From assembly GCA_965223385.1 (NCBI GenBank), contig CBDCWR010000006.1, positions 137,896 through 201,895 of the forward strand: a stretch of DNA of 64,000 nucleotides, read 5' to 3'. Source of the DNA: Candidatus Multivoraceae bacterium (GTDB taxonomy: Bacteria > Acidobacteriota > Thermoanaerobaculia > Multivoradales > Multivoraceae). Of this stretch, positions 1 to 64,000 are shown piece after piece (the first letter of the stretch is position 1; every line of letters starts with the position of its first letter). The notes beneath the pieces are model-generated. The model was not told the DNA's origin. It was given only the letters and a program-made list of their open reading frames with translations, and did no database searches. Position numbers and translations under genes: made by a program.

Positions 1-411
1 TGCAGCGAGTCGCGATGTTGGGCCAGAACCGCACCTTCGGTGTAGTCGAAGTGCACGCGCATCCCCGTGCTCGGGTCGCGGGGCGTGCGCACCTGGCCAC
101 CCGGGCTCAGGGTCCTGTTCGCCTCCTCGCGCTCCGCCTCGGGCTCGAGGGTCTTGCCGATCTTGGTGTTGAGCCGGAAGGCCTCGCGCGGCCCGCAGCT
201 TTCGAGGGCAAGACCGAGGCGGCGCTCCGAGCGACCGAGGCCATACCAGGGGGCGGTATCGTAGAAACGAACTCCGAGCTCCCAGGCGGTGCAGACCGCC
301 GACTCGCTCGCCGCGTTGGTGACCGTCGCCGCGCCGATAGGACCACCGCCGAATCCGAGGGGGGTGACCTCGAGGGGGCTCTTGCCGAGGCGACGTGGTG
401 CGAGATTCATC
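1..411 (-). CDS. aldo/keto reductase family oxidoreductase (partial; N-terminus at 411, C-terminus beyond window start)
   Basis: The reverse-strand translation starts MNLAPRRLGKSPLEVTPLGFGGGPIG...RFYDTAPWYGLGRSERRLG, a typical AKR N-terminus. The reading frame is open to the window edge. Confidence 0.75.
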
Positions 412-460
412 GAGACTCCTCGTGTCGTGTCCGATCCGTCGACCGACCTACGAGAACAGC

Positions 461-1591
461 ATGCCAGAGACCGTGGCCACACCCTCGATCGTCGGTGCAC
501 CGGAAGGGCAGCGCCTTCACCCCACGCGGCGGGGGCGCTGCCTTCGACCGAGGCTGCTCGCCCTGGCGCTCATTGGCCTCGTCCTGCCACGGGCAGCCGA
601 GGCGACGTGGTCGATCGTGGCCGTCGATGCCGACACCGGCGAGGTGGGCAGCGCCGGCGCGTCCTGTACACCCTTCGTCGCCGGCATCGTGGGCCTCGTC
701 CCCGGCCGCGGAGCCCTCGTCGACCAGGCGATCTCGGCGCCGGGGCACCTCCGCCGCACGGCCCTTCGCCGGATGGCCGAAGGTGCCACGCCGGAAGAGG
801 TTCTCGAGATCCTCACGGATCCCCAGGCTCGCCCCGATCTCCACAACGGCCAGTACGGCATCGTGACACTCGCGCACCTGGATGCGGCGACCGCCTTCAC
901 GGGTCGTGAGGCGTCCGAGCAGCGCGGGCACCTCGTCGCTTCCGGCGTGGCGGTTCAGGGCAACCTCCTGGTGGACGAGGCCGTCGTTCCGGCGGCGCTC
1001 GAGGCATTCGACGCGAGCGCCGGCCTGCCGCTGCACGAACGGCTCCTCCGCGCGCTCGAAGCGGGCTCGGCGCGCGGCGGTGACCGGCGCTGCGTGGAGC
1101 AGACGGCGCAGTCGGCGTACCTCCTGGTGGCGCGGCTGGGGGACGCCCGCAACAGCGCGTCATGTGGCCTGATCTCTCCCTATCTCCGCCGCGAAAGCAA
1201 TCCGGTCGCCTGGCTGCGCGAGCGCCTCGACAGCAGGGGGTGTGCTCCCGCCCGCCTGCTCCCGATGAGCGGCTTCGAGCTCCTCGGGCTTTCGCTGCTC
1301 GCGCCGCCGCTCCTCGTGGTGCTGAGCGTGCTGGGCCTGCCGAGTGTGCGCAGGCGGCCCTCGTGGACGTGGGCTCTCCTCGGGCTGGTGCTTTCGCCCC
1401 TCCTGCTCGCCGCGTTCCTGCTGGCTCTCCGCGTGGGCGGCTACTCCTCCGGCATCTGGCGCGAGATGTTCCTTCTCGCCACCGCGGTCTCCGCGCTCCT
1501 CGGGGGAGTGACTGCCGGAGCCGCGGCGCTGCTCGCCGGGCTGATGCAGCGAGTGCGTCGGGCAGGTGCCGCACCGCGGGCGCCGGACTGA
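461..1591 (+). CDS. DUF1028-family Ntn-hydrolase-like protein, secreted, with C-terminal hydrophobic anchor
   Basis: A signal peptide (RLLALALIGLVLPRAAEA) is followed by TWSIVAVDADTGEVGSAGASC, the DUF1028 N-terminal nucleophile motif. The C-terminus carries about three TM-like helices. I chose the internal Met because it precedes the signal peptide. Confidence 0.65.
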   Translation: MPETVATPSIVGAPEGQRLHPTRRGRCLRPRLLALALIGLVLPRAAEATWSIVAVDADTGEVGSAGASCTPFVAGIVGLVPGRGALVDQAISAPGHLRRTALRRMAEGATPEEVLEILTDPQARPDLHNGQYGIVTLAHLDAATAFTGREASEQRGHLVASGVAVQGNLLVDEAVVPAALEAFDASAGLPLHERLLRALEAGSARGGDRRCVEQTAQSAYLLVARLGDARNSASCGLISPYLRRESNPVAWLRERLDSRGCAPARLLPMSGFELLGLSLLAPPLLVVLSVLGLPSVRRRPSWTWALLGLVLSPLLLAAFLLALRVGGYSSGIWREMFLLATAVSALLGGVTAGAAALLAGLMQRVRRAGAAPRAPD

Positions 1592-1607
1592 ACGCGCCGG
1601 CGACCTG

Positions 1608-3167
1608 CTAGATCACGGCCTCGATGAGCGACGGCCCCGGCTGCCCGAGCGACGCCTCCAGAGCCCGGTTGAGCTCCTCGGCCGTCGTGGCCTGCCAGGC
1701 GGGCATACCCATCCCCTCGGCCAGCTTCACCCAGCCGATGTCGGGATTGGAGAGGTCGAGCATGCTCATGGCCTTCGGCCCCGGCGAGTGGGCGCCGACG
1801 CGGTCGAACTCGATCTGGAGGATGGCGTACTTGCGGTTGGAGAAGATGACGGTGGTGATGTCCAGCGCCTCGCGCGCCTGTGTCCACAGAGCCTGCACCG
1901 TGTACATGCCGCTGCCGTCCGCCTGCAGGTTGATCACCCGACGATCGGGGCAGGCGACGGCGGCGCCCGTGGCTGCGGGAAGGCCGTAGCCGATGGAGCC
2001 ACCCGTGAGGATGAGCCAGTCGTGGGGTGGGCAGCCCATCGTGGAGAAGTAGGTCCCCGCCCCGGACATGCCGCCTTCGTCCACGACGATGGCGTTCTCC
2101 GGCATGAGGGCGCCGACGGCCGCGCCGATCGTTCGGGGGTCGAGAGCGCCCGTCGGCAGATCGGGCCGCGCGGCGGCAACCAGCTCGGGCTCCGTGCCAC
2201 CGGCACCCACCGCCTCGACCAGCGCCTCGAGCGAGCCTTCGATGTCGCCGTCGCGCTCGACCAGCGTGTGCAGAGTGCAGTCTTCCGGTGTCAGCCAGTT
2301 CGGCTTGTCCGGATAGGCGAAGAAGGTGACGGGCGCCTGCGTGCTGATGAGGACGATGTGCTTCGTGCCGGCGAGCACCTCGGCCGCCTGCTCGCCGAAG
2401 TAGGGCAGGCGCTCGACGTCGACGCGCCCGGCGCCGCGCTCGATGCGCGGCACGAAGGTGTCCATGATCAGGCGGGCGCCGGTCTTCTGCGCCACCCGAT
2501 TCGCCAGCGCCGTACGCTCGGCGGTGAGCGGGCCGTTGATCAGCATGACCGCTGGCTCGCCGTTCATCAGCGCGCGCGCTGCGCCCTCGACCTGGTTGCT
2601 GTCGACCGGCCTGGGTGCCGGAGCGGGGAGTGGCTTGGCGGAGGCGGTCGTGCGGTTCCAGGCGGTGTCGGCCGGCAGGATGAGCGTGGCCACCTGGCCC
2701 GGCGGCGTCAGCGCGGCCTGCACGGCGAGAGCGCCGTCCGCCGCGACGTGGTCGGCCGACTCCGAGGCCCGCACCCAGCCGGAGACAGGCGCCGCAATTC
2801 CGGCGACGTCGGAGCTGAGTGGAGCGTCGTACTGCCGATGGTAGGTGGCGTGGTCGCCCACCACGTTGACGACCGGGGTGCGGGCCTTCTTCGCGTTGTG
2901 GAGATTGGCGAGCCCGTTGCCGAGACCCGGGCCCAGGTGGAGCAACGTTGCGGCCGGCAGCCCTTTCATGCGCGCATACCCGTCCGCCGCGCCTGTGACG
3001 ACCCCCTCGAACAGACCGAGCACGCAGCGCATCTGGGGGTTGGTATCGAGCGCGGCCACGAAGTGCATCTCGGACGTGCCCGGGTTCGTGAAGCAGACGT
3101 CCACTCCGGCGTCGACGAAGGTCTGCACGAGGCTCTCGGCGCCGCTGCGGTCCTGGGCTTCGGTCAT
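1608..3167 (-). CDS. thiamine-diphosphate-dependent enzyme, acetolactate synthase large-subunit-like
   Basis: A 519-aa ORF shows the ThDP Pyr, middle and PP domains (GDGS...N motif near the C-terminus: LQADGSGMYTVQALW...FSNRKY). The sequence AAGGAG sits upstream of the ATG at 3167. Confidence 0.85.
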   Translation of the reverse strand: MTEAQDRSGAESLVQTFVDAGVDVCFTNPGTSEMHFVAALDTNPQMRCVLGLFEGVVTGAADGYARMKGLPAATLLHLGPGLGNGLANLHNAKKARTPVVNVVGDHATYHRQYDAPLSSDVAGIAAPVSGWVRASESADHVAADGALAVQAALTPPGQVATLILPADTAWNRTTASAKPLPAPAPRPVDSNQVEGAARALMNGEPAVMLINGPLTAERTALANRVAQKTGARLIMDTFVPRIERGAGRVDVERLPYFGEQAAEVLAGTKHIVLISTQAPVTFFAYPDKPNWLTPEDCTLHTLVERDGDIEGSLEALVEAVGAGGTEPELVAAARPDLPTGALDPRTIGAAVGALMPENAIVVDEGGMSGAGTYFSTMGCPPHDWLILTGGSIGYGLPAATGAAVACPDRRVINLQADGSGMYTVQALWTQAREALDITTVIFSNRKYAILQIEFDRVGAHSPGPKAMSMLDLSNPDIGWVKLAEGMGMPAWQATTAEELNRALEASLGQPGPSLIEAVI

Positions 3168-3321
3168 GGCGATCTCCTTGAGGGATGGGCTCGGCGTGCT
3201 TTTCTAGCACGCGCGTGCCCTCCCAGGTGGCGTGCCGTCGGTCCAGGGATCGTCGGATCGCCGTTCTGGGGACGTCTATCTCTCCGCGACACCCACAGCG
3301 AGAGGATCGAAGAGGAGTGAC

Positions 3322-3714
3322 ATGACACTTCGGCAGGATCACCACGACATCCGGACGGTGTTCGACGTCGCCCTGGAGAGCATCGTGAACAAAGACTGGG
3401 AGACCTGGGGCGCCCTGTTCACCGAAGACTGCATCTTTCATCCGCCCAACGAGCCTGCGGTGCACGGCCGTAACGCCCTGCGCGACTGGGGCCGCAGTGC
3501 GGGGATCGAGCGCATGACGTGGAGCGATTTCGACGTGCGCGTTCGCGGCGACATGGCCTTCGGCACGAGCGAGGCTGTCCTGCGCTATGACGCCACCGTG
3601 CCGGCGCACGCGTTGGGCGAGGTCTCGGCGAAACAGCTCTGCGTGTTCCAGCGCATCGAAGGGCGGTGGAACGCCGTCGCCGTCAGCTTCAACGCGAGCT
3701 CGCCGCCGGCCTAG
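3322..3714 (+). CDS. SnoaL/NTF2-like (DUF4440-type) small protein
   Basis: The sequence gaggag lies 6 nt before the ATG at 3322. The product is NTF2-like (WETWGALFTEDCIFHPPN...). Confidence 0.6.
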   Translation: MTLRQDHHDIRTVFDVALESIVNKDWETWGALFTEDCIFHPPNEPAVHGRNALRDWGRSAGIERMTWSDFDVRVRGDMAFGTSEAVLRYDATVPAHALGEVSAKQLCVFQRIEGRWNAVAVSFNASSPPA

Positions 3715-3723
3715 GGCGCGGCG

Positions 3724-4233
3724 CTACTCTTCCGGCTCGCCCCAGAACTCGACCATGTAGTCGAAGTAGGGCCCGCGGAGGAAGCCGTGGAAAATCTCGT
3801 TCACGAGGGAGACGCCGCGCCGTGCTGCCGTCTCGAGGGAGCACGAGCTCGCGGTGAGGGTCACCGAGACGTGGCCATTGCGGTTGGTGCAGCGCAGCTC
3901 GATCTCGTGGGGATCGAAGCGCCGATGGGCGGGGAGGTCTGGCTCCGCCTTCGACGCGAGAAAGCGGCGCAGCGCGCGATCCATCTCCGAGGGGTACGGC
4001 ACTCCCGGCAGGAGATCACGAAAGACGACCTGCTGCCGCTGCGCGTCCACATCCACACGGAACGAGGCGCCGGAGAACCAGCGGAAGCGCGCCCGGCCGC
4101 GATGCGTGCCGCGCAGCTCGTCCGCGTATCCCTGGAAGACGCCGCGGCGCGCGTAGTCGCGTAGGGCCTCGAGCGGGGCCGCGGCCGGGTGCGTCGAGGC
4201 GACACCCTCCTCCCTGTGCGCGGTCTCCTCCAT
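3724..4233 (-). CDS. hypothetical protein (possible third gene of cyt c / ThDP-enzyme operon)
   Basis: A 169-aa ORF lies 20 nt downstream of the ThDP-enzyme stop on the same strand. Its composition is not junk-like (YFDYMVEFWGEPEE). I recognise no family. Confidence 0.4.
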   Translation of the reverse strand: MEETAHREEGVASTHPAAAPLEALRDYARRGVFQGYADELRGTHRGRARFRWFSGASFRVDVDAQRQQVVFRDLLPGVPYPSEMDRALRRFLASKAEPDLPAHRRFDPHEIELRCTNRNGHVSVTLTASSCSLETAARRGVSLVNEIFHGFLRGPYFDYMVEFWGEPEE

Positions 4234-4253
4234 GGCCGTCCGTGCCTTGGCGA

Positions 4254-6233
4254 CTAGTGGTAGTACGCCATGCAGCCCGGCTCCACCTTCTGCGGCATGC
4301 CCGGTGGGTACTCGTTGGTCCAGAACTCCTTGATCGCCTGGCAGTTGATCAGCGTCGAGACGCCCTGGTCGGCCGCGAGCCGATAGCTCCGCTCGAGCGC
4401 CTTTTTGAAGTCTTCAGCGCGGTGCACGTACTCGCCGCGCGCGCCGAGGCCTTCGGCGATCTTCTCGTAGCGCAGGTTCTCCTGGAACAGGTACATGTGC
4501 TGGGAGCGCGCGCTCCGGCGCCCCGAGCCCCACACGCCCCAGGCGTTGTTGTTGTACACGACCAGCACCACCGGCAACTTGTACTTGGCCAGCGTCTCGA
4601 TCTCCATGCCCGAGTAGGCGATGCCTGCGTCGCCGGTGATGGCCACGATCGGCGCTCCCTGGTGTGCCTTCTGCACGCCCGCGCCGTTCTGGACCGCCGC
4701 GGCGGCGCCGACCGCGTAGCCGACGTCGGGTCCGATGGCGCCGTACTGGTAGGCACCATTGAGGATCTGGCCCGGCCTCAGTGCCTGCAGATAGCGCCGC
4801 GTCGCGCGTGCGATGCCGTAGCCACCAGACACGACGGTCGTCTGGTCGGCCGGGAGGTCACCGCCGTAGAGCACGTCGGCGAGACCCTGTGCGATCACGA
4901 ACGGGTGCACGCACTCCGCCTTGGCGCTGTGCTGTAGACCAAGCGCCGTGTACTCCTCGTTCTCTTTTTGGAACTTCGCGCGCGCCGCGGCGAGCTCTGC
5001 GCGCCAACTGTCGCGGGAGGTCTTCGGGAGCGCGTTCTCGAGTGCCTCGAGGAAGGCGCGCTCGCCCGCCACGATGCCGAGATCGATCGGCAGATTGCGG
5101 CCGATGTCCTCCGGCTCCGGGTCGACGCGGATGATGCGCGCGTCGGGGTCGAACGCGTACTCCCCGGCGCCCGGCATGCAGTACTGCCCTACGAGGATCA
5201 CGAGGTCGACGGAAAGCAGGGCGTCGGGCGCAACGGAGGCGGACAGCGGGTGATCGTCGGGGAAGTGCCCGCGGCTCGGGCCGGACTCGACCACCGCGAT
5301 GTCCGCCCGTTCGGCGACCGCCCGGAGAGCGTCCCAAGCGCGGTCGTAGAAGCAGCCGGTGCTGGCCACGATCATCGGGCGCTCGGCCGTGCGGATCATC
5401 GCGACGGCCTTCTCGATGTCCTTGGGGCCGGGGTGGGGTTTGTTGTCGCTGCGGTAGCGCGATTTGTCGTAGAAGTACTCCAGGTCTTCGGGGCTCTCGA
5501 AGCGCGCGCGGGCGACCTCGCCGGGAAAGTCGAGGTGGACGGGGCGCGGCACGCCGCTCCGCAGCTGCCGGAAGGCATAGGCGGCGTACTCCCACACCCG
5601 ATTGGGCGTGATGAGGCGCTTGCCCCACTTCTTCAGGCCCTCGGTGGTCGGCTGCTGGTAGCCGCGCTGGATGTTGCGCTCGGTGTCGTCTCCGCCGACC
5701 GTCATGTTGCTCGCGAGCACGAGCAGCGGCGTGCGCGCCGAGTTCGCCGCGCCGATGTTCATGATCATGTTGGTGAAGCCCGGACCTTCGGTGCCCGAGC
5801 AGGCGGCGATCTCACCGCTCGAGCGGATGAAACCGTCGGCCGCGGCACACATGTTGCCCTCGGTGCGGCCGCCGTAGCTCGGGATCCCCTCCGCCGCGAT
5901 CGAGTTGATGACCGTGTAGTTGCCCGGCGCGCAGAAGAGTGCGCCGAGCTCCTCCTCGCGGCAGGCCCGTGCGAAGACCTGGGCGCCGATCATCGGGAAC
6001 TCGGCCGGCGTGGGGGCCTGGGCGCGCGACTCCGGAATCTCGGCGGGGATCTGGATCGGAGGCTCTGTGGTGTCTCCGGCGGCGGCCGCTCCGGCGGCTG
6101 CCAGGGGCGTCGCCTGCGTGGTCGCGAGCGCGGCCACGGCGGCGCCACCCTTGGCCGACGACTCGAGGAAGCCGCGGCGGGAGACCCCGCCGGCCGTCTT
6201 CGCAGGGCTGTTCTGGGTGCCTTTCTTCTTCAT
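4254..6233 (-). CDS. Tat-exported thiamine-diphosphate-dependent enzyme (ALS/POX/benzoylformate decarboxylase superfamily)
   Basis: The internal start MKKKGTQNSPAKTAGGVSRRGFLESSAKGGAAVAALA has the canonical twin-arginine motif SRRGFL. The ThDP domains are present (GTEGPGFTNMIMNIGAA; GDAGIAYSGMEIETL...VVYNNNAWG). A gaggag RBS is present. Confidence 0.85.
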   Translation of the reverse strand: MKKKGTQNSPAKTAGGVSRRGFLESSAKGGAAVAALATTQATPLAAAGAAAAGDTTEPPIQIPAEIPESRAQAPTPAEFPMIGAQVFARACREEELGALFCAPGNYTVINSIAAEGIPSYGGRTEGNMCAAADGFIRSSGEIAACSGTEGPGFTNMIMNIGAANSARTPLLVLASNMTVGGDDTERNIQRGYQQPTTEGLKKWGKRLITPNRVWEYAAYAFRQLRSGVPRPVHLDFPGEVARARFESPEDLEYFYDKSRYRSDNKPHPGPKDIEKAVAMIRTAERPMIVASTGCFYDRAWDALRAVAERADIAVVESGPSRGHFPDDHPLSASVAPDALLSVDLVILVGQYCMPGAGEYAFDPDARIIRVDPEPEDIGRNLPIDLGIVAGERAFLEALENALPKTSRDSWRAELAAARAKFQKENEEYTALGLQHSAKAECVHPFVIAQGLADVLYGGDLPADQTTVVSGGYGIARATRRYLQALRPGQILNGAYQYGAIGPDVGYAVGAAAAVQNGAGVQKAHQGAPIVAITGDAGIAYSGMEIETLAKYKLPVVLVVYNNNAWGVWGSGRRSARSQHMYLFQENLRYEKIAEGLGARGEYVHRAEDFKKALERSYRLAADQGVSTLINCQAIKEFWTNEYPPGMPQKVEPGCMAYYH

Positions 6234-6289
6234 CGCCGGATCTCCTCGTCGGCTGTCCTGTCTCGGGTCTCGTCGGAGGCGCTTCGGAG

Positions 6290-6820
6290 TCAACCGCCGC
6301 CGGCGGGCTCGGGGCGCAGCTGGGCTGGTCCGATGCTCCGCAGGAACTGCACGAGCTGCCAGATCTGGCCGTCCTCCAGCTGCAGCTGGAACGCGGGCAT
6401 GTCGTAGCCGGCCCCTTGCTTGATCGAGCGGAAGATCTCGCCGTCGGTGGCGCCGTAGCGGTACACGTCGGGATTTGTCAGGTCGGTCGCCTCGAAGTCG
6501 AAGTTGTCGAGCGCGCGGCCGTCCTTGCCGTGGCAGTTCTGACACAGGCGAAGGTAGTGCTTCTTGCCCGCCGCGATGGTCTCGGGAACGTAGGGTGCGG
6601 GGTTGGCGACCTCACGCGCCTGCTCCTGGGTGAGCTCCTCGGCGCGCGTGAGCGATGTGGTGTGCCACGTGTGAGGCGCCGTGCCGTGGATGTAGCCGAC
6701 GGCCGCGCAGCGGATGATCGTCGCTTCGAGGCTCGGCGTGCTGTACGCAGGGGGTGGTGAGGTGCACGTCACCAGGAGCGCGCACGCCAGAGCACCGCCG
6801 ACAGTGGACTTCGGACTCAT
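6290..6820 (-). CDS. monohaem c-type cytochrome, secreted or lipoprotein
   Basis: MSPKSTVGGALACALLVTCTSPP is the signal peptide. A single CQNCH haem-binding motif is present. The gene sits 56 nt upstream of the Tat-ThDP enzyme on the same strand. Confidence 0.8.
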   Translation of the reverse strand: MSPKSTVGGALACALLVTCTSPPPAYSTPSLEATIIRCAAVGYIHGTAPHTWHTTSLTRAEELTQEQAREVANPAPYVPETIAAGKKHYLRLCQNCHGKDGRALDNFDFEATDLTNPDVYRYGATDGEIFRSIKQGAGYDMPAFQLQLEDGQIWQLVQFLRSIGPAQLRPEPAGGG

Positions 6821-6999
6821 GAGAGTGCCCCCGAGTCTACCGGGTCGCCTCGCACGGGCAGTGCGCGGAGGACCACGTGTCGAGATGGCCCGCGGTCCGG
6901 CAGTGGGTCTGTGCGGGCGCGCTCGACGCGGGGTGCGATGATCTGGCCGAAGGATTTGAGCCGACGGACCCAGGGTGAACTCGAGGAGGTCAGCACTTC

Positions 7000-7326
7000 G
7001 TGACCGACAAGATCGTTGCTGCGGTGTGCCACGAGCTGGCGCCCGACGAGAACCAGCTCGAGCCCGATCTTCCGTTCGTGCCCGGCGGCGAGGCTGCGGG
7101 GGTGATCTCGAAGGTCGGGGCTGACGTGCAGGGAATCCGCGCAGGGGACGAGGTGGCGGTGGGCATGCGCTTCGGTGCCTACGCCGAAGCCGTCGACGTG
7201 CCGGCCGGCGCCGTGAGCCCGAAGCCACCCGCCATGAACTTCGCCAAGGCCGCGTCCTACCAGACGGCCTATCTCGCGGCGTACGTGGCTCTCGACCCCG
7301 TCGAAGACGAGGGAGGCTCGCGATGA
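7000..7326 (+). CDS. medium-chain dehydrogenase/reductase N-terminal (GroES-like) domain only; probable gene remnant
   Basis: The sequence PDLPFVPGGEAAGVISKVGADVQGIRAGDEVA...GAYAEAVDVP matches the MDR catalytic domain. The Rossmann domain is absent. The gene overlaps the next gene by 4 bp (ATGA). Confidence 0.45.
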   Translation: MTDKIVAAVCHELAPDENQLEPDLPFVPGGEAAGVISKVGADVQGIRAGDEVAVGMRFGAYAEAVDVPAGAVSPKPPAMNFAKAASYQTAYLAAYVALDPVEDEGGSR

Positions 7327-8426
7327 AGGTGCTGGACACACGTGAAGACGGCTCGCAGCTGCTGCAGATCGACGCGCTCGACGAGGTGGATCTGCAGGCC
7401 CTGCTCGACATGGTCGATGGAGCTTGGCGCCTCGACTACGCCGGCGAGCCGCGGGAGGACTTCGACGAGCCCACGCTGCGCAAGATGATGCGCGGCGGGG
7501 AGACCTTCGGCGTGGTCTCGACGGACGCCGACGGTGCGCCGACGGGTCTCGAGCTGGCGATGAAGCGGAAGCTCTGGGTGCCGTCTGCGCAGCGCGAGCT
7601 GTGCGCGTACTACGTCACCGCGTTCTCGGTGTCGCCGGACCACCGGCGTCGGGGCCTCGGTAAGTGGGTGCTCGGCGGCATCAACCGGGTCGCCTTCGAG
7701 GAGCGGGGGGCTGACCTGATCGTCTCGACGTTTCACGACGGCCACGCCGGGTCCCCGACCGTGCAGGCCACCTTCGACGCCATCTCTGGCTGGGGAGTGT
7801 GTCGGTTCCACCGGTCGCCGATCTTCAGTCGGCGCCTCGACCAGGAGCCGCTCGCGCCGGCCGATCCGCCTGTGCGAGCCCTTCGCCTCTTCGTGCCGGC
7901 GGGCGCCGAGGAGCTGGCCGCGGAAGATCGAGCCGGTGCCTGTGCGGCGCCATTGCAGCGCGCCGAGCTCCATGACTGGGTGCGGCACGGGGTCGGGGCC
8001 ACCTTCCTCTGGGAGGGCAGCTTCCGGGAGCGGTTCCTGCACGAGAGAGGTGCGGAGAGCGGCACGCTCTGGATCGACTTCGGAGACGGAGCCGAGGCGC
8101 TCGCGCTGTACGACACGATGGCCATGAGTCTCGACGAGCGCAAACTGCGCCCGGTCGGCCAGCTGCAGGGGCTGTTCGTCCGCGGTGGGGGTGCAGCGAC
8201 CGCGGACCAGGGAGAGCGTGTGCTGCGCACCGTGGCCCAGGAGCTCGTGCAGCGCAACTGCTTCGCGCTGAGCCTGCTCGACCTCGGAGCGGTGCCCGCT
8301 CCGGCTCTGGAGGAGCTGGGCTTCAGGCCGCTCGACGACATCATGGCCTTCGCCGTACGGGGCCCGCGCGAGAACGTCGAGCTGTTCGAGGGTCTGGAGC
8401 CGCCGTTTTTCCTCGACTGGACGTGA
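7323..8426 (+). CDS. GNAT-family N-acetyltransferase with C-terminal extension
   Basis: VSPDHRRRGLGKWVLGG is the acetyl-CoA-binding R-x-x-G-x-G motif. The protein is 367 aa. Confidence 0.7.
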   Translation: MKVLDTREDGSQLLQIDALDEVDLQALLDMVDGAWRLDYAGEPREDFDEPTLRKMMRGGETFGVVSTDADGAPTGLELAMKRKLWVPSAQRELCAYYVTAFSVSPDHRRRGLGKWVLGGINRVAFEERGADLIVSTFHDGHAGSPTVQATFDAISGWGVCRFHRSPIFSRRLDQEPLAPADPPVRALRLFVPAGAEELAAEDRAGACAAPLQRAELHDWVRHGVGATFLWEGSFRERFLHERGAESGTLWIDFGDGAEALALYDTMAMSLDERKLRPVGQLQGLFVRGGGAATADQGERVLRTVAQELVQRNCFALSLLDLGAVPAPALEELGFRPLDDIMAFAVRGPRENVELFEGLEPPFFLDWT

Positions 8427-8443
8427 CGAGGACTCGCGCGCCC

Positions 8444-8905
8444 TCAGGGCTGCATCTGGTTCTGGAACGTCGCCATGTCGAAGTAGTCGCGCCAGGCCGC
8501 GATCTTGTCGCCGCGCAGCTCGAACGCGCCCATGACCGGCAGCTCGACCTTCCGCTCGCCGAAGACGAAACGGTCGACGCGCTCGTTGTAGACCATCTTG
8601 CCGGCCTCGGCGCTGCCGAGAACTTCGAACTCCACCGACTGCGCGTTCGTCAGGTAACCGGAGATCGCGGCGCGGATCGCGTCGAGACCCTCCGCCGGAT
8701 CAGTCGGCATGTTGTGGTAGACCGCGTCTTCCGTGAAGAAGCTCATGATCTTCTCGAGATCCTGCGCATCGAACGCAGCCATGAACTCCTCCACGATGCA
8801 GAGCCGACAGGGCTCGTCCTGCTGGGCGAGAGCTGCGGGTGCGGCGACGATCGCCGTCAGCATTGCGAGGGCGCCGACTCGGAGCGGAGCGGGGATCATG
8901 CGCAT
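8444..8905 (-). CDS. secreted SnoaL/NTF2-like protein (limonene-epoxide-hydrolase-like fold)
   Basis: The start MRMIPAPLRVGALAMLTAIVAAPAALA is preceded by aaggagg. The product has an NTF2-like core. The remainder of the longer ORF is Arg-rich junk. Confidence 0.7.
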   Translation of the reverse strand: MRMIPAPLRVGALAMLTAIVAAPAALAQQDEPCRLCIVEEFMAAFDAQDLEKIMSFFTEDAVYHNMPTDPAEGLDAIRAAISGYLTNAQSVEFEVLGSAEAGKMVYNERVDRFVFGERKVELPVMGAFELRGDKIAAWRDYFDMATFQNQMQP

Positions 8906-9002
8906 GAGGCCTCCTTTGGATCTGGCGCGACCGCGTGGTCTTGCCGAGGGATGGTGGGCAGTGTAGCGACCTTCCCGCGAGAGAGCGGCTCGGCGACAGG
9001 CG

Positions 9003-9038
9003 CCCCGGGAGCCCCGGGAGCCCCGGGAGCCCCGGGAA
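9003..9038. repeat. 9-bp tandem repeat (ccccgggag) x4 in a divergent promoter region
   Basis: The sequence cgCCCCGGGAGCCCCGGGAGCCCCGGGAGCCCCGGGAaag lies between the minus-strand gene starting at 8905 and the plus-strand gene starting at 9176. Confidence 0.8.
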
Positions 9039-9175
9039 AGTAGACTGCTGCTTTCCAGCCAACAGAATTGCTTCCGCGCTCCGATTCCACGGACCGCACT
9101 TGCGCCCCGCCTTCGGCATGATGCGTGGCGGCGCGCCGGATGGCCGGCCGTGGGGAGCTCGGAGAGGAGACCGTC

Positions 9176-11245
9176 ATGAGACGGACGCTTTGGATTCAGG
9201 GCAGTACGGCGCTCGCGATGGCAGCGCTCGGGCTCGGTGCGTGCGCCCCTTCTGCGGACGTTGACGAGCCACCCCAGGAGGTGGCAGCCCAGCGCATCAC
9301 CGCTGCAGACGCCGAGCCAGGGAGCTGGCTCACCCACGGGCGGACGTACTCGGAGCAGCGGTTCTCGCCGCTCGATCAGGTCGACCTCGACTCGGTCGGT
9401 CGTCTGGGTCTCGCCTGGACGTACGACACCGGCAAGCGGCGCGGGCACGAGGCGACACCCCTCGTGGCCGACGGCGTCATGTACTTCACCTCACCGTGGA
9501 GCGTCGTGTACGCGGTCGACGCCGCCACGGGGGAGGAGAAGTGGATCTACGACCCGGACGTTCCGGGCCCCTGGGGCCGCAACGCGTGCTGTGACGTGGT
9601 CAACCGCGGAGTCGCCCTGTGGAAGGGCCACGTCTACCTCGGCACACTCGACGGCCGGCTGGTGAAGATCGACGCCGCGACGGGCGAGCCCGTGTGGGAC
9701 ATCAACACCATCGACCGTGAGCGCCCGTTCACGATCACGGGCGCACCAAGGGTCGTGAAAGGAAAGGTCATCATCGGCAACGGCGGAGCCGAGTACGGAG
9801 TGCGCGGCTACGTCAGCGCCTACGACGCGGACACCGGCGACATGTTGTGGCGCTTCTTCACCGTGCCGGGCGACCCTTCGCTGCCGTTCGAGCACGATGG
9901 CCTCGCCGAGGCGGCGGAGACCTGGAGCGGCGAGTGGTGGCACATCGGCGGCGGCGGCACGGTGTGGGACTCCATGGCCTACGACCCGGAGCTCGACCTC
10001 CTCTACGTCGGCACGGGCAACGGCACTCCCTGGGCGCGCTCGCATCGCAGCCCCGGCGGGGGCGACAACCTCTATCTGGTCTCCATCCTGGCCCTGGATC
10101 CGGACGAGGGGCGTCTGGTGTGGCACTACCAGACGACTCCCGCAGACAACTGGGACTACACGGCGACGCAGCACATCATGCTCGCGGATCTCCAGATCGA
10201 CGGGGAGCCGCGGCAGGTTCTCATGCAGGCGCCGAAGAACGGCTTCTTTTTTGTGCTCGACCGCGCGACGGGTGAGCTGATCTCGGCCGAGAAGTTCGCG
10301 CGGGTGACGTGGGCGACACACGTCGATCTCGAGACCGGGCGGCCCGTCGAGTCGGAGGAGGCCAACTACGACGAGGTGGCCCAGGTGATCTACCCCGGGC
10401 CCGGCGGCGCGCACAACTGGCAGCCGATGGCGTTCCATCCCGGGGAGGGCCTGGTCTACATTCCGGCCCACGATCGGCCGTCCTACTACGGCTTCGACGA
10501 GAACTTCGAATACACGCCGGGCGGCAACTGGAACGTCGGCCTGGGGCTGACGGACGAGGAGATCGCGAACCGTCCACCGATGGAGCGCCGCGCCTTCCTC
10601 CTGGCGTGGGATCCGGTCGCGCAGGAGGCGCGGTGGTCGCACGACCAGCCTTCGGGCTCGAACGGCGGCCTGCTCGCCACCGCCGGAGGCCTCGTCTTCC
10701 AGGGCACATCCGACGGCAAGTTTGCGGCCTACGACGCCGCCAGCGGTGAGCCGGTCTGGGACGTGCAGCTCGACATTCCGGCGCTCGCGCCGCCGGTCTC
10801 CTACGAGATCGACGGAGAGCAGTACGTGAGCATCCTTGCCGGCTTTGGCGGGGGCATCGCGCTCACCAAAGAGACGCAGGGGCGCATGTTCACCTTCAAG
10901 CTGGATGCGAACGAAGAGTTGCCCGAGGTTCCCGATCGGACGCTGGTCGTCGCCGACGTCTTCGAGCCCAGCGGGACCCCCGAGCAGATCGCACGTGGTG
11001 GCCGGCTCTACCAGCGGCACTGCCGCCGCTGTCACAACGGGCGCGGCACCATCACCGATCTGCGTTACTCCCGCGCCGCGGTGCACAACGGCTGGGACTC
11101 CATCGTGCTCGAAGGTCGCTACGGCACCATGGGCATGGACTCGTTTGCCGACGTCTTGACGCCGCGGGATGCGACGGACATCCACCGGTGGGTGATCGCC
11201 CAGATGGAAGAAGCCCGGAGCACTGCGGATGCCGATGGGCGGTGA
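9176..11245 (+). CDS. PQQ-dependent quinohaemoprotein alcohol dehydrogenase (type II ADH: PQQ propeller plus C-terminal cyt c)
   Basis: There is a lipoprotein-like signal (LGLGACAPS) and the vicinal Cys pair NACCDV. The WDYT motif indicates a Ca-type site. The C-terminal CRRCH haem c motif is present. The sequence ggagaggag sits upstream. Confidence 0.9.
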   Translation: MRRTLWIQGSTALAMAALGLGACAPSADVDEPPQEVAAQRITAADAEPGSWLTHGRTYSEQRFSPLDQVDLDSVGRLGLAWTYDTGKRRGHEATPLVADGVMYFTSPWSVVYAVDAATGEEKWIYDPDVPGPWGRNACCDVVNRGVALWKGHVYLGTLDGRLVKIDAATGEPVWDINTIDRERPFTITGAPRVVKGKVIIGNGGAEYGVRGYVSAYDADTGDMLWRFFTVPGDPSLPFEHDGLAEAAETWSGEWWHIGGGGTVWDSMAYDPELDLLYVGTGNGTPWARSHRSPGGGDNLYLVSILALDPDEGRLVWHYQTTPADNWDYTATQHIMLADLQIDGEPRQVLMQAPKNGFFFVLDRATGELISAEKFARVTWATHVDLETGRPVESEEANYDEVAQVIYPGPGGAHNWQPMAFHPGEGLVYIPAHDRPSYYGFDENFEYTPGGNWNVGLGLTDEEIANRPPMERRAFLLAWDPVAQEARWSHDQPSGSNGGLLATAGGLVFQGTSDGKFAAYDAASGEPVWDVQLDIPALAPPVSYEIDGEQYVSILAGFGGGIALTKETQGRMFTFKLDANEELPEVPDRTLVVADVFEPSGTPEQIARGGRLYQRHCRRCHNGRGTITDLRYSRAAVHNGWDSIVLEGRYGTMGMDSFADVLTPRDATDIHRWVIAQMEEARSTADADGR

Positions 11246-11347
11246 GCCGATCTCCCGCCCGACGCGCCTCGCCAAGCCGGCGACTCCGATCGTCGGAGCT
11301 GCGGAGTCCGTACAATGAACGACACGCATTCGAACGGAGGAACGCTG

Positions 11348-12307
11348 ATGAAGCGCTGGATCCCTGGACTCCTGTCCGCTCTCCTTCTCCCCATCGCCCT
11401 CCCCGCGCTCGCGCAGGACGAGCTTCCCGCGGGCGTCGAGAAAACCACCGTCGACCTTTGGAGCGACGGCACGAGACTCTCCGGCGACCTCTTCACGCCG
11501 CCCGGCTTCCAGGAGAGTGATGCACGGGGTGCGGTGCTGCTGTCGCACGGCTGGGGCGGCACGCGCGCCCACCTGAGCCAGGCGTATGCGCCGTTCATCG
11601 CCGAGGCGGGCTTCGTCGTGCTCACGATCGACTACCGCGGGTGGGGCGACAGCGACAGTCGCCTCGTGATGCGCACGAGTGCCAAGGCCCCCGAGAAGAC
11701 CGGCGCGGTGAAGGTGGAAGCGATCGCCGTGCGCGAAGAGGTCGATCCGCTCGATCAGACCGAGGACATCCGCAACGCGATCACGTGGCTCCAGGGTCAA
11801 CCCGGAGTGGATCCAACGCGCATCGGGCTCTGGGGGTCGAGCTACTCGGGTGGTCACGTCATCTGGGTCGCCGCGCACGACCCGCGCGTGAAGGTCACCG
11901 TGTCGCAGGTCGGGTCCATGGACTCGAAAGGCATCATCGACGCCCTACCTGGCGGCTGGAAGGACCTGCACACGATGCAGCAGGCGAGGGCGCGCGGCGA
12001 CGCGGCTCCGTATCCTGACGACGAGCCGCGCCCAGGCCTCCGTGGCACTCCCGACTACGTGTCCATGGCGCAGTACAGCCCGCGCGACGTGGCCCACCAG
12101 GTACGCGCCGCAGCTCTCATCATCGACGCGGCCGACGAGGAGCTCTTCGACATCAAGGAGCACGGGCAGGCGGTGTACTCGATCCTGAAGAACCGCGTGC
12201 CGACGAAGTACCACGTCGTGCCGGGCATCTCGCACTACGGCATCTATCGGGAAGCGCTCGAGGAGGCGCGCACGATGGCGATCGAGTGGTACAAGGAGCA
12301 CCTGTAG
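11348..12307 (+). CDS. secreted alpha/beta hydrolase (dienelactone hydrolase/esterase-like)
   Basis: GGAGGA sits before the ATG. There is a signal peptide. GWGGTRAH and LWGSSYSGG are nucleophile-elbow-like motifs. Confidence 0.75.
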   Translation: MKRWIPGLLSALLLPIALPALAQDELPAGVEKTTVDLWSDGTRLSGDLFTPPGFQESDARGAVLLSHGWGGTRAHLSQAYAPFIAEAGFVVLTIDYRGWGDSDSRLVMRTSAKAPEKTGAVKVEAIAVREEVDPLDQTEDIRNAITWLQGQPGVDPTRIGLWGSSYSGGHVIWVAAHDPRVKVTVSQVGSMDSKGIIDALPGGWKDLHTMQQARARGDAAPYPDDEPRPGLRGTPDYVSMAQYSPRDVAHQVRAAALIIDAADEELFDIKEHGQAVYSILKNRVPTKYHVVPGISHYGIYREALEEARTMAIEWYKEHL

Positions 12308-12338
12308 CGGACGCCTTTCCTTCGGGATCGCGACGAAG

Positions 12339-13637
12339 TCAGCCCCAGGAGGAGACGTCTCCCGACTCGAATCCGTCAGCAAACAGCGCGCCGACGTCCG
12401 GGTCGCTGGGCACGCGGAAGACCACGATCACCGGCGGGTTGGAGTACGTTCCCTGCTCGCGGTCCGCCCTCTGCATGCTGAGGTACAGCAGGCCACTGGC
12501 GGGGTCGAAGGAGCCGCCGCCGATCTGGCTCGTCGCGTGCAGTGACGGCAGCACACCGTACTCGTAGGGCCGCACGGCCGACGCCGGCGTCGTGCCGTCT
12601 TTGACGTCGAGCAGGTCGAGCACGTCCCACAGCCAGTAGTAGAGGTCGTAGTCGCTCGCATCGGGAGCGCAGTAGCCGCCGCACGTGTTGCCGTTGTTCT
12701 GGGTGCACTTGTAGCAGACGCCGCTCGCGTGGCCCCCGGTGTAGCCCAGCGTGACGTAGGTGCGGGAGCGTGGCGCCACGAAGCCGTAGACCACGCGCGA
12801 CAGGTGGGTCCACAGGTCGTTCGTGCCGGAGCTGTTGCTCAGATCCGCGTGCAGCGGCTCGGCGAGCGTGAAGTCGAGGAGCTTCGTCGTGGGGATGGGC
12901 TGCGGAACGGTCGTTCCCAGAAGGTCGGCGGCATCGAAGCTGAAGGCCGAAGGCCCGACGCTCGTGCGGGAGATGATCGGAATGCCGCTCGACTGCCCGG
13001 TGATGTGGGTGCCACCGAGCAGGCTCTGCCAGGCGACGGGAATGGGCGAGACCCACCCGGAGGTGTGGCCGGCGCCCCCCTGGAAGGTGTGAAAGCCGGT
13101 GGCGGGCGACGCGGCGAGGTCGAGCGCGTCGGTGAGCATCATCGTCGTGTGGGTGTTGTCGCCGGGTGCGTCGTAGTACTCGTAGGCGTTCACGAGGAGC
13201 TGCCGCTGGCCGCTGGCATCCCGCAGGATCTCGAGCCCACCGATGCGGTCGAGGCTCTGCGGGTTGCCGCTGGGCGCCCGGCTGAGCACCTGGACGAAGG
13301 GCTGGAGCGGAGCTGCGGCCATCGGCAGGTTGGACAGTACGGGGCTGGGATCGAGGCCCGGGATCGCAAACTCGGAGAGCGCCTGATGGTGCGCGTGCCC
13401 GACGAGCAGGATCGTGTCGCGTTCCGCGTCGACCTCGATCGGCCCTTCCGAGTAGTTGAGAGAGGAGGCGCCGAAGGTGCTGGCGGGAAGTCGGAACGCT
13501 CCCTCGTACTGGAGATCGGCGAGGTGGAGGCGCGGCAGAGAGCGGGGGTCCTGGGCGCCGACTGGAAGGGTCAGGACGCTCGCCAGGACGAGCGCCGCGA
13601 TGGTCCGGCTCTTTGTACATCTTGGACCGCGTCTCAT
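12339..13637 (-). CDS. secreted hypothetical protein
   Basis: A 432-aa ORF with a signal peptide (IAALVLASVLTLPVGAQD). It has balanced non-junk composition (CYKCTQNNGNTCGGYC). I recognise no family. Confidence 0.55.
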   Translation of the reverse strand: MRRGPRCTKSRTIAALVLASVLTLPVGAQDPRSLPRLHLADLQYEGAFRLPASTFGASSLNYSEGPIEVDAERDTILLVGHAHHQALSEFAIPGLDPSPVLSNLPMAAAPLQPFVQVLSRAPSGNPQSLDRIGGLEILRDASGQRQLLVNAYEYYDAPGDNTHTTMMLTDALDLAASPATGFHTFQGGAGHTSGWVSPIPVAWQSLLGGTHITGQSSGIPIISRTSVGPSAFSFDAADLLGTTVPQPIPTTKLLDFTLAEPLHADLSNSSGTNDLWTHLSRVVYGFVAPRSRTYVTLGYTGGHASGVCYKCTQNNGNTCGGYCAPDASDYDLYYWLWDVLDLLDVKDGTTPASAVRPYEYGVLPSLHATSQIGGGSFDPASGLLYLSMQRADREQGTYSNPPVIVVFRVPSDPDVGALFADGFESGDVSSWG

Positions 13638-13654
13638 CGGCTAAATATAGCAAG

Positions 13655-13670
13655 AATGCTATGGATACCG
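13655..13670. promoter_or_regulatory. AT-rich inverted repeat ATAGCA-N4-TGCTAT in a 5-prime leader
   Basis: A perfect 6-bp inverted repeat in an AT-rich patch immediately upstream of the start of the 12339..13637 gene. Confidence 0.25.
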
Positions 13671-13764
13671 GAGTGCTGGGGCGCGACGTGCGGGCGCTCG
13701 TGCTCGGAAGCCGACGTGGCCTCCAAGGGAGGCGTCCGGCACTTCGCCACGTCTTGGCGGTTTC

Positions 13765-14166
13765 TCAGCGGAGTGGCGCGACCCGGAGGACCTTGCCGTC
13801 GAGCTGGGCCGCAAGCCCCTGCGACTTGAGGATCGTGGCCAGGGCGTCGGTCCAGCGCACGTCGTGCAGCTCCACGGTCACGGGGCGGCCGCGGACGCTC
13901 GGGTCGAGAACCAGGTTGACGCGCGCGAGCCGGGCGAAGGCGCGGAGCACCTCGGAGAGCTCGGCGTCTTTGAGGCTCAGCGAGATGCGGGCAACCTCCT
14001 GTTGCGCCGGCTTCGGAGCGCGCAGAGTCAGCGTCTGGCCCGAGGCGGAACGATCCGTGGTCTGAGGCGCACACAAGGTCCAGAACAGGACGAGTGCTGT
14101 GGGCAGGAGCGTACATATCGATCGAATTCTATGTCCGGGGCCCACGATAGGCTCACGCGCCCCCAT
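13765..14166 (-). CDS. small STN-domain (secretin/TonB N-terminal) protein; start uncertain
   Basis: ISLSLKDAELSEVLRAFARLARVNLVLDPSVRGRPVTVELHDVRWTDALATILKSQGLAAQLDGKVLRV matches the STN domain consensus well. It has an N-terminal hydrophobic segment. It would overlap the divergent promoter of the ccr-like gene. Confidence 0.4.
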   Translation of the reverse strand: MGAREPIVGPGHRIRSICTLLPTALVLFWTLCAPQTTDRSASGQTLTLRAPKPAQQEVARISLSLKDAELSEVLRAFARLARVNLVLDPSVRGRPVTVELHDVRWTDALATILKSQGLAAQLDGKVLRVAPLR

Positions 14167-14188
14167 CACTCGTACCAAGGAGCTCGCC

Positions 14189-16933
14189 GTGACAAAGGTC
14201 TCTGACGCCATCTGGGAGCTCGGCGCCCTGCCGACGCTCGCACGCCAGGTGCCGGCTTCCATGAAGGCCCTGACCCTTCACCGGGATCGCTACGGCGCCC
14301 CGCGCGACGTCCTGGCCTGCGAGATGGTGGCCGTTCCGCGACTCGGGCCGGCGGATGCGCAGCGTGTCCTCGTGAGCATCCTGGCGAGTGGCCCCAACTT
14401 CAACACGAACTTCGCGGCCCTCGGCCTGCCGGTGCCTGTCTTTCCGCGCGGCGACTCCGAGACCCTCCACATCCCCGGGAGTGACGCGCTCGGCATCGTC
14501 GTCGATGCCGGCCCGGCGGTGGGCTCCGTCAGGGTCGGCCAGGCGGTGATCCTCGACTCCTGGACGGGGAGTACGATCCGAGGCTACGAGACCCACGACG
14601 GCTTCAATGCGCAGTTTGCGGTGGTCGACGAGGAGCGGGCGATTCCCGTTCCGCCGGAGATGCAGGACCAGAGCCCCGAGCAGCTGGCCGCGATGCTGCT
14701 CACCTACGGAACGGCGTACCGCTGCGTCGTCGAGCGGCTGCGCTTCCAGCCCGGGCAGTCGATGCTGGTCCTCGGTGGCGGCAAGGGCACGAGCTACGCG
14801 GGAGCACAGATCGCCAAGGCGCTGGGCGGTCGCGTCGTGCTCATGGGCTCGAATCCGGACCTTGGCGCCGAGCTCATCGAGCGCGGGGTCGCCGACGCGT
14901 TCGTGAACCGTCGCGAGATCCCGCGGGAGGTGTACGGCGTGCTCGAGGAGGGCGAGAGCCACGCGGAGTGGATCGCGCGCACGCAACCCTTCCGCGACGC
15001 CATCTTCGATGCCAACGAGGGTCAGCCGGTCGACAAGGTGTTCGAGCACACCGGGGGCAAGAACTTCCCGCTCCTGGCGTCGGTGCTGTCGGACGGCGGC
15101 GGTTTGGCCTTCTTCGGCGCCACCGGGCAGGGTCTCAAGGGGGAGTACAAGGAGACCTTCTTCTACGACCACCGGCGCTTCGTGCTCGACGCGCGCTGGG
15201 TGTGGATGCGCCAGAAGCAGGTACTGTTCCGCCAGGCGGAGCCTGGGGAGATCTTCCGGGAGATTGGCCTGCTTCCCGGCCGTCGGGGGCTCATCTGGGG
15301 GGCCGATGCATACGCGCTGAGCTTTGCGAAAGCGGCGCGCGAGCGCCAGGCCGACCTCGCGGTGATCGCCTCGCACAGCGAGGAGGCGGATGGGATCGAG
15401 CGGATGGTGGAGCTTGGAGTCGAGCGTGCCCACATCCTCGACCGGGACACCTTCACGCTGGTGTCGGACATGCCGGACCCTCTGCTCGAGGAAGGCACGC
15501 CCAACCCGGCCTACGACCGCGACTTCATGGGCGCCGCCAAGGCGATCGGTCGTGCGATCTGGGGTGTCTTCGGACCGCGCGTCAGCCCCGACTTCATCGT
15601 GGAGCGGCCGGATCAGAGCACGCTGCACTACAGCACGTTTCTGGCGCGCGACTTCGATGAGAACGACGCCATGCCGACCGGCTTCGTGGTGGCACGAGGT
15701 GCGAGTGACCTCGACGTGCTCGGCTCGCACATGTACCACGCCTCGCAGGCGCGCGAGGTCGTGCGCCTGCTGGCGGAGAAGCGCATCGTCATGCAGCAGG
15801 AAGATCTCGACATCGTCTCGCTGGCCGAGCTGCCCGAGGTGCAGCAGAAGATGCTCGACGGCACGATGGAGAAGCCGAAAGGAGTCGCGCTGGTCCAGGC
15901 CGACCGCGCCGGGAGGCCGATCTCCGAATACGAAGCCGCCTACCTGGGGGACGTCGTGCAGGAGTCGGATCCGCAGGCCGGCCAGTTCATCGACGTGCGG
16001 GTCCTGCACGGCACGGCGCTGGTCACGCTCGACCGCCCGGCGGCGCTGAACGCTCTGAGCGAGGAGCTTCTGGCGCAGCTCGGCGCGGTCGTACGCGACG
16101 TCTCCAGCTCAGGGGCGCTTGGAGGCAAAGAGGTCGCCTCGATGATCGTGCGCGGCGCCGGGCGCGCCTTCGTCGCCGGTGCGGACATCCAGGTGTTCAT
16201 AGGCAAGACGGCAGCGCAGCTCGAGACGCTCGCGGCCGACAACATGGCCGTCTTCTCGGCGCTCGAGGAGCTTCCCATTCCCGTGGTCTCGCTGATCGAC
16301 GGCTTTGCGCTCGGCGGCGGGAACGAGCTCGCGATGGCGACCCACTACCGGATCGTCACGGAGAACGCGGCTCTGGGCCAACCCGAGGTGAAGCTGGGGA
16401 TCATCCCCGGCTACGGCGGGATGCAGCGGCTGCCCCGGCTCGTGGGGCCGCGCAAGGCCGCCGAGCTCTCGGTCAACGGCGAATCGATCGGCCCGGACGA
16501 GGCGGTTGCACTGGGTCTGGCGCACGAGACCTGCCCTTCGAGCACGGCGCTCGCGCGGGCGTTTGTGGTGGCGCAGGCCATGGCACGAGGCGAGATGGAC
16601 GTCGAGCGCGCCGACTGGGGTGCCCTCGCCGCTGCGCAGCAGGGCGCCATGGCGGCCCTCCTCGCGGACGCGGACGTTGCGGACCTCATGTCCTCGGAGC
16701 CTCCGGCGAAGGTCCAGGCGCAGGATCTCGTCGCCGCCCGTCGTTACGCTGCGCGCATCGCGCTCGAGGCGCTCCGGGACGGCTACGGCCTGGACTTTCC
16801 GCAGGGTCTCGCGAACGATGCGCGGCTCTTTGGCGAGGTCACGGCGTCACCCTCGGGGCAGTGCTGGGCCGGTAAGTTCCTCGCCAAGGCGCCCGAGCAG
16901 TCCTCCTTCCTGACGCTCCTCGACTCGCGCTAG
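14189..16933 (+). CDS. crotonyl-CoA carboxylase/reductase-like MDR enoyl reductase fused to C-terminal enoyl-CoA hydratase (crotonase) domain
   Basis: GTG start with an aaggag RBS. The N-terminus (VSDAIWELGALP...MKALTLHRD...SGPNFNTNFAALG...HIPGSDALGIVVDAGPAV) matches Ccr. The Rossmann motif is VLGGGKGTSYAG. The C-terminal ~260 aa are classic crotonase (AFVAGADIQ; GFALGGGNELAM; GIIPGYGGMQRLPRLVG). Confidence 0.85.
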   Translation: MTKVSDAIWELGALPTLARQVPASMKALTLHRDRYGAPRDVLACEMVAVPRLGPADAQRVLVSILASGPNFNTNFAALGLPVPVFPRGDSETLHIPGSDALGIVVDAGPAVGSVRVGQAVILDSWTGSTIRGYETHDGFNAQFAVVDEERAIPVPPEMQDQSPEQLAAMLLTYGTAYRCVVERLRFQPGQSMLVLGGGKGTSYAGAQIAKALGGRVVLMGSNPDLGAELIERGVADAFVNRREIPREVYGVLEEGESHAEWIARTQPFRDAIFDANEGQPVDKVFEHTGGKNFPLLASVLSDGGGLAFFGATGQGLKGEYKETFFYDHRRFVLDARWVWMRQKQVLFRQAEPGEIFREIGLLPGRRGLIWGADAYALSFAKAARERQADLAVIASHSEEADGIERMVELGVERAHILDRDTFTLVSDMPDPLLEEGTPNPAYDRDFMGAAKAIGRAIWGVFGPRVSPDFIVERPDQSTLHYSTFLARDFDENDAMPTGFVVARGASDLDVLGSHMYHASQAREVVRLLAEKRIVMQQEDLDIVSLAELPEVQQKMLDGTMEKPKGVALVQADRAGRPISEYEAAYLGDVVQESDPQAGQFIDVRVLHGTALVTLDRPAALNALSEELLAQLGAVVRDVSSSGALGGKEVASMIVRGAGRAFVAGADIQVFIGKTAAQLETLAADNMAVFSALEELPIPVVSLIDGFALGGGNELAMATHYRIVTENAALGQPEVKLGIIPGYGGMQRLPRLVGPRKAAELSVNGESIGPDEAVALGLAHETCPSSTALARAFVVAQAMARGEMDVERADWGALAAAQQGAMAALLADADVADLMSSEPPAKVQAQDLVAARRYAARIALEALRDGYGLDFPQGLANDARLFGEVTASPSGQCWAGKFLAKAPEQSSFLTLLDSR

Positions 16934-17164
16934 AGCGCCTACCGACGGCGCCCCGGGCTCGCGGAGCGCGACGGTCCAGTCCAGAACTGGTAGATTTGTC
17001 GGTCCACCCCAGCTCCATGGGATTCAGATCGGACCGAGGCGCCAGCGCTCCTCGTCACTCCGAGTGTGTCTCGACTGCGGGTGACCAGTGGAACTTCAGG
17101 GGGACGGGATGACCGTGCATTGGCCCCAGACGCACAGAGACTCGTGGCGCTAGGTTGGAATCGC

Positions 17165-18172
17165 ATGCCGTTCGCGGCACCGGCTCGGTTCGGTGTTGGC
17201 GTCCTCTCCGAGCGGGGGCGCGTGAGGGATCTCTCGCCCTCCGGCATGTTCATCGAGACCGATGCGGAGATTCGAGCGGGCACCGAGATCGACTTCCTGC
17301 TCGAGTGTGGCGACCGCCCGGTCCGGGGTCGAGCGCGCGTCGCGCACTGCCTGTCCGCTGCCGAGCGCCTTCCGAGCGGTCTTGGCCTCAGCTTCGAGGG
17401 CCTGCCCCCGTCGACGGTCGCGGCCATCGAGCGGCTCGCTCTCGGCAACCGGAGAGCTCCCCTCGCTTCGGCGAAGGCCGTCGAGCCTCCCGAGGCTCCG
17501 GAGCCGCCCGTCAGCGCGGTGACCGTGATCGCGCCGGCCGAGGAGCTGTTCGTGCCGCTGGGCCCCCGCGTCGAGGAGACCGGAACGAGCTTCCTGGCGC
17601 AGTACGGACGTGGCCTGGCCCTCGGTGCGATGGTGCTCGCTGCGCTTGCTGGCTTCTTCGCGACCGGGGTGCTGACGAGCCCGAACGACGTCCCGCCGGC
17701 GGGGACGGGAGCGGCGGAGCCTCCCGAACTGTCGGGGAACCTCCTCGCGCAGGCGGAGCGTGAGGTCGAGGCCCGCGCGCGGAGATGGTTCGATGCGCGC
17801 GTAGAGCGCGACTTCGTCTCCTATGTGGAGAGTTTCGTCGACGAGTACTCGCCGTTTGCCGCGACGACGCATCGGCGCTGGCTGCGCGCGACGGAGATCA
17901 CCTTCTCCCAGCCCGCCGGTCCGCTGGAGCTCGTGCGACTCGAGGTGGTCGTCGAGAACGCCGTGACCGCGCGCACTGCGCTCTACGTTCTCGACCAGCG
18001 GCTCGACGAGCTCGTCCGCCAGACCGCGACGTGGACTCGAGAGGAAGACGAATGGCGCATCGACGGAGTCCAGGAGATTCCGGTTCCGCTCTTCCAGCTG
18101 GAAGCCCTCGACAGCCATCGCAACGATGCGCGCGGTCTCCTCGCCGCAGCAGACAAAGGAGAGGCGCCGTGA
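17165..18172 (+). CDS. PilZ-domain protein with central TM segment
   Basis: RVRDLSPSGMFIETDAEIRAGTEIDFLL is PilZ-like. A TM helix (ALGAMVLAALAGFFATGVL) follows. The start is uncertain. Confidence 0.55.
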   Translation: MPFAAPARFGVGVLSERGRVRDLSPSGMFIETDAEIRAGTEIDFLLECGDRPVRGRARVAHCLSAAERLPSGLGLSFEGLPPSTVAAIERLALGNRRAPLASAKAVEPPEAPEPPVSAVTVIAPAEELFVPLGPRVEETGTSFLAQYGRGLALGAMVLAALAGFFATGVLTSPNDVPPAGTGAAEPPELSGNLLAQAEREVEARARRWFDARVERDFVSYVESFVDEYSPFAATTHRRWLRATEITFSQPAGPLELVRLEVVVENAVTARTALYVLDQRLDELVRQTATWTREEDEWRIDGVQEIPVPLFQLEALDSHRNDARGLLAAADKGEAP

Positions 18173-18873
18173 GCGAGTGGACAGAAGCTCTGATCACCGA
18201 ACTGGAATCCCTGGACACGCCGACGGTGTGCAACGCGCTCGAGATCGTAGCGCCCAAACGTCGAGGCTACGGCTATACGACCAGCCCGCTCGTATGTGTG
18301 CGGCCCGAGCTCGGCTCCATGGTCGGGGTCGCCCGCACCGCCACCATTCGCGCGGCCCACCCTCCCGATCTCCGCGGCGAGGAGGCGCGCAAGCTCTCGG
18401 ACGACTACTACGCCTACATCGATCAGGGTGGGCCGAAGCCGAGCATCGTGGTGATTCAGGATCTCGACGGTGACCGTGGCTACGGCAGCTACTGGGGTGA
18501 GGTCAACAGCTCCATTCACAAGGGTCTCGGCTGCAAGGGGGTCATCACCGACGGCTGCGTGCGGGACATCCCGGACATTGCCGAGGGCTTCCAGATGCTG
18601 GCTGGCAGCATCCTGCCGTCCCACGCGTACGTGCACGTGGTCGACTTCTCCCGCCCAGTCGACGTGGCCGGCATGCGTGTTCGGCACGGCGACATCATCC
18701 ACGCCGACCAGCACGGGGCGGTGGTGGTTCCCGCGGACGTCGCGGCGAAGGTCAAGGAGGCCGCCGCGCAGATCGTGCGCCGGGAGCGGGTCATCATCGA
18801 CGCGGCGAACGAGCCGGGCTTCGACATCGACCGGCTCCGCAAGGCCCAGGGAGACGCTGCCGAGATTCACTGA
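18169..18873 (+). CDS. RraA-family protein (RraA / 4-hydroxy-4-methyl-2-oxoglutarate aldolase / DlpA-like)
   Basis: GTG start overlaps the PilZ stop (GTGA). An aaaggagagg RBS is present. GSYWGEVNSSIHKGLGCKGVITDGCVRD are RraA-family motifs. Confidence 0.8.
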   Translation: MSEWTEALITELESLDTPTVCNALEIVAPKRRGYGYTTSPLVCVRPELGSMVGVARTATIRAAHPPDLRGEEARKLSDDYYAYIDQGGPKPSIVVIQDLDGDRGYGSYWGEVNSSIHKGLGCKGVITDGCVRDIPDIAEGFQMLAGSILPSHAYVHVVDFSRPVDVAGMRVRHGDIIHADQHGAVVVPADVAAKVKEAAAQIVRRERVIIDAANEPGFDIDRLRKAQGDAAEIH

Positions 18874-18901
18874 GCCGTGCGAGGAGCACGGCTCAGTGAA
18901 T
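18866..18901 (+). terminator. 16-bp perfect-stem hairpin (loop GAGGA) embedding the RraA stop codon; putative intrinsic terminator
   Basis: The sequence is ATTCACTGAGCCGTGC-gagga-GCACGGCTCAGTGAAT. It has no long T-tract, which is common in high-GC genomes. Confidence 0.5.
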
Positions 18902-18971
18902 TCGTCCGTCACGCTCGAAGCGGCGGCGCTGCTAGGCTGTCGGGACGCCCCAACAGCTCGGAGGATCGGTC

Positions 18972-20690
18972 ATGAGAGGTTCTCTTTCCGCACGGCGCAT
19001 CGCATCGACGCTCCTGGTTCTTGCCGGCTTCGTTGTCGGCGTCGTCGCCGGCTGCGCGCCGGCCCCAGAGATCGCCGCGGATGCAGGCGTGTCCGCGCCG
19101 CTCGGCGCCATCTCTTCGGCGCATCCGCTCGCTTCCGCGGCCGGGATTGCGGTGCTCGAAGAAGGGGGCAACGCGTTCGACGCCGCGGTGGCGGTGGCGG
19201 CCGTGCTCACCGTCGTCGAGCCCCAGAACTCGAATCTCTTCGGAGGGTACGGCACGCTGATCGTGCACGAGGGTGCCACCGGGGCGACACGCTACCTCGA
19301 CAATAACGGTCGGTTTCCCGCACTCACCAATTCGGACGTCTTCCGCGCCGCCGCGAGCCGCGCGGAGATCATGCGCACCGCGCAGGCGGTGTCCACCCCG
19401 GGCAACCTCCAGGGGTTCGAGAAGCTGTGGTCGGAGGCGGGCACCATGGAGTGGTCGCGTCTCCTGGCGCCGGCGATCCAGCTCGCGGAGGAGGGGGTCG
19501 CCGTGAGCGCGCCGCTCGCGCGCGCCATCGAGGGCGCCTGGCAGTGGATGTCCGACGAGACGCGCTCCTTCTACGGCAGCAGCGACGCACCGCTCGCCGA
19601 GGGTGAGCTCTTGGTCCAGGCCGATCTGGCGGCGAGCCTGCGTCTCGCAGCGGAGTACGGGTCGAAGGTGCTCGTGGAGGGGCAGATCGCCGAAGCGCTC
19701 GAGCGGGAGATGGTGCGTCGCGGAGGGTTCCTGCGCATCGCCGATCTCGAGCAGCACACCAACGACTGGCTCGACCCGATCTCCATCGAGTACCGCGGCG
19801 CGAAGGTGGTCACGGCGGGGCCACCCTCCAACTCGTTCGCCGCACTCGTGTGCCTCGGTCTGATGAGCCAGTTCGACGCGGCTTCGCTCGGCCACAACAG
19901 CGCCGAGTACCTGCACCGCTTCGCCGAGTCGACGAAGCACGCTTTCTGGGCGCGCCTTGCCTACGCCGGTGGTCCGGAGGTGAGCCCGCCGCCGCTCGAG
20001 CGCATCCTGAGCGCGAGCTACTGGCAGGAGCAGACGTCGCAGTTCGCAGACACCGCGTCCACCTTCGAGCCACCGGCGATTCGCGCCGCCGAGGGTGAGA
20101 GCACGACGCACTACGTCGTTGCGGACGCCTCCGGCAACGTCGTGTCGGCCACCATCACGCTCGGTCACGGCTTCGGCAGCGCTGTCATGGTCGAGGGCAC
20201 GGGTATCTGGCTCAACAACTCCATGGCGTACTCGACCTACGAGCCGAAGGGCAATCCGATGGACGCGCTCCCCGGGGCGCGCAAGCACTCGTCGAAGTCA
20301 CCGGTGATGATCTTCCGCGACGGGCTCCCCTGGGTGGCGATCGGCACGCCGGGTGGCCACACCATCCCGCAGACCACGCCGCAGATGGTCGCCAATCTGC
20401 TCGACTTCGGCATGACCGTCCAGGAGGCGGTCGATGCGCCGAGGGTCGCGTTCGCCGAGCCCGACCAGCTGCTGGTGGAGACGCGTCTCGCGGCCGACGT
20501 GCGCGCAGCTCTCGCCGAGCGCGGGCACCGCGTCGAAGAGGCGTCGGGGATCGGCCTGGCGCACGGCCTCCGCATCGAGCGCGATGCTGCGGGCGCAGTC
20601 GTCGGCTTCGAGACCGGCGCGGACACCCGCGGTGTCGGTGCGGGCGTGGTGGCGGGACGCGCGGTCTCGGCACCCGTCTCCGGAGGCTGA
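18972..20690 (+). CDS. ggt: gamma-glutamyltranspeptidase, lipoprotein
   Basis: A lipobox (VVAGCAP) is present. GGT motifs are present (GGNAFDAAVAVAAVL; ATITLGHGFGS; GTPGGHTIPQT). The sequence ggaggatcggtcATG provides the RBS. Confidence 0.9.
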   Translation: MRGSLSARRIASTLLVLAGFVVGVVAGCAPAPEIAADAGVSAPLGAISSAHPLASAAGIAVLEEGGNAFDAAVAVAAVLTVVEPQNSNLFGGYGTLIVHEGATGATRYLDNNGRFPALTNSDVFRAAASRAEIMRTAQAVSTPGNLQGFEKLWSEAGTMEWSRLLAPAIQLAEEGVAVSAPLARAIEGAWQWMSDETRSFYGSSDAPLAEGELLVQADLAASLRLAAEYGSKVLVEGQIAEALEREMVRRGGFLRIADLEQHTNDWLDPISIEYRGAKVVTAGPPSNSFAALVCLGLMSQFDAASLGHNSAEYLHRFAESTKHAFWARLAYAGGPEVSPPPLERILSASYWQEQTSQFADTASTFEPPAIRAAEGESTTHYVVADASGNVVSATITLGHGFGSAVMVEGTGIWLNNSMAYSTYEPKGNPMDALPGARKHSSKSPVMIFRDGLPWVAIGTPGGHTIPQTTPQMVANLLDFGMTVQEAVDAPRVAFAEPDQLLVETRLAADVRAALAERGHRVEEASGIGLAHGLRIERDAAGAVVGFETGADTRGVGAGVVAGRAVSAPVSGG

Positions 20691-20777
20691 GGCCCCCTCG
20701 AAGCGTCGAGCTCCGACCCGCGTCCAAGAGGGTGTTCGTTCTCCTTTCGCCGGTTGGTTTCCTTTTCCTCCTCCCGC

Positions 20778-20803
20778 GTGTCTCACCTCGGTGAGAGCGA
20801 CAC
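20778..20803 (+). terminator. GC-rich imperfect hairpin between ggt and the vWA gene (possible terminator or attenuator)
   Basis: The sequence is GTGTCTCACC-tcg-GTGAGAgcGACAC. No U-tract follows. Confidence 0.3.
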
Positions 20804-20892
20804 ACCGTGCTGTCCGCTGGAACCGCGAGTCTCCTTCGTGGTCCAAGAGAAGCGAGGGACATCGCGGACAGACGACGAGAGGAGTGACTCCC

Positions 20893-22701
20893 ATGCTCGA
20901 ACCGACGCATCCACGCAGTCCATTCAGAAACGCGGGTGAGGCCCTTCTGGCCCTGATCGTGGGCGGCCTGCTTCTCCTGGCCGCCTGCTCGACCGGCGCC
21001 CCGCAGAGCCAGCCCGCGCAGGAGCTCGACGCGGCTCCCGTCAATACGCCGAGGTCGGCTTCCCAAGAACATCCTGAGCCGGCGACCGAACATTCGGTTC
21101 CGGGTGAAACTCCGATGGCCATCCCCGAAGCGCCGCCGGAGCCAGAGCCTTCCGGTCCGATCTACGTCGAGGCCATGAACGCTCGCGCAAAGGCGCCTCA
21201 GGTGCAGAGGGTGGCGCTCAGCGCCTCGACCACCGTCTACGATCCTGGTCGACCGAGCTTCAACACCGAGTCGTACGACGTCGTGCGCGAGAGCCGCTTC
21301 CTGTCGCCGGTCGATGAGCCGCGCTCGACGTTCTCGATCGACGTCGACACGGCCTCCTACGCGAACGCGCGTCGCTTCATCACCCGCCAGCACCAGCTGC
21401 CGCCGGCAGACGCGGTGCGCATCGAGGAGATGCTCAACTACTTCACGTACGACTACCCCGATCCCTCGGGGCAGCATCCGTTTGCGGTGGTCACCGAGGT
21501 CTCGGAGGCGCCCTGGAACCGCGAGCACCGCCTCGTACACATCGGCATTCAAGGCCAGCGCCTGGAGAAGGAGAGTCTCCCGCCGAGCAACCTCGTCTTC
21601 CTGATCGACGTTTCCGGATCGATGAGCTCGCCCGACAAGCTGCCGCTGCTCCGGCGCGCCTTCGCGCTGATGGTGGAACAGCTGGGCGCGGACGACTCGG
21701 TCGCCATCGTCGTGTATGCCGGTTCGGCCGGGCTCGTCCTGCCTGCGACGCCGGGCAGCGACAAGGGCACCATTCTGTCGAGCCTCGGGTCCCTGCGGGC
21801 CGGTGGCTCTACGGCGGGGGGCGCCGGGCTGACGCTCGCCTACGACGTGGCCCAGCAGAACTTCATCGACGGCGGCAACAACCGGGTCGTGCTGGCGACC
21901 GACGGCGACTTCAACGTGGGGCCGTCGAGTGATGCCGAGATGGTGCGGCTCATCGAGGCGCGGCGCGCGTCGGGGATCGACCTCTCGGTGCTCGGCTTTG
22001 GCACGGGCAACTACCAGGACTCCAAGATGGAGAAGCTCGCCAAGCATGGCAACGGCAACGCGTCGTACATCGACAGCCTGCTCGAAGCGAAGAAGGTGCT
22101 CGTGACCGAGCTCGGCGGAACCCTCGTCTCGATCGCGCGCGACGTGAAGATCCAGGTCGAGTTCAACCCGGCCGTGGTCAAGGGTTACCGCCTCATCGGC
22201 TACGAGAACCGCCGTCTCGCGGCGGCCGACTTCAACGACGACACGAAAGACGCGGGCGAGCTGGGAGCGGGGCACTCGGTCACCGCCCTCTACGACGTCA
22301 TCCTCGCGAGCTCCGACGAGGTGGTGCCCACGGCCGACGAGCTGCGCTACCGGCAGCCGAGTGCAACCGACGCGCGGACCGACGAGATGCTGACGGTCAA
22401 GCTCCGCTACAAGCGCCCCGGCACGGAGCGCAGCCTCCTTCTCGAGCGCCAGCTCTGGAACGAAGCGACACCACTCGCGGCGGCCTCGGACGACTTCCGC
22501 TTCTCGGCGGCCGTCGCGGAGATCGGGCTTCTCCTTCGGCGGTCGGAGCACCGGTACGAGGCGAGCTGGGAGCGTGCGATCGAGCTGGCTCAGGGAGCTC
22601 TGGCGGGAGACCCGCGGGGGTACCGGGCCGACTTCGTCGAGCTGGCCCAGCAGGCGAGCCTCCTGTCGCGGTCTCAGGCGGCGCTGCGGCCGGGCGACTG
22701 A
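20893..22701 (+). CDS. von Willebrand factor A domain lipoprotein, YfbK-like (vWA plus DUF3520-type C-terminus)
   Basis: An agaggag RBS is present. A lipobox (LLLAACS) is present. The vWA MIDAS motif is LVFLIDVSGSMSS...LATDGDFNVG. Confidence 0.85.
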   Translation: MLEPTHPRSPFRNAGEALLALIVGGLLLLAACSTGAPQSQPAQELDAAPVNTPRSASQEHPEPATEHSVPGETPMAIPEAPPEPEPSGPIYVEAMNARAKAPQVQRVALSASTTVYDPGRPSFNTESYDVVRESRFLSPVDEPRSTFSIDVDTASYANARRFITRQHQLPPADAVRIEEMLNYFTYDYPDPSGQHPFAVVTEVSEAPWNREHRLVHIGIQGQRLEKESLPPSNLVFLIDVSGSMSSPDKLPLLRRAFALMVEQLGADDSVAIVVYAGSAGLVLPATPGSDKGTILSSLGSLRAGGSTAGGAGLTLAYDVAQQNFIDGGNNRVVLATDGDFNVGPSSDAEMVRLIEARRASGIDLSVLGFGTGNYQDSKMEKLAKHGNGNASYIDSLLEAKKVLVTELGGTLVSIARDVKIQVEFNPAVVKGYRLIGYENRRLAAADFNDDTKDAGELGAGHSVTALYDVILASSDEVVPTADELRYRQPSATDARTDEMLTVKLRYKRPGTERSLLLERQLWNEATPLAAASDDFRFSAAVAEIGLLLRRSEHRYEASWERAIELAQGALAGDPRGYRADFVELAQQASLLSRSQAALRPGD

Positions 22702-22903
22702 CCTCGGGTCTGCGAGTCACCCCAGTTCGGCCTCGGCGGTGGCAATTCTTGTCATGCGCACTTCCTGCTGTGCCGGGCAGCCGGAAGGAAGGTGGCGCGT
22801 TTCCTGGCGTACGACTTGCAGCGGAAAGGCGGAGAAGCGTCGCGTGGCGCCTTGCGAGCGCGGCGCATCTCACCAACCGAAGGTCGATCGAAGGCGAAAC
22901 CTC

Positions 22904-23587
22904 ATGCGCAAGATCCAGAGAACCGCGGTCCGCGTGGCGGCGCTCATGGCGCTCGTCGTAGCGAGCACCGCCCCGACGACGGCACAGAACCTCGACGCGC
23001 TGATCACCAGCCGCGACGTCGAAGGCCTGCGCGAGAGGGGGCCCGCCGTCATGTCGGAGCTGGCCTCGGTGTACGCCGACACGCACGACCTCGATCGCCG
23101 GGCCGACATTGCCGGACTCTTCTACGCGCTCGGTTGGATCTCTCCCGAGGCCGAGCGCGTGCTCTTCGAAGACGTCCACACAGATCACCGCGACCTGCGG
23201 ATCAACGCGCAGTACGCCCTCGGCCGGGTGAGCAACGACGACCGCGTGGTCGACGTGCTGTTCGAGAACATGCGCAGCGACCACCGCTGGCTGTTTCGCG
23301 ACAAGGCGGCCTGCAGCCTCGCGTACGACCAGATCCACCTCTCGGATCGCCAGAAGGTCCGCCTGTACCTGCGCCTGATCGACGCTCTCGGCGACCCTGA
23401 CGCCGGGACGCGCGCGCTCGCGATTCAGGTGCTGGTGGTGCAGACGGGCCAGGACAAGGGATACGACCCCAATGCGTCGGTGGCCGCACGGCAGGTGGCT
23501 ACGCAGCGCTGGTGGCAGTGGCTGGCTGAGTATCGCGCCCACGCCCAGAGTGGCTCGACCCAGAGTGGCTCGACCGAGAGTGGCTAG
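22904..23587 (+). CDS. secreted HEAT/ARM-like repeat protein
   Basis: Signal peptide AALMALVVASTAP. Repeated helical motifs are present. The C-terminus carries a QSGSTQSGSTESG tail encoded by a 15-bp tandem repeat. Confidence 0.5.
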   Translation: MRKIQRTAVRVAALMALVVASTAPTTAQNLDALITSRDVEGLRERGPAVMSELASVYADTHDLDRRADIAGLFYALGWISPEAERVLFEDVHTDHRDLRINAQYALGRVSNDDRVVDVLFENMRSDHRWLFRDKAACSLAYDQIHLSDRQKVRLYLRLIDALGDPDAGTRALAIQVLVVQTGQDKGYDPNASVAARQVATQRWWQWLAEYRAHAQSGSTQSGSTESG

Positions 23588-23591
23588 CACG

Positions 23592-25196
23592 GTGCGATCC
23601 GTGGGAGTCCAAGCGGCGGCCGCGCTCGTCGCTGCGGCAGCCGTGCTCCTCGTACAAGGCCCCTCCCTGGCCCAGGAAGCGGACCTTGGTCTCCTGGTGA
23701 GCTACAGCTTCGACGAGGAGCGGCTCGACTCCGGGCCCGATACGTTCTCCGTCTTCGAGAGCTCCAAGGGCACCGTCAACCTGACCTCGCACTACCGGCT
23801 CAGCGGCTACACCGCGATCGAGATCCGAGACGTCCGTGGAGACCATGAGTTCCCCGAGCTGCAGGGCTACTTTCCCGTGCGAGACAGCGGCCGGCTGTGG
23901 GCGCACTTTGCGCTCCTTCTCACCGATCCACGCGAAGAGCTCAATATCGCCCTGGCCGGGCCGCAGTGGTTCCGTCTCGGCAAGGACGGCATCGCATTCT
24001 GGTTGACCACGCGCGACGGCTACCTCACCCACGTGTCGGACAGCATTCCCAAGAAGATCTTCCAGCCGAGACCCTTCGTCTGGTACCACGTCGATCTGGA
24101 GATCGACCTCGAGGGTGGTGTCTACGATCTGCGGATCGAGGAGGAAGGCTCCTCGGAGCCGGTCGTCGAGCTGTTGGATCAACAGAATGCCGCGTCGCAG
24201 CCGGGGTCGGCGGTCGACAAGTTCTCCTTCATCGGCGATCGCGGGCAGGACACTTCGAACGTCGTCTACTACGTGGACGACGTGGCGCTTGCGGTCGGCG
24301 AGCGAGTCGAAATGGAGCCTCTGGTCGCTCCGGGGCGGCGTCGCCTGTTCGTCGATCAACTGGACGACCTGCGGGACGAAGGGTTGGCCTCCTGTCTCCC
24401 CGCTCGAGATCTCGCCGACTACGGCGTCACGCCCGAGCTCGCGCGCCGGCTCGGCGAGGGTGGCGCGGCCGCGTCACTTGCGGCGCTCACGCGCCTGGGC
24501 GAGGAATCGAGCTCGGACCCAGCGGTGGAGCCTCTCGTCCGCGCGCATCGTGCATGGAGTCAGGGCTGCCGTCATCTCGCGCGCGGTGAGATCGAGGCGG
24601 CCGTCGCTGCGCTCGAGACGGCTGTCGACCTGGTCGAGACCTCGCGCGTGTACGAGGCAGCCTTCGCGCTTGCGCTGGCGCACGCCGGCGAAGTGACGCG
24701 CGCCGACGAGTGGCTCTCGTGGCTCGAAGAAGAGTGGCTCGACGACCCGCGCCTTCCGGCCCTCGTCGCCCGTATGGCCGTCGCGAAGGGAGATGCGGAA
24801 GGCGCGCGGGCGAGGCTGGCCACCGAGGCCTACGCGCATCTCGACGGCAGCCGCTCGGGCCTCTCCCGGCGCGGTGGTGAGCTCTCCAGTCTCGAGTACT
24901 ACGCGCTTCTCCTGTGGCTCGCGGACTTCGACGAAGCGCAGAGCTTCGCACTCGCGATGGCGGCACGCTTCGAGCCCCCAGATGGGGAGCCTGGTCGCTG
25001 GCTGGAGCGTGCAGGCGACGCGGCGTTCCACGCGGGCGCCTACGGCGAGGCGCTCGACTTCTACGAGCGCGTCCTCTCCGGCCGCGCCTCCGACCGGGTA
25101 CTCCTCAAGCTCTCGGATGTGCACTTTCGCCGGGGTGACCTCGACGCCGAGCGGGAGCTTCGGGAGGCGATCTACGGCAGCTTGAGCTTCGACTGA
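23592..25196 (+). CDS. secreted hypothetical protein, beta-rich N-domain plus TPR-like C-terminal half
   Basis: GTG start directly after the previous stop. There is a signal peptide. The protein is 535 aa. Confidence 0.5.
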   Translation: MRSVGVQAAAALVAAAAVLLVQGPSLAQEADLGLLVSYSFDEERLDSGPDTFSVFESSKGTVNLTSHYRLSGYTAIEIRDVRGDHEFPELQGYFPVRDSGRLWAHFALLLTDPREELNIALAGPQWFRLGKDGIAFWLTTRDGYLTHVSDSIPKKIFQPRPFVWYHVDLEIDLEGGVYDLRIEEEGSSEPVVELLDQQNAASQPGSAVDKFSFIGDRGQDTSNVVYYVDDVALAVGERVEMEPLVAPGRRRLFVDQLDDLRDEGLASCLPARDLADYGVTPELARRLGEGGAAASLAALTRLGEESSSDPAVEPLVRAHRAWSQGCRHLARGEIEAAVAALETAVDLVETSRVYEAAFALALAHAGEVTRADEWLSWLEEEWLDDPRLPALVARMAVAKGDAEGARARLATEAYAHLDGSRSGLSRRGGELSSLEYYALLLWLADFDEAQSFALAMAARFEPPDGEPGRWLERAGDAAFHAGAYGEALDFYERVLSGRASDRVLLKLSDVHFRRGDLDAERELREAIYGSLSFD

Positions 25197-25211
25197 ACGG
25201 GGCCGCGGGCT

Positions 25212-25691
25212 TCAGGAGAGCCCGAACAGGTGCTCCCAGCGCTCGAGCTCCTCGGCGGCTTGCATCACCGTCATCGTGTGACCCAGCGTGAGCGGCGGCA
25301 AACCGTTGCTGAAGACGAGGCGGATCTCATGGCTCGTGCTCGTGAGATCCTCGGGGTCGGTGTGCGTTTCCCGACGGACGCTCTCGACCCTGAGGAGGTC
25401 GGCGACGGGGCCACGGTGACTCTGCAGGCGCCCCACGATGCCGCGACGGAGCTCGTAGCGGCCTCCGTCCCGCCGAAGAACGAAACGACAGCGCCAGAGG
25501 CTCCAGAAGATCGAAAGTGCCGCGAGGGGCACCGTGAGAAGGAGGCCGACGGCAGCGTAGAACCTCAGCTCGTCGGCGGCGGGATCCAGGAAGCGTAGGA
25601 GCCACGCGGAGACGCCGAGGAGCACGACCGCCGCGAGGGAGGAGCGCGTCGGGTCGTGCTGCAGGACCAACTGCTGCGGCGAGTCTTCGAC
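25212..25691 (-). CDS. hypothetical membrane protein
   Basis: There are two TM-like segments (LAAVVLLGVSAWLL; AAVGLLLTVPLAALSIFW). The start is uncertain. Confidence 0.3.
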   Translation of the reverse strand, partial: VEDSPQQLVLQHDPTRSSLAAVVLLGVSAWLLRFLDPAADELRFYAAVGLLLTVPLAALSIFWSLWRCRFVLRRDGGRYELRRGIVGRLQSHRGPVADLLRVESVRRETHTDPEDLTSTSHEIRLVFSNGLPPLTLGHTMTVMQAAEELERWEHLFGLS

Positions 25692-25777
25692 GAGGCGCGG
25701 CGTGGGCTCGAGTCTTCCGCCGACGTGTCGCACGGTCTGGATTGTACGAAGGGGCCTGAACCTCGGGCGTGCCCGGG

Positions 25778-26044
25778 CTACCCGGTCAGAGCCAGAGCGA
25801 GGCCCAGAAAGGCACACTCGCGCAGCGAGACCACGAGTCCGAGCAGTGCCAGCACCAGGAAGACCACCGGCACACCGAAGACCCGGGTCGCGCGGTCGGG
25901 CCCCCGAAGGTACTGCGGCGCCCCGTACGCCATCGCGAGACCGAAGCCTCCGGTCATGTGCAACCAGAACCTGGCGCGCGACCGAAACGAGTTGCCAGCG
26001 GCGATCCGCGCGCGCCACAGCTCACAACAGTAGGGCTCGAACAT
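25778..26044 (-). CDS. small hypothetical membrane protein downstream of padR
   Basis: TM segments (GFGLAMAYGAP; VPVVFLVLALLGLVVSL). A membrane protein downstream of a PadR regulator is a typical arrangement. Confidence 0.35.
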   Translation of the reverse strand: MFEPYCCELWRARIAAGNSFRSRARFWLHMTGGFGLAMAYGAPQYLRGPDRATRVFGVPVVFLVLALLGLVVSLRECAFLGLALALTG

Positions 26045-26108
26045 GAGCTGTCGCAGCTCGCGTGGCAGCAGCCGTCCGAGAAGGCGGGTACCGCGCAGGG
26101 TCGAGCCG

Positions 26109-26426
26109 TCAGGCAAGGGACTCTTTCCTTCGGGAGAGCGCAATGACGCGCTCGTGAAAGCGGGCCGTGGCGTCACGTGAGCGCCTGCCCTTCGCCGTGG
26201 TGGAGTAGGCGCGCTCGCGCACGATCTGGCCGTTCAGGATCTCCTGCTCGTACCTGCCACGCACGAGGCCACTCTCTTCGAGCCGCGACATGAGACGGTA
26301 GAACGTGGGGCCCGCCTTCGGGAGCCCCAGAGCCGCGAGCTCCTCACGCACCTCGCGACCCGAGAGCTCCGTCTCGGACAGGATGCAGAGCACGGCGAAC
26401 TGGAGGTGGGGGAGTGGGGTCTTCAT
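26109..26426 (-). CDS. PadR-family transcriptional regulator
   Basis: MKTPLPHLQFAVLCILSETELSGREVREELAALGLPKAGPTFYRLMSRLEESGLVRGRYE is the PadR winged helix. Confidence 0.75.
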   Translation of the reverse strand: MKTPLPHLQFAVLCILSETELSGREVREELAALGLPKAGPTFYRLMSRLEESGLVRGRYEQEILNGQIVRERAYSTTAKGRRSRDATARFHERVIALSRRKESLA

Positions 26427-26596
26427 GCCAGAGATGCTTCTTTGACAGGTTACCTCATGGAAGGTGAGCATCTTCTGCGCCCGTCGCTGGCTCGAGTCAG
26501 AGCGCGAGGCTCCCCAGTGCCGAGCCGTGGGCGAGAGCGTCGGGTCTTTGGATGTCAACTCCTTCGCAGGAGGAGGCCATGCTCAGTGCTTTCGAG

Positions 26597-26620
26597 TTAT
26601 GTTACATTATGTAATGTGAC
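26597..26620. promoter_or_regulatory. AT-rich 13-bp perfect palindrome TTACATTATGTAA (ATGT/ACAT half-sites); putative PadR operator
   Basis: The sequence ttATGTTACATTATGTAATGTga is the only strongly AT-rich patch in the padR/MBL divergent intergenic region. It sits 50-80 nt upstream of the MBL start. Confidence 0.5.
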
Positions 26621-26675
26621 TGAGCGTCAGCATGCAGATCAGACGAAGGGCGGGCGGTGGCCACGCTGGAGAAGG

Positions 26676-27689
26676 GTGCTTCTGGCCGGGGTCGTCCTCG
26701 TGCTGGGATGCGCGATTCTGGTGTGGCTCTCCTTCTGGCGGGTCATGTCGAGCGTCATGGAGCGCCAGTCCAGGCAGGCCGAGATCGTCGTCACCCAGAT
26801 CGCGGATCACCTGTACATGCTCGACGCGACGCTCGGCGACCGACAGCTGGGTGCCAGCCACGTCGTCTCCATCGGTACGGAAGGAGTGCTGTTCGTCGAC
26901 GCGCCGATGACCCAGGCCCTTCACGACAAGGTCTGGGCCGCGCTCGAGGGCATCGAGCCGACCGTCGCAGAGCGTTTGCTGACCGTGATCAACACGCACG
27001 CTCATCCGGACCATGCGCGCGGCAATGCCTTCTGGCCGCCATCCACCGAGATCGTCGCGCACCGCAGCACGAGGGATCGGCTGGCGGACAGCGTGCGGCC
27101 ATTCTGGTTCCTTCCTGCGGTCCCACCGCTCCGCGGGAGCGCACTGCCGAGTGCCACCTTCGAGCGCACCCACGCGCTGGAGCGCGCCAGCGAGACGGTC
27201 CAGCTTCTCCATGTGGGGGCGGGGCACACCGACGGAGACGTGGTCGTCTTCTTCGAGCGATCGCGCGTCGTTCATCTCGGAGACCTCTTCCATGGGGTCG
27301 GCGGCCATCCAGCCGCCGACTGGCGCAACTCCGGCGGGGATCCGAGGGGCCTGGTCGAGGGTCTCGATGCGGTCCTCTCGCGGCTTCCGGACGACGTGCG
27401 CGTCGTCGGGGGACACGGCGGTGTCGGTCAGGTCTGGTCGAGAGAAGACCTGGAGACCTACCGCAACCTGGTCGCTGAGATGACCGAGAGCGTCTGGTCG
27501 AAGATCCAGAGCGGCCATACGCAGGACGAGGTGCTCCAGGAAGGTGTTCCGCAGGAGTGGCGCTGGTGGTTCGAGCGCGCCCGGAACGACTCCGTCATGC
27601 ACGGGCCCGCCGAGGGGTGGCTCGAGAACCTCTTCCAGGCGCTCTTGCACGGCGAGCGCGCAGCGCCGACGCCCGCGCCGCGCCCCTGA
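26676..27689 (+). CDS. metallo-beta-lactamase-fold hydrolase with N-terminal membrane anchor
   Basis: A ggagaagg RBS precedes a GTG start. INTHAHPDHARGN is the HxHxDH motif. Downstream His residues include GAGHTDGD. Confidence 0.75.
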   Translation: MLLAGVVLVLGCAILVWLSFWRVMSSVMERQSRQAEIVVTQIADHLYMLDATLGDRQLGASHVVSIGTEGVLFVDAPMTQALHDKVWAALEGIEPTVAERLLTVINTHAHPDHARGNAFWPPSTEIVAHRSTRDRLADSVRPFWFLPAVPPLRGSALPSATFERTHALERASETVQLLHVGAGHTDGDVVVFFERSRVVHLGDLFHGVGGHPAADWRNSGGDPRGLVEGLDAVLSRLPDDVRVVGGHGGVGQVWSREDLETYRNLVAEMTESVWSKIQSGHTQDEVLQEGVPQEWRWWFERARNDSVMHGPAEGWLENLFQALLHGERAAPTPAPRP

Positions 27690-27729
27690 GCCCTGCTCCT
27701 CCGGGGAGCGTGCGTGGCATCATCGACGC

Positions 27730-29112
27730 ATGACCCGCCGCCTGACGTCGCTCCTGCTGCTCGCCGCGCTGGTGCTCGCCGGCACCGGCGCATTGTCGGC
27801 CGCCGGACCCGAGATCGAGGTGGGCCAGCTGTTTCCGGACCTTGCGCTGCGCACCCTCGACGGCGACGTGCGGCGCGTCTCGGACTATCGCGGCACGAAG
27901 CTGGTCCTGCACGTCTTCGCCTCGTGGTGAGCGGGCTGCCGCGTTCACGTGCCCGGGTGGCACGACGCGACCGCGGAGCTCCAGCGCACCGGCAAGGTGC
28001 AGATGCTCGGCATCATCCAGGAGCAGAACCCGGATCGGTGCCGGCTCTTCATGCAGTGGAAGGAGATGAGCTGGCCGATCCTGGTGGACACCTTCGACCA
28101 GCTGGAAGTGAGCGTGGTGCCGCTGACGTACGCGATCGACGAGCACGGCATCGTGCGCCGCGCGGGCCTGCGCCTGCGCGACGCCGAGACGATCGAAGAG
28201 ACGTTTCTCGACCATTCGTGGCCCGCCCCTGAAGCCGTGGGGCCGAAGATCGAAGAGAGCTCGTGGCAGGTGCAGGCGCGCCGCGCCACGTCCGGCAATG
28301 CGGAGGATGTCGCGCAGGCCGTCGCGACGTTCCGCCGCCTCGCCCTGGCAGATCCCGACGACGGCTGGGCGCACTTCCGCCTCGCAGCCGCGCATCGCCT
28401 GCGGTACGACTCATCTGCGCGCCAGCCGGGTGACTTCCAGGCGGCCGTCGACCACTGGCAGCGGGCGCTCGAGATCGATCCGAACAACTACATCTGGCGC
28501 CGCCGCATCCAGCAGTACGGCCCGCGGCTGATCAAGCCGTACCCCTTCTACGACTGGATCCCCCGGGCACGGGAGGAGATCGCCGCGCGCGGGGAGGAGC
28601 CCGCGCCGCTGGTGGTCGAGCCGAGTGGCGCAGAGATCGCGCGGCCTGCCCAGGAGCTCGTCGCGGCCGGAGGCGAGACGAGCCCGGACCCCGAAGCGAA
28701 GGTGCTGCAGGACGGAGTGGGGTCCACCGGGCGCCTCATCGAGATCGAGACGACCGCGGTACCGCGGGCGCTCGCGCCCGGCGAGACCCTGCGCGCCCAC
28801 ATCGTGCTGCGCCCCAACGAAGATCTCCTGGCGCACTGGAACAACGAATCGGACCCCCTCGAGATCTGGGTCGACGCGCCTCCCAGCTGGGCGATCGAGT
28901 CGCGGTTGCTCCGCACCGTCAACGCCGATGCGGCGGTGAGCACCGAGACGCGAAGGGTCGAAGTGGAGCTCTCCGTGCCGGCCGACGCACCTCCGGGTGA
29001 TGTCCGCCTCCCGGGCTACGCGCTCTACTACGTGTGCGAGGACGAGATCGGGACCTGCCTCTACCGCCGCCAGGATCTCGAGGTCACGGTCGAGGTTCTG
29101 CCATCTCGCTGA
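27730..29112 (+). CDS. periplasmic TlpA/redoxin-like thiol-disulfide oxidoreductase with C-terminal TPR/beta domain; candidate selenoprotein (in-frame TGA at 27928-27930 read as Sec: WUAGC)
   Basis: ORFs 27544..27930 and 27949..29112 are in the same frame. They are separated only by TGA exactly at the first Cys of the redox motif (KLVLHVFASW-TGA-AGCRV). The thioredoxin fold continues after it (WPILVD...VPLTYAIDEHGIV). There is a signal peptide. Confidence 0.6.
27948..27964 (+). other. candidate bacterial SECIS stem-loop
   Basis: The sequence CGTGCC-cgggt-GGCACG is a perfect 6-bp stem with a G-rich loop. It starts 17 nt downstream of the in-frame UGA. Confidence 0.4.
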
Positions 29113-29173
29113 GCCGGCACTCCCACGAGGAGTCTTCGCCTTTCCGCTCCGTGGCAGAGAACTCCTTGGAGCG

Positions 29174-30922
29174 CTAGTCGGGAAGGGCGAACACGAACAG
29201 GTTGTTGCCCGAGCTCGGCTTGAGCTCCGGGGTGAGCCCCACGCGCAGCGCCGCCGACGGGCTGCCGGTGCTCGCGGCGACGTACTGCCGGCCGTCGACG
29301 GCGAACGAGATCGGGAACCCGGTGAGCGGCGAGCCGAGGTTGATCTTCCAGAGCACGTCGCCGGTCTCGTGGTCGAGCGCCATGAAACGACCGTTCATGT
29401 CACCCACGAAGATCAGACCGCCAGCGGTCGCAAACAGCGACATGGTCGCCGCGCGCTGCTCGAAGACAAACAGCGACTTCCCGGTCGATGCCGAGACCGC
29501 GTGGACGGTGCCGCTCTTGTCGGTGCCGGGCGCGATCTGGTGCTCGGCGTCGAGCGCGTAGATGGGGAGTCGCCCGGCCTTCGTGGCGGTCATCGTGGCG
29601 CACGCGTTGCGCATGGGCATGTACATCGCGTTGGTGATGGGGCTGTAGGCGCCGGCCTGCCAGTCTTTGCCGCCGATGTAGGTCGGGCACACGAGCGCCT
29701 TCTGCTCGAGCTCGCTGAACACCACCTCGGAGTTCTCGCTCACGGCGCCCGTGGCGCCGTCGATCATGTCGATCACGTTCTGGTACACGGTCGGCCGCGC
29801 CCAGAGGAACTCCCCTGTCTCGCGGTCGAGCGTGTACACCACGCCGGTCTTGCCCGGGATGCCGGTCATCACCTTGCGCCGCTCGCCGGGCTCGATGCGG
29901 GGGTTGATCCAGGCGACCTCGTCTGGGCTCGGCGCCACCTCGGTGTCGACGAGCAGACGCTCGAACGGGTGGTCGAGATCCCAGTGGTCGTTCAGGTGCT
30001 GGTAGTGCCAGGCGATCTCGCCCGTCGCCCCCCGCAGAGCGAGCGTGGAGTTGTGGTACAGGTGTCGGTTGTCTTTGCTGCTCAGCAGGAACTTCGGCGC
30101 AGGAGAGGTGACCGAGGTACCGATGTAGACGAGGTCGAGCTCGGGGTCGTAGCTCGGCACCATCCACGTGCCGACGTGGGTGCGCTTCTCGAACGGCACG
30201 TCGCCCCACGTCTCGTCACCGGGCTCGCCCGGGGCGGGTACCGTGCGGCGGCGCCAGAGCTCTCGCCCGGTCTTGGCGTCGTGCGCCGTGACCACGCAGG
30301 CGTCGGGGCCGCCGCGCGGAAGGCAGCTGCGCCCCGAGAAGATCTTGCCGCCGCCCACGATCGGCCCCGAGCCCTGCATCGTGGGGTGCGTGTCGTAGTT
30401 CAGGATCTCGGTCTGCCACGCCTGCTCCCCGGTCTCGGCGTCGAGCGCAAAGACGAAGCCGTCGGTGCTCGTGTCGAGGATCAGGCGACCGTAGATCGCG
30501 AGGTTGCGGTTGTTGGCCGTGAGGCCGAGCTTGCCCTGTTTGACGAGGCTCTCGTGCCGCTCGCGGCTGTGCTCCCAGATCAGATCGCCTGTCACCGCGT
30601 CGATCGCCTGCGTCACGTCGGCCGGGTTTGGCATGTAGAGAACGCCGCCGTACGCGAGCGGCGTGCCCTGCTGCCGCCCATCGTGCAGAGCGCGCGTCCA
30701 CACGAGCCGCAGGTTCTGCACGTTGCTGCGGTCGATCTGTTCGAGCGGGCTGAACGCCCAGCCGTCCTGTGTACGTCGCCACATGAGCCAGTCGTCGTCG
30801 GACGGGCTCTGCAGCATCTCGTCCGTCACCGGGACAAAAGTGCGGCCCGCGGAGCCCGTCTGGGCCTCGAGAAGCCATGGGGTGACCGCAAGGGCGGCGC
30901 CGAGAAGAGCCGTGCGCAGCAT
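29174..30922 (-). CDS. PQQ-dependent dehydrogenase, methanol/ethanol family-like, with DxD (WDLD) lanthanide-type signature
   Basis: A signal peptide is present. Eight-bladed propeller motifs are present (W...G). HLNDHWDLDHP has Asp two residues after the catalytic Asp, as in XoxF/PedH. There is no vicinal CC. Confidence 0.8.
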   Translation of the reverse strand: MLRTALLGAALAVTPWLLEAQTGSAGRTFVPVTDEMLQSPSDDDWLMWRRTQDGWAFSPLEQIDRSNVQNLRLVWTRALHDGRQQGTPLAYGGVLYMPNPADVTQAIDAVTGDLIWEHSRERHESLVKQGKLGLTANNRNLAIYGRLILDTSTDGFVFALDAETGEQAWQTEILNYDTHPTMQGSGPIVGGGKIFSGRSCLPRGGPDACVVTAHDAKTGRELWRRRTVPAPGEPGDETWGDVPFEKRTHVGTWMVPSYDPELDLVYIGTSVTSPAPKFLLSSKDNRHLYHNSTLALRGATGEIAWHYQHLNDHWDLDHPFERLLVDTEVAPSPDEVAWINPRIEPGERRKVMTGIPGKTGVVYTLDRETGEFLWARPTVYQNVIDMIDGATGAVSENSEVVFSELEQKALVCPTYIGGKDWQAGAYSPITNAMYMPMRNACATMTATKAGRLPIYALDAEHQIAPGTDKSGTVHAVSASTGKSLFVFEQRAATMSLFATAGGLIFVGDMNGRFMALDHETGDVLWKINLGSPLTGFPISFAVDGRQYVAASTGSPSAALRVGLTPELKPSSGNNLFVFALPD

Positions 30923-31055
30923 GGGACCGACCTTTCTGTTGGGGAGAAGGTCAACCATCGTAGCGGATGGCAGCGGACGCGGCCGCCGCCGTCGACCGAG
31001 GTCCTTGCGGCGAAGGGCCACTCACGACGTCCGAGGCAGACGGCCTCGGCCTCTT

Positions 31056-31565
31056 TCACTCTGCCGCGAGCAGTGCCTGCCAGCGCTCCGGGTAGATCTG
31101 CAGGATCTCGATCAGGGCGCCGTCAGGGTCCCTGCACACGGCGATCTCGGCCAGCTTGCCGTGCCCCGGCTGCGGCGTCGACAGGAACTCGACCCCCTCC
31201 GCCTCGAGACGTGTCACCTCGGCGGGGAGATCTTCGGTCGCGAGACAGATGCGCACGAGTCCGCGGTCGCGGTTCTCGAGTGGCGCTCGGGGGCTCTCCG
31301 CATCGATCTCGGTGAGATCGAGCTTCGGGAATCCGTCGCCGAGCTGCAGGATGCACGCGCGTCCCCCGGTGCCGCGCTCGAGGCCAAGCGCCTCGGCTGC
31401 GCCGTCCGGCAGCTGCCCCGCCTCGTCAGCGCTCAGTGCGAGATAGGGGATCCCCGGAAGGAAGACCTCGAAGCCGAGCTTCCGGTAGAACTCGATCGCT
31501 CGCTCGAGGCTGGCGACGTTGAGGTTGATGTGCCCCCAGCTGAACCGCGGCTGGACTTGTGTCAT
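31056..31565 (-). CDS. VOC/glyoxalase-family protein
   Basis: The start is MTQVQPRFSWGHINLNV. Two beta-alpha-beta-beta-beta modules are present. Confidence 0.7.
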   Translation of the reverse strand: MTQVQPRFSWGHINLNVASLERAIEFYRKLGFEVFLPGIPYLALSADEAGQLPDGAAEALGLERGTGGRACILQLGDGFPKLDLTEIDAESPRAPLENRDRGLVRICLATEDLPAEVTRLEAEGVEFLSTPQPGHGKLAEIAVCRDPDGALIEILQIYPERWQALLAAE

Positions 31566-31677
31566 CGAGTGCTCCTTGCGCGTGAACCGTCGGAGGAGTG
31601 TGTCGGAGCACGGCGCTCCGTTGGCTCCCCTACGGCCTTGTCTCGGGGGTGATGCGCTGTCCTCTCGACGAGGAGTG

Positions 31678-33315
31678 CTACGCCGACCGGCAGAAGCACG
31701 ACGAGCCGATGACCACGTCGGCACGCGCCATCACCAGATCGAGCTGCTGGCTCACCAGGACCCTCTCGACGGCCTCGCCACGGCGCTCCAGACACTCGTG
31801 GAGGCCGTGCAGCGCCCACACGTTGCCGGGGTGCTGGCAGGGTCGGTAGAGCTCGTCGGTGAGACCGAGGTCGGCACGGTAGAGCTGCTCCGCCTCGTCG
31901 TAGCGCTCCTGCTCCATGAGCAGCGCGGCGAGCGCGTGCCGTGGCGGCTGCATCCAGCCCCAGGGCTCGTCGTAGACGAGGTTGTCGCTGAAGTTGGCGG
32001 CGCTCCGCAGGTGCTCGAGACCCGTGCTGATGTCGCCGGCCTTGTAGTGCAGCTCTCCCTGCGCCATCTCGGCCGCGATCTCGAGCACCGCACTCGCCGG
32101 GTTGTTGAACATGTAGCGCGACTCCTGCACGGCGTCTTTTGCGGCGAAGAACGCCTCCAGCTCGCTCTTGGCCTCGTCAGCGCGCCCGAGGTTCGCGAGC
32201 GCGATCGTGCGGGCGTAGCGGAGCAGAGCGGTGGTGAAGCTGAACAGCTCGGCATCATCCGGAAGCGGCACGTCCAGGATCTCTTCCCACATGCCGAACC
32301 GCACCATCACGTGCGAGTGGATGCCCCAGAAGGCCTCGAAGAGGTCCGGCAGGAACGCGACGGTCTCCGTCGGCAGCAGGCGATGCAGCTCCTCGGCGGA
32401 GTCGAGCGCCACCTGCTTCTGGCCGAGCAGCATGGCGCCGTAGGCCTCGAAGTGCACGTTGTGGACGCGGTACACCGTGTAGAAGTTCTCGGCGCCACGG
32501 AGGTCGGTGTACCGCCGGTCGACGCGCGCCGCCTGGTGGTTCCGCGCGATGGTGTTCTGGTAGTCGCCGCAGAGCACGTCGATGTGTGTCGCCATGTGGA
32601 CGAGGTGGCCCGACTCCGGCGACTGCCGCACGAGCGCATCGCCGTGCGGAAGGGCCAGCTCCGGGGTGGGCGACATCTCCATCAGATGGATGTACATGTG
32701 CAGCAGCCCGGGGTGCTTCCACGCCGCTGTGTCGCGTGCGAAGGCGGTCTCGAGCACCGTGCGCGCCTCCTCGGTGGACGCCCCGTCCGCCGGTGTGCCG
32801 GTGGGCAGGTCCCAGAGCCGCCACGGGGTGCGCCCCATCAGGCTCTCGGCGAACACGCTGCAGACGTCGAGGTCGGTGGCGTGGGCCTCGTACACGGGGC
32901 GCATCGCTTCGGCGAAGGCATCGTTGTAGGGGCCGTAGTCTTCGGTGGCCGGATCGTCGGGGTAGCGGACCTTCAGAGCCTCGAGCATTACGCGCTCGAC
33001 CGCGCTGCTTTCTGGGATCGCGAGGCCGTCGGCGATCGCCCGGTGCGCGGTCTCGAGAGCAGCCTCGCGCTCGGCCGGCTCGAACATCTCCCACAGCTTG
33101 TTGTAGTTCGGTCCGATCGCGTACGCGATTCCCCACTGGGCCATGGCGCAGCCCGGGTCCGCCTCGAGCGCGGCTTCGAAGCAGACGATGGCCTCGTCGT
33201 GGTTGAACCCGTAGAGCCAGTTGAGGCCCTGGTCGAACCAACGTTGAGCGGTCGAGTCGGTGGACACCACGCGGCTGTGGTCGCCCAGGTCGAAGTGGGC
33301 TGGACTTGTGGTCAT
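31678..33315 (-). CDS. cytoplasmic TPR-repeat protein
   Basis: MTTSPAHFDLGDH... follows a gaggagg RBS. Multiple TPR-like helices are present (AIVCFEAALEADPGCAMAQWGIAYA). Confidence 0.7.
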   Translation of the reverse strand: MTTSPAHFDLGDHSRVVSTDSTAQRWFDQGLNWLYGFNHDEAIVCFEAALEADPGCAMAQWGIAYAIGPNYNKLWEMFEPAEREAALETAHRAIADGLAIPESSAVERVMLEALKVRYPDDPATEDYGPYNDAFAEAMRPVYEAHATDLDVCSVFAESLMGRTPWRLWDLPTGTPADGASTEEARTVLETAFARDTAAWKHPGLLHMYIHLMEMSPTPELALPHGDALVRQSPESGHLVHMATHIDVLCGDYQNTIARNHQAARVDRRYTDLRGAENFYTVYRVHNVHFEAYGAMLLGQKQVALDSAEELHRLLPTETVAFLPDLFEAFWGIHSHVMVRFGMWEEILDVPLPDDAELFSFTTALLRYARTIALANLGRADEAKSELEAFFAAKDAVQESRYMFNNPASAVLEIAAEMAQGELHYKAGDISTGLEHLRSAANFSDNLVYDEPWGWMQPPRHALAALLMEQERYDEAEQLYRADLGLTDELYRPCQHPGNVWALHGLHECLERRGEAVERVLVSQQLDLVMARADVVIGSSCFCRSA

Positions 33316-33466
33316 CGTGGCCTCCTCGAGACAAGATGGTGGGCTGGGGCGATCCAGTGTACTCGCGAGGGACGTGTCGACGAGGGACCCGTCATCGCGT
33401 CGTGCGCGTGGTGGAACGTCGGCTCGCTTCGAGGGCAAGTAGGCTCGTCGTGGAGGAGCCGTCACG

Positions 33467-34858
33467 TTGATCTCACGTCGGAGCTTTCTCGGATCTGCCT
33501 TCGCCGGGCTCTGTGCCGGCGGTGCAATGGTGTCCTGTGCGGGGCGCAGCGCATCCGACCGCGATCGGTTCGGCGGCTGGACGCAGCTCCAGCTCGGTGC
33601 CACGGGTTTCTTCCGCACCGAGCACGACGGCCAGCGCTGGTGGCTCGTCACGCCCGATGGGCACGCGTTCATCACCTGGGGCGTCAACCATTACCACGCC
33701 GACTGGTGGGCGCAGGAGTACAACCGGAACCACTGGCTCGAGCGCTTCGGCGCGCAGGAGGTCGGCGACGCGGCCTGGAACGACGGTTTCCGCGAGGCGG
33801 CACTGGCGGATCTGCGTCGCCTGGGTCTCAATACGCTCGGCATCCACACGAGCGCGCCGATGCTCACGCATCCGCCAGGCCACGCCCGCTTCCCTTTCGT
33901 TGCTCCGTACGAGCCTCTGAAGCTGTCGCACTACCTGAAACCCGGGCCGGAGGAGTACGCCGACGTCTTCGCGCCGGAGTTCGAAGCCCTCTGTGAGCGC
34001 ACGGCGGCGGAGACGGCCGCGCCTTACCGTGACGACCCGATGGTGCTCGGATACTGCATGGCCGACTGCCCTCCGCTGACCGATAGCGAAGCGGAGTGGG
34101 CCGGCACCACCACCTGGCCGCGACGGCTCCGCAACTTCGGGGCGCGGGCGGCGGGCAAACAGGCGTTCGTGGCGTGCATGCGGGAGCGCTACGGCGACGT
34201 GGCGGGGTTCAACGCCGTGTACGGAAGCAGCTTCGGTGCTTGGACCGACCTCCTCGAGGCGGAGGACTGGCGGCAGGAACAGGCGCCGGAGAGCGAGGCC
34301 GAGCGCGACGACAACGCAGCCTTCCTGCTCGTCTGCGTGAAGCGCTACTACGCGGTGGCCAAGTCGGCGCTTCGCGCGGCTGACCCGCACCATCTCTTCC
34401 TGGGCGACAAGATCAACGGCGACACCGACGGCCTGGGCGCGGTGGTGGGAGTCACGAGTCGCTTCACCGACGTCGTGAACACCCAGCACTACGCGCGTTG
34501 GGAGGGTCAGCGCGCCACGATGGATCGCTGGACGGAGACGGTCGGGCAGCCCTTCCTCAACGGCGATGCGGCGTACACCACACCGACCGACACGATGCCC
34601 AGCCCGTGGGGTCAGCACGCGCGCGGCATGGCCGAGCGCGCCCGCTGGACCCGCGAGCTCATGGAGAACGCCACCGCACGGCCCGACTTCGTGGGCTGGC
34701 ACATGTGCGGGATCATCGACACGTCGGTCGAGATGCCGGGCAAGGAGCAGAACCAGCACCAGGGCCTCATGACGACGCGCGGAGAGTTCTACCCCGAGAT
34801 GGAGGCGATGATCCGCGACGTCTCCGACCGGCTGTACGAGATCGCTTCGCGGACGTAG
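33467..34858 (+). CDS. Tat-exported putative glycoside hydrolase (TIM-barrel-like)
   Basis: TTG start with a ggaggag RBS. (M)ISRRSFLGSAFAGL is a twin-arginine signal. The product is 463 aa. Confidence 0.55.
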   Translation: MISRRSFLGSAFAGLCAGGAMVSCAGRSASDRDRFGGWTQLQLGATGFFRTEHDGQRWWLVTPDGHAFITWGVNHYHADWWAQEYNRNHWLERFGAQEVGDAAWNDGFREAALADLRRLGLNTLGIHTSAPMLTHPPGHARFPFVAPYEPLKLSHYLKPGPEEYADVFAPEFEALCERTAAETAAPYRDDPMVLGYCMADCPPLTDSEAEWAGTTTWPRRLRNFGARAAGKQAFVACMRERYGDVAGFNAVYGSSFGAWTDLLEAEDWRQEQAPESEAERDDNAAFLLVCVKRYYAVAKSALRAADPHHLFLGDKINGDTDGLGAVVGVTSRFTDVVNTQHYARWEGQRATMDRWTETVGQPFLNGDAAYTTPTDTMPSPWGQHARGMAERARWTRELMENATARPDFVGWHMCGIIDTSVEMPGKEQNQHQGLMTTRGEFYPEMEAMIRDVSDRLYEIASRT

Positions 34859-34888
34859 CGTGGCCTGCCGCGGCGGAGTCGGCCCCGG

Positions 34889-35435
34889 TCAGGCCATGGA
34901 GCGGAGCCGAAACCAGGCGAGTCCGGCGATCGCCACTCCCAGGAGGAGCAGGCCGGCGGGAGACACTGCCGGAACGGCGAACGCGTTCGCTGGCTGGCTG
35001 TAGATGACGATTGTCAGACGTGCATCTCCCGTCGTCGCCACGCTGCCGTCGGTTCGGAAGCCGAAGATCTCCCCCTCCTGTACATGGATGCTCGACCGCC
35101 CTGTCAGCGGGCCCGTGACACCGGGGGGGGTATGTCAGTCGCAGTGGCGTATCGACCCCGTTGTGGGTGATCACGACATCTCCGGGAGCGTCGAGTGTGT
35201 TCGTTCGCGCCAGGACCCCGAGAGAAGTAATCACGAGGTCTTCCGGGGCCGCGAACTCACGGTGCTGGGCCGTGCCCCCAGTGATTCCGAGATTGGTGAA
35301 GGGGCCGATCGCCTCACTGGCGCCCGGGATCCCCAGGCAAAGGCCGAGTGCGAAGAGGAGCGCGGCGACCGCGCGGCGGCGGTGGAAACGGTGGGTATGG
35401 ACTCCATGTTGGCGAACGTCGTTCGAGATCTGCAT
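34889..35435 (-). pseudogene. VPXXXP-CTERM (PEP-CTERM-like) sorting-signal protein, paralog A, single-nt frameshift near 35088
   Basis: The N-terminal part is in the 35435 frame. The C-terminal part (IHVQEGEIFGFRTDGSVATTGDARLTIVIYSQPANAFAVPAVSPAGLLLLGVAIAGLAWFRLRSMA) is in another frame and aligns to paralog B. An agggagg RBS is present. Confidence 0.55.
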
Positions 35436-35451
35436 TCGGGCCTCCCTGGTC

Positions 35452-35470
35452 TATGCTCTTTCAGCATAGT
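35452..35470. promoter_or_regulatory. inverted repeat CTATGCT-N5-AGCATAG in the paralog A leader
   Basis: A perfect 7-bp inverted repeat lies immediately upstream of the RBS of the gene starting at 35435. Confidence 0.25.
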
Positions 35471-35528
35471 ACTGGGGGAGGCTCTCTGGGTGACGAGGGC
35501 CGTGGCCTCGATGCCGCTGCGCAGCGCG

Positions 35529-35580
35529 TCGAGCTGTAGGTGCGGTCCGGCTGCTAGGGCCCCGGTCCAGACAGGGGAGA
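35529..35580. repeat. copy 1 of a ~50-bp duplicated leader segment (tccggctgctagggc...cagacaggggagATGagaatc); a remnant of the BamB-like gene 5-prime end
   Basis: It is near-identical to 36548..36597. It belongs to a tandem duplication unit. Confidence 0.6.
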
Positions 35581-35622
35581 TGAGAATCGGGGCGGCCCTG
35601 CTCCGGTGCAGGACCGTACCTC

Positions 35623-36168
35623 CTAAGCTACAGAGCGCATTCGGAGGAGGGCGAGCCCTGCAATCGCTCCGCCGAGCAGAAGCAGCCCGGCAGGCGATAC
35701 CGCGGGGACCGCAAATGCGTTCGCCGGTTGGCTGTAGATCACGACGTTGATGGGGGCAGATCCAGTTGTTGCTTGCTGACCGTCCATGCGGAGCTCGATG
35801 ACGTCACCCGCTTGCGCGTGGACGCTCACGGCTCGGGTTGCGGGGCCCGTTTGGCCCGGCGAGTACGTGACTGTGAGGGGTGTCACAACGCCGTTGAGCA
35901 GAAGGGACACGGTCCCTGGTCCGTCGAGAGTGTTCCTTTCCGCGTGAGCGCCGAGCGAGGTGAGCACCAGATCTTCTCCGGCGACGAACTCGTAGCGTGC
36001 GACCAGGTTCCCCGGAACCGTGATGTTGTAGACGGCGCCGATCGCTTCACCTGGATCAGGGGCCGCAAGAGTGAAAAAGCAGACGATGAAGAGGAGCGGA
36101 GCGCTTCTACGCTTCTTCGAGCTTCCGCTTCGGACTCGGGTAGGCGGACAGTTGCGGTGGATCAACAC
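35623..36168 (-). CDS. VPXXXP-CTERM (PEP-CTERM-like) sorting-signal protein, paralog B
   Basis: GTG start with a gaaggagg RBS. There is a signal peptide. The C-terminus AFAVPAVSPAGLLLLGGAIAGLALLRMRSVA has a VPxxxP motif, a TM helix and a basic tail. Confidence 0.65.
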   Translation of the reverse strand: MLIHRNCPPTRVRSGSSKKRRSAPLLFIVCFFTLAAPDPGEAIGAVYNITVPGNLVARYEFVAGEDLVLTSLGAHAERNTLDGPGTVSLLLNGVVTPLTVTYSPGQTGPATRAVSVHAQAGDVIELRMDGQQATTGSAPINVVIYSQPANAFAVPAVSPAGLLLLGGAIAGLALLRMRSVA

Positions 36169-36547
36169 GGAGCCTCCTTCATAGAAGATGCTGCAGCGAC
36201 ATACGTGCTGGAGCATACCGATGCCGTCGGAGTGAGTGGTGTACCGCAGACGATGAGAGGATGACGCCCTACTTCCGGAGGGCGAATCAAGATGGCGCTG
36301 CAAGGGGACCCGTGGACCGGGCCGATCTCTTCGGGGAGGCCGGCTTCGAGGGAAACACGGGGTCCGCAGGAGTGAGGACGACCTCCTCGAGCTGCTGCAC
36401 GACGTCGACGGCGCCCGCGCGGGCGACCCGGGTCGATGGACCGGAGTGCCCGACTTCTCTCGACGGCGCTTGCGCTATAGCTGCCACCTGGCGAACTGTT
36501 CGGAGTGCGTGCGGCGGTGTGGAACGGGTGTCCGCCCGATGCGCAAC

Positions 36548-36597
36548 AGGGATGCCGTCCGGCTGCTAGGGTCCTCGACCAGACAAGGGGAATGCGA
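36548..36597. repeat. copy 2 of the duplicated leader segment, here preceding the intact BamB-like gene start
   Basis: The sequence is tccggctgctagggtcctcgaccagacaaggggaATGcgaATGaac. Confidence 0.6.
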
Positions 36598-37875
36598 ATG
36601 AACAAAAAGGCCATGGCGCTCGGGCTCGGAATGGCACTGGCCGCCTGCCTCGTGCTCGCGGAATCGAACGACTGGTACCAGTGGGGAGGCCCGGACCGGA
36701 ACTTCCAGGCGTCTCCGGACGGCATCGCCGACGCGTGGCCCGAAGGCGGTCCGAAGGAGCTGTGGAGCAGGACGCTCGGGGACGGTCACTCAGCGATCGC
36801 GGCCGTGGGCGGCAAGCTCTACACGATGTACCGGGCGCGGCCCGAGGGTCTGGCCGAGAACGAGTTCGGCGGCGAAGAGGCGATCATCGCGCTCGACGCC
36901 GCCACCGGCGAGACGCTCTGGGAGCACACGTACGCCTCCGAAGAGATGAACTTCCGCTTCGGCGCCGGGCCTCACTCCACGCCGCTCGTGGTGGGCGGTC
37001 GCGTGTTTGCCGTCGGTACAAACAAGCAGTTCCACGCGCTCGACGCCGACACGGGCGAGGTGCTGTGGGCGTACGACCTGGTCGAGGAGATGGACGCGAC
37101 CCCCGCGCTCGTGCGCTCACAGGTGAAAGCCGGCTACGGGTCGAACCCGATCGCCTACGAAGACACGGTGATTGCGGTCGTTGGAGGCGAAGGTCAGGCC
37201 GTGGTGGCGTTCGACCAGAGCGACGGCAAGGTGGTCTGGAAGACCGGCGACTTCCTCGTCGCCTGCGCCGCGCCGATCCTCATCGACGTCGACGGCCAGA
37301 CGCAGCTGGTCGTGGTCGGCGGCGAAACGGCGTACGGGCTCGACCCGGCGACCGGCGACGTGCTCTGGCAGCACGACCAGCAGGCGCCCGGCGACATGAA
37401 CAACAGCACGCCGGTCTTCGGCGACAACCGCCTCTACATGTCGGTCGCCTACGGCATCGGCGGGCGCGCGCTCGACCTGTCGCGCTCCGCCTCGGGCAGC
37501 GAGGCGAAAGAGGCGTGGTTCAGCAAGGACCTCCAGTTGATGTTCAGCAACGGCCTGCTTCTCGGCGACTTCGTCGTGGGATCGTCGGGCGACTTCGGCC
37601 CGGCGTTCATGGTGGCGCTCGACTGGAAGACCGGCGAGCGGCTCTGGCGCGAGCGCGGCTTCGGTCGTAGCTCGCTCCTCCAGCTCGGCGACAAGACGCT
37701 CATCCTCGACGAAGACGGCACGCTCTCTCTGGCGAAGCTCAGCCGCGAAGGTCTCGAGGTAATCAGCCAGGCCGAGGTGCTGACCGGACGCGCGTGGACC
37801 GTGCCAACCCCCGTGGGCAGCACGATCTACCTGCGCGATCGGCAGGTGATCAAGGCCCTCGACCTGGGCGAGTAG
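36592..37875 (+). CDS. secreted PQQ-repeat beta-propeller protein (BamB-like)
   Basis: Signal peptide MRMNKKAMALGLGMALAACLVLA. Repeated propeller motifs are present (GKLY...DAATGETLW). Confidence 0.75.
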   Translation: MRMNKKAMALGLGMALAACLVLAESNDWYQWGGPDRNFQASPDGIADAWPEGGPKELWSRTLGDGHSAIAAVGGKLYTMYRARPEGLAENEFGGEEAIIALDAATGETLWEHTYASEEMNFRFGAGPHSTPLVVGGRVFAVGTNKQFHALDADTGEVLWAYDLVEEMDATPALVRSQVKAGYGSNPIAYEDTVIAVVGGEGQAVVAFDQSDGKVVWKTGDFLVACAAPILIDVDGQTQLVVVGGETAYGLDPATGDVLWQHDQQAPGDMNNSTPVFGDNRLYMSVAYGIGGRALDLSRSASGSEAKEAWFSKDLQLMFSNGLLLGDFVVGSSGDFGPAFMVALDWKTGERLWRERGFGRSSLLQLGDKTLILDEDGTLSLAKLSREGLEVISQAEVLTGRAWTVPTPVGSTIYLRDRQVIKALDLGE

Positions 37876-37886
37876 CACCTATGTCC

Positions 37887-40343
37887 TCACTCCTGCCGGA
37901 GCAGTCGGGCGGGATCCGCGGCGCCCGCCTTCCGCGCAGGGGCGAGGACCGCCGCGGAAGCGGTGCTCAGGAGCAGAAGACCCGCCGCGAGATAGGCGCG
38001 TGGCTCCAGAGCTGAGACCTCGAACAAGAGCGTCTGTGCACGACTGGCACCGAGGGCCGCGATACCGGTACCAAGAGCCAGGCCAGCGACGACAGGCAGC
38101 ATGGCCCGACCGACCACCGCACGCCGCAGGGCCCGAGGCGTTGCGCCGAGCGCCGCACGCGTCCCAAACTCCGGCAGCGTTCGTGCCACCCAGGTCGACA
38201 AGCTGGCGAAGAGACCGGCCGCCACGAGTGCGAGCCCCAGAAGCCCGGCTACCGTGGTCAATCCACTCGCAACCCGTGTGGCCCAGGTCGAGCCTTCGAC
38301 CCAGGTCGACCACCAAGTGCTCTGGAATGCCTGGTGCGGTGCCTCGAGCCGCAGAGCTGCGCTCACGGCTGCGAGGGCCGCCGGCGACTGCTCCCGGAGG
38401 CGCACGTTGAACATCAGCTTCGAGATGTAGTGCTGACGAAACGGTACGTAGAAGTGGGGGGTTGGTGCGCGCTCCGTGGCGCTGAATACCTTCGTGTCTT
38501 CGACGACGCCGACCACCTGCACGACCCGTCCTAGGACGTCGAAGGTCTCGCCAACTGCCGGCTTGCCCGGCCAGGCCTTCTGGGCGAACGTGGTGTTGAC
38601 GACCACGACCGGCGAGCTCCCGGCTCGGTCGTTTTCGTCGAGCCAGCGGCCGGCGAGCAGCCCGACGTCCAAAGTCTCGAAGTACCCCTCCGAGACTGTG
38701 TTGAACGCTGCGAAGAGAGGTGGCTCACCATCTTCCAGCGGTAGCACGGAGGCCATCATGTTGCCGAAGTGCATCGTGCTGGTGGAGGCGCTCTCGACCA
38801 TCGGATGAGCGCGAAGCGCGGCGAGCATGCGGCCCACCAGTTCTCGGGTCTCCTGCTCTTCGTCGCCGCCGCTGCCGAACTCGTAGGTGAAGACAGCCAC
38901 ACGCTCCGGGTCGAAGCCGAGCGGTTGCTCGAGTGCCGCTCGCAAGCTCTGGAACGTCAATGCCGCGGCGACGAGGAGGATCACGGCGAAAGCCACCTGG
39001 GTGCCCAGAACGAGGCGCCCCGTACAACTTGCGGAGTGGGAAATGCGTGCGCGTAGGTTGGGGCTGACGGCAAGGCGTAGTGCGGGGGCCGCGGCAAACC
39101 AAGCGGAGAACAGAGAGAGACCGAGTGCGATGGTGATGACCCGGCCGTTCAAGCCCAGGTCGAGAACTTCTGCCGCGAGCCGCGGCGAGCGCAGGTGCCA
39201 GAGCGCTTGCAGGAGTACGGCGGCGATCGGAGCGCCGACGCCGGCGCCGACGAGGGCCACGAAGCCAGCCTCCCGAAGCTGAGAGAAGACCAGGTGACGG
39301 GTTCTTGCGCCAAGGGAGCGACGAATTGCGAGCTCCTGGCGCCGCCCTTCTCCTCTCAGAAGAAAGAGGGAAGCCACGTTCGAGCCTGCGATGAGAAGAA
39401 CGATCGCGCCTACCCCGAAGAGGAAGGGAATGGCCTGCAGCTGTCGGTGTGAGAGCGGCTGGATCTCGCTGACGCTTTCGGCTTTCAGGCTGCGAGGAAG
39501 GCCGTTGGAGGCAGGCCTCAGTGAGTGAAGCTCCGGACCAACTGTCTCGAGCTGCGCCAGGAGACTTCCTGCCTTGCCTTGGTGGAGCCTGATCCAAGGC
39601 GTCAGTTGGCTGGGCAGGGCATCGGTCACTGCACTTTCGAAGTAGACGGTCTTTTCCACGATGCCTCTAGCCTGGAGAGGCATCCAGACGGCGATGGGAT
39701 TGTCGGTCGCCGAGAGCCCCTTGAAGCCAGGGCCGGCAACGCCCACGACCGTCACGAGCTCCTGGTTCAGCAGGAGATTGCGACCGAGCATCGGATGCTC
39801 GCGAACGGAGCTCGCGGCGCTCCCACTGTCTTCAGGAGCCGTTTCGCCCACTGGAAGTGCAAGAGACCTGGCGAGAGGCTCGCTGAGCACGACGCGTCTG
39901 GATGTGGACACATCGTTCTCGAAGGTTCCTGCCGCGAGTGGCGCGCCGATCACGTCGAAGTAGTCGTCGCTGACATAGAAGCCGGCGACCAATCGGGCTC
40001 CCTCCGCATCATCCTGAGCCATCCGAAGATTGAGCCACCCGGCGGGTGTCGACGCGGCGACGCTGTGCCGCCCTCCCTCTTCGAGGACCTGATCGAGAGT
40101 CTCGAAGTCCTCGCGCATGAGCGGAAGCCCCTGGGTGGGCTCGCTCGGGTTGGTCGTCACGGAGACCCGGAAGAGGCGCTCGGGCTCCGCCACGCCAAGG
40201 GGATCGCGAAGTACCTGGAACGAAGCCTCGAGCAGAGCCGTATTGAGACCAACCCCCACGGCCATCGTGAGAGCCGAGCCCACGAAGAACCATGGGCTTT
40301 GGAGAAGACGTCTCACTTCGCCGCGTAGCACTCCGCCAGCCAT
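37887..40343 (-). CDS. ADOP-type duplicated FtsX/MacB-like ABC permease (orphan; no adjacent ATPase)
   Basis: The 818-aa product has an N-terminus (LQSPWFFVGSALTMAVGVGLNTALLE) typical of ADOP permeases. It has two FtsX 4-TM modules, each preceded by a periplasmic domain. Confidence 0.85.
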   Translation of the reverse strand: MAGGVLRGEVRRLLQSPWFFVGSALTMAVGVGLNTALLEASFQVLRDPLGVAEPERLFRVSVTTNPSEPTQGLPLMREDFETLDQVLEEGGRHSVAASTPAGWLNLRMAQDDAEGARLVAGFYVSDDYFDVIGAPLAAGTFENDVSTSRRVVLSEPLARSLALPVGETAPEDSGSAASSVREHPMLGRNLLLNQELVTVVGVAGPGFKGLSATDNPIAVWMPLQARGIVEKTVYFESAVTDALPSQLTPWIRLHQGKAGSLLAQLETVGPELHSLRPASNGLPRSLKAESVSEIQPLSHRQLQAIPFLFGVGAIVLLIAGSNVASLFLLRGEGRRQELAIRRSLGARTRHLVFSQLREAGFVALVGAGVGAPIAAVLLQALWHLRSPRLAAEVLDLGLNGRVITIALGLSLFSAWFAAAPALRLAVSPNLRARISHSASCTGRLVLGTQVAFAVILLVAAALTFQSLRAALEQPLGFDPERVAVFTYEFGSGGDEEQETRELVGRMLAALRAHPMVESASTSTMHFGNMMASVLPLEDGEPPLFAAFNTVSEGYFETLDVGLLAGRWLDENDRAGSSPVVVVNTTFAQKAWPGKPAVGETFDVLGRVVQVVGVVEDTKVFSATERAPTPHFYVPFRQHYISKLMFNVRLREQSPAALAAVSAALRLEAPHQAFQSTWWSTWVEGSTWATRVASGLTTVAGLLGLALVAAGLFASLSTWVARTLPEFGTRAALGATPRALRRAVVGRAMLPVVAGLALGTGIAALGASRAQTLLFEVSALEPRAYLAAGLLLLSTASAAVLAPARKAGAADPARLLRQE

Positions 40344-40441
40344 CGTCTCCTCCCCTCGCGATCCGTCGTTGCGATTTGCCGCTACTGGCTTTGAGACCCG
40401 TTTCGGCAGCGGAGGTTTCCGGAGCAGCCTCCGGCTCTTCT

Positions 40442-42307
40442 CTACTTCGCGCGGTAGACGATGAGCGCGTTGCCCGGCATCTGACCGAACAGGCTGTAGC
40501 CGGAGTTGACCAGCAGCAGGTCGTCCACCAGCTGGACGCCGGAGCTGTCGATCGACCCGCCGTGCGCGTCGATTCCGTTCACCGCCTCGAGCTCCCGCTT
40601 CGTCTGGTCCTGCCAGAGCACTTCACCCGTCGCCGCGTCGAAGGCGAACACGCGGCCGTCGAGCGCGCCCGCGAAGACCAGCTCCGAGTTGGACATCGGC
40701 GCCGCGGAGAACGCAAACTGGAAGGGGCACTCGGGCCAGGGGGTCTTGGACGCGCGGAGGGCCGCGACATCGAGCTCGCAGGCCCGCTCGGCCTTGTGCT
40801 CCCACAGCGTTTCGCCGCTCAGGAGATCGAGTGCGTAGAGCCCGGGCTTGGGGTCATAGCCCTGCCTCGGAAAGGCGGGGTCGTTGATCGGCACGAAGAC
40901 GCGGTCGCCCGCGACGGTCAGGCCCCAGTGCACTCCGCCGAGAGCGGAGCCGGCGCCGACCCGGTTCTGCCACAGCACCTCACCCGTGTCGGGATCGAGC
41001 GCGTGCACCTCGCCCGACTTCTGGCCGGCCACCACGATGTCCTTGCCGCTCGAGTGCGTGGCGAGGACCGCGGCTGCACCGAAGTCGAAGTCGGGGCCGT
41101 CTTCTTCCGGGCAGTTGGGGCCCTTGCGTCGGCCACAGGCCATGTTCCAGGCGTCCTCGCGTGTACCCTGGAACGACCAGCGGATCGCCCCGGTGGTCAT
41201 GTCGAGCGCCAGGATCGAGTCGCTGTGCTGCGTGGCGGGTGACGACGTGTTCTCGCCGGTGCCGATGTAGAGCTGGTTGCGTGCGGCGTCGATCGTGGGT
41301 GTGGTCCACACCGGCACCCCCGACGGCCCCCACTGCTGCACGCCCTCGCTCGAGACGTAGGTCGGCACCGCCTCTTTGGTCATGTGCGTGGTCCAGATCA
41401 CTTCGCCCGTGGCGGCGTCGAGCGCGAGCACCGCACCGCGGCTCTTGCAGCACTCGTACTTCGGGTTGGTCGCCAGCACCACGCCGAAGGCCGACACGGG
41501 GACGAAGAGGCGGTCGCCGCGGTCGTCCGAGAACGGGACGGGGGTGCCCGTGGTGGTGTTCGCCGGGTGCTGGGCAACGGACCGGCTCCACAGCGGTTCA
41601 CCGGTGTGCGCGTTGATGGCGTAGACGGTGGCGCCGTTGTCGCCCACGAACAGCGCGGTCTGGTCGCCCGCCTTGCCGAGCGCCATCGAGGTGCGGAGGG
41701 TCGCCTCCGTGTCGTGGTTCCACTTGATGCAGCCACTGTCCCGGTCGAGGGCGTACACCTGACCGGACACGCCGGCGACGAAGACCGTGTCTTCTGTGAC
41801 GACGGGCTGAGATCTCGCCTCCGCGACGTCCGGAATCGCGAAGACCCATGCCGGCTCCAGGCGCCCGGCGTTGGCCTTCGTGATGGTGGAGGTGGGCTGG
41901 TGGCGGGAGTTCGCGAGGTCGATGCCCCAACCGCCGACGCCGACGCCCCCGGTGCTCACTGTCTTGCCCTTGCAGAAGGCCGTCTCCGGCATGGCGTCGT
42001 GCTCCTTGGCGCCACCCGCGCTCAGGTACTCCGAGATCGTCATCATCTGGTCCGACGTGAGCATGGAGGCCTGCTCCTGCATCTTGCCGGACGTCATCGA
42101 GGTCAGGACCTGGTCCATGCTCATCTGCTGGAGCGCGCCGAGAAGGGGGCCCTCCGAGCGGCCCTGGCTGCGGTGGCAGGAGAGGCAGTGTCTGCGAAAG
42201 AGCTGCTCGCCGTCGTCGCCGGAGGCGCCTTCCTGGGCGGGGGCGGAAGCTGCGAACGGTGCTTGGAGGAGCAAGAGCGAGATGACGAGTGAACGGCGAA
42301 GAAGCAT
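40442..42307 (-). CDS. cytochrome c-PQQ dehydrogenase (polyvinyl-alcohol-dehydrogenase-like quinohaemoprotein)
   Basis: A signal peptide is present. N-terminal CLSCH haem c motif. PQQ propeller with vicinal YECCKS. Confidence 0.85.
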   Translation of the reverse strand: MLLRRSLVISLLLLQAPFAASAPAQEGASGDDGEQLFRRHCLSCHRSQGRSEGPLLGALQQMSMDQVLTSMTSGKMQEQASMLTSDQMMTISEYLSAGGAKEHDAMPETAFCKGKTVSTGGVGVGGWGIDLANSRHQPTSTITKANAGRLEPAWVFAIPDVAEARSQPVVTEDTVFVAGVSGQVYALDRDSGCIKWNHDTEATLRTSMALGKAGDQTALFVGDNGATVYAINAHTGEPLWSRSVAQHPANTTTGTPVPFSDDRGDRLFVPVSAFGVVLATNPKYECCKSRGAVLALDAATGEVIWTTHMTKEAVPTYVSSEGVQQWGPSGVPVWTTPTIDAARNQLYIGTGENTSSPATQHSDSILALDMTTGAIRWSFQGTREDAWNMACGRRKGPNCPEEDGPDFDFGAAAVLATHSSGKDIVVAGQKSGEVHALDPDTGEVLWQNRVGAGSALGGVHWGLTVAGDRVFVPINDPAFPRQGYDPKPGLYALDLLSGETLWEHKAERACELDVAALRASKTPWPECPFQFAFSAAPMSNSELVFAGALDGRVFAFDAATGEVLWQDQTKRELEAVNGIDAHGGSIDSSGVQLVDDLLLVNSGYSLFGQMPGNALIVYRAK

Positions 42308-42594
42308 GGCGGTTTCCTGTCTCGGAGAACGATTCCGCACGGGAGAGCTCCGTGCGGGGCGGAAGAGCGAACGTCGAGGCTATCCCGTTTGCGCGCCTGG
42401 ATGGATGGTGACAAGAGGCTGGGTCGTCGTGCGTCCGGTGCGTCGATGGGATCCCGCTGGAAGCGCGCTCGTCGCCAGAGACGCTCGTATACTGCCTGCG
42501 CTCACCCACCACGAGGACCGCGCCGACCAACCGTTGCCGACCCGGTAGCGGAGCGAAGCGGCGCCTTGCCGCCACCGCAGGACCGGAGACCCTC

Positions 42595-44215
42595 ATGCCG
42601 CGAACGAATGTCATCCCTCGACCGATCGTGATGCGTCGTGTGATCGCCCGCGGAGCGGTGGCCGTGGTCGCCCTGGGAGTTGGTGGGTGTCTGCCGTCGG
42701 GCGACGAGCCGCACCCCCAGGCGGCGGCCTGCGAGGCGCTCGGGACCCTGGAGCACGGACTGGCCCAGACCGAGGTGACGCTCGCCGAGCTCGTGCCTGC
42801 CGGTGGCCTGGCGTTCGAGGAGGGAGCGGCGCCCCTCGACCTGCCGGCACTGTGCCGTGTGCAGGGCCGCATCGAGCCCCAGATCCAGTTCGAGGTGTGG
42901 CTCCCCGCGGAGGGGTGGAACGGCCGGTACCAGGGCGTGGGCAACGGCGGGATGGCCGGCACCATCAGCTACCCGGCCATGGCCCGCGCACTCTCCGATG
43001 GCTACGCGACGGCGAGCACGGACACGGGGCACCAGTCCTCGGGTGTGCCCTTCGACGCGACGTGGGCCAACGACCGCCCGGAGCTCATCGACGACTTCGG
43101 ACACCGCTCGCTGCACCTGACGACCGTGGCCGGGAAAGAAGCTCACGGAGCTCTTCTACGGCGAGCCCGCGCATCACGCCTACTACGTCGGCTGCTCCAA
43201 GGGTGGCCAGCAGGGGCTCATGGAGGCGCAACGCTACCCCGACGACTTCGACGGCATCCTCGCCGGCAACCCGGCGAACGACTGGACGCGCTTCTACGCC
43301 GGTGCCCACCTCTGGTACTCGCTGGCGCTGCTGCGCGACGAAGAGAGCTGGATTCCGCCGGCGGGCGTGCAGCTCCTCGGCGATGCGGTGAATGCGGCGT
43401 GCGACGGGCTCGACGGCATCGAAGACGGAGTTCTGTCCGACCCCACTCAGTGCACCTTCGACCCTTCCGCGTTGCTCTGTGAAGGAGGTGCGACGGAGGG
43501 GTGCCTGACCGCAAAACAGGTGCAGGCGGTGAAGGACATCTGGGCCGGCGCGCGCGACAGCGAAGGTAACGTGATCTTCCCGGGTCTGGTTCCGGGGGGC
43601 GAGGCGAGCCCCGGCGGCTGGGCTCTCTGGGTGACCGGCCCGGAGCCCTTCCGCAGCCTCCACTGGCTCGCCGGCGAAGGCTTCTTCCGCCACATGGTCT
43701 TCGGCGACCCCGACTGGGACTTCCGCACCTTCGACTTCGATCGCGACCTGCCGCTCGCCCTCGAGCGCGTCGGGGCACAGCTCGACTCCGCCGATCCGAA
43801 TCTCGCACCGCTGCGCGACCGCGGGAGCAAGCTCCTCGTGTACCACGGCCTCTCCGACGCCGACATCTCGCCGCTCGGCTCCACGGCCTACTACGACCGC
43901 GTCGTCGATCATCTCGCGGACGGTGCACCGGCAGAGGAGGCGCTTGCCAGCACCCAGGACTTCTTCCGTCTCTTCCTGGTTCCGGGCATGGGGCACTGTC
44001 GCGGGGGGCCGGGCTACGACACGTTCGACGCTCTCGGCGCGCTCGAGGCGTGGGTCGAAGAGGGTGTCGCGCCGCAGTCCATCGAGGCGCGGCGCATGGA
44101 CGACCAGGGCAACGTGCTGCGCACGCGCCCCCTGTGCCCCTATCCGCAGAAGGCGGTGTACGACGGTTCGGGGGACCCCGACGCTGCGTCCAGCTTCCGC
44201 TGCGAGGCGCCGTAG
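42595..44215 (+). pseudogene. tannase/feruloyl-esterase-family lipoprotein, +1 frameshift at an AAA run near 43135-43137
   Basis: Family motifs are present (ALCRVQGRIEPQIQFEVWLPAEGWNGRYQGVGNGG). The frame switches between HLTTVAGK and KLTELFYGEPAHHAYYVGCSKGGQQGLMEAQRYPDDFDG. A lipobox (ALGVGGC) is present. Confidence 0.7.
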
Positions 44216-44224
44216 CGCCGAGGT

Positions 44225-45733
44225 CTACCAGCGGGTCCGCAGCCCGAGGCGGAGACGATCGCGCCCGTCGAACTGGCCGAAGAGCCCGAAGGCGTCGCCG
44301 TAGAACGCGTCCCCGGCGACCTCGAGCCGCGTGGAGGGCAGCACCTCCAGCCGCACGCGGAGCTGCACCCAGCCGTCGTCGCGGTCGAGACCGTGCACCC
44401 AGAGAAGGCGGATCTCGTGCTCGCTCGAGTCGCCGAAGATGTGCTGCGCGAGCGCCGTCACGCTCGCCACCTGACGGCCGCGCAGGGACAGGCCGTGGAG
44501 ATCGTGGAGCTGCGTTTCGAAGTACTGCGCACTGAGCAGGGTGTCCCCGAGGCGCCAGTCGAGGCCCAGGACGAACGCAAACTCGTCCGCCGGCTCGAGG
44601 CCGCTCGGGAGGCCCAGATCGAGCACCTGTGCGAGCTTGTCGGGCGTGTAGGCGGCTTCGCCGCGAAGCACCCAGGCGCCAAAGGCGTTGGCGAAGCTGA
44701 GCCCGTAGAGGTCGACACGCTGAAACGTCGGCTCGAAGGCAACCGTCAGCTGCGGGGCCATGGCGGGGGCAGCTGCCGCCTCGAAGCTGCGTCGGAAGAG
44801 GGGCAACGGGTCGAGGTGTCGGAGCCGGTAGAGCGCGAGGTCCCATGCGCCCAGCCGGGTCTTGAGGCGGACGCCGAAGTCGGCGCCGGCAGTGGGTCCG
44901 TCGCCCGCCGTGCGCTCGAACGTGGTGTCGATGCCGAGTGCGGCCAGGTCGTCGAGCGCGATCTGGGTGACGCCCAGGCGCGCGAGGGCCTCGACGAACG
45001 GGTCGTCGGACGCGTTCGCGAGCGCGCTCACGGGCAAGGCGCCGAGTGCCTCCGGTGTGGTGTCGAGCGCGCCGCGAAGGAGAGCCTCCCCGGCCGCTTC
45101 GGGGCGAAAGAGAGGAGATGCCATCTCGAAGGTGGCCCTACCCACGTCGGAGCCCTCGGGGAAGTGGTGCACGGTGGGGTCGGCGATCCAGATCAGCTGC
45201 AGCTCGCTCGTCGATCCGAGCTGCAGGTCGAGGTTTGCCGTCCACAGCGGAATGCGCGACGCCTCGAAGTCTTCGGCCCAGAGCTCACGAAACGACTGCG
45301 GGTTGACGACGTCCAGCACCTTCAGCCCGTCCGCCTCACCCCAGACGGTCTGTTGCTTCCCCAGCGTGAGGAAGGCGCGACGGTAGATGCAGTTGACCGT
45401 GGCCTCCCGCAGCTCCAGCTCGCCGTGATTGCCGAGGAACGCACGTTGCGAGACCGCCGATCGCCAGCTCCGGTCGCGTGGCTGGCCCGGCTCGAGGCGG
45501 TCGGCTTCGTCGGCGCGCAGTCGAACCTCTCCCCGCACCGAGCAGCGACGGGTGGTGTCGGCCTCGAGCGCGAGCAGCGCTTCCAGCTCCAGCTGTTGGG
45601 TGCTGCGGCTCGACGAGGCCGCGCGCACGGCCACCGAGCCCGAGGGCCGGACCTCGACCGCGCGCGCGGCATGGGTCGCCCAGGCGAGGAGCAGGAGGCT
45701 CACCGCGGCGTAGGCGCGGCCGGGCGTGCACAT
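44225..45733 (-). CDS. outer-membrane beta-barrel protein, DUF1302-like
   Basis: Signal peptide. The product is beta-strand-rich and ends ...GLRTRW. It is the last gene of the MT/RND operon. Confidence 0.55.
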   Translation of the reverse strand: MCTPGRAYAAVSLLLLAWATHAARAVEVRPSGSVAVRAASSSRSTQQLELEALLALEADTTRRCSVRGEVRLRADEADRLEPGQPRDRSWRSAVSQRAFLGNHGELELREATVNCIYRRAFLTLGKQQTVWGEADGLKVLDVVNPQSFRELWAEDFEASRIPLWTANLDLQLGSTSELQLIWIADPTVHHFPEGSDVGRATFEMASPLFRPEAAGEALLRGALDTTPEALGALPVSALANASDDPFVEALARLGVTQIALDDLAALGIDTTFERTAGDGPTAGADFGVRLKTRLGAWDLALYRLRHLDPLPLFRRSFEAAAAPAMAPQLTVAFEPTFQRVDLYGLSFANAFGAWVLRGEAAYTPDKLAQVLDLGLPSGLEPADEFAFVLGLDWRLGDTLLSAQYFETQLHDLHGLSLRGRQVASVTALAQHIFGDSSEHEIRLLWVHGLDRDDGWVQLRVRLEVLPSTRLEVAGDAFYGDAFGLFGQFDGRDRLRLGLRTRW

Positions 45734-45737
45734 CCGG

Positions 45738-46598
45738 TCAGCGGGGTGCACCGCGCTGCAGCTGCGCCTGGGAGAAGACCTGATCCGACAGCTCGGTCTG
45801 ATAGTCGGTCGCCCGGAAGTGGAAGGTGGAGCGCGTGCCGCGCGTGTGGTTCTGGGCTTCGATCAGGAGCGCCGTCCAGACCCCCTGGATCTGCTCGAGC
45901 TTCCGGCTGTGCACGGTGCGCAGCACCTCGCCCGCGGCGTCGCGGTACTCGATGCGACGCGGATAGTCGCTCGCCTGATCCACCCAGACGCGCGCTGCGG
46001 CGTGTCCGAGCTGGCGGGCAACGTCGGCGTTCTTGACGCGGCCCTCGACCACGTAGCACGCGTTGCCGTCGACCTCCTCATCGTCCAACCGGGACCACTC
46101 CGACTCGCTCACCTCGAACTTGCCATCCTTCTTCACATCCTCGTAGGTGAGATCGGTCGCCATGAACCAGTCGCCCCGCTCCGATGCCGAGATGCGGCGA
46201 ACCCGCTTGAGAGACGGCAGGTAGAGCCACTGGTCGTCCTCCTTCCCCCCATCCGTGTAGTCGACCGTGAGGAAGCCGGTGCCGCGGACGTTTGCCGGCG
46301 ACTCGTAGAACAGAGCCGTGCGCCTCCGATCGGCACCCTCGCGGCGGAAGATGCGCGCATGGCGGGAGCGCTCTTTGCCGCGCCGGTCCCGCATGACGAT
46401 CTCGACCTCCTGACTCTTGAACGTTCCCCCGTCGCGGGCCTCCATGCGCTGCGCGATCCCGAGGCCGTCGGCCGGATCTGCAGCCGACCCGGCAGCTGCG
46501 CCGAGCCAGGGGACCAGCACGAGCGCGGCTACGGAGCCCAGGGAGAGACGTTGGCGGAGCTCGGCGGACTGGGATGGGAGGCTCTGTCGCGATCGCAT
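45738..46598 (-). CDS. LolA-like outer-membrane lipoprotein-sorting family protein
   Basis: Signal peptide. The sequence WLYLPSLKRVRRISASERGDWFMATDLTYEDV is typical of the family found next to RND/MMPL exporters. Confidence 0.6.
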   Translation of the reverse strand: MRSRQSLPSQSAELRQRLSLGSVAALVLVPWLGAAAGSAADPADGLGIAQRMEARDGGTFKSQEVEIVMRDRRGKERSRHARIFRREGADRRRTALFYESPANVRGTGFLTVDYTDGGKEDDQWLYLPSLKRVRRISASERGDWFMATDLTYEDVKKDGKFEVSESEWSRLDDEEVDGNACYVVEGRVKNADVARQLGHAAARVWVDQASDYPRRIEYRDAAGEVLRTVHSRKLEQIQGVWTALLIEAQNHTRGTRSTFHFRATDYQTELSDQVFSQAQLQRGAPR

Positions 46599-46618
46599 CG
46601 GTGGTACCTCGGGTTGGT

Positions 46619-48905
46619 TCAGGAGAGGGCCTGATTGGCCAGGGCGGGGGAGGCGGTCTCGTTCGCCCGGGAGGGGGTCGGCTCACCAGCCCCGGCGAGG
46701 CAGAGGAGAGACGGCAGGAGAAGCACGTCGGCGGCGAAGGCGACGAGCAGGCTCAGTGTGGTGGCGAGACCAAAGTGCACGAGGGGGAGGAACCCGCTGA
46801 AGCCGAGAGCCAGGAACCCGGTTCCCAGGCTCGCGGTGGTGACGAGCAGCGCGCGCCCGACGCGATGGAAGACCTCCTCGAGGGAGCGGCCGGGCGCGAG
46901 GTGACCGAGCACGTGTGCGGTGTCGTCGACAGCCAGCCCGAGGGCCACGCAGCCGACGATGGCCGTGGCGAACGAGAGCGGCACGCCGAGCCAGCCCAGA
47001 ATGCCGAGGCAGACCAGGATGGGCAGGGTGTTCGGGATCATCGCCAAGGCGGCGAGTCGGGCCGAGCGCAGCACCAACAGCATGGCGACGAAGATCGCAG
47101 CCACTGCGACCAGGAGTCCGCGGACCATGCCGTGCGCGATGGCGTCCATGGCTTTGGGAAAGAGCAGCCAGGTGCCGAGGACCTCGGTGTCGACACCCGC
47201 GGGAGGGGTGACGTCGAGCAAGCGGTCGCGCAGAGCCAGGATCTCGCTCGACGAGCGACTGTTGACACGCAGGACGAGGTTGAGGGCGCTCCGGTCGAAG
47301 TCGATGTAGTGGCGAAGGTCGTCCGGGTCGCCGGCGTTCTCGTAGAGGACCATGTACTGCATCGCGAGGGCCTCGTCGGAGAAGTAGGAGCGCTCTCTCT
47401 CCGGATCGAGGACATCGTCCATCAGTGCGAAGTAGTCGAGCAGCGAGAGGCTGCGCGTGACGATGGGCGAGGTCTCCGCGCTCCGAAGCCACTGGCGCGC
47501 GAAGCGCATCACGTGCGGCTGCGAGCGCGCCGTCGGGCATGCCGGTGGAGATCACCGCGTGGAGGAAAAGGCTGCCGCCGAGGTTCTCCTGGAGGAAACG
47601 GTCGCTCTGACGGTGGTAGTGATCCGGCTTCCAGAAGGTGAGCGGGTCCGACTCGATCTCGAGCCGCGCCATTCCCGCAGCGGCCAACGCCACGAGCGGA
47701 GCTGCGATGGCGAGCGTGCGCCAGGGGTGGCGCGCCCACGAGATGCCGCGGACCGTGAGCCCTCCGAGGCCGGCGAAAGGGAGCGTGTCGATGCGCAGCT
47801 CGAAGCGCTGCACGAGGGCCGGAAGGAGCAGGAGACTGGCGCAGAGGCATCCAAGAATGCCGACGGCCAGACTCAATCCGAGACTACGGATCGACGGCAC
47901 CGGCATGACCAGGAGCGCCAGGAAGCCGGCACCGGTGGAGAAGGCCGAGAGCATGCAGGATCTCGCGCACAGGCGCAGGAGGCCCACCCCCGGCGCTTCG
48001 TCCTCGGGAACGGCGGCCAGCAGCTGGATCATGTACAGCGCGTACGTGGAAGAGGTCGCGAGCAGCACGGTCGGCATCGTCGACAGCACGACGTTGAGTG
48101 GTGTGCCCGAGAGGCCGAGCCAGGCGATTGCGACGAGCTCGGTCCACGCGATGACGACCACCAGCAGCCCGAGCGCCCAGACCTTGCGGACGAAGAGCCA
48201 GAGGAGTGCGAGCACCAGGACAACGGCGATCGTGGTGAGAACGATCAGGTCGCGAAGTACGATGGTCGTCGATTCGTGCTCGGCGGCGGGATAGCCCGCG
48301 ACCCACACCGGGACATTCGCGCCGGAGGCGAGGTCGTACACGCGCTGGACCAGGCTCTCGTTGAGCTTGGCCTGCGACGGGAACGGCGTCCCCTCTCCCG
48401 CGATCCGCGGCACGATGACCGTGGCGACGGCACCGAGGTCGGCAGAGACGAGGCTCCCCTCGTAGAGTCGATGGCCGCGGATGCGCGCGCGCAACGCTTC
48501 GATGTCTGCGTTCTCGACGCCGTCGGAGACCAGAGGCGACGCGTCGACGAACGTCGGGTCCGTGGCGCGCGCGCGCACGTCCTCCACGTTCGTCAGGTCG
48601 ATCACCTCGTCGACCTCCGGCAGGCTCTCGATCTCGAGGCGAAAGCGCTCGAGCATCTGGAGGGTGCCGTGGTCCAGCTTGTCGTCGCCCAGGTCGTAGC
48701 CCACGACCAGGATCTCGTCGTTCGAGAAGTCGAGCCGCACCTCCTCGTTGCGCGCGAGCTCGGGGTCGCTGTCGAGGAGCAGCTCGTCCAGTCCAGGCGC
48801 AACCTCCACGCGCACGGCAAGACCGGCGAGGAGCACGCCTGCCAGAGCGAACCCACAGAGGATGGCGGTCGAGCGGTGCTCCACCCAACCTTCGAGGAGC
48901 CTCAT
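46619..48905 (-). CDS. RND-superfamily (MMPL/HpnN-like) exporter, reading frame broken near 47500
   Basis: The N-terminal half lies in ORF 46683..48905 (TM plus periplasmic domain, becoming Arg-rich junk after ...ALRAPVASERGD). The C-terminal half lies in ORF 46619..47512 (MMRFARQWL... six TM helices). Confidence 0.7.
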
Positions 48906-48911
48906 GGCGCG

Positions 48912-49868
48912 TCAGTCGCAGTCGATGCAGAGGAAGAGATTGACGCCCAGCGGCTCCTGCAGCACGCGCACCTGGCCCTCTCCGAATCCGCACTGTCTGG
49001 CGAGGCTTCGGAGCTGCTCCTCGCTCCGGTGGATCAGGTGCCACTCTCCGAAGCGCATGTAGCTGAGGCTCGGGTTGTTGATCGAGAAGTTGCCCACCAC
49101 GATCTGCCCGCCTGGGGCGGCCAGTCCGCCCATGCGCTCGAGCAGGCGGCAGAAGTAGCTGTCACTCAGGTAGTCGAAGAGCCCGGCGGACCAGATCCAG
49201 TCGAACCTCTCCTTCGTCCGGTAGCGAAAGACGTTCTTCTGGACGAACGTGATGCGATCGAGATACGGCGCGCAGAGCTGCTTCGCGAACTCGATTGCGT
49301 TCGTGTCCTGGTCGACGCAGGTGAGCTCCACGTTGGCGTCCGGGTCCTCCTGGAAGAGCTCGGAGACGTCGCGGCACGGCCCGCTCGCGAGGTCGAGCAC
49401 CCGAAGAGGCTCCGGACCGGAGTGTCGCTCGAGGCGCTCCCGAAGGGCGCCCTTGAAGAAGTCCTTCCGGTTGCGCACGGCGGTTGGCGCAGACGACTGG
49501 TGGAAGTAGGCGTCCCACCGGACCAGCTCGGGCACCCGCGTGGTGCGCTGCTGGTAGATCCAGTCGATGATCTCGAAGTCGCCGGCGTAGCCGCGCAGTT
49601 TCAGGTAGGCCCGGCCCTGGCTGGTCTCCGGGGTCCAGGCACGAGGCATGGCGTGGCGGATCGTGTTGATCGACGCATCGTCGAGGAGGCCGGCGTCGTA
49701 GCGGACGAAGAGACCGTCGAGCCACTCCTCGAAGGCGGAGTAGTCGTCCGGCATGGGGCCGCCGCTCGCGTAGAGCTCCGACGCGAACGCGACGTCGGCG
49801 GCAATGTCCGAGCCGCGCAGGTGTGCTTCTTGGGGTCGAGGTTGTTCGAACGTGATTCCCGCTTCCAT
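48912..49868 (-). CDS. class I SAM-dependent methyltransferase
   Basis: VLDLASGPCRD is the motif I GxGxG-like SAM-binding site. The stop lies 7 nt before the RND start. Confidence 0.75.
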   Translation of the reverse strand: MEAGITFEQPRPQEAHLRGSDIAADVAFASELYASGGPMPDDYSAFEEWLDGLFVRYDAGLLDDASINTIRHAMPRAWTPETSQGRAYLKLRGYAGDFEIIDWIYQQRTTRVPELVRWDAYFHQSSAPTAVRNRKDFFKGALRERLERHSGPEPLRVLDLASGPCRDVSELFQEDPDANVELTCVDQDTNAIEFAKQLCAPYLDRITFVQKNVFRYRTKERFDWIWSAGLFDYLSDSYFCRLLERMGGLAAPGGQIVVGNFSINNPSLSYMRFGEWHLIHRSEEQLRSLARQCGFGEGQVRVLQEPLGVNLFLCIDCD

Positions 49869-50224
49869 CACCAGCTCCGATGTACTTCGTTGACGTCCAT
49901 GACGGCTCGCGGAGGCGCGGTCGAGGTGCAAGGCTCGATCAACAGATCGTCATTGCCTACGCCGCGGTATCCGAGATTTCCGCCGCATCGCCCGGTGGGA
50001 CGGACCTGTCGAGGTCTTTTTCGTTCACGAAGCGCGGAAGGAGGTTCTGAGGTCCGGACTCGAACCTCGGGCTGCCCAGTTTCTGGGCGGATCGCGCCCT
50101 CCGAGGGGCGCGCGGGGAGATCTATGCATGAACAGCTATTAGAATGGGGGATGCGCGGTCACGGGTCCGCCGCGCTGGGAGGTGTCCGACGGACTCGAGG
50201 CTCGAAATGACCTGGGAGGCCAAC

Positions 50225-50698
50225 ATGCGCCGACTCTCCTTCCTGTTTGCTCTTCTCTCCTTCAGCTTGCTGGTGACACCGGCATCTCTTTCGGCGCAGA
50301 CGCCTCTCGACCTGCAGGAGATCCAGACGCTCATGGCGGATCTGGACGGGGCCCTGATGGCTCTGCGTGCCGACGAGATGATGGCGCTTTTCACCGACGA
50401 CGCCACGGTCGAGACCCGGGGCTGCGGCAAGGAGCCGGCGCGCCAGGCCGTGGCGGAGTTCGCGGCCGACGTGCGCTCGATGCAGCCGGTCGTCGAGTCG
50501 TATCGGCGGAGTCGCTCGGCCCTCCAGGTCCTGCCGGTCGACGGCGGCGAGGGGGCAGTGGTGCGCTCGACCGTCACCGAGGACATTCGTGCTGGGGAGA
50601 TGCGGCAGTCCGGCGCGTCGTCGGAGGTGACGACCCTGGTGCGCAACGGCGAGGGCTTCCGCATCCGGTCGATCCGCGCAGCCACGCTCTGCAGCTAG
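50225..50698 (+). CDS. secreted NTF2-like (DUF4440/SnoaL-like) protein
   Basis: gggagg sits before the ATG. Signal peptide LLSFSLLVTPASLSAQ. Confidence 0.6.
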   Translation: MRRLSFLFALLSFSLLVTPASLSAQTPLDLQEIQTLMADLDGALMALRADEMMALFTDDATVETRGCGKEPARQAVAEFAADVRSMQPVVESYRRSRSALQVLPVDGGEGAVVRSTVTEDIRAGEMRQSGASSEVTTLVRNGEGFRIRSIRAATLCS

Positions 50699-50767
50699 GC
50701 AGGTCTGCGCCTCAGAGACTTCGAGATGAGCGCGCGGCTCGCTTGCGGCGCGCGGCGAGTCGCCGTC

Positions 50768-50800
50768 GATTGACATGCAACCGGAAAGTTGCATATAGTC
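50768..50800 (+). promoter_or_regulatory. sigma-70-like promoter (TTGACA-N17/18-TATAGT) overlapping the perfect inverted repeat ATGCAAC-N6-GTTGCAT; putative ArsR operator
   Basis: The sequence gaTTGACATGCAACcggaaaGTTGCATATAGTcc lies immediately upstream of the arsR-like start. Confidence 0.55.
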
Positions 50801-50805
50801 CAGAG

Positions 50806-51120
50806 ATGCACACGGCGAGCCCCGATGTCTTCAGCGCCCTCGGCGACGCAACGCGGCGTCAGATCCTGGACCGTCTGCGCGACGAAGGCGCCCTGTCGGT
50901 GAAGGAGCTCGCAGAAGACCTGCCGATCACGCGGCAGGCCGTGACCAAACACCTCGACACCCTGGTCTCGGTCGGCCTGGTCGTCAGCTCCCGCGAAGGG
51001 CGTGAGAGACGGCACCAGCTGAAGCCCGAGGGACTCGTGCAGGCGCACGCGTGGCTCGAGCAGCACGCGGCGGCCTGGGACCGCCGTCTCGAGCGACTCG
51101 AACGGCATCTCGACCGGTAG
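50806..51120 (+). CDS. ArsR/SmtB-family transcriptional regulator
   Basis: ALGDATRRQILDRLRDEGALSVKELAEDLPITRQAVTKHLDTLVSVGLV is the HTH. Confidence 0.8.
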   Translation: MHTASPDVFSALGDATRRQILDRLRDEGALSVKELAEDLPITRQAVTKHLDTLVSVGLVVSSREGRERRHQLKPEGLVQAHAWLEQHAAAWDRRLERLERHLDR

Positions 51121-51131
51121 GAGGACGAGCC

Positions 51132-51539
51132 ATGGACTGGATCATCGAACGGACGCTCGAGCTGAAGGCGTCGCCGGAGCGCGTCTGGAAGGCGATCACC
51201 GATCCACGGGAGCTGGAGCAATGGTTCCCGGACCAGGCCGAGCTCGAGGTCGTGTCCGGAGCGAAGGGTCACTTTCACTGGGAGAATCACGGCGGCGGCG
51301 CCGTGCACGTCGTGGAGGTGGACGAGCCCCGCTACCTCTCCTGGCGGTGGGCCGGCGGTGACCAGCGCGACATCGAGGAGTACTCGACCCTCGTCGAGTG
51401 GACCCTCTCTGCGCGCAGCGACGGCGGCACGACGCTCCATCTGAAGGAGACCGGGTTCGACAACCAGAAGAACTACGACGACAACAGCGGTGGCTGGGAC
51501 TCGGAGCTCGGCGAGCTGGTCGACTACCTGGCGGCGTAG
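51132..51539 (+). CDS. SRPBCC/AHSA1-domain protein
   Basis: GGAGGA sits before the ATG. The product is Aha1-like (WKAITDPRELEQWFP). ArsR/SRPBCC is a typical gene pair. Confidence 0.8.
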   Translation: MDWIIERTLELKASPERVWKAITDPRELEQWFPDQAELEVVSGAKGHFHWENHGGGAVHVVEVDEPRYLSWRWAGGDQRDIEEYSTLVEWTLSARSDGGTTLHLKETGFDNQKNYDDNSGGWDSELGELVDYLAA

Positions 51540-51598
51540 CGCAGGTGGCCGAGGCCCGGGCACGCAGCGGCGTGTCCGGTGGGCGATCTCAGAGGCTG

Positions 51599-53263
51599 CT
51601 AGAGGCAGGTTGCCAGCGAGTTGGTGTCGGTGACGGCATTCGCCGGCTGGCCGAGCGGGTTGGAGTAGCGCTTTCGCGAGCCGGTGACCGAGTCCGTCAC
51701 CGTCACGTCGAATGCGACGTTCGTGGTCGCGGCAAAGAACGTCCAGTACCTGTCGTTGAGCCCGCAGCCGTCGAGCACCTTCACGAGCATCTCGAAGTTG
51801 TCGTTGGTGAAGAACCAGAAGAGGCCCGAGTCGGTGATGCCTGGGACCTCCACTGCAGATCCGGGCCCCGTGGTCGCCGAGAAGTCCTCCCAGTTCACCT
51901 CGACCTGGAAGCGCCCCTCGTTCAGGCACAACGCCTGCGCGGTGGGCGTACAGGTGAACGGCGCGACCGGTTCGAGCTCTTCGCCGCTGCCTCCGACTCC
52001 GTCGTCCCCTCCGCTCCCGCCTTCGCCCTCGGCGACGATGAAACGACCGTCGAGCACGATCGCATCGATCCCAAGGCCGACCGCGTCCGTCACCGTGACG
52101 CCGAGGCGTCCGTCCCACTGCACTCCCCCCAGGTCCTGTTCGTCGAGCACCAGCCGACCGAGCTCGGTCGAGCCCCGCATCAGTGCGACCGAGGCGCGGA
52201 CCACACGCTCATGCGGGAAGTCGAGAGGGTCCTCCGACTGCAGCGCGCCAAGCGACACCGCGCCGCTCGTCAGCGGGTTGCCGAAGCTGGTGAAGCCGAC
52301 CGGAAACAGGTCGCTGCCGTCGCGGCTGAAGAGCCGGATCCGGAGGTCGAGGGTTCGGCCGTCCGACTGGAGCGTTGCGCTCTCGCGGACCCGCGGGACG
52401 GTCCCGACGTTGTTGTAGCGCGGCAGGTTCTCGGCTCGGTCGTCGAAGGTCACCACGCTGCTGCCGGGCACCTGGATGTCGAAAAGCACTCCACTCGGTA
52501 GCCCGAGGAGTGGTTTGATGGAGTACGTGCTCCCCTCGGGGCCGACCGCAGCGCTGTATTGCCCGCGCCGCGGTCCAGGCGGCTCGGGAGCGTCCAGCGC
52601 CATGCCCACGAGCTGCGCCGTGAAGGGCAGTCCGCCACTCGGATCCTGAATCGGAATGTCGGCGAGGACGAGCGGCTGGTGGGGTTGCACGGTGCGCGAC
52701 ATGCCGCCGTCGGCGTACTCCAGGGTCGCAGCGCGCCGCGCGCGATGGGCGGCGACCAGACCGTCCACGGCGCTCTGCGCCTCCGCAGCAACTCGGGAAT
52801 CGAGATCCCAGGCAAGCGGCTGCTGACGCGTCAGCCGCAAGACGTCCGGTCGCAGGCCGGAGCAGGTCGCGAAGGCATCGGTGTCCGTGACCGCGTTGGC
52901 GGCCTGGCCGAGAGCGTTGAAGTAGCTCCGTCTGGTTCCGGTCTCCGTGTCGGTGACCCGCATCGTGAGCTCCACGTTCGTCGTCGCGGCCATGAACACC
53001 CAGAACCGGTCGTTCAGGCCGCAGCCGTCGAGCACCTTCACGAGCAGCTCGAGGTTGCTCTGGTCGAAGAAGTAGAACAGCCCCGAGGTCTCCGACAGGG
53101 GTACGGTCATGCCGGCGCCGGTGTTGGACTGAAAGTCCCTCCAGGTGATCTCGATCTGGAAGCGATCGTCGTCGCCGAGGCAGAGCACGGTGTCGGACGC
53201 GATGCAGTCCGACGGCCCCGTGCTCGTGGAGTAACCGAGGTCTTCCAGGAGCGCGGTCGTCAC
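51599..53263 (-). CDS. large protein with two copies of an unrecognised ~115-aa four-Cys domain flanking a ~300-aa central region; no N-terminal signal peptide
   Basis: Repeat 1 is CIASDTVLCLGDDDRFQIEITWRDF...LLVKVLDGCGLNDRFWVFMAATTNV...ANAVTDTDAFATC. Repeat 2 is CTPTAQALCLNEGRFQVEVNWEDF...MLVKVLDGCGLNDRYWTFFAATTNV...ANAVTDTNSLATC. The two copies are ~65% identical. The GTG start overlaps the protease stop (GTGA). Confidence 0.7.
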   Translation of the reverse strand: MTTALLEDLGYSTSTGPSDCIASDTVLCLGDDDRFQIEITWRDFQSNTGAGMTVPLSETSGLFYFFDQSNLELLVKVLDGCGLNDRFWVFMAATTNVELTMRVTDTETGTRRSYFNALGQAANAVTDTDAFATCSGLRPDVLRLTRQQPLAWDLDSRVAAEAQSAVDGLVAAHRARRAATLEYADGGMSRTVQPHQPLVLADIPIQDPSGGLPFTAQLVGMALDAPEPPGPRRGQYSAAVGPEGSTYSIKPLLGLPSGVLFDIQVPGSSVVTFDDRAENLPRYNNVGTVPRVRESATLQSDGRTLDLRIRLFSRDGSDLFPVGFTSFGNPLTSGAVSLGALQSEDPLDFPHERVVRASVALMRGSTELGRLVLDEQDLGGVQWDGRLGVTVTDAVGLGIDAIVLDGRFIVAEGEGGSGGDDGVGGSGEELEPVAPFTCTPTAQALCLNEGRFQVEVNWEDFSATTGPGSAVEVPGITDSGLFWFFTNDNFEMLVKVLDGCGLNDRYWTFFAATTNVAFDVTVTDSVTGSRKRYSNPLGQPANAVTDTNSLATCL

Positions 53264-54177
53264 GATGTCTGCGGCCCCGCGACGTTGAAGGGCTCCATGA
53301 TCTCGTCCGGAAAGAGCGCGATGTCCCAGTGGGACACGGAGCTCCCGAGCTCGAGCGGATCGGGAGAGTACATGCGGACTTCGCCCGAAGGCTCCACCCC
53401 GTCGATCAGCGCCCCGGCCGCCTGGCGGCTACTGGGGCCTTCCCAGACGAGTCGTCCGCTCGCGGCGGACGCTGCACGCTGCGCGTCGCTCAGGTCGCTC
53501 CAGAGCTCTCCGGAGATGCCGTCCTTGAGATGAATGGAGAACGCGTCGTCGAAGCCGACCAGCTTCTGCCCGGTGCTGAGATCGACGAAGCTCACGAAGC
53601 CGAGGCCATGCGCGACCTCGTGGAGCACGGTGGTGAAGAAGTCGGGTCGGCCGGTGGGTGGCGGGGTGTCGATTCCGTACCACCACCCGAAGCCGCCGAG
53701 GCAGCCCGGTGCGCCTTCGATGGCGCCGTTGAAACGTGCGAAGACGTCGGCGCTCGTCGGATCGAGGTCGCTGCCGGAAAGGGCGTTGGCGAGCGCGACC
53801 GGATACCACGTCTGGGATCGCGGCGCGGCAGCGAAGTCTCGGAACGCGTCGATCGGGCTCGCCTGCCCGAGCAGCGCCGACGTGTCGTCGCAGAAGAGAT
53901 CCGGCATCTCCGCTTCGACCTCGATCTCGACGTCGCTGGCGAGGATCTCGCCCCAACGGTCGAGTGCAGCCTGGAAGGCGTTGACGCGCTGCTGGCCGAG
54001 GGTGGTCCCCGGGTTGCCGGGCGCGGGGCCGACGGGCGTCGGGTCGTTGAAACCGACGCCGGGGCCGTCGAGAACCGTCAGTCGGAAGTTCGTGGCCGTC
54101 GCGGGCGTCGCGACGAGGAGTGCCAACAGGACGCTGCTGACGAAGTGATGTGTACCCAGCAGCGGTCGCCGAGCCAT
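53260..54177 (-). CDS. secreted zinc metalloprotease (HEXXH)
   Basis: Signal peptide MARRPLLGTHHFVSSVLLALLVATPATA. The HEXXH motif is TTVLHEVAHGLGF. A downstream SVSHWD is present. A ggag RBS is present. Confidence 0.7.
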   Translation of the reverse strand: MARRPLLGTHHFVSSVLLALLVATPATATNFRLTVLDGPGVGFNDPTPVGPAPGNPGTTLGQQRVNAFQAALDRWGEILASDVEIEVEAEMPDLFCDDTSALLGQASPIDAFRDFAAAPRSQTWYPVALANALSGSDLDPTSADVFARFNGAIEGAPGCLGGFGWWYGIDTPPPTGRPDFFTTVLHEVAHGLGFVSFVDLSTGQKLVGFDDAFSIHLKDGISGELWSDLSDAQRAASAASGRLVWEGPSSRQAAGALIDGVEPSGEVRMYSPDPLELGSSVSHWDIALFPDEIMEPFNVAGPQTS

Positions 54178-54617
54178 CAGCGATTCTCCGTCGTGCCCTG
54201 GCCGGCCCCCTCTGCAGCCGGGTCGGCAGTCAGCGCGGCTGCCGAAGCGGGCACCAGCGTTCCGTCTGGATGAAGGCGCACCACGTTCGCGCTCATGAAG
54301 CGCCCGCGGACGCGCGTCTTGATGCCGTCCGGCATCTGCACCTCGACGGGCGGGGGCGTGGGTGCCGTGCTCCGGCCCGAGCGCGCGGACGCTCCCGGTG
54401 GCGGCACGGTGAGCTCCCCGGTGACCGGATTGCGATACGCACGCGACGCCGCCTGGCTGGCGTCGAGCGGCTCTGTCTGCGCCTCGCCTGCGGGCTCCGG
54501 TCGCGTGGGCGACGGCGTCGCGATCCACGCCGCGGCGAGCACCAGGAGAACGGCGCCGACGCTGAGCCCCCAGAGCGTGGCCCTCTTTGCCCGACGACCG
54601 GTCCTTCGTCCCCTCAT
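54177..54617 (-). CDS. hypothetical membrane-anchored Pro-rich protein
   Basis: MRGRRTGRRAKRATLWGLSVGAVLLVLAAAWI is the anchor. The stop overlaps the protease start (TGATG). Confidence 0.45.
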   Translation of the reverse strand: MRGRRTGRRAKRATLWGLSVGAVLLVLAAAWIATPSPTRPEPAGEAQTEPLDASQAASRAYRNPVTGELTVPPPGASARSGRSTAPTPPPVEVQMPDGIKTRVRGRFMSANVVRLHPDGTLVPASAAALTADPAAEGAGQGTTENR

Positions 54618-54727
54618 GCTGCCCCCCTCGTTCCAGACCTCCCCGTAGTGTAGCGGGTCGCTTCGTCCGCGGCGTCGGCCCCAGGCCTCGCCCCGAAGGA
54701 CCGGGCCGACCGGTCTGGATGAGCTCG

Positions 54728-56029
54728 TCAGAGAGGTGGTGCGCCCACCTCGCCCCCGGCACGCCAGCGAATGAGCGGCAGGTGTGCTCTGCCGAGGAAG
54801 AACTCGCCGCCGAAGAGGTAGCCCGGAGTGCTCACGACACCCTCCTCGTCGTGCTTGCACAGGACCTCCTCGGCCGGTCGCCTCCAGGCCTCCGGGTCGA
54901 AAGCTCCCGCATCACATCCTGCAGCTTCCAGGAGAGCGCGGACGGCGTCGAGATCGAGGCCGGCTCCGACTGCTGCGACACGTTCCAGAGCGAGCTCGAG
55001 AAAGCTCTCGACCCGAGCGACGTCGTAGCCGATGACGAAGAGCCAAGTGCGGTGCAGAAGCTCCGTGTCGACCTGTTGGGGAGGCAACGGCACGCGCAAG
55101 GCCTCCGCTGCCAGCTCGAGCTGACGCGCCTCCTGCGCGCGGCGGAAGGCGAAGTGGCGCTGTGTCCGCTCTCCGCCCTCGGGAGCGAGCGCCGGACGCG
55201 CCACGTGCGGCCACCACGTGACGTCGAGGCCAGACCCGCGCAGGGCACGGCGGGTCGCATGGAAGGCGAGGTGCGACTCGGGCTGGCCGAGGTCGAGGAC
55301 AACGCGCAGAGCCGGGGCGTCGCGTACCTCGGCCGGTTTGTCCTCCGAGTGGAGCTGCCGGTACGCGATGGCGGGTGCGGAGCCTCTCCCTCCTTCGAGA
55401 TGCCAGAGCACCCGCGGCAGGTGCTCGCGTCCGAAGAAGATCTCCTCATCTACCACGAACGTGGGCACGCCGAAGATGCCGGCATCGAAGATCGCGCGCT
55501 GCATCTCGTCATGCTCGTGGCGCCCCTCTCCGTGCAGGAAGTCCGCGAAGCCCGCTGTTTCGGCTCCTGCTGCCGTGAGCACCGCCTCCACCACCTCTTG
55601 GCTCTCGGCGTCGAGCTCGCGCTTCCAGAAGGGCTCGTACGCGGCGCGGATGTAGCGCCGGAGCACGTCGTGGCCCTGTCTCTTGGCCCACATGAAGCCG
55701 ATGTGCACGAGGCTCGTGTCCCAGATCTTGACGGTGCCTCGCAGCGTGAGACCTCGGAGGGAGGCATAGCGACGACAGTCGAAGTAGGCGTACTTCACGG
55801 CGCGCCACTGCTCGGGGCTGCGGTTCTGTTCCGCGACCTTGCCGCCGGCATCGAGCTTCGCCGAGCCGAGATAGCTCGGAATGTCGAGCGTCAGCGGCCG
55901 CCAGTCGAACTGGGTGCCCAAGCGGTCCTCGAGGTCCATCGCCGGGAAGGTCGCAAGGTAGGCGTAGGGGCTCTTGATGTCGAGGTAGACGATGACCGGG
56001 GCGTCGCTGCGCAGCGGATCGAAGGTCAC
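54728..56029 (-). CDS. tandem DsbA-like / 2-hydroxychromene-2-carboxylate-isomerase-family protein
   Basis: Two thioredoxin-like HCCA-isomerase-type domains are present (VIVYLDIKSPYAYL...; LVHIGFMWAKRQGH). There is no CxxC. Confidence 0.7.
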   Translation of the reverse strand: MTFDPLRSDAPVIVYLDIKSPYAYLATFPAMDLEDRLGTQFDWRPLTLDIPSYLGSAKLDAGGKVAEQNRSPEQWRAVKYAYFDCRRYASLRGLTLRGTVKIWDTSLVHIGFMWAKRQGHDVLRRYIRAAYEPFWKRELDAESQEVVEAVLTAAGAETAGFADFLHGEGRHEHDEMQRAIFDAGIFGVPTFVVDEEIFFGREHLPRVLWHLEGGRGSAPAIAYRQLHSEDKPAEVRDAPALRVVLDLGQPESHLAFHATRRALRGSGLDVTWWPHVARPALAPEGGERTQRHFAFRRAQEARQLELAAEALRVPLPPQQVDTELLHRTWLFVIGYDVARVESFLELALERVAAVGAGLDLDAVRALLEAAGCDAGAFDPEAWRRPAEEVLCKHDEEGVVSTPGYLFGGEFFLGRAHLPLIRWRAGGEVGAPPL

Positions 56030-56392
56030 GGGAAGCTCCTCATCGGACGCGGAGGCGGACGGGGAGCGTCAGCCTATCTCCCGGTGCGAACGCTCCGCGG
56101 ACATCGAGCTGTGCGTCGGTACGCCTTCACTCCGCGCTACACTCGGTGCACACGACCCAAGACCAGATCCGAGTTTCTGTGCGCGGTGCCCGCCGCCGCC
56201 GATCGCGCGAGCCCCCTGGGGCTCGCTCCGGCCATGCCGGAAAGGTGTGAGGGGGAGGGCTGACGCTGCGTCGAGGGAGGACGCAGCGCGTCCACGGGCC
56301 GCAGGGTGGCGACCCTGCGGCCCGCAACGGTAGGGACGAGCCGCTCAGCCGCCCTTCGAGCCCGCAGCGCCTCTGGAGAGATCGCGTAGCGC

Positions 56393-57619
56393 GTGCAACA
56401 CTCGCGTATGCCCGCACAGCCCGATGCATTCGCGGCGTCCGCGATCGAGCGGTTCCGCAGTGAGACGCCCCTAGTCGCAGCTGGCAGGAACCACTTGAAC
56501 CATGCCGGTGCGAGCCCTTCCCCTGAGGTGGTGCTGGCCGCCGTGCGGGAGTACCAGGAGGCGGAAGCGGTGCTCGGTGGCTACGAGACGGCCGCCGCAC
56601 GCGCCGACGAGATCCGCGCCGTATACGCGGCCGTCGGGGCGCTGCTGGGAACTGCCGCGCGCAACGTCGCGCTGGTCGAGAACGCCACGGTCGGCTTCTC
56701 TCAGGCTCTCTCCGCCTTCGACTGGCGCGCGGGAGACGTGCTGCTGACCACGCGGCACGACTACGTCTCCAACTTCCTCCACTTCCTGTCTCTACGGGAC
56801 CGTTGTGGCGTGGAGCTGGTCGTGGCGCCAGACGCAGGATGTGGGGGTGTCGATCCGGGCCAGGTGGCGGCGCTGGTGGAGCAGCATGCCCCCAAGCTCG
56901 TCACGCTCACCTGGATGCCGACCAACTCCGGCTTGCTCCAGCCCGCGGCAGAGGTGGGCGCGGTGTGTCGCGAGCACGGTGTGCCGTATCTGGTGGACGC
57001 GTGTCAGGTGGTCGGTCAGGTGCAGGTGAACGTGGGCGAGCTCGGCTGCGACTTCCTGTCGGCCACGGGCCGGAAGTTCCTCCGAGGCCCGCGCGGAACG
57101 GGAATGCTCTATGTCTCCGACCGCATGCTCGAGGCGGGTCGGTATCCGCTGTTCGTCGACCTTCACGGTGCGACGTGGGTCTCGGACGACCGCTTCGAGC
57201 TCGACGCGACGGCGGCACGCTTCGAGAACTGGGAGTTCAACTACGCGCTGCTCCTGGGGCTCGGCGCCGCGGCGCGCTACGCGATTCAGGTAGGGCTCGA
57301 GCGCATCGAGGTGCGCACCTCCAAGCTGGCGGCGTCTGCACGCGAGCTGGCGACCGAGGCCGGGTTGCGCGTGCTCGACCAGGGGCAACGGCTCGGGGCC
57401 ATCGTGACCGTGGATGCCGGCGCGCGCGACGCGGCCGCCGCGGTGGAGGCGCTGCGCGGGCAAGGTATCCACACGAGCTCCATGGATCGCGGGTCGGCGG
57501 TGCTCGACCTCGACGCAAAGGGCGCGCAGCAGCTCGTGCGGCTGTCGCCGCACTACTTCAACACCGAAGCCGAGGTGGCCGCCGGCGTCGAGGCACTGGC
57601 GGCAGCGCTCGCCGGGTAG
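56393..57619 (+). CDS. class V aminotransferase-fold PLP enzyme
   Basis: LNHAGASPSPEVV...TWMPTNSGLLQP...SATGRKFLRGPRGTGMLYV contains the PLP-Lys region. Confidence 0.85.
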   Translation: MQHSRMPAQPDAFAASAIERFRSETPLVAAGRNHLNHAGASPSPEVVLAAVREYQEAEAVLGGYETAAARADEIRAVYAAVGALLGTAARNVALVENATVGFSQALSAFDWRAGDVLLTTRHDYVSNFLHFLSLRDRCGVELVVAPDAGCGGVDPGQVAALVEQHAPKLVTLTWMPTNSGLLQPAAEVGAVCREHGVPYLVDACQVVGQVQVNVGELGCDFLSATGRKFLRGPRGTGMLYVSDRMLEAGRYPLFVDLHGATWVSDDRFELDATAARFENWEFNYALLLGLGAAARYAIQVGLERIEVRTSKLAASARELATEAGLRVLDQGQRLGAIVTVDAGARDAAAAVEALRGQGIHTSSMDRGSAVLDLDAKGAQQLVRLSPHYFNTEAEVAAGVEALAAALAG

Positions 57620-57624
57620 GCCTC

Positions 57625-58461
57625 GTGTTTGCGTCGAAAGAGCTGGCGGAGCGTATCGAGCAGGCGGAGTGCCGCCTGCTCTCGAGCTCGCTGGCGGCGA
57701 TCTCACGGACGCGGCCCGAAGCCGACACGTTCGCGGAGGAGATCTCCGGTGGCCTCGCCACCTACTCCGGTCCCGGATCGCCGCTCAACAAGGTGGCCGG
57801 CCTGGGCTTCGGCCCCGCACTCGATCTCGACCGCCTGGAGCACATCGAGCAGCTGTTCGGCGCACGCGGCGGCGAGGTGCAGGTGGAGCTCGCGACGCTG
57901 GGTGATGCCTCGGTGGCGGAGGCGCTCACCGTGCGTGGCTACCGGCTCGTCGGCTTCGAGAACGTGCTGGGTCAGAGCCTCGCCTCACGAACCGCGCCAC
58001 CCGATCTTCCGGCTGGCGTCACCGTGGAAGCCGACGCGGAGCTCGAGCTTTGGCTCGACACGGTGGTATCGGGCTTCATGACCCCGGACGTCGACGGGAT
58101 TCCAGCACACGAGTCGTACCCCCGCGAGGTGATCGAAAGTGTGCTTCGTGACATGGCCGCAGCAGAGGGCGTGCAGCGCTACCTGGCGCGGTGGGGCGGC
58201 GAGCCCGCCGGAGCGGGGAGCCTCGGCCTGGACGGCTCCGTGGCGCAGCTGAACGGAGCGTCGACCTTGCCGGCGAAGCGGCGGCGCGGCGTGCAGGCCG
58301 CGCTGCTGGCTCGACGCCTCGAGGATGCGCGCGCGGCCGGCTGTGAGGTGGCGGTGGTCACCACCCAGCCCGGGTCCACGTCGCAACACAACGTCCAGCG
58401 CCGAGGCTTTCACCTGCTGTATGCCCGGGCCGTGCTCCAGCGGGCCGTCGAAGCGAGCTAG
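57625..58461 (+). CDS. GNAT-family acetyltransferase (two-domain)
   Basis: GTG start 6 nt after the aminotransferase stop. The C-terminal motif is LPAKRRRGVQAALLARRLEDARAAGCEVAVV. Confidence 0.6.
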   Translation: MFASKELAERIEQAECRLLSSSLAAISRTRPEADTFAEEISGGLATYSGPGSPLNKVAGLGFGPALDLDRLEHIEQLFGARGGEVQVELATLGDASVAEALTVRGYRLVGFENVLGQSLASRTAPPDLPAGVTVEADAELELWLDTVVSGFMTPDVDGIPAHESYPREVIESVLRDMAAAEGVQRYLARWGGEPAGAGSLGLDGSVAQLNGASTLPAKRRRGVQAALLARRLEDARAAGCEVAVVTTQPGSTSQHNVQRRGFHLLYARAVLQRAVEAS

Positions 58462-58510
58462 CCCAGCCGCTCCCAGCTCGATCGGCGCCGAAGAGAGCCT
58501 TTGCGGGGCA

Positions 58511-58774
58511 CTAGAGCATGGAGACCATGAGTGTGCGCCCGGCGGCCCAGGCGGCTCTGTAGAGCTGCTCGAGGCTGAGTGGCTCCTGGCCCTCGCCGAC
58601 CAGGGCCTCGATGTCCGTGGCGGCGAGGCCGGTCCTGGCCACCATGTCGTCGCGGGAGAGGTTCTGCTTCGACATCTCCGTGCGTAGCTCGGAACGGATC
58701 ACCCGCTCGGTCATGCGGGCCGCACGTGCGGCAACCTCGAGGGTCGGATAACTCTCGCGGCGCACGGGACTCAT
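58511..58774 (-). CDS. small HTH (XRE-like) protein
   Basis: MSPVRRESYPTLEVAARAARMTERVIRSELRTEMSKQNLSRDDMVARTGLAATDIEALVGE. Confidence 0.4.
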   Translation of the reverse strand: MSPVRRESYPTLEVAARAARMTERVIRSELRTEMSKQNLSRDDMVARTGLAATDIEALVGEGQEPLSLEQLYRAAWAAGRTLMVSML

Positions 58775-58967
58775 GGCCCGTCTCACGCCTCCACCTGCGT
58801 CTTGCTCTGCATCTCGTCGGTGGTGCTCCGTACCGCGCTCGCGGCAGGCCTCGTCACGCTCATCTCCGGTCCTCCTCGCCCTGTGCTGCATCGCGTTCGG
58901 GCGCGTTCTCCTGGAGAGATGCGTCGGTCGTCGGTTTCGTGACACGGAAGTGGTCCGGCGCCGGCAT

Positions 58968-60998
58968 TCAGTTCCGTGGCCGCGGCGTCGGCAGAGCCAG
59001 CGCGACCAGCTCGCCGGCATGCTCTCGATGGCTCGACGCGACCACCAGGATCTGTTGGCCAGCGACCTCGTAGGTCATGGGCGCTGCGGAGACCTGAGCG
59101 GGTAGCTCGACCGCGGCCAGCACCTCGCCGGTTGCCTTGTCGTAGGCCCGCAGGAAGTGTGGCTCCGGCTCCATGGCTCGGCCCACCAGTCCGCCCCCTT
59201 CGCCCACGAAGAGGAGGGTCTTCGTGACCAGGGCGCTGGCGGTGCCGACCTGACCCATGTGTGAGAAGTCCAGACCCAGGCCCTGCAGGTCCGGGTGCTC
59301 GCGCACCTGTTTGGGAGCGCGACCGTTGGGCACCTGCCAGAGGATGGTCCCTGTGCGGAGGTCGATCGCCGTGATCCGGCTCCAGGGAGGTTTCTCGAGG
59401 GGCAGACCGCGCGGGCCGCGAGGGCCGCCCCGGTCGACGCCGAGATAGCGGTAGTCGGAGCGTGACGGGTCGGGAGGTGGCTCGAGTGCACCGCCGCTCG
59501 ACTGCGAGAGCGAAGGGACGTACAACACTCCGGTCTCGGGGTCGAAGGCTGCGCCTCCCCAGTTGGCGCCACCGCCGAAGCCCGGCATGAGCACCGTTCC
59601 GAGGTTCGCCCTGCTGCCGGAGCCGCCTTCGATGCGCACCGAGGGAGGCGTGTAGAGAGGTCCGGTGCGCCACTGAGAGAGCGTCTTCAACGCCTCGGCC
59701 CGCAGCTCCGGCGTGAAGTCGATCACGTCGCTCTCGCCGAACCCCTGACGCTCGAACGGCGGCGGCTTCGTGGGGAACGGCTGCGTCCGCGACGTCTTCT
59801 CCCCCGGAACGTCGCTCTGCGGCACCACTCGCTCCTCGATGGGCCAGACGGGCTCGCCCGTGCGGCGATCGAACACGAAGGCGAATCCCTGCTTGGTCAC
59901 CTGGACCACCGCTTCGATGTCGCGGCCGTCGACGGCGACGTCGGCGAGCACGGGGGCTGCTGGAAGGTCGTAGTCCCAGATGCCGTGATGGACGATCTGG
60001 AAGTGCCAGCGTTTGCGACCGGTCGCCGCCTCGAGGGCCACGAGGCTCTCCGCGTAGAGGTTGTCGCCGGGGCGGTGCTCGCCGTAGAAGTCGTTGTTCG
60101 ATGTCTCCACCGGCAGGTAGACGAGGCCCAGCTCCTGGTCGGCGCTCATCATCGACCAGACGCCCGTGTTGCCGGCGATCCGCCAGGACTCGCCCTCCCA
60201 GGTCTCGCTGCCCGGCTCACCGGCGCGCGGCACCGTGTGGAAGGTCCAGCGCAGCGCACCGGTGCGCACGTCGAAGCCGCGCACGTGCCCGGGGGTGGCC
60301 TTCCGGCGAGGAGCCCGGATGGTCGTGGTCACCTGGACGACCACCGTGTCGCCCACCACCGCCGGAGGCGACGTGGAGCCCACGCTCACGCTTCGACCAC
60401 CTTCGAGGCCCGCGCCCAGATCGACGAAGCCCCCTTCCCCGAAGCTGGTGACGGGCCGGCCGCGGTCCGCGTGCAGAGCCACGAGTCGGCCGTCCCCGGT
60501 GACGAGGAGCAGACGCGTGCGACCGGTCTCCGGGTCACGCCAGAAGGCCACGGCGCGCCCGGCGACATGGCGCAGCCGCTGCGGGCTCGGTGGCTGCCAC
60601 GTCCAGAGCGGTGTTCCTTCGGCCGGGTCGAGCGCCGCCACGCCGTAGCTTCCGCTGGGCGCGTAGAGCCGACCGTTCACCAGGATGGGCGTGGCCTGGT
60701 AGTTGTCGTCGGGACGGTCGAAGAAGGGCAGGCTCTTCCAGCGCCACACGACCTCCAGATCGCCGACGTTGGTGCGGTCGATCTGCGTGAGCGGAGAGTA
60801 GCGAGTGAAGCCACTGTCGCCGCCCCAGGTGTGCCACGCACCGGGGGGCGCTCCGCGTTGAGCACCGGACGGCGCAACGAGGCCCAGGGTGAGCGCTACG
60901 AGCCCCGGGAACGCGCGCCTCCACGGGCCCGCCTTCGCCGGCAGCGGGCTCCGGCGAAGGCGGCTCCTCCCTGCCGCGCGGGCGAGCCCGGTGATCAA
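58968..60998 (-). CDS. PQQ-dependent dehydrogenase (glucose/quinate or ethanol family), secreted, with WDYD motif
   Basis: WHTWGGDSGFTRYSPLTQIDRTNVGDLEVVW; propeller motifs; HHGIWDYDLPAAP. The start is assigned to a TTG overlapping the upstream gene by 4 nt and is uncertain. Confidence 0.75.
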   Translation of the reverse strand: MITGLARAAGRSRLRRSPLPAKAGPWRRAFPGLVALTLGLVAPSGAQRGAPPGAWHTWGGDSGFTRYSPLTQIDRTNVGDLEVVWRWKSLPFFDRPDDNYQATPILVNGRLYAPSGSYGVAALDPAEGTPLWTWQPPSPQRLRHVAGRAVAFWRDPETGRTRLLLVTGDGRLVALHADRGRPVTSFGEGGFVDLGAGLEGGRSVSVGSTSPPAVVGDTVVVQVTTTIRAPRRKATPGHVRGFDVRTGALRWTFHTVPRAGEPGSETWEGESWRIAGNTGVWSMMSADQELGLVYLPVETSNNDFYGEHRPGDNLYAESLVALEAATGRKRWHFQIVHHGIWDYDLPAAPVLADVAVDGRDIEAVVQVTKQGFAFVFDRRTGEPVWPIEERVVPQSDVPGEKTSRTQPFPTKPPPFERQGFGESDVIDFTPELRAEALKTLSQWRTGPLYTPPSVRIEGGSGSRANLGTVLMPGFGGGANWGGAAFDPETGVLYVPSLSQSSGGALEPPPDPSRSDYRYLGVDRGGPRGPRGLPLEKPPWSRITAIDLRTGTILWQVPNGRAPKQVREHPDLQGLGLDFSHMGQVGTASALVTKTLLFVGEGGGLVGRAMEPEPHFLRAYDKATGEVLAAVELPAQVSAAPMTYEVAGQQILVVASSHREHAGELVALALPTPRPRN

Positions 60999-62281
60999 CG
61001 GCCCGCGCCCCAGCGCCTCGCCTCCTCTTCGCTGATGGCGGTCCACGTGATGAAGCCGTGCATCATCTCGTCGGTCGAAAGCAGCCCCCACTGCACCGGG
61101 CGCTCCGTGTCGATCTCCGGGAACTCGCGTCCGCGATCGGCCGAGTTGTCCATGTGGGCGTCCACCTCGATGCGCGTGCCGGGCGGAATGAGCTTGGGCT
61201 CCTCGAGGATGTACGCGATCTGCCATTCGAAGCTGTAGCGCGGAATGTCGATCAGCACCTCTTCGGTGCCGTCCGGGTAGATCGCGGTGTAGCGCTTGTC
61301 CTTGCCGCGGTAGTGCATGTGTGGGCTGAAGGAGGTCAGCAGCGCCCACTCCGGAATCTCCATCGCGGCGCCGATGCGCCAGTTGTCGTGCCCCGGCGGA
61401 ATCTCGAAATCGAAGAACCGGCCGATGCGCGTCTGCTGGAGGTCGTAGCGCACGTCCGCGTCGTCGTCGTAGAAGACCATTCCCACGGAGACCTGGTTCT
61501 CGATGCCGGTTCCTGGCCCAGGCTCTTTGTTGTAGTGCAGCGACAGGACGATCTTCGACCCGGGGTGGAGGCGCCTGGCGAAGCCGGGCGGGTATTCGCG
61601 GGGCTCACTTCCCGTCGCGATGCCGCCGAGGAAGAATGGCTCGCGCTCGTTGCCGTTCTCGTCGGGGGGCGGCACGATGGTGGCCGTCAGATGATGGATG
61701 ATGTTGCAGTTGGGTTTGAACTCGGCGACCTTGATCCAGCGCGGCTCGGGCAGCTGCTCCGGAGTGAGCTCGAACGTGACATAAGGCTGCCAGTCTTCGA
61801 CGTCGTCGCCGACCGTGATCGGCTCCGGCATCGTGAGCACGAGATCGGGCTCGCCGATGAGCCAGCCCGTGTCCTGGAAGACGCGCGGCTGCGGCGCGTC
61901 GTCGGCGTCGCCTGCGGGCGCACCCTGGTCGACCCAGCGGACGATGAGGTCGATCTCCTCGGGTGCCAGGCTGCGGCTGTTGGCGATCTGTGCCGACGTC
62001 TCGTGGGAGGCGCCCCAGGGTGGCATGGCGCGGCTGGCGACGGCCTTGCGGATGGACTTGGCCCACGGCCGCGCGTCCTCGTAGGAGACGAGGCTCATGG
62101 GCGCGATCATGCCGGAGATCTCGGGACCGCCCGGGCGGTGACACTCCTGACAGTTCTTCTGGAAGATGGGCACGATGTCGCGGTGGAACGTCACGTCCGC
62201 GCCCGACTCGCTGCCGAATGTCAGCGTGGCGCTGAGGAGCGAGACGGCGACTGCCAGGACTGCCGTGCGTGGGAAGTTCAT
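60995..62281 (-). CDS. secreted cytochrome c domain fused to a copper type-II monooxygenase-like (PHM/DBH-like) domain
   Basis: Signal peptide. CQECH haem motif. His clusters are arranged like CuH and CuM sites (NIIHHLTA; SLHYN; SPHMHYRG; DEMMHGF). Confidence 0.65.
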   Translation of the reverse strand: MNFPRTAVLAVAVSLLSATLTFGSESGADVTFHRDIVPIFQKNCQECHRPGGPEISGMIAPMSLVSYEDARPWAKSIRKAVASRAMPPWGASHETSAQIANSRSLAPEEIDLIVRWVDQGAPAGDADDAPQPRVFQDTGWLIGEPDLVLTMPEPITVGDDVEDWQPYVTFELTPEQLPEPRWIKVAEFKPNCNIIHHLTATIVPPPDENGNEREPFFLGGIATGSEPREYPPGFARRLHPGSKIVLSLHYNKEPGPGTGIENQVSVGMVFYDDDADVRYDLQQTRIGRFFDFEIPPGHDNWRIGAAMEIPEWALLTSFSPHMHYRGKDKRYTAIYPDGTEEVLIDIPRYSFEWQIAYILEEPKLIPPGTRIEVDAHMDNSADRGREFPEIDTERPVQWGLLSTDEMMHGFITWTAISEEEARRWGAGR

Positions 62282-62362
62282 GTGATGGCTCCATTGGAAT
62301 GTCGTTGAATGGCGACTCGTGGCGATCCTGTGTCGAGCCCTCTCGGGCGTTGACCCTGAGCG

Positions 62363-63058
62363 CTACCGCGGACGCGCTCCCTCGGCTCCGGCAACGTGAA
62401 ATGCCGCGGTCCACTGGTGCTCGCCCCACTCGATGCGCAAGAGCGCTTCGTCGGTGCCTCCTTCGAGGCTGCCCTTCAAGGCACTCGTGCCGCCGGGGTG
62501 GCGGGTGTACGACGCGGGGACCACGCTGCGAACGGTGTCGGGGTCGTACTGAGAGCCCCAGGCGTCCGCCTGGTCGTTGAACACCAGCTCCCAGCCCGAA
62601 TCGTTGCGGCGCAGCCACACGCCGTACGCGCCGAGGTAGTTCGCGGCGACGTTGCCGACGGGCAGCGTCACAGGCTCGTGCGCGTGCCCGGGAAAGACGA
62701 GCGCCGTCGTCGTCGTGAGCTTGATGACGGGGGAACGGAGCAGCCGAAGCGGCGCGCCGGGCACGAGAGTGGTCACGGCGCGATACTCGCCGTCGTCCGC
62801 CGGCAGGGCGCGCGTGAACAACCGGACCTGGTCCTCGCCGTCCTCCAGGGTCGCCTCCACGCGGCGAAAGCGGTACGCGAAGGTGGTGTTGGAGCGCACG
62901 GGGGAGCGCTCGGTGACCACCTGCCGCGGCCGGTCGTCCTCGGTCTGCTCGGGAGTCTCCGCATGCGATGTCGTGTCGACGGCCGCCAGGCCCGCAAAGG
63001 CGACCGCCACCAGAGTCCAGGTGCCGAAGCACGAGGTCTTTCCACCCGCGGAGCTCAC
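62363..63058 (-). CDS. secreted hypothetical protein
   Basis: GTG start with a ggagga RBS. The signal peptide overlaps the CMD gene stop by 4 nt. Confidence 0.5.
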   Translation of the reverse strand: MSSAGGKTSCFGTWTLVAVAFAGLAAVDTTSHAETPEQTEDDRPRQVVTERSPVRSNTTFAYRFRRVEATLEDGEDQVRLFTRALPADDGEYRAVTTLVPGAPLRLLRSPVIKLTTTTALVFPGHAHEPVTLPVGNVAANYLGAYGVWLRRNDSGWELVFNDQADAWGSQYDPDTVRSVVPASYTRHPGGTSALKGSLEGGTDEALLRIEWGEHQWTAAFHVAGAEGARPR

Positions 63059-63696
63059 TCGGGGAATCCTCCGAGGCCCTCCTCCGGCTGTACACCGAAC
63101 GTGCGCAGCGCCATCGAGACGAGGTTGTACTCGCCCACGGTGAACACGACGTCCATCAGCTGCTTCTTGGAGTACGTCTTGGCGAGCTCGGCCCAGGTGG
63201 CGTCCGAGACGAAGGCGCTCTCTCGCAGCTCGTCGGTGGCGCGGAGCAGGGCGCGCTCGTGCGCCGTCCAGCCGGCTGCGTCCGGGCCTTTCGTGATGCG
63301 CTCGATCTCCGTGTCGGTCATGCCGACCTGGCGGGCGATGCGGGCGTGCTGGCCCCACTCGTACTCCGACTGGCAGAGCCAGCCGATGCGGAGGATGAGG
63401 ATCTCGCGGTCTCTTGCTGGGAGAGAGTTTTCCGCCAGCACGTAGCGCGCGAAGGTGAGCCACGCCTCGGCCAGGTCCTCGTGCTGCACGATCGTCTTGG
63501 TGACGTTGATGTTGGTGTCCCCGACGAGCCGTTTCTGACGCTCCGTCGCCTTCTCGAGCTCGATCGGCTCGATGCGCGGGGCGTCGAGGGGGCGGCGTAC
63601 GGGAAGATCTTCCGAGGGCGCAGAGTGGATTGCTCCGCCGGCGAAGAGCCAGGCGAGTCCCCAGGCGATTCGAGGCAACCACGTTCTCTCGTACAT
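63055..63696 (-). CDS. carboxymuconolactone decarboxylase (AhpD-like) family protein
   Basis: PARDREILILRIGWLCQSEYEWGQHARIARQVGMTDTEIERI is the CMD motif. Confidence 0.75.
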   Translation of the reverse strand: MYERTWLPRIAWGLAWLFAGGAIHSAPSEDLPVRRPLDAPRIEPIELEKATERQKRLVGDTNINVTKTIVQHEDLAEAWLTFARYVLAENSLPARDREILILRIGWLCQSEYEWGQHARIARQVGMTDTEIERITKGPDAAGWTAHERALLRATDELRESAFVSDATWAELAKTYSKKQLMDVVFTVGEYNLVSMALRTFGVQPEEGLGGFPE

Positions 63697-63910
63697 CACG
63701 GCCGCTCCTTTTCGTGTGGGCGTTCGAGAAGCATACACACCCGGCGACGCGCGCATGACAACGCGTCGGAAAGAGCCGCCCGGCGCGGCGCCGAAACACC
63801 CGCGCCGTGCGGGCGATTCGTGCGGACTGCTCGGGCGGTCGGCTCCCGTATCATGGGGAGCCTTGAATGCGCTGAGGCGGCGATTCTGAAGAGGGAGCGT
63901 TGCGGGAGAC

Positions 63911-64000
63911 GTGGTCGACGAACGCCGAGAGTTCGAGAGGCTGGACCGGCTGCTCGAAGAAGCGCTGCGCCGGCCGGTCGGAGAACGGTCTGGGTTCCTG
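63911..64000 (+). CDS. partial CDS, N-terminus resembling bacterial Ser/Thr protein kinases (runs off the window end)
   Basis: (V)VDERREFERLDRLLEEALRRPVGERSGFL resembles the common ...ERWQRIEELFHAALELPPEERAAFL kinase N-terminus. GAGGGAG sits upstream. Confidence 0.25.
   Translation, partial: MVDERREFERLDRLLEEALRRPVGERSGFL

What the first reader, a model, noticed from the sequence alone, without database searches (positions are those of the whole stretch)
51599..54617. Secreted HEXXH metalloprotease operon encoding a 554-aa protein made of two copies of an unfamiliar four-cysteine ~115-aa domain
Three coupled minus-strand genes are present: a Pro-rich membrane-anchored protein (stop overlaps the next start, TGATG), a signal-peptide Zn metalloprotease (HEVAHGLGF...SHWD), and a large repeat protein (GTGA overlap). 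The repeat protein has two ~65%-identical modules (C-x7-C ... RFQ[IV]E[IV]xW.DF ... LVKVLDGCGLNDR.W.F.AATTNV ... ANAVTDT...ATC) at its N- and C-termini. I cannot place this module in any domain family I know. The conserved Cys pattern implies disulfides and an extracytoplasmic location, yet the protein has no signal peptide of its own. Either it is exported with or by its partners, it is a substrate or pro-domain-like partner of the protease, or the protease and repeat ORFs are really one polypeptide broken by an indel at the overlap.
Basis: partly seen in the sequence, partly recalled or inferred. Interest (0 to 1): 0.75.

Follow-up and report, generated by a model that had tools for sequence, protein, structure and literature searches.

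The report
Frameshift-split secreted protease with undescribed paired domain
The "protease" and the "554-aa repeat protein" are one 859-residue secreted zinc protease gene cut in two by a missing base (probably an assembly error), but its two four-cysteine modules do belong to a large, unannotated, almost always paired domain family carried by thousands of secreted Acidobacteriota proteins.

Summary
The ORFs, the HEVAHGLGF/SHWD motifs, the TGATG and GTGA overlaps and the internal repeat are all present. The repeat is 56% identical over 120 aa (E 2e-46), not about 65%.

The three-gene reading is wrong. Five relatives of 813-873 aa cover 96-100% of the joined protease plus repeat protein. The first 11 residues of the 554-aa ORF (TTALLEDLGY) are the last helix of the leishmanolysin-like catalytic domain. 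One missing base at 53267-53278 splits the gene. Two other genes in the window are broken the same way, so an assembly indel is the likeliest cause. This explains the missing signal peptide.

The locus is therefore a conserved two-gene cassette: a small signal-anchored Pro-rich protein plus an 859-aa protease.

I infer, without proof, that it is an autonomous extracellular binding or anchoring handle.

The parts
54177..54617 (-). Small partner gene (146 aa). It has an Arg-rich N-terminus, one hydrophobic segment (signal anchor or signal peptide), a Pro-rich linker and a C-terminal domain of about 70 aa. Its stop overlaps the protease ATG (TGATG).
   Evidence: The NF047450 'post-PEP-CTERM-1' match scores 26.7 bits against a cut-off of 28. 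Homologues in the same position upstream of related proteases score 42.1 and 44.2 bits. The gene is conserved upstream in all five related loci examined.
51599..54177 (-). One protease gene. It gives 859 aa plus stop once a single base is restored. In the window as given it reads as two ORFs (53260-54177 and 51599-53263).
   Evidence: The repaired translation has 859 residues and one terminal stop. P0002, P0003, P0004, P0006 and P0008 cover 96-100% of it.
54094..54177 (-). Sec-type signal peptide (MARRPLLGTHHFVSSVLLALLVATPATA, then TNFRL...).
   Evidence: Read from the sequence. The protease domain starts at residue 20-50 in nearly all of the 73 relatives.
53231..54093 (-). Leishmanolysin-like zinc metalloprotease catalytic domain. 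HEVAHGLGF is at 53596-53622, the third His in SHWD at 53323-53334, and the Met-turn IMEP at 53290-53301. The final helix TTALLEDLGY (53231-53260) lies in the other frame.
   Evidence: The profile of 24 protease domains hits leishmanolysin 1LML at both the HExxHxLGF motif and the SH..ELMxP....LT..L.DLG[FWY] segment, E 7e-4. NF038122 metallo_LGF scores 34.6 bits, below its cut-off of 80.
53267..53278 (-). Frameshift interval with one base missing. Restoring a G in the GGGG run (53275-53278) gives NVAGAADIVTT. Restoring a base before AC-ATC gives NVAGPQDIVTT. Both match the relatives in length.
   Evidence: P0002 DNA reads GTA CCG CAG GCC GCC GAT CTC GTC ACG in one frame.
52859..53218 (-). Module copy 1, a four-Cys beta-sandwich of about 120 aa.
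   Evidence: hmmsearch score 178.6, E 1.3e-56.
51962..52858 (-). Family-specific insert of about 300 aa between the two modules. It has a low-confidence stretch with one long helix, then an all-beta domain of about 170 aa. Its function is unassigned.
51602..51961 (-). Module copy 2. It ends one residue after the last Cys, at the C-terminus of the protein (..LATCL, then stop at 51599-51601).
   Evidence: hmmsearch score 171.0, E 2.9e-54. The AF2 model of this copy has pLDDT 97.8 and pTM 0.91.

Best explanation
The locus is a two-gene cassette, not three genes.

Gene 1 (54617-54177) encodes a small signal-anchored, Pro-rich protein of the NF047450-like family. It is translationally coupled to gene 2.

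Gene 2 (54177-51599) encodes one 859-residue exported zinc metalloprotease with these parts:
- a Sec signal peptide;
- a leishmanolysin-like catalytic domain (HEVAH, a third His in SHWD, a Met-turn in IMEP);
- module 1;
- an insert of about 300 aa;
- module 2 at the extreme C-terminus.

In the window this gene is interrupted by a one-base deletion at 53267-53278. The deletion creates the apparent 'protease' and 'signal-peptide-less repeat protein'. It is most likely an assembly or sequencing indel, because two unrelated genes in the same 64 kb are broken the same way.

The module is a disulfide-stapled beta-sandwich of about 120 aa, with Cys1-Cys2 and Cys3-Cys4 pairs. It belongs to a very large, unannotated family that is used as a pair.

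Inferred and not shown: the pair is an autonomous extracellular binding or anchoring handle. It would tether or target the protease, and hundreds of other exoproteins of Thermoanaerobaculia/Holophagae, to a common ligand such as a cell-surface or matrix glycan or a receptor protein. The small upstream protein would be a cognate partner of the protease domain (inhibitor, chaperone or membrane tether).

The confidence value refers to the single-gene, frameshift and domain-family parts. The binding-handle role alone I put at about 0.4.
For: Single gene:
- P0002 (859 aa), P0003 (873), P0004 (849), P0006 (813) and P0008 (818) cover 96-100% of the joined query at 39-56% identity.
- They read straight through SHWD..LMEPF..AAD.VT..LL.DLGY..C.
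- The window's second frame reads GAADIVTTALLEDLGY, and adding one base gives an 859-aa ORF.
- Leishmanolysin 1LML aligns to the same ELMxP....LT..L.DLGF segment. The first residues of the 554-aa ORF are therefore part of the catalytic domain.

Indel-prone assembly:
- A tannase gene is broken at about 43130-43145. When repaired it gives a single PF07519 match over positions 9-489 of 490, 410.8 bits.
- An MMPL transporter is broken at about 47510-47550.
- The orthologue P0007, encoded on a 6.78-Mb contig in NCBI/ENA, is also frameshifted inside its second module.

Module family:
- 10,566 clusters at 50% identity reach E<=1e-3, and 5,993 reach E<=1e-30.
- There is no consistent Pfam or NCBIfam hit for any of 53 members.

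Pair behaviour:
- In 129 top-scoring representatives, 125 proteins have 2 copies and 4 have 4.
- 110 pairs lie at the extreme C-terminus, 12 directly after a signal peptide and 7 are internal. The median linker is 30 aa.
- Copy 1 is most similar to another protein's copy 1 in 138 of 184 cases, so the pair moves as a unit.
- Cys presence and absence co-vary.
- Partner domains are very diverse: PA, Calx-beta, FN3, PKD, subtilase, trypsin, reprolysin-like, ricin lectin, FG-GAP, VWA and hydrolases.
- Hosts are all Acidobacteriota MAGs, with several loci per MAG.

Cassette: a small NF047450-like gene sits immediately upstream of the related protease in all five other loci examined (five distinct proteases). 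This holds even where the C-terminal domains are BNR, FG-GAP or PA.
Against: - No reads are available, so a genuine mutation (pseudogene) cannot be separated from an assembly error.
- The exact base that is missing is ambiguous within 12 nt.
- The function of the module is inferred only from architecture. No ligand, no conserved neighbouring gene and no informative structural neighbour were found.
- The top-150 list is ranked by summed score, which favours two-copy proteins. A few single-copy proteins exist (P0011, P0083, P0088).
- The protease domain scores below the curated cut-offs of NF038122 and has no Pfam M8 hit.
- The role of the small protein is a guess by analogy.
Confidence: 0.8

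Rival explanations
1. The frameshift is real in the organism. The protease gene is a recent pseudogene, giving a truncated protease that lacks its last helix and all accessory domains, rather than a sequencing or assembly artefact.
For: The deposited sequence carries the shift, and the 554-aa ORF is present as such in NCBI/ENA. One of the two possible repair sites is not a long homopolymer.
Against: Three unrelated, otherwise intact genes are broken by single-base shifts within 64 kb. Both halves keep the coding GC3 signal and every invariant residue of the family. The two shifts that could be localised sit in short G or A runs. An orthologue on another multi-megabase contig shows a similar break.
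Confidence: 0.2
2. This is a true three-gene operon. The 554-aa protein is translated on its own from the GTG at 53263 and acts as a separate partner or substrate of a 305-aa protease.
For: A GTG start overlaps the protease stop (GTGA), an arrangement typical of translational coupling.
Against: No relative is organised this way. All full-length homologues are single chains. The 305-aa product would lack the helix after the Met-turn that is part of the leishmanolysin catalytic domain. The 554-aa product would be a disulfide-dependent protein without an export signal. The downstream frame is open and homologous for several codons upstream of the GTG.
Confidence: 0.03
3. A programmed -1 ribosomal frameshift or transcriptional slippage at the G run joins the two ORFs in vivo.
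For: The shift needed is -1, and a GGGG run lies in the interval.
Against: There is no X XXY YYZ slippery heptamer, and the run is only four bases long. The homologues encode the region in one frame with unrelated codons. Other genes in the window show similar shifts.
Confidence: 0.02
4. The paired module is a secretion or sorting signal recognised by a dedicated export or attachment machinery and removed afterwards, like the T9SS C-terminal domain. It would not be a binding handle.
For: 110 of 129 pairs end at the extreme C-terminus, and 88 of these end exactly one residue after the last Cys. The module is attached to a very diverse cargo set within one phylum and occurs in several genes per genome. 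This is the pattern seen for known sorting domains.
Against: 12 of 129 pairs sit directly after the signal peptide and 7 are internal. In the window's own family, and in P0048, the two copies are separated by hundreds of residues. A C-terminal signal should not tolerate this. No Por_Secre_tail or other sorting-domain model matches. No conserved neighbouring machinery gene was found.
Confidence: 0.2
5. The module is a substrate-targeting carbohydrate-binding module (CBM-like) that brings enzymes to an insoluble polymer, rather than an anchor to the producer's own surface.
Against: All structural scores are in the range of generic beta-sandwich resemblance. There is no CBM family hit. Partners are dominated by proteases, lectins and adhesin-type repeats rather than glycoside hydrolases. 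The near-obligate pairing is unusual for CBMs.
Confidence: 0.2

Closest known systems
Leishmanolysin (GP63, MEROPS M8; PDB 1LML) and the NCBIfam NF038122 'metallo_LGF' metalloproteases
   Same: Both share the HExxHxLGF zinc motif. A third His lies far downstream (SHWD here), followed by a Met-turn (E[IL]MEP) and a helix ending in DLG[FWY]. The protein is secreted through an N-terminal signal peptide.
   Different: Sequence similarity is marginal: E 7e-4 to 1LML with a 24-sequence profile, and NF038122 at 34.6 bits against a cut-off of 80. There is no Pfam PF01457 hit. The C-terminal architecture (module, insert, module) is unrelated to that of leishmanolysin.
T9SS C-terminal sorting domain (Por_Secre_tail) and other C-terminal sorting tags
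   Same: It is a common beta-sandwich add-on at the very C-terminus of many unrelated exoproteins in one phylum.
   Different: It is used as a tandem pair. It can also sit at the mature N-terminus or be split by inserts. There is no sequence or fold match to the sorting-domain models.
Modular anchoring or targeting domains used at either end of exoproteins (SLH domains, dockerins, CBMs, PPC pre-peptidase C-terminal domains)
   Same: It is an autonomous, position-independent extracellular module, in repeated copies, with a short linker and very diverse catalytic partners. This comparison rests on general knowledge of those families.
   Different: There is no homology to any of them by sequence or structure. 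The four-Cys pattern and the fold are its own. No ligand is known.
Small inhibitor or partner proteins encoded next to secreted metalloproteases (for example the serralysin inhibitor Inh/AprI)
   Same: A small exported protein is encoded immediately next to a secreted zinc protease and is translationally coupled to it. The arrangement is conserved across Acidobacteriota and Anaeromyxobacter.
   Different: This is an analogy from memory only. No sequence relation was tested or found. The only family match is NF047450 'post-PEP-CTERM-1', which has no known function.

Membership tests
Leishmanolysin-like metzincin (M8) / NF038122 metallo_LGF | HExxHxxGF zinc-binding motif | tested here: met
   HEVAHGLGF lies at 53596-53622. 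H, E, H, G and G are invariant in the 24 aligned relatives.
Leishmanolysin-like metzincin (M8) / NF038122 metallo_LGF | Third His ligand well downstream, followed by a Met-turn and a C-terminal helix | tested here: met
   gssvSHwd..dELMEP....lt..l.DLGw aligns to 1LML residues 229-268. The His and Met are invariant.
Leishmanolysin-like metzincin (M8) / NF038122 metallo_LGF | Score above the curated family threshold | tested here: not met
   NF038122 scores 34.6 bits against a cut-off of 80. Relatives score 22-46 bits. There is no Pfam hit at E<=1. I file it as 'works like, distant relative', not as a member.
Leishmanolysin-like metzincin (M8) / NF038122 metallo_LGF | Zinc-dependent proteolytic activity | not testable with these tools
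   This needs an enzyme assay.
NF047450 post-PEP-CTERM-1 domain (small upstream protein) | Score at or above the curated cut-off of 28 bits | tested here: inconclusive
   The window protein scores 26.7 bits. Positional homologues score 42.1 (L003) and 44.2 (L086), and 20-26 bits in three others. All align over the same domain of about 70 aa.
Any described protein domain family (Pfam-A 2025, NCBIfam r20), including CBMs and sorting domains, for the 120-aa module | Significant or consistent profile match | tested here: not met
   The window copies match no family. Among 53 diverse members no family is hit by more than 4, and all such hits have E>=0.008.
C-terminal sorting signal (T9SS-CTD type) | Obligatory position at the extreme C-terminus | tested here: not met
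   19 of 129 representatives carry the pair at the mature N-terminus or internally. The window's family splits the pair by about 300 aa.
Programmed ribosomal frameshift site | Slippery heptamer and conservation of the two-frame arrangement in relatives | tested here: not met
   There is no X XXY YYZ heptamer. The relatives are in a single frame.

The most novel reading that the evidence does not exclude
The disulfide-stapled module pair is the recognition handle of an undescribed protein-sorting or surface-display system of Thermoanaerobaculia/Holophagae (Acidobacteriota). It would be functionally comparable to dockerin-cohesin, SLH or the T9SS C-terminal domain. It would mark a whole exoproteome (proteases, lectins, adhesin-like repeats) for attachment to one common receptor or polymer. 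The module would also have a beta-sandwich topology with no solved relative.
Probability: 0.3. Interest if true: 0.7.

Novelty: new variant of a known kind. Interest (0 to 1): 0.42.

Why it matters
For genome annotation, the case is a warning. A puzzling disulfide-rich protein with no signal peptide can be the tail of a frameshift-split gene, and this window carries at least three such breaks.

For biology, the module is a very large domain family (over 10,000 clusters at 50% identity) that is missing from Pfam, NCBIfam and the PDB. It is confidently foldable and is used as a pair on a wide range of secreted enzymes in a poorly cultured phylum. Defining it as a family would annotate thousands of 'hypothetical' regions. 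Finding its ligand would show how these Acidobacteriota organise their extracellular enzymes.

The conserved cassette of a small NF047450-like protein plus a leishmanolysin-like protease also gives a testable partner for a family of unknown function.

Tried and rejected
- A look-up of the exact 554-aa protein on contigs returned nothing, and its cluster carries no name or accession. The closest relatives are Acidobacteriota MAGs.
- A homologue search with the 298-aa insert alone returned no hit, not even the protein itself, so the word pre-filter probably failed.
- The AlphaFold-DB fold libraries were unavailable.
- Literature searches for 'post-PEP-CTERM', for Thermoanaerobaculia plus C-terminal domain, and for leishmanolysin plus PEP-CTERM found no paper.
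- I clustered all ORFs in 80 module-bearing loci. Only generic expanded families recurred (histidine kinases, FtsX-type permeases, Ser/Thr kinases), plus an antisense artefact. No dedicated neighbour gene emerged.
- The promoter and terminator scan gave nothing above background.
- The search with a variant that lacks Cys3 and Cys4 returned mostly truncated ORF fragments of the same tandem-pair architecture, all 'hypothetical protein'.
- The adjacent DSBA-like gene (54728-56029) could have been a functional partner for disulfide formation. I rejected this because it is not conserved next to the homologues.
Full report
**What is in the sequence**

On the minus strand there are three consecutive ORFs.
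- The first is a 146-aa ORF (54617-54177). It has an Arg-rich N-terminus, one hydrophobic segment and a Pro-rich linker.
- The second is a 305-aa ORF (54177-53260). It starts MARRPLLGTHHFVSSVLLALLVATPATA and contains HEVAHGLGF (53596-53622), SHWD (53323-53334) and IMEP (53290-53301).
- The third is a 554-aa GTG ORF (53263-51599).

The window is about 68% G+C throughout.

The N- and C-terminal parts of the 554-aa ORF are 56% identical over 120 residues (E 2e-46). This is a real duplication, although less similar than the 65% stated. A profile of the module finds exactly these two copies in the 64 kb (52859-53218 and 51605-51961).

**The 'repeat protein' is the tail of the protease**

I joined the protease and the repeat ORF conceptually and searched 5.8 billion proteins.
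- The exact 554-aa ORF came back as P0001.
- Five single-chain proteins also came back: P0002 (859 aa), P0003 (873), P0004 (849), P0006 (813) and P0008 (818). They cover 96-100% of the joined query at 39-56% identity.

In the alignment these proteins run without interruption through ...SVSHWD..L.P.ELMEPF.V.GAAD.VT..LL.DLGY....C... into the first module.

In the window the protease frame reads MEPFNVAGPQTS-stop. The other frame reads GAADIVTTALLEDLGY. Adding one base gives an 859-aa ORF with a single terminal stop and a junction of NVAGAADIVTT. P0002 has AVPQAADLVTS at this point, encoded in one frame with unrelated codons. The added base can go either in the GGGG run at 53275-53278 or just before AC-ATC at about 53268.

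A profile of 24 protease domains (A4) hits leishmanolysin 1LML (E 7e-4). The hit covers both HExxHxLGF and the segment SH..(D)ELMxP....LT..L.DLGF. That segment holds the third zinc ligand, the Met-turn and the following helix of the catalytic domain. The first 11 residues of the '554-aa protein' therefore belong structurally to the protease. This removes the puzzle of a four-cysteine protein with no signal peptide: the signal peptide is at residue 1 of the 859-aa chain.

**Error or mutation?**

I cannot see reads, but the window itself is informative.
- A tannase/feruloyl-esterase gene changes frame at about 43130-43145, in a GGGAAAG context. When repaired it gives one continuous PF07519 match (profile positions 9-489 of 490, 410.8 bits).
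- An MMPL/RND transporter changes frame at about 47510-47550.

That makes three otherwise intact genes broken by single-base shifts in 64 kb.
- Both halves of the protease gene keep the coding GC3 signal and every family-invariant residue.
- The orthologue P0007, encoded on a 6.78-Mb contig in NCBI/ENA, is likewise frameshifted inside its second module.

I therefore favour an assembly or sequencing indel (about 0.75) over a real pseudogene (about 0.2). A programmed frameshift is unlikely. There is no slippery heptamer, the run is only four bases, and the relatives are in one frame.

**The real gene organisation**

The small upstream gene is conserved. A 136-167-aa ORF sits immediately upstream of the homologous protease, overlapping it or within 44 nt.
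- This holds in two distinct loci that carry module-bearing orthologues: L001/L002 (the same protein, P0004, on two records) and L003.
- It also holds in three loci whose proteases carry other C-terminal domains: L084 (BNR), L085 (FG-GAP) and L086 (Anaeromyxobacter, with a PA insert).

All six small proteins match NCBIfam NF047450 'post-PEP-CTERM-1' over the same region of about 70 aa. Two score above the 28-bit cut-off (42.1 and 44.2), the window protein scores 26.7, and the others score 20-26.

The conserved unit is therefore [small exported NF047450-like protein] followed by [leishmanolysin-like protease], whatever accessory domains the protease carries. I infer a protease-specific partner such as an inhibitor, chaperone or tether. 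This is by analogy only.

The protease domain is a distant relative of NF038122 'metallo_LGF' (34.6 bits against a cut-off of 80) and has no Pfam hit. It is always N-terminal, directly after the signal peptide, in 73 relatives.

**The module**

It is not in Pfam-A (2025) or NCBIfam r20. The window copies hit nothing, and across 53 diverse members no family is hit consistently.

AlphaFold2 with a 53-sequence alignment gives an all-beta model with pLDDT 97.8 and pTM 0.91.
- The best Foldseek E is 0.16, with TM at most 0.33.

This is a generic beta-sandwich resemblance only.

An exhaustive profile search of 1.84 billion cluster representatives finds 10,566 proteins at E<=1e-3 and 5,993 at E<=1e-30.

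In GTDB species representatives one peptide pattern alone gives at least 583 confirmed stretches. The best 80 are all Acidobacteriota MAGs (Thermoanaerobaculia, Holophagae/Holophagales), with up to six loci per MAG among those 80.

Every source name seen for a module-bearing protein is either 'hypothetical' or refers to its other domains.

**Architecture of the family**

Among 129 top representatives, 125 proteins have two copies and 4 have four.
- 110 pairs end at the very C-terminus, and 88 of these end one residue after the last Cys.
- 12 pairs follow a signal peptide directly, and 7 are internal.
- The median linker is 30 aa.

This list is ranked by summed score, which favours two-copy proteins. 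A few single-copy proteins exist.

Copy 1 is most similar to another protein's copy 1 in 138 of 184 cases, and copy 2 to another copy 2 in 116 of 184. The pair therefore spreads as a unit.

The cysteines co-vary. Cys1/Cys2 are both present in 416 of 419 modules. Cys3/Cys4 are both present in 283 and both absent in 99, and Cys4 never occurs alone. This supports two disulfides, one of which staples the C-terminal end. It also defines a two-Cys variant ending in ..DT.AF.

Partner domains are very diverse: PA, Calx-beta, FN3, PKD, subtilase, trypsin-like, reprolysin-like, matrixin, ricin lectin, FG-GAP, VWA, alpha/beta hydrolase, beta-propellers and beta-helices.

The window's family is unusual in carrying about 300 aa between the two copies. 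P0048 has a similar split. In the low-confidence model that insert has a poorly predicted stretch with one long helix, followed by a beta domain of about 170 aa. It has no assignable relatives.

**How it most likely works**

Shown: the product is a Sec-exported, disulfide-containing, multi-domain zinc metalloprotease precursor.

Inferred, at about 0.4: the module pair is an autonomous extracellular binding or anchoring handle. The reasons are that it works at either end of the mature chain, tolerates large inserts between the copies, travels as a unit and decorates a whole set of unrelated exoproteins in one lineage.

Alternatives:
- A C-terminal sorting or secretion signal (about 0.2). The strong C-terminal bias favours this. 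The N-terminal and split cases argue against it.
- A substrate-targeting CBM (about 0.2). Only weak fold resemblance supports this.

No conserved neighbouring gene points to a dedicated machinery.

**Comparison and novelty**

- The protease is a distant, sub-threshold relative of the leishmanolysin/metallo_LGF kind. It works like one, but family membership by curated score is not met.
- The gene split is an artefact or a trivial lesion.
- The module is a real, abundant and so far undescribed domain family with a distinctive obligate-pair usage. It is a new variant within the known kind of accessory extracellular modules on secreted enzymes.

The interest is moderate. The original paradox dissolves, but the domain family deserves a definition and a search for its ligand.

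Noticed in passing
window 42595-44215 (+), shift at about 43130-43145: A tannase/feruloyl-esterase gene is split by a one-base frameshift in a GGGAAAG context. The conceptually repaired 539-aa protein gives one continuous PF07519 match (positions 9-489 of 490, 410.8 bits).
   Followed up: yes
window 46619-48905 (-), shift at about 47510-47550: An MMPL/RND-type transporter is split into a 5' part and a 297-aa 3' part in different frames. The 5' part is the first ~455 codons of a 740-aa ORF whose tail is Arg/Pro-rich out-of-frame text. A LolA-like/DUF1329 gene (45738-46682) and a DUF1302 gene (44225-45862) lie downstream on the same strand.
   Followed up: partly
window 6979-7326 (+): A 116-aa ORF looks like an internal fragment of a zinc-type alcohol dehydrogenase or quinone oxidoreductase (...GGEAAGVISKVGADV...). 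It is followed by an unrelated ORF, so it may be another broken gene.
   Followed up: no
P0007, the orthologue on a 6.78-Mb contig in NCBI/ENA: The orthologous protease in this assembly is itself frameshifted inside its second module (the sequence turns into unrelated text after ..DIPGIGD) and lacks its N-terminus. The family therefore seems prone to such assembly breaks.
   Followed up: partly
P0116, P0250-P0369: A two-cysteine variant of the module exists (VKVLDGR..NG.FWVFYGALSNVEYTLTVTDTQTG...DT.AF-end). It lacks Cys3 and Cys4 together. It also occurs as tandem C-terminal pairs and also in Thermoanaerobaculia. Many database entries are truncated ORF fragments.
   Followed up: partly
window 54728-56029 (-): A 433-aa protein with a DSBA-like thioredoxin domain (PF01323) and no signal peptide lies 111 nt upstream of the small gene on the same strand. 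It is not conserved next to the homologous cassettes.
   Followed up: partly
window 9122-11245 (+), 36481-37875 (+) and 40442-42379 (-): By eye, three ORFs look like PQQ-dependent dehydrogenase or beta-propeller proteins. The one at 40442-42379 has an N-terminal CxxCH haem motif. They were not tested with any tool.
   Followed up: no
window 47457-50210 (+): A 917-aa ORF runs antisense to the MMPL and methyltransferase genes. It is Arg/Glu-rich text typical of spurious antisense ORFs in high-GC DNA. Similar antisense ORFs over the module region formed the largest 'cluster' in the neighbourhood analysis.
   Followed up: partly

Follow-up and report, generated by a model that had tools for sequence, protein, structure and literature searches.

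A predicted periplasmic cytochrome c fused to a PHM/DBH-like two-copper domain and its clade-specific pairing with a PQQ dehydrogenase

Introduction

Does a bacterial gene that joins a c-type cytochrome to a set of spaced histidines encode a copper monooxygenase of the PHM/DBH type, and does the PQQ dehydrogenase encoded beside it supply the electrons? Both questions are raised by a 64,000-nucleotide stretch of DNA from a Candidatus Multivoraceae bacterium, referred to here as the window. A preliminary description of the window proposed that electrons from PQQH2 could be relayed via the haem to the copper centre, which would form a PQQ-driven monooxygenase couple.

In animals, two-copper domains of the PHM/DBH type serve in the synthesis of noradrenaline and of amidated peptide hormones. 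Enzymes of this superfamily bind two Cu about 11 A apart and use O2 to hydroxylate a C-H bond. To our knowledge, all characterised non-coupled binuclear copper monooxygenases (PHM, DBH and tyramine beta-monooxygenase) come from eukaryotes and take their electrons from ascorbate. The entry of electrons at the CuH site and their passage to the CuM site are still argued.

Cytochrome and copper-site motifs of the cyt-Cu2 protein

The gene in question, designated cyt-Cu2, has GGAG 7 nt 5' of its ATG, and the N-terminus of its product is a hydrophobic signal sequence (Table 1). Pfam recognizes the cytochrome through Cytochrome_CBB3, at 27.2 bits against a threshold of 27, and through Cytochrom_C, at 23.5 bits against 21.3, and the hallmarks of class I-type c cytochromes, namely a CxxCH motif, a distal Met and an export signal, are all present. 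The Cu2 portion comprises about 290 residues C-terminal to the cytochrome. The preliminary description had read a CQECH haem site and clusters of His and Met from this gene, and each of these motifs lies in the 428-residue ORF where it had been placed.

Ten residues predicted to bind haem or copper (C44, C47, H48, M86, H196, H197, H249, H321, H323 and M406) do not vary among 41 homologues of 40-77% identity, and each of the ten is retained by 173-181 of 181 locus-encoded relatives at identities down to about 32%. The six presumed copper ligands among them are retained in 96-99% of the 181 relatives. Judged from these alignments, the His/Met pattern is not a product of chance. A genomic-context look-up with the exact cyt-Cu2 sequence returned no record.

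Table 1. Features of the four-gene operon and of the cyt-Cu2 protein
Feature	Position in window	Strand	Description
PQQ-DH gene	58968..60998	(-)	676 aa, secreted; predicted eight-bladed PQQ-type propeller, glucose/quinate-DH-like
TTGA overlap	60995..60998	(-)	PQQ-DH TTG start (60998-60996) and cyt-Cu2 TGA stop (60997-60995), read from the sequence
cyt-Cu2 gene	60995..62281	(-)	ORF of 428 aa; predicted periplasmic haem c-Cu2 monooxygenase-like protein
cyt-Cu2 protein segments			signal peptide ~1-24; cytochrome c ~30-125; CuH domain ~146-285; CuM domain ~290-416
EMMHGF (M406)	61052..61069	(-)	residues 405-410; aligned to PHM CuM ligand M314 (PHM: DEMC); kept in 173/181, gaps in 7
HMHYRG (H321, H323)	61304..61321	(-)	residues 321-326; aligned to PHM CuM ligands H242/H244 (PHM: HTHHLG); kept in 176/181 and 177/181
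SLHYN (H249)	61529..61543	(-)	residues 247-251; aligned to PHM CuH ligand H172 (PHM: VHY); kept in 180/181
IIHHL (H196, H197)	61688..61702	(-)	residues 194-198; aligned to PHM CuH ligands H107/H108; kept in 180/181 and 176/181
MPPW (M86)	62015-62026		M86, likely distal haem ligand; invariant in 41/41 and 181/181 relatives
CQECH (C44, C47, H48)	62138..62152	(-)	haem c attachment motif, residues 44-48; C44/C47/H48 invariant in 41/41 and 181/181 relatives
DUF2911 gene	62363..63058	(-)	231 aa, secreted, GTG start; identical to called protein P0121, which has PF11138
GTGA overlap	63055-63058	(-)	DUF2911 GTG start and CMD/AhpD-like TGA stop, read from the sequence
CMD/AhpD-like gene	63055..63696	(-)	213 aa, secreted; Pfam CMD 2e-14; exact protein called in NCBI/ENA

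Relationship to PHM and DBH

The preliminary description had likened the His clusters to the CuH and CuM sites of PHM and DBH, and had proposed that the domain be modelled and aligned to PHM, DBH and Cu2_monooxygen profiles. The AlphaFold2 model (pLDDT 88.5, pTM 0.84) is predicted to contain two consecutive beta-sandwich domains with the fold of the PHM catalytic core. When the model was compared with the PDB using Foldseek, ranks 1-31 were all PHM or DBH (E 3.1e-13 to 9e-10, probability 1.0, about 300 aligned columns), and the following match had an E value of 8e-06. The TM-scores are moderate, being 0.36-0.63 over the PHM/DBH matches when normalised to the target and 0.51-0.63 when normalised to PHM, with an rmsd of 6-8 A. 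When hhalign was used to align the family profile with the sequence of rat PHM (confirmed with PDB 5wm0_A), 220 columns were covered with an E value of 1.4e-4, though with a probability of only 52%. All six copper ligands are in register in this alignment, with H196/H197/H249 corresponding to CuH and H321/H323/M406 to CuM, so that the likeness of the sites is borne out residue by residue. The spacing of the ligands is 52/72/83 residues in cyt-Cu2 versus 64/70/70 in PHM.

Sequence profiles gave a different outcome from modelling. PF01082 and PF03712 did not match the window protein even at E<=10, and a Pfam and NCBIfam scan of it returned cytochrome matches only. Among the 41 relatives, 30 match Cu2_monoox_C (PF03712) weakly (best 1.7e-6) and one matches Cu2_monooxygen (PF01082); relative P0262, for example, scores 19.6 bits for PF03712 against a cut-off of 23. 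A search of PDB sequences with the family profile found no PHM; its sole match was the hydrazine synthase alpha haem domain (E 0.003). Since neither Pfam nor the PDB sequence-profile search links the protein to PHM, the assignment depends on structure prediction together with profile-profile alignment, and these support the view that cyt-Cu2 joins a cytochrome c to a domain with the PHM/DBH fold.

Compared with PHM (PDB 1PHM, 5WM0) and DBH (PDB 4ZEL), cyt-Cu2 has in common the two-domain beta-sandwich fold, the HH...H (CuH) and HxH...M (CuM) ligands in register, and the motifs HH, HY, HxHxxG and DEM. It differs in being bacterial and periplasmic and in having a cytochrome c fused at its N-terminus, whereas the animal enzymes use ascorbate; identity is about 16%, and cyt-Cu2 falls below the Pfam thresholds. 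The protein was also considered as a PHM proper (EC 1.14.17.3), and this assignment was rejected because the peptide-binding residues R240/N316/Y318 of PHM are replaced by S319/H408/F410. Across the family the corresponding positions are occupied by M/H/L/F, I/A/L/F and F/W/Y, respectively. In the PHM-substrate structure the three residues bind the glycine-extended peptide by its C-terminal carboxylate; as they are both replaced and variable in the cyt-Cu2 family, the substrate must differ from that of PHM.

The PQQ dehydrogenase

The neighbouring gene product had been taken for a secreted PQQ dehydrogenase with a WDYD motif, and the sequence agrees with that reading. The PQQ profile (PF01011) is matched over positions 1-593 of 595 (E 2.4e-188), the putative PQQ-binding propeller has WDYD (residue 341, active-site Asp region) where 1yiq has WDYT, and the N-terminus carries an RRAF twin-arginine-like signal. 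The protein, PQQ-DH, scores 386.6 bits against TIGR03074, the model for membrane-bound glucose/quinate/shikimate dehydrogenase, where the cut-off is 832.65; the match spans profile positions 151-768 only, the membrane part is absent, and the protein does not qualify as a member. Its best PDB match is 1yiq (2.7e-39, propeller part only), and type II quinohaemoprotein alcohol dehydrogenases (PDB 1YIQ, 1KV9) are its best solved relatives. The propellers of those enzymes hand electrons to an adjacent c-type haem on a C-terminal cytochrome domain of the same chain. PQQ-DH of the window differs in that it lacks this domain (no cytochrome Pfam match was found in its 676 residues), has no ADH/MDH-type vicinal Cys-Cys over the part aligned with 1yiq, and scores best with the glucose/quinate-DH family. 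As it has neither a haem domain of its own nor a membrane anchor, PQQ-DH needs an external acceptor.

No pqq biosynthesis gene was seen in the scanned part of the window. A second gene for a PQQ-like propeller is located at 40442..42340, and such propellers are frequent in the source genome.

Operon organization

The cyt-Cu2 gene is the third of four genes ordered CMD/AhpD-like, DUF2911, cyt-Cu2 and PQQ-DH, of which the first two had gone unremarked in the preliminary description. The sequence indicates that they form an operon, in which the junctions are two 4-nt overlaps (TTGA and GTGA) and an 81-nt gap. The proposed TTG start of PQQ-DH, and with it the 4-nt overlap, holds up: the 676-aa TTG-start protein is identical to the NCBI/ENA call on the source contig, and no other in-frame ATG, GTG or TTG lies ahead of the hydrophobic stretch of the signal peptide. 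An upstream GTG (61349, 793-aa ORF) was rejected as the start, since it would create a 354-nt overlap with the cytochrome gene and departs from the NCBI/ENA call. The overlap of start and stop codons suggests translational coupling of cyt-Cu2 and PQQ-DH. A scan of positions 58000-64000 for promoter and terminator consensus sequences found nothing.

A longer form of the DUF2911 ORF scored 25.4 bits for PF11138 versus a cut-off of 27; precomputed PF11138 matches are present on P0121 and on 101 of 104 DUF2911 relatives. Those relatives came from a profile search, as a single-sequence homologue search with the protein retrieved only itself. Its predicted structure has a pLDDT of 78.8, and Foldseek found nothing significant for this model in the PDB. 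The nearest entries were fatty-acid-binding proteins (E 0.07, probability <0.2), so the structure offers no functional hint. A role as copper chaperone was considered and dropped, as no His, Cys or Met is invariant in DUF2911.

Neighbouring genes among relatives

Separation of the two genes in relatives had been named beforehand as an outcome that would count against their coupling, and neighbour counts by tblastn gave a divided answer. The six orthologues of >=65% identity (the window, L001, L002, L081, L082 and L083) all have PQQ-DH on the strand of cyt-Cu2, and in five of them the two genes are adjacent; the nearby PQQ enzyme of L082 carries its own cytochrome domain. Across the 163 sampled loci, however, PQQ-DH occurs near cyt-Cu2 in only 10 (about 6%), and just one of 80 distant metagenomic members (32-45% identity) has it as a neighbour. 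The pairing with PQQ-DH is thus real but specific to a clade, and not family-wide.

The adjacency could be incidental if secreted redox genes are clustered in propeller-rich genomes and the overlap merely reflects compact operons. Two PQQ-like genes do occur within the 64-kb window, and the family-wide neighbour rate is near what chance would give for such gene density. Incidental adjacency is nevertheless very unlikely in our judgement, given that the six close orthologues keep PQQ-DH despite rearrangement, that the start/stop overlap points to translational coupling, and that the trio of cyt-Cu2, DUF2911 and PQQ-DH recurs in another phylum, at L044, L059 and L069 of Hydrogenedentota, where the PQQ-DHs are 40-46% identical to that of the window and fall into one subfamily (40-50% identity). 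In L002, moreover, DUF2911 and PQQ-DH are fused as a single 854-aa ORF. DUF2911 is found beside cyt-Cu2 in 13 other loci, and in Nitrospirales and Sumerlaeota loci it accompanies cyt-Cu2 without PQQ-DH; DUF2911 tracks the cyt-Cu2 clade at least as well as PQQ-DH does.

Since most family loci are without PQQ-DH, the family at large must be able to get its electrons elsewhere. It is possible, though we consider it doubtful, that the fusion protein is a copper monooxygenase reduced by the general periplasmic cytochrome pool. PQQ-DH would then be no dedicated reductase but would act in the same pathway, either by oxidising the hydroxylated product or at the stage of substrate preparation. The scarcity of PQQ-DH near family members fits this arrangement, as do the separate dihaem cytochrome c upstream in some module loci (L039, L069) and the changing place of PQQ-DH relative to cyt-Cu2 (upstream, downstream or 5 kb off). 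It sits less well with a haem-less, anchor-less PQQ-DH that needs an acceptor in an operon whose sole cytochrome is the fused one. Reduction by the pool is also compatible with a dedicated reductase, and where PQQ-DH recycles the product it becomes the closed loop considered below.

Family members with an additional redox domain

The cyt-Cu2 family is very large, with at least 4,236 clusters when grouped at 50% identity. Of the ten long members scanned, nine have the same cyt-Cu2 core joined to an AhpC/TSA (peroxiredoxin/redoxin) domain, and these fusions point to a thiol or peroxide link that the monooxygenase reading does not explain. They would suit a protein that is no substrate hydroxylase but serves as electron sink for PQQ-DH, in which haem c takes electrons from PQQH2 and the copper sites reduce O2 or H2O2. 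The whole would then be a small oxidase or peroxidase of the periplasm with a link to peroxide or thiol redox control. The secreted CMD/AhpD-like gene, which heads the operons of the window, L002 and L082 and has a homologue adjacent to the relative in L096, would fit such a role as well. We regard it as improbable, since the full CuH/CuM set, including the Met of the O2 site, is what substrate hydroxylases retain, and the tandem arrays of 2-6 diverged cyt-Cu2 paralogues are more easily understood as a diversification of substrates than as one oxidase function. In addition, O2 reduction by the known enzymes of the PHM/DBH fold is described as tightly coupled to the hydroxylation of substrate (PMC9064607).

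Proposed mechanism and comparison with known systems

The reading preferred here, on which we put roughly even confidence, is that cyt-Cu2 is a periplasmic haem c-Cu2 monooxygenase with PQQ-DH as its most likely electron source and DUF2911 as an accessory. The protein would combine a class-I-type cytochrome c (haem on C44/C47, with H48 and probably M86 as axial ligands) with a complete two-domain binuclear copper core. The haem would accept single electrons and pass them to CuH (H196, H197, H249), taking the role of ascorbate, and each electron would then cross the interdomain cleft to CuM (H321, H323, M406). O2 would be activated at CuM and a C-H bond of the substrate hydroxylated, the substrate being something other than a glycine-extended peptide. 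In the clade in which cyt-Cu2 is presumably co-transcribed with the genes for the CMD/AhpD-like protein, DUF2911 and the soluble, haem-less PQQ-DH, the gene order suggests that PQQ-DH provides the two electrons per turnover by a route that leads from PQQH2 through haem c and CuH to CuM. DUF2911 may be an accessory module of the dehydrogenase.

A more elaborate version, which seems unlikely at present, is a self-contained periplasmic oxygenase loop. The Cu2 domain would hydroxylate the substrate, PQQ-DH with DUF2911 would oxidise the resulting alcohol to the carbonyl, and the electrons would return via the fused haem, giving RH2 + O2 -> R=O + H2O with no need for cellular reductant. In the pMMO-methanol dehydrogenase system, direct coupling has been proposed in which the product-oxidising PQQ dehydrogenase returns electrons via a c-type cytochrome (PMC4658805). 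That system differs in that pMMO is a membrane CuMMO of unrelated fold, and its coupling is debated and involves a free cytochrome cL. We know of no gene fusion or shared operon for pMMO and methanol dehydrogenase like that of cyt-Cu2 and PQQ-DH.

The preliminary description knew of no account of a PQQ-driven monooxygenase couple. As a concept it is known from fungi, in which a PQQ-dependent pyranose dehydrogenase (AA12 with an AA8 cytochrome b) drives LPMOs (PMC5960967), and c-type cytochrome domains reduce bacterial LPMOs (PMC8981238). The sequence of PQQ dehydrogenase, haem domain and extracytoplasmic copper monooxygenase is shared with the fungal system, although in the cyt-Cu2 operon it is proposed from the genes. 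The haem of cyt-Cu2 is on the monooxygenase and not on the dehydrogenase, and is haem c instead of haem b; two coppers and a PHM fold are predicted, versus the mononuclear histidine-brace LPMO; and the propeller of the window belongs to PF01011, with eight blades, and not to AA12. A literature search for bacterial haem-fused PHM/DBH-like proteins found no paper, and the literature on the Pfam/InterPro family names gave eukaryotic matches only.

Implications

Proteins of the cyt-Cu2 family are named only 'c-type cytochrome', 'hypothetical protein' or 'alkyl hydroperoxide reductase'; these names mention no copper, and the copper domain has therefore been overlooked. The recurrent trio gives DUF2911 a first functional context, and together with the haem-less PQQ-DH it offers a concrete, testable candidate electron source. 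A covalent, spectroscopically visible haem donor would be a natural system in which to trigger and follow inter-site electron transfer. If the loop were true, the debated direct coupling of pMMO and methanol dehydrogenase would have a counterpart that is soluble and genetically compact, and cyt-Cu2 would be the first prokaryotic, ascorbate-independent branch of PHM/DBH with a defined physiological electron donor. The occurrence of the family in Acidobacteriota, Hydrogenedentota, Sumerlaeota and Nitrospirota, sponge symbionts included, points to novel periplasmic C-H hydroxylation chemistry.

Operon structure

The gene encoding cyt-Cu2, whose product combines a cytochrome c domain with a copper domain resembling those of peptidylglycine monooxygenase (PHM) and dopamine beta-hydroxylase (DBH), is the third gene of a four-gene operon on the minus strand (see table). 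A Sec-type signal sequence (MNFPRTAVLAVAVSLLSATLTFG) stands at the N-terminus of its product, and the sequence GGAG lies 7 nt upstream of the ATG. The genes are tightly packed. The DUF2911 gene starts at a GTG that shares bases with the TGA stop of the preceding CMD/AhpD-like gene (GTGA, 63055-63058), 81 nt separate the DUF2911 gene from that of cyt-Cu2, and a second start/stop overlap (TTGA, 60995-60998) joins the cyt-Cu2 TGA to the TTG of the gene for PQQ-DH, a secreted PQQ dehydrogenase. A preliminary description made from the sequence had named five cyt-Cu2 motifs, this overlap and a WDYD motif in the dehydrogenase. It was accurate, since all five motifs occur in the 428-residue ORF, the overlap is present, the 676-aa protein starting at TTG matches exactly the NCBI/ENA call for the 2.04-Mb source contig, and this protein is a full-length PQQ propeller (PF01011, E 2.4e-188) with WDYD at residue 341.

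Features of the operon and its surroundings
Feature	Position	Strand	Remarks
Secreted CMD/AhpD-like	63696->63055	-	Pfam CMD 2e-14
Secreted DUF2911	63058->62363	-	231-aa product identical to called protein P0121
cyt-Cu2 gene	60995..62281	-	ORF, 428 residues
CQECH	residues 44-48 of cyt-Cu2		
IIHHL	residues 194-198 of cyt-Cu2		
SLHYN	residues 247-251 of cyt-Cu2		
HMHYRG	residues 321-326 of cyt-Cu2		
EMMHGF	residues 405-410 of cyt-Cu2		
PQQ-DH	58968..60998	-	676 aa
DSBA-like protein	54728-56029	-	433 aa
Second PQQ-like beta-propeller (PQQ_2/PQQ)	40442-42340	-	632 aa

Gene starts were set by homology and from called proteins because the mechanical ORF list is over-extended in this DNA of 68-70% GC. 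Long spurious or over-extended ORFs on the minus strand (58968-61349, 61605-63095 and 62363-63799) overlap the real genes, among them a version of PQQ-DH with 793 aa and one of DUF2911 with 478 aa. Upstream of the operon the window comes to its end, and downstream are convergent, unrelated genes for a GNAT acetyltransferase, a class-V aminotransferase and a DSBA-like protein. In the 433-aa protein past the convergent genes, residues 12-207 form a DSBA-like thioredoxin domain at the N-terminus; the C-terminal half is about as large but has no separate Pfam match. Nothing obvious connects this protein with the operon. A scan for consensus promoters and terminators around the operon found none.

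Fold and metal sites of cyt-Cu2

The likeness of the C-terminal part of cyt-Cu2 to PHM and DBH is not evident from sequence models alone. Pfam and NCBIfam recognize only the cytochrome c in the window protein, with no copper monooxygenase match, and a search of PDB sequences with the family profile recovered no PHM. The likeness is established by three independent lines of evidence, which are fold, ligands and conservation.

The AlphaFold2 model, for which 41 homologues were used, has high confidence (pLDDT 88.5, pTM 0.84). When this model is compared with the PDB by Foldseek, ranks 1-31 are PHM and human DBH (E 3.1e-13 to 9e-10, probability 1.0), with about 300 aligned columns covering both domains, and the first match after this block has an E-value of 8e-06. 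TM-scores are moderate (0.51-0.63 on PHM length) and the rmsd is 6-8 A, values that probably reflect a different interdomain angle. For the ligands, the reference was the rat PHM catalytic core as deposited in PDB chain 5wm0_A, whose sequence fixes the ligand numbering (H107, H108, H172, H242, H244 and M314). Alignment of the family profile with this sequence by hhalign (220 columns, E 1.4e-4, probability 52%) pairs H196/H197 of cyt-Cu2 with H107/H108, H249 with H172 (LHY versus VHY), H321/H323 with H242/H244 (HMHYRGK versus HTHHLGK), and M406 with M314 (STDEMM versus SSDEMC). Across 41 sequences of 40-77% identity the six aligned residues never vary, nor do C44, C47, H48 and M86; among 181 relatives, with identities down to approximately 32%, each of the ten is retained in 173-181. 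Of the 41 relatives, 30 match Pfam Cu2_monoox_C weakly (best 1.7e-6) and one matches the N-terminal Cu2_monooxygen model. The PHM/DBH fold proposed from the spacing of the histidine clusters is thus borne out by the structural matches and by six ligands in register.

PHM and DBH are the closest relatives of cyt-Cu2 by fold and metal sites, and cyt-Cu2 is a member of their superfamily at that level. PHM R240, N316 and Y318, the positions holding the peptide carboxylate, correspond to S319, H408 and F410 in cyt-Cu2, and these vary across the family. Since the fold and ligands match while the carboxylate-holding positions differ and vary, cyt-Cu2 belongs to the superfamily but was rejected as a PHM.

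Size and architectures of the cyt-Cu2 family

Searches for the family returned more than 2,709 matches, and at least 4,236 representatives of 50%-identity clusters at E<=1e-30. Hosts include Thermoanaerobaculia and other Acidobacteriota, Hydrogenedentota, Sumerlaeota, Nitrospirales and Rhodothermaeota, and the proteins carry source names such as 'c-type cytochrome', 'mono/diheme cytochrome c family protein', 'hypothetical protein' and 'alkyl hydroperoxide reductase'. Nine of ten long members scanned (P0225, P0308, P0332, P0333, P0262, P0286, P0349, P0365 and P0283) are fusions in which an N-terminal AhpC/TSA (redoxin) domain precedes the cytochrome c and PHM-like parts, which may account for the last of these names, given to the related fusion P0103. 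Seven of the ten have an additional recognizable domain, usually C-terminal (GDSL lipase, alpha/beta hydrolase/PETase-like, CBM48, ankyrin or EF-hand), and one has a BlaR1-type M56 peptidase domain at its N-terminus as well.

The genes often occur in tandem, as arrays of between two and six diverged paralogues (sampled loci L159, at 1193-7149, L085, L103, L109, L115, L123, L139 and L147), some of which finish with a truncated member of about 230 aa. At four loci in Nitrospirales and Hydrogenedentota (L039, at 7427-10823, L069, L072 and L044), three genes lie upstream of paired paralogues. One encodes a dihaem cytochrome c and one a conserved 168-aa protein without a Pfam match; the third codes for a thiamine-diphosphate enzyme that carries a twin-arginine signal. 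To our knowledge, a periplasmic enzyme of the thiamine-diphosphate type would be unusual.

PQQ-DH and DUF2911

The best-scoring family for PQQ-DH is glucose/quinate/shikimate dehydrogenase, at 386.6 bits against a cut-off of 832.65; the match spans positions 151-768 of that profile and the membrane part is absent. A Pfam scan found no cytochrome domain, and kinship with the solved quinohaemoprotein ADHs is only distant (1yiq, 2.7e-39). Lacking both a cytochrome domain and a membrane part, PQQ-DH requires an external electron acceptor. Its signal region (60850-60998) reads ...GPWRRAFPGLVALTLGLVAPSGAQ, in which an RRxF twin-arginine-like motif follows a long Arg-rich leader.

The core of the DUF2911 model is an all-beta domain with invariant aromatic residues (Y141, Y145, W148 and W156); N136, N161 and D165 are also invariant, and no His, Cys or Met is. 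Comparison of the model with the PDB gave no significant match. Some relatives have a tandem double DUF2911 (L091, L094 and L097). In L002 (2395-4959) DUF2911 and PQQ-DH form a single 854-aa ORF, which ties DUF2911 to the dehydrogenase, and in L081 (5244-6434) the two are in frame over the junction before a frameshift, on a contig with 2x coverage.

Conservation of the link to PQQ-DH

Synteny was followed in 80 genome loci, 80 metagenome loci and three contigs of close orthologues. The proposed association of cyt-Cu2 with PQQ-DH holds for all six orthologues of at least 65% identity (the window, L001, L002, L081, L082 and L083), where the dehydrogenase is on the same strand, but only 10 of the 163 loci overall have a PQQ-DH nearby, and among the 80 metagenome loci, whose identity is 32-45%, there is a single case. 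The arrangement varies: the dehydrogenase gene is downstream and overlapping in the window, on both sides in L001, upstream in L002, L081 and L083, and 5 kb upstream in L082, where it encodes a quinohaemoprotein. DUF2911 accompanies the close orthologues in the window, L002, L081 and L082, as does CMD in the window, L002 and L082; CMD also adjoins the more distant L096. Three Hydrogenedentota loci (L044, L059 and L069) repeat the order cyt-Cu2 (twice), DUF2911, PQQ-DH. Their dehydrogenases are 40-46% identical to that of the window, with the identity spanning the full length in L044 and L059 and that of L069 being cut off by the contig end. Elsewhere DUF2911 alone follows cyt-Cu2 (L045, L051, L054, L072, L091, L094 and L097).

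The second PQQ-like propeller lies 18 kb from the operon, and with such genes frequent here chance adjacency is not negligible. When the family is clustered by identity, the flagged loci fall mainly in three sub-clades, one that includes the window and two from Hydrogenedentota/Nitrospirales; a few others occur singly elsewhere in the family. We read the PQQ coupling as genuine in certain clades but not as a property of the whole cyt-Cu2 family.

Proposed mechanism and relation to known systems

In PHM and DBH, two electrons per turnover enter from ascorbate at one copper site, CuH, and O2 activation and H-abstraction take place at the other, CuM. In a periplasm that lacks ascorbate, the obvious one-electron donor to CuH would be the His/Met haem c of the fusion, and PQQH2 from a haem-less soluble propeller would be a thermodynamically suitable two-electron source. 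The transfer of PQQ-derived electrons from methanol dehydrogenase to cytochrome cL offers a parallel. We infer that haem c would pass electrons to CuH with PQQ-DH as their source. The fusions with AhpC/TSA, and CMD as a neighbour, suggest that peroxide or thiol redox also plays a part; H2O2 control or a TlpA-like role in maturation of the copper or haem site are possibilities.

The systems closest by logic to the cyt-Cu2/PQQ-DH pair are a fungal PQQ pyranose dehydrogenase that drives LPMOs through its cytochrome domain (PMC5960967), c-type cytochrome domains that reduce bacterial LPMOs (PMC8981238), and the proposed direct coupling of pMMO with methanol dehydrogenase (PMC4658805). Given these precedents, the concept of a copper monooxygenase driven by PQQ is not novel. 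The preliminary interpretation stands in part, on the PHM-type fold and ligands and on the clade synteny. Full-text literature searches yielded no description of the combination seen here, in which a PHM-type binuclear copper core is fused to haem c, the fusion occurs in bacteria on this scale, and it forms a recurrent module with DUF2911 and PQQ-DH. All literature matches for the names of the domain family were eukaryotic. The PHM/DBH class is one whose mechanism is well studied and for which no characterized prokaryotic or haem-linked member was found, and the cyt-Cu2 family is large and effectively unannotated.
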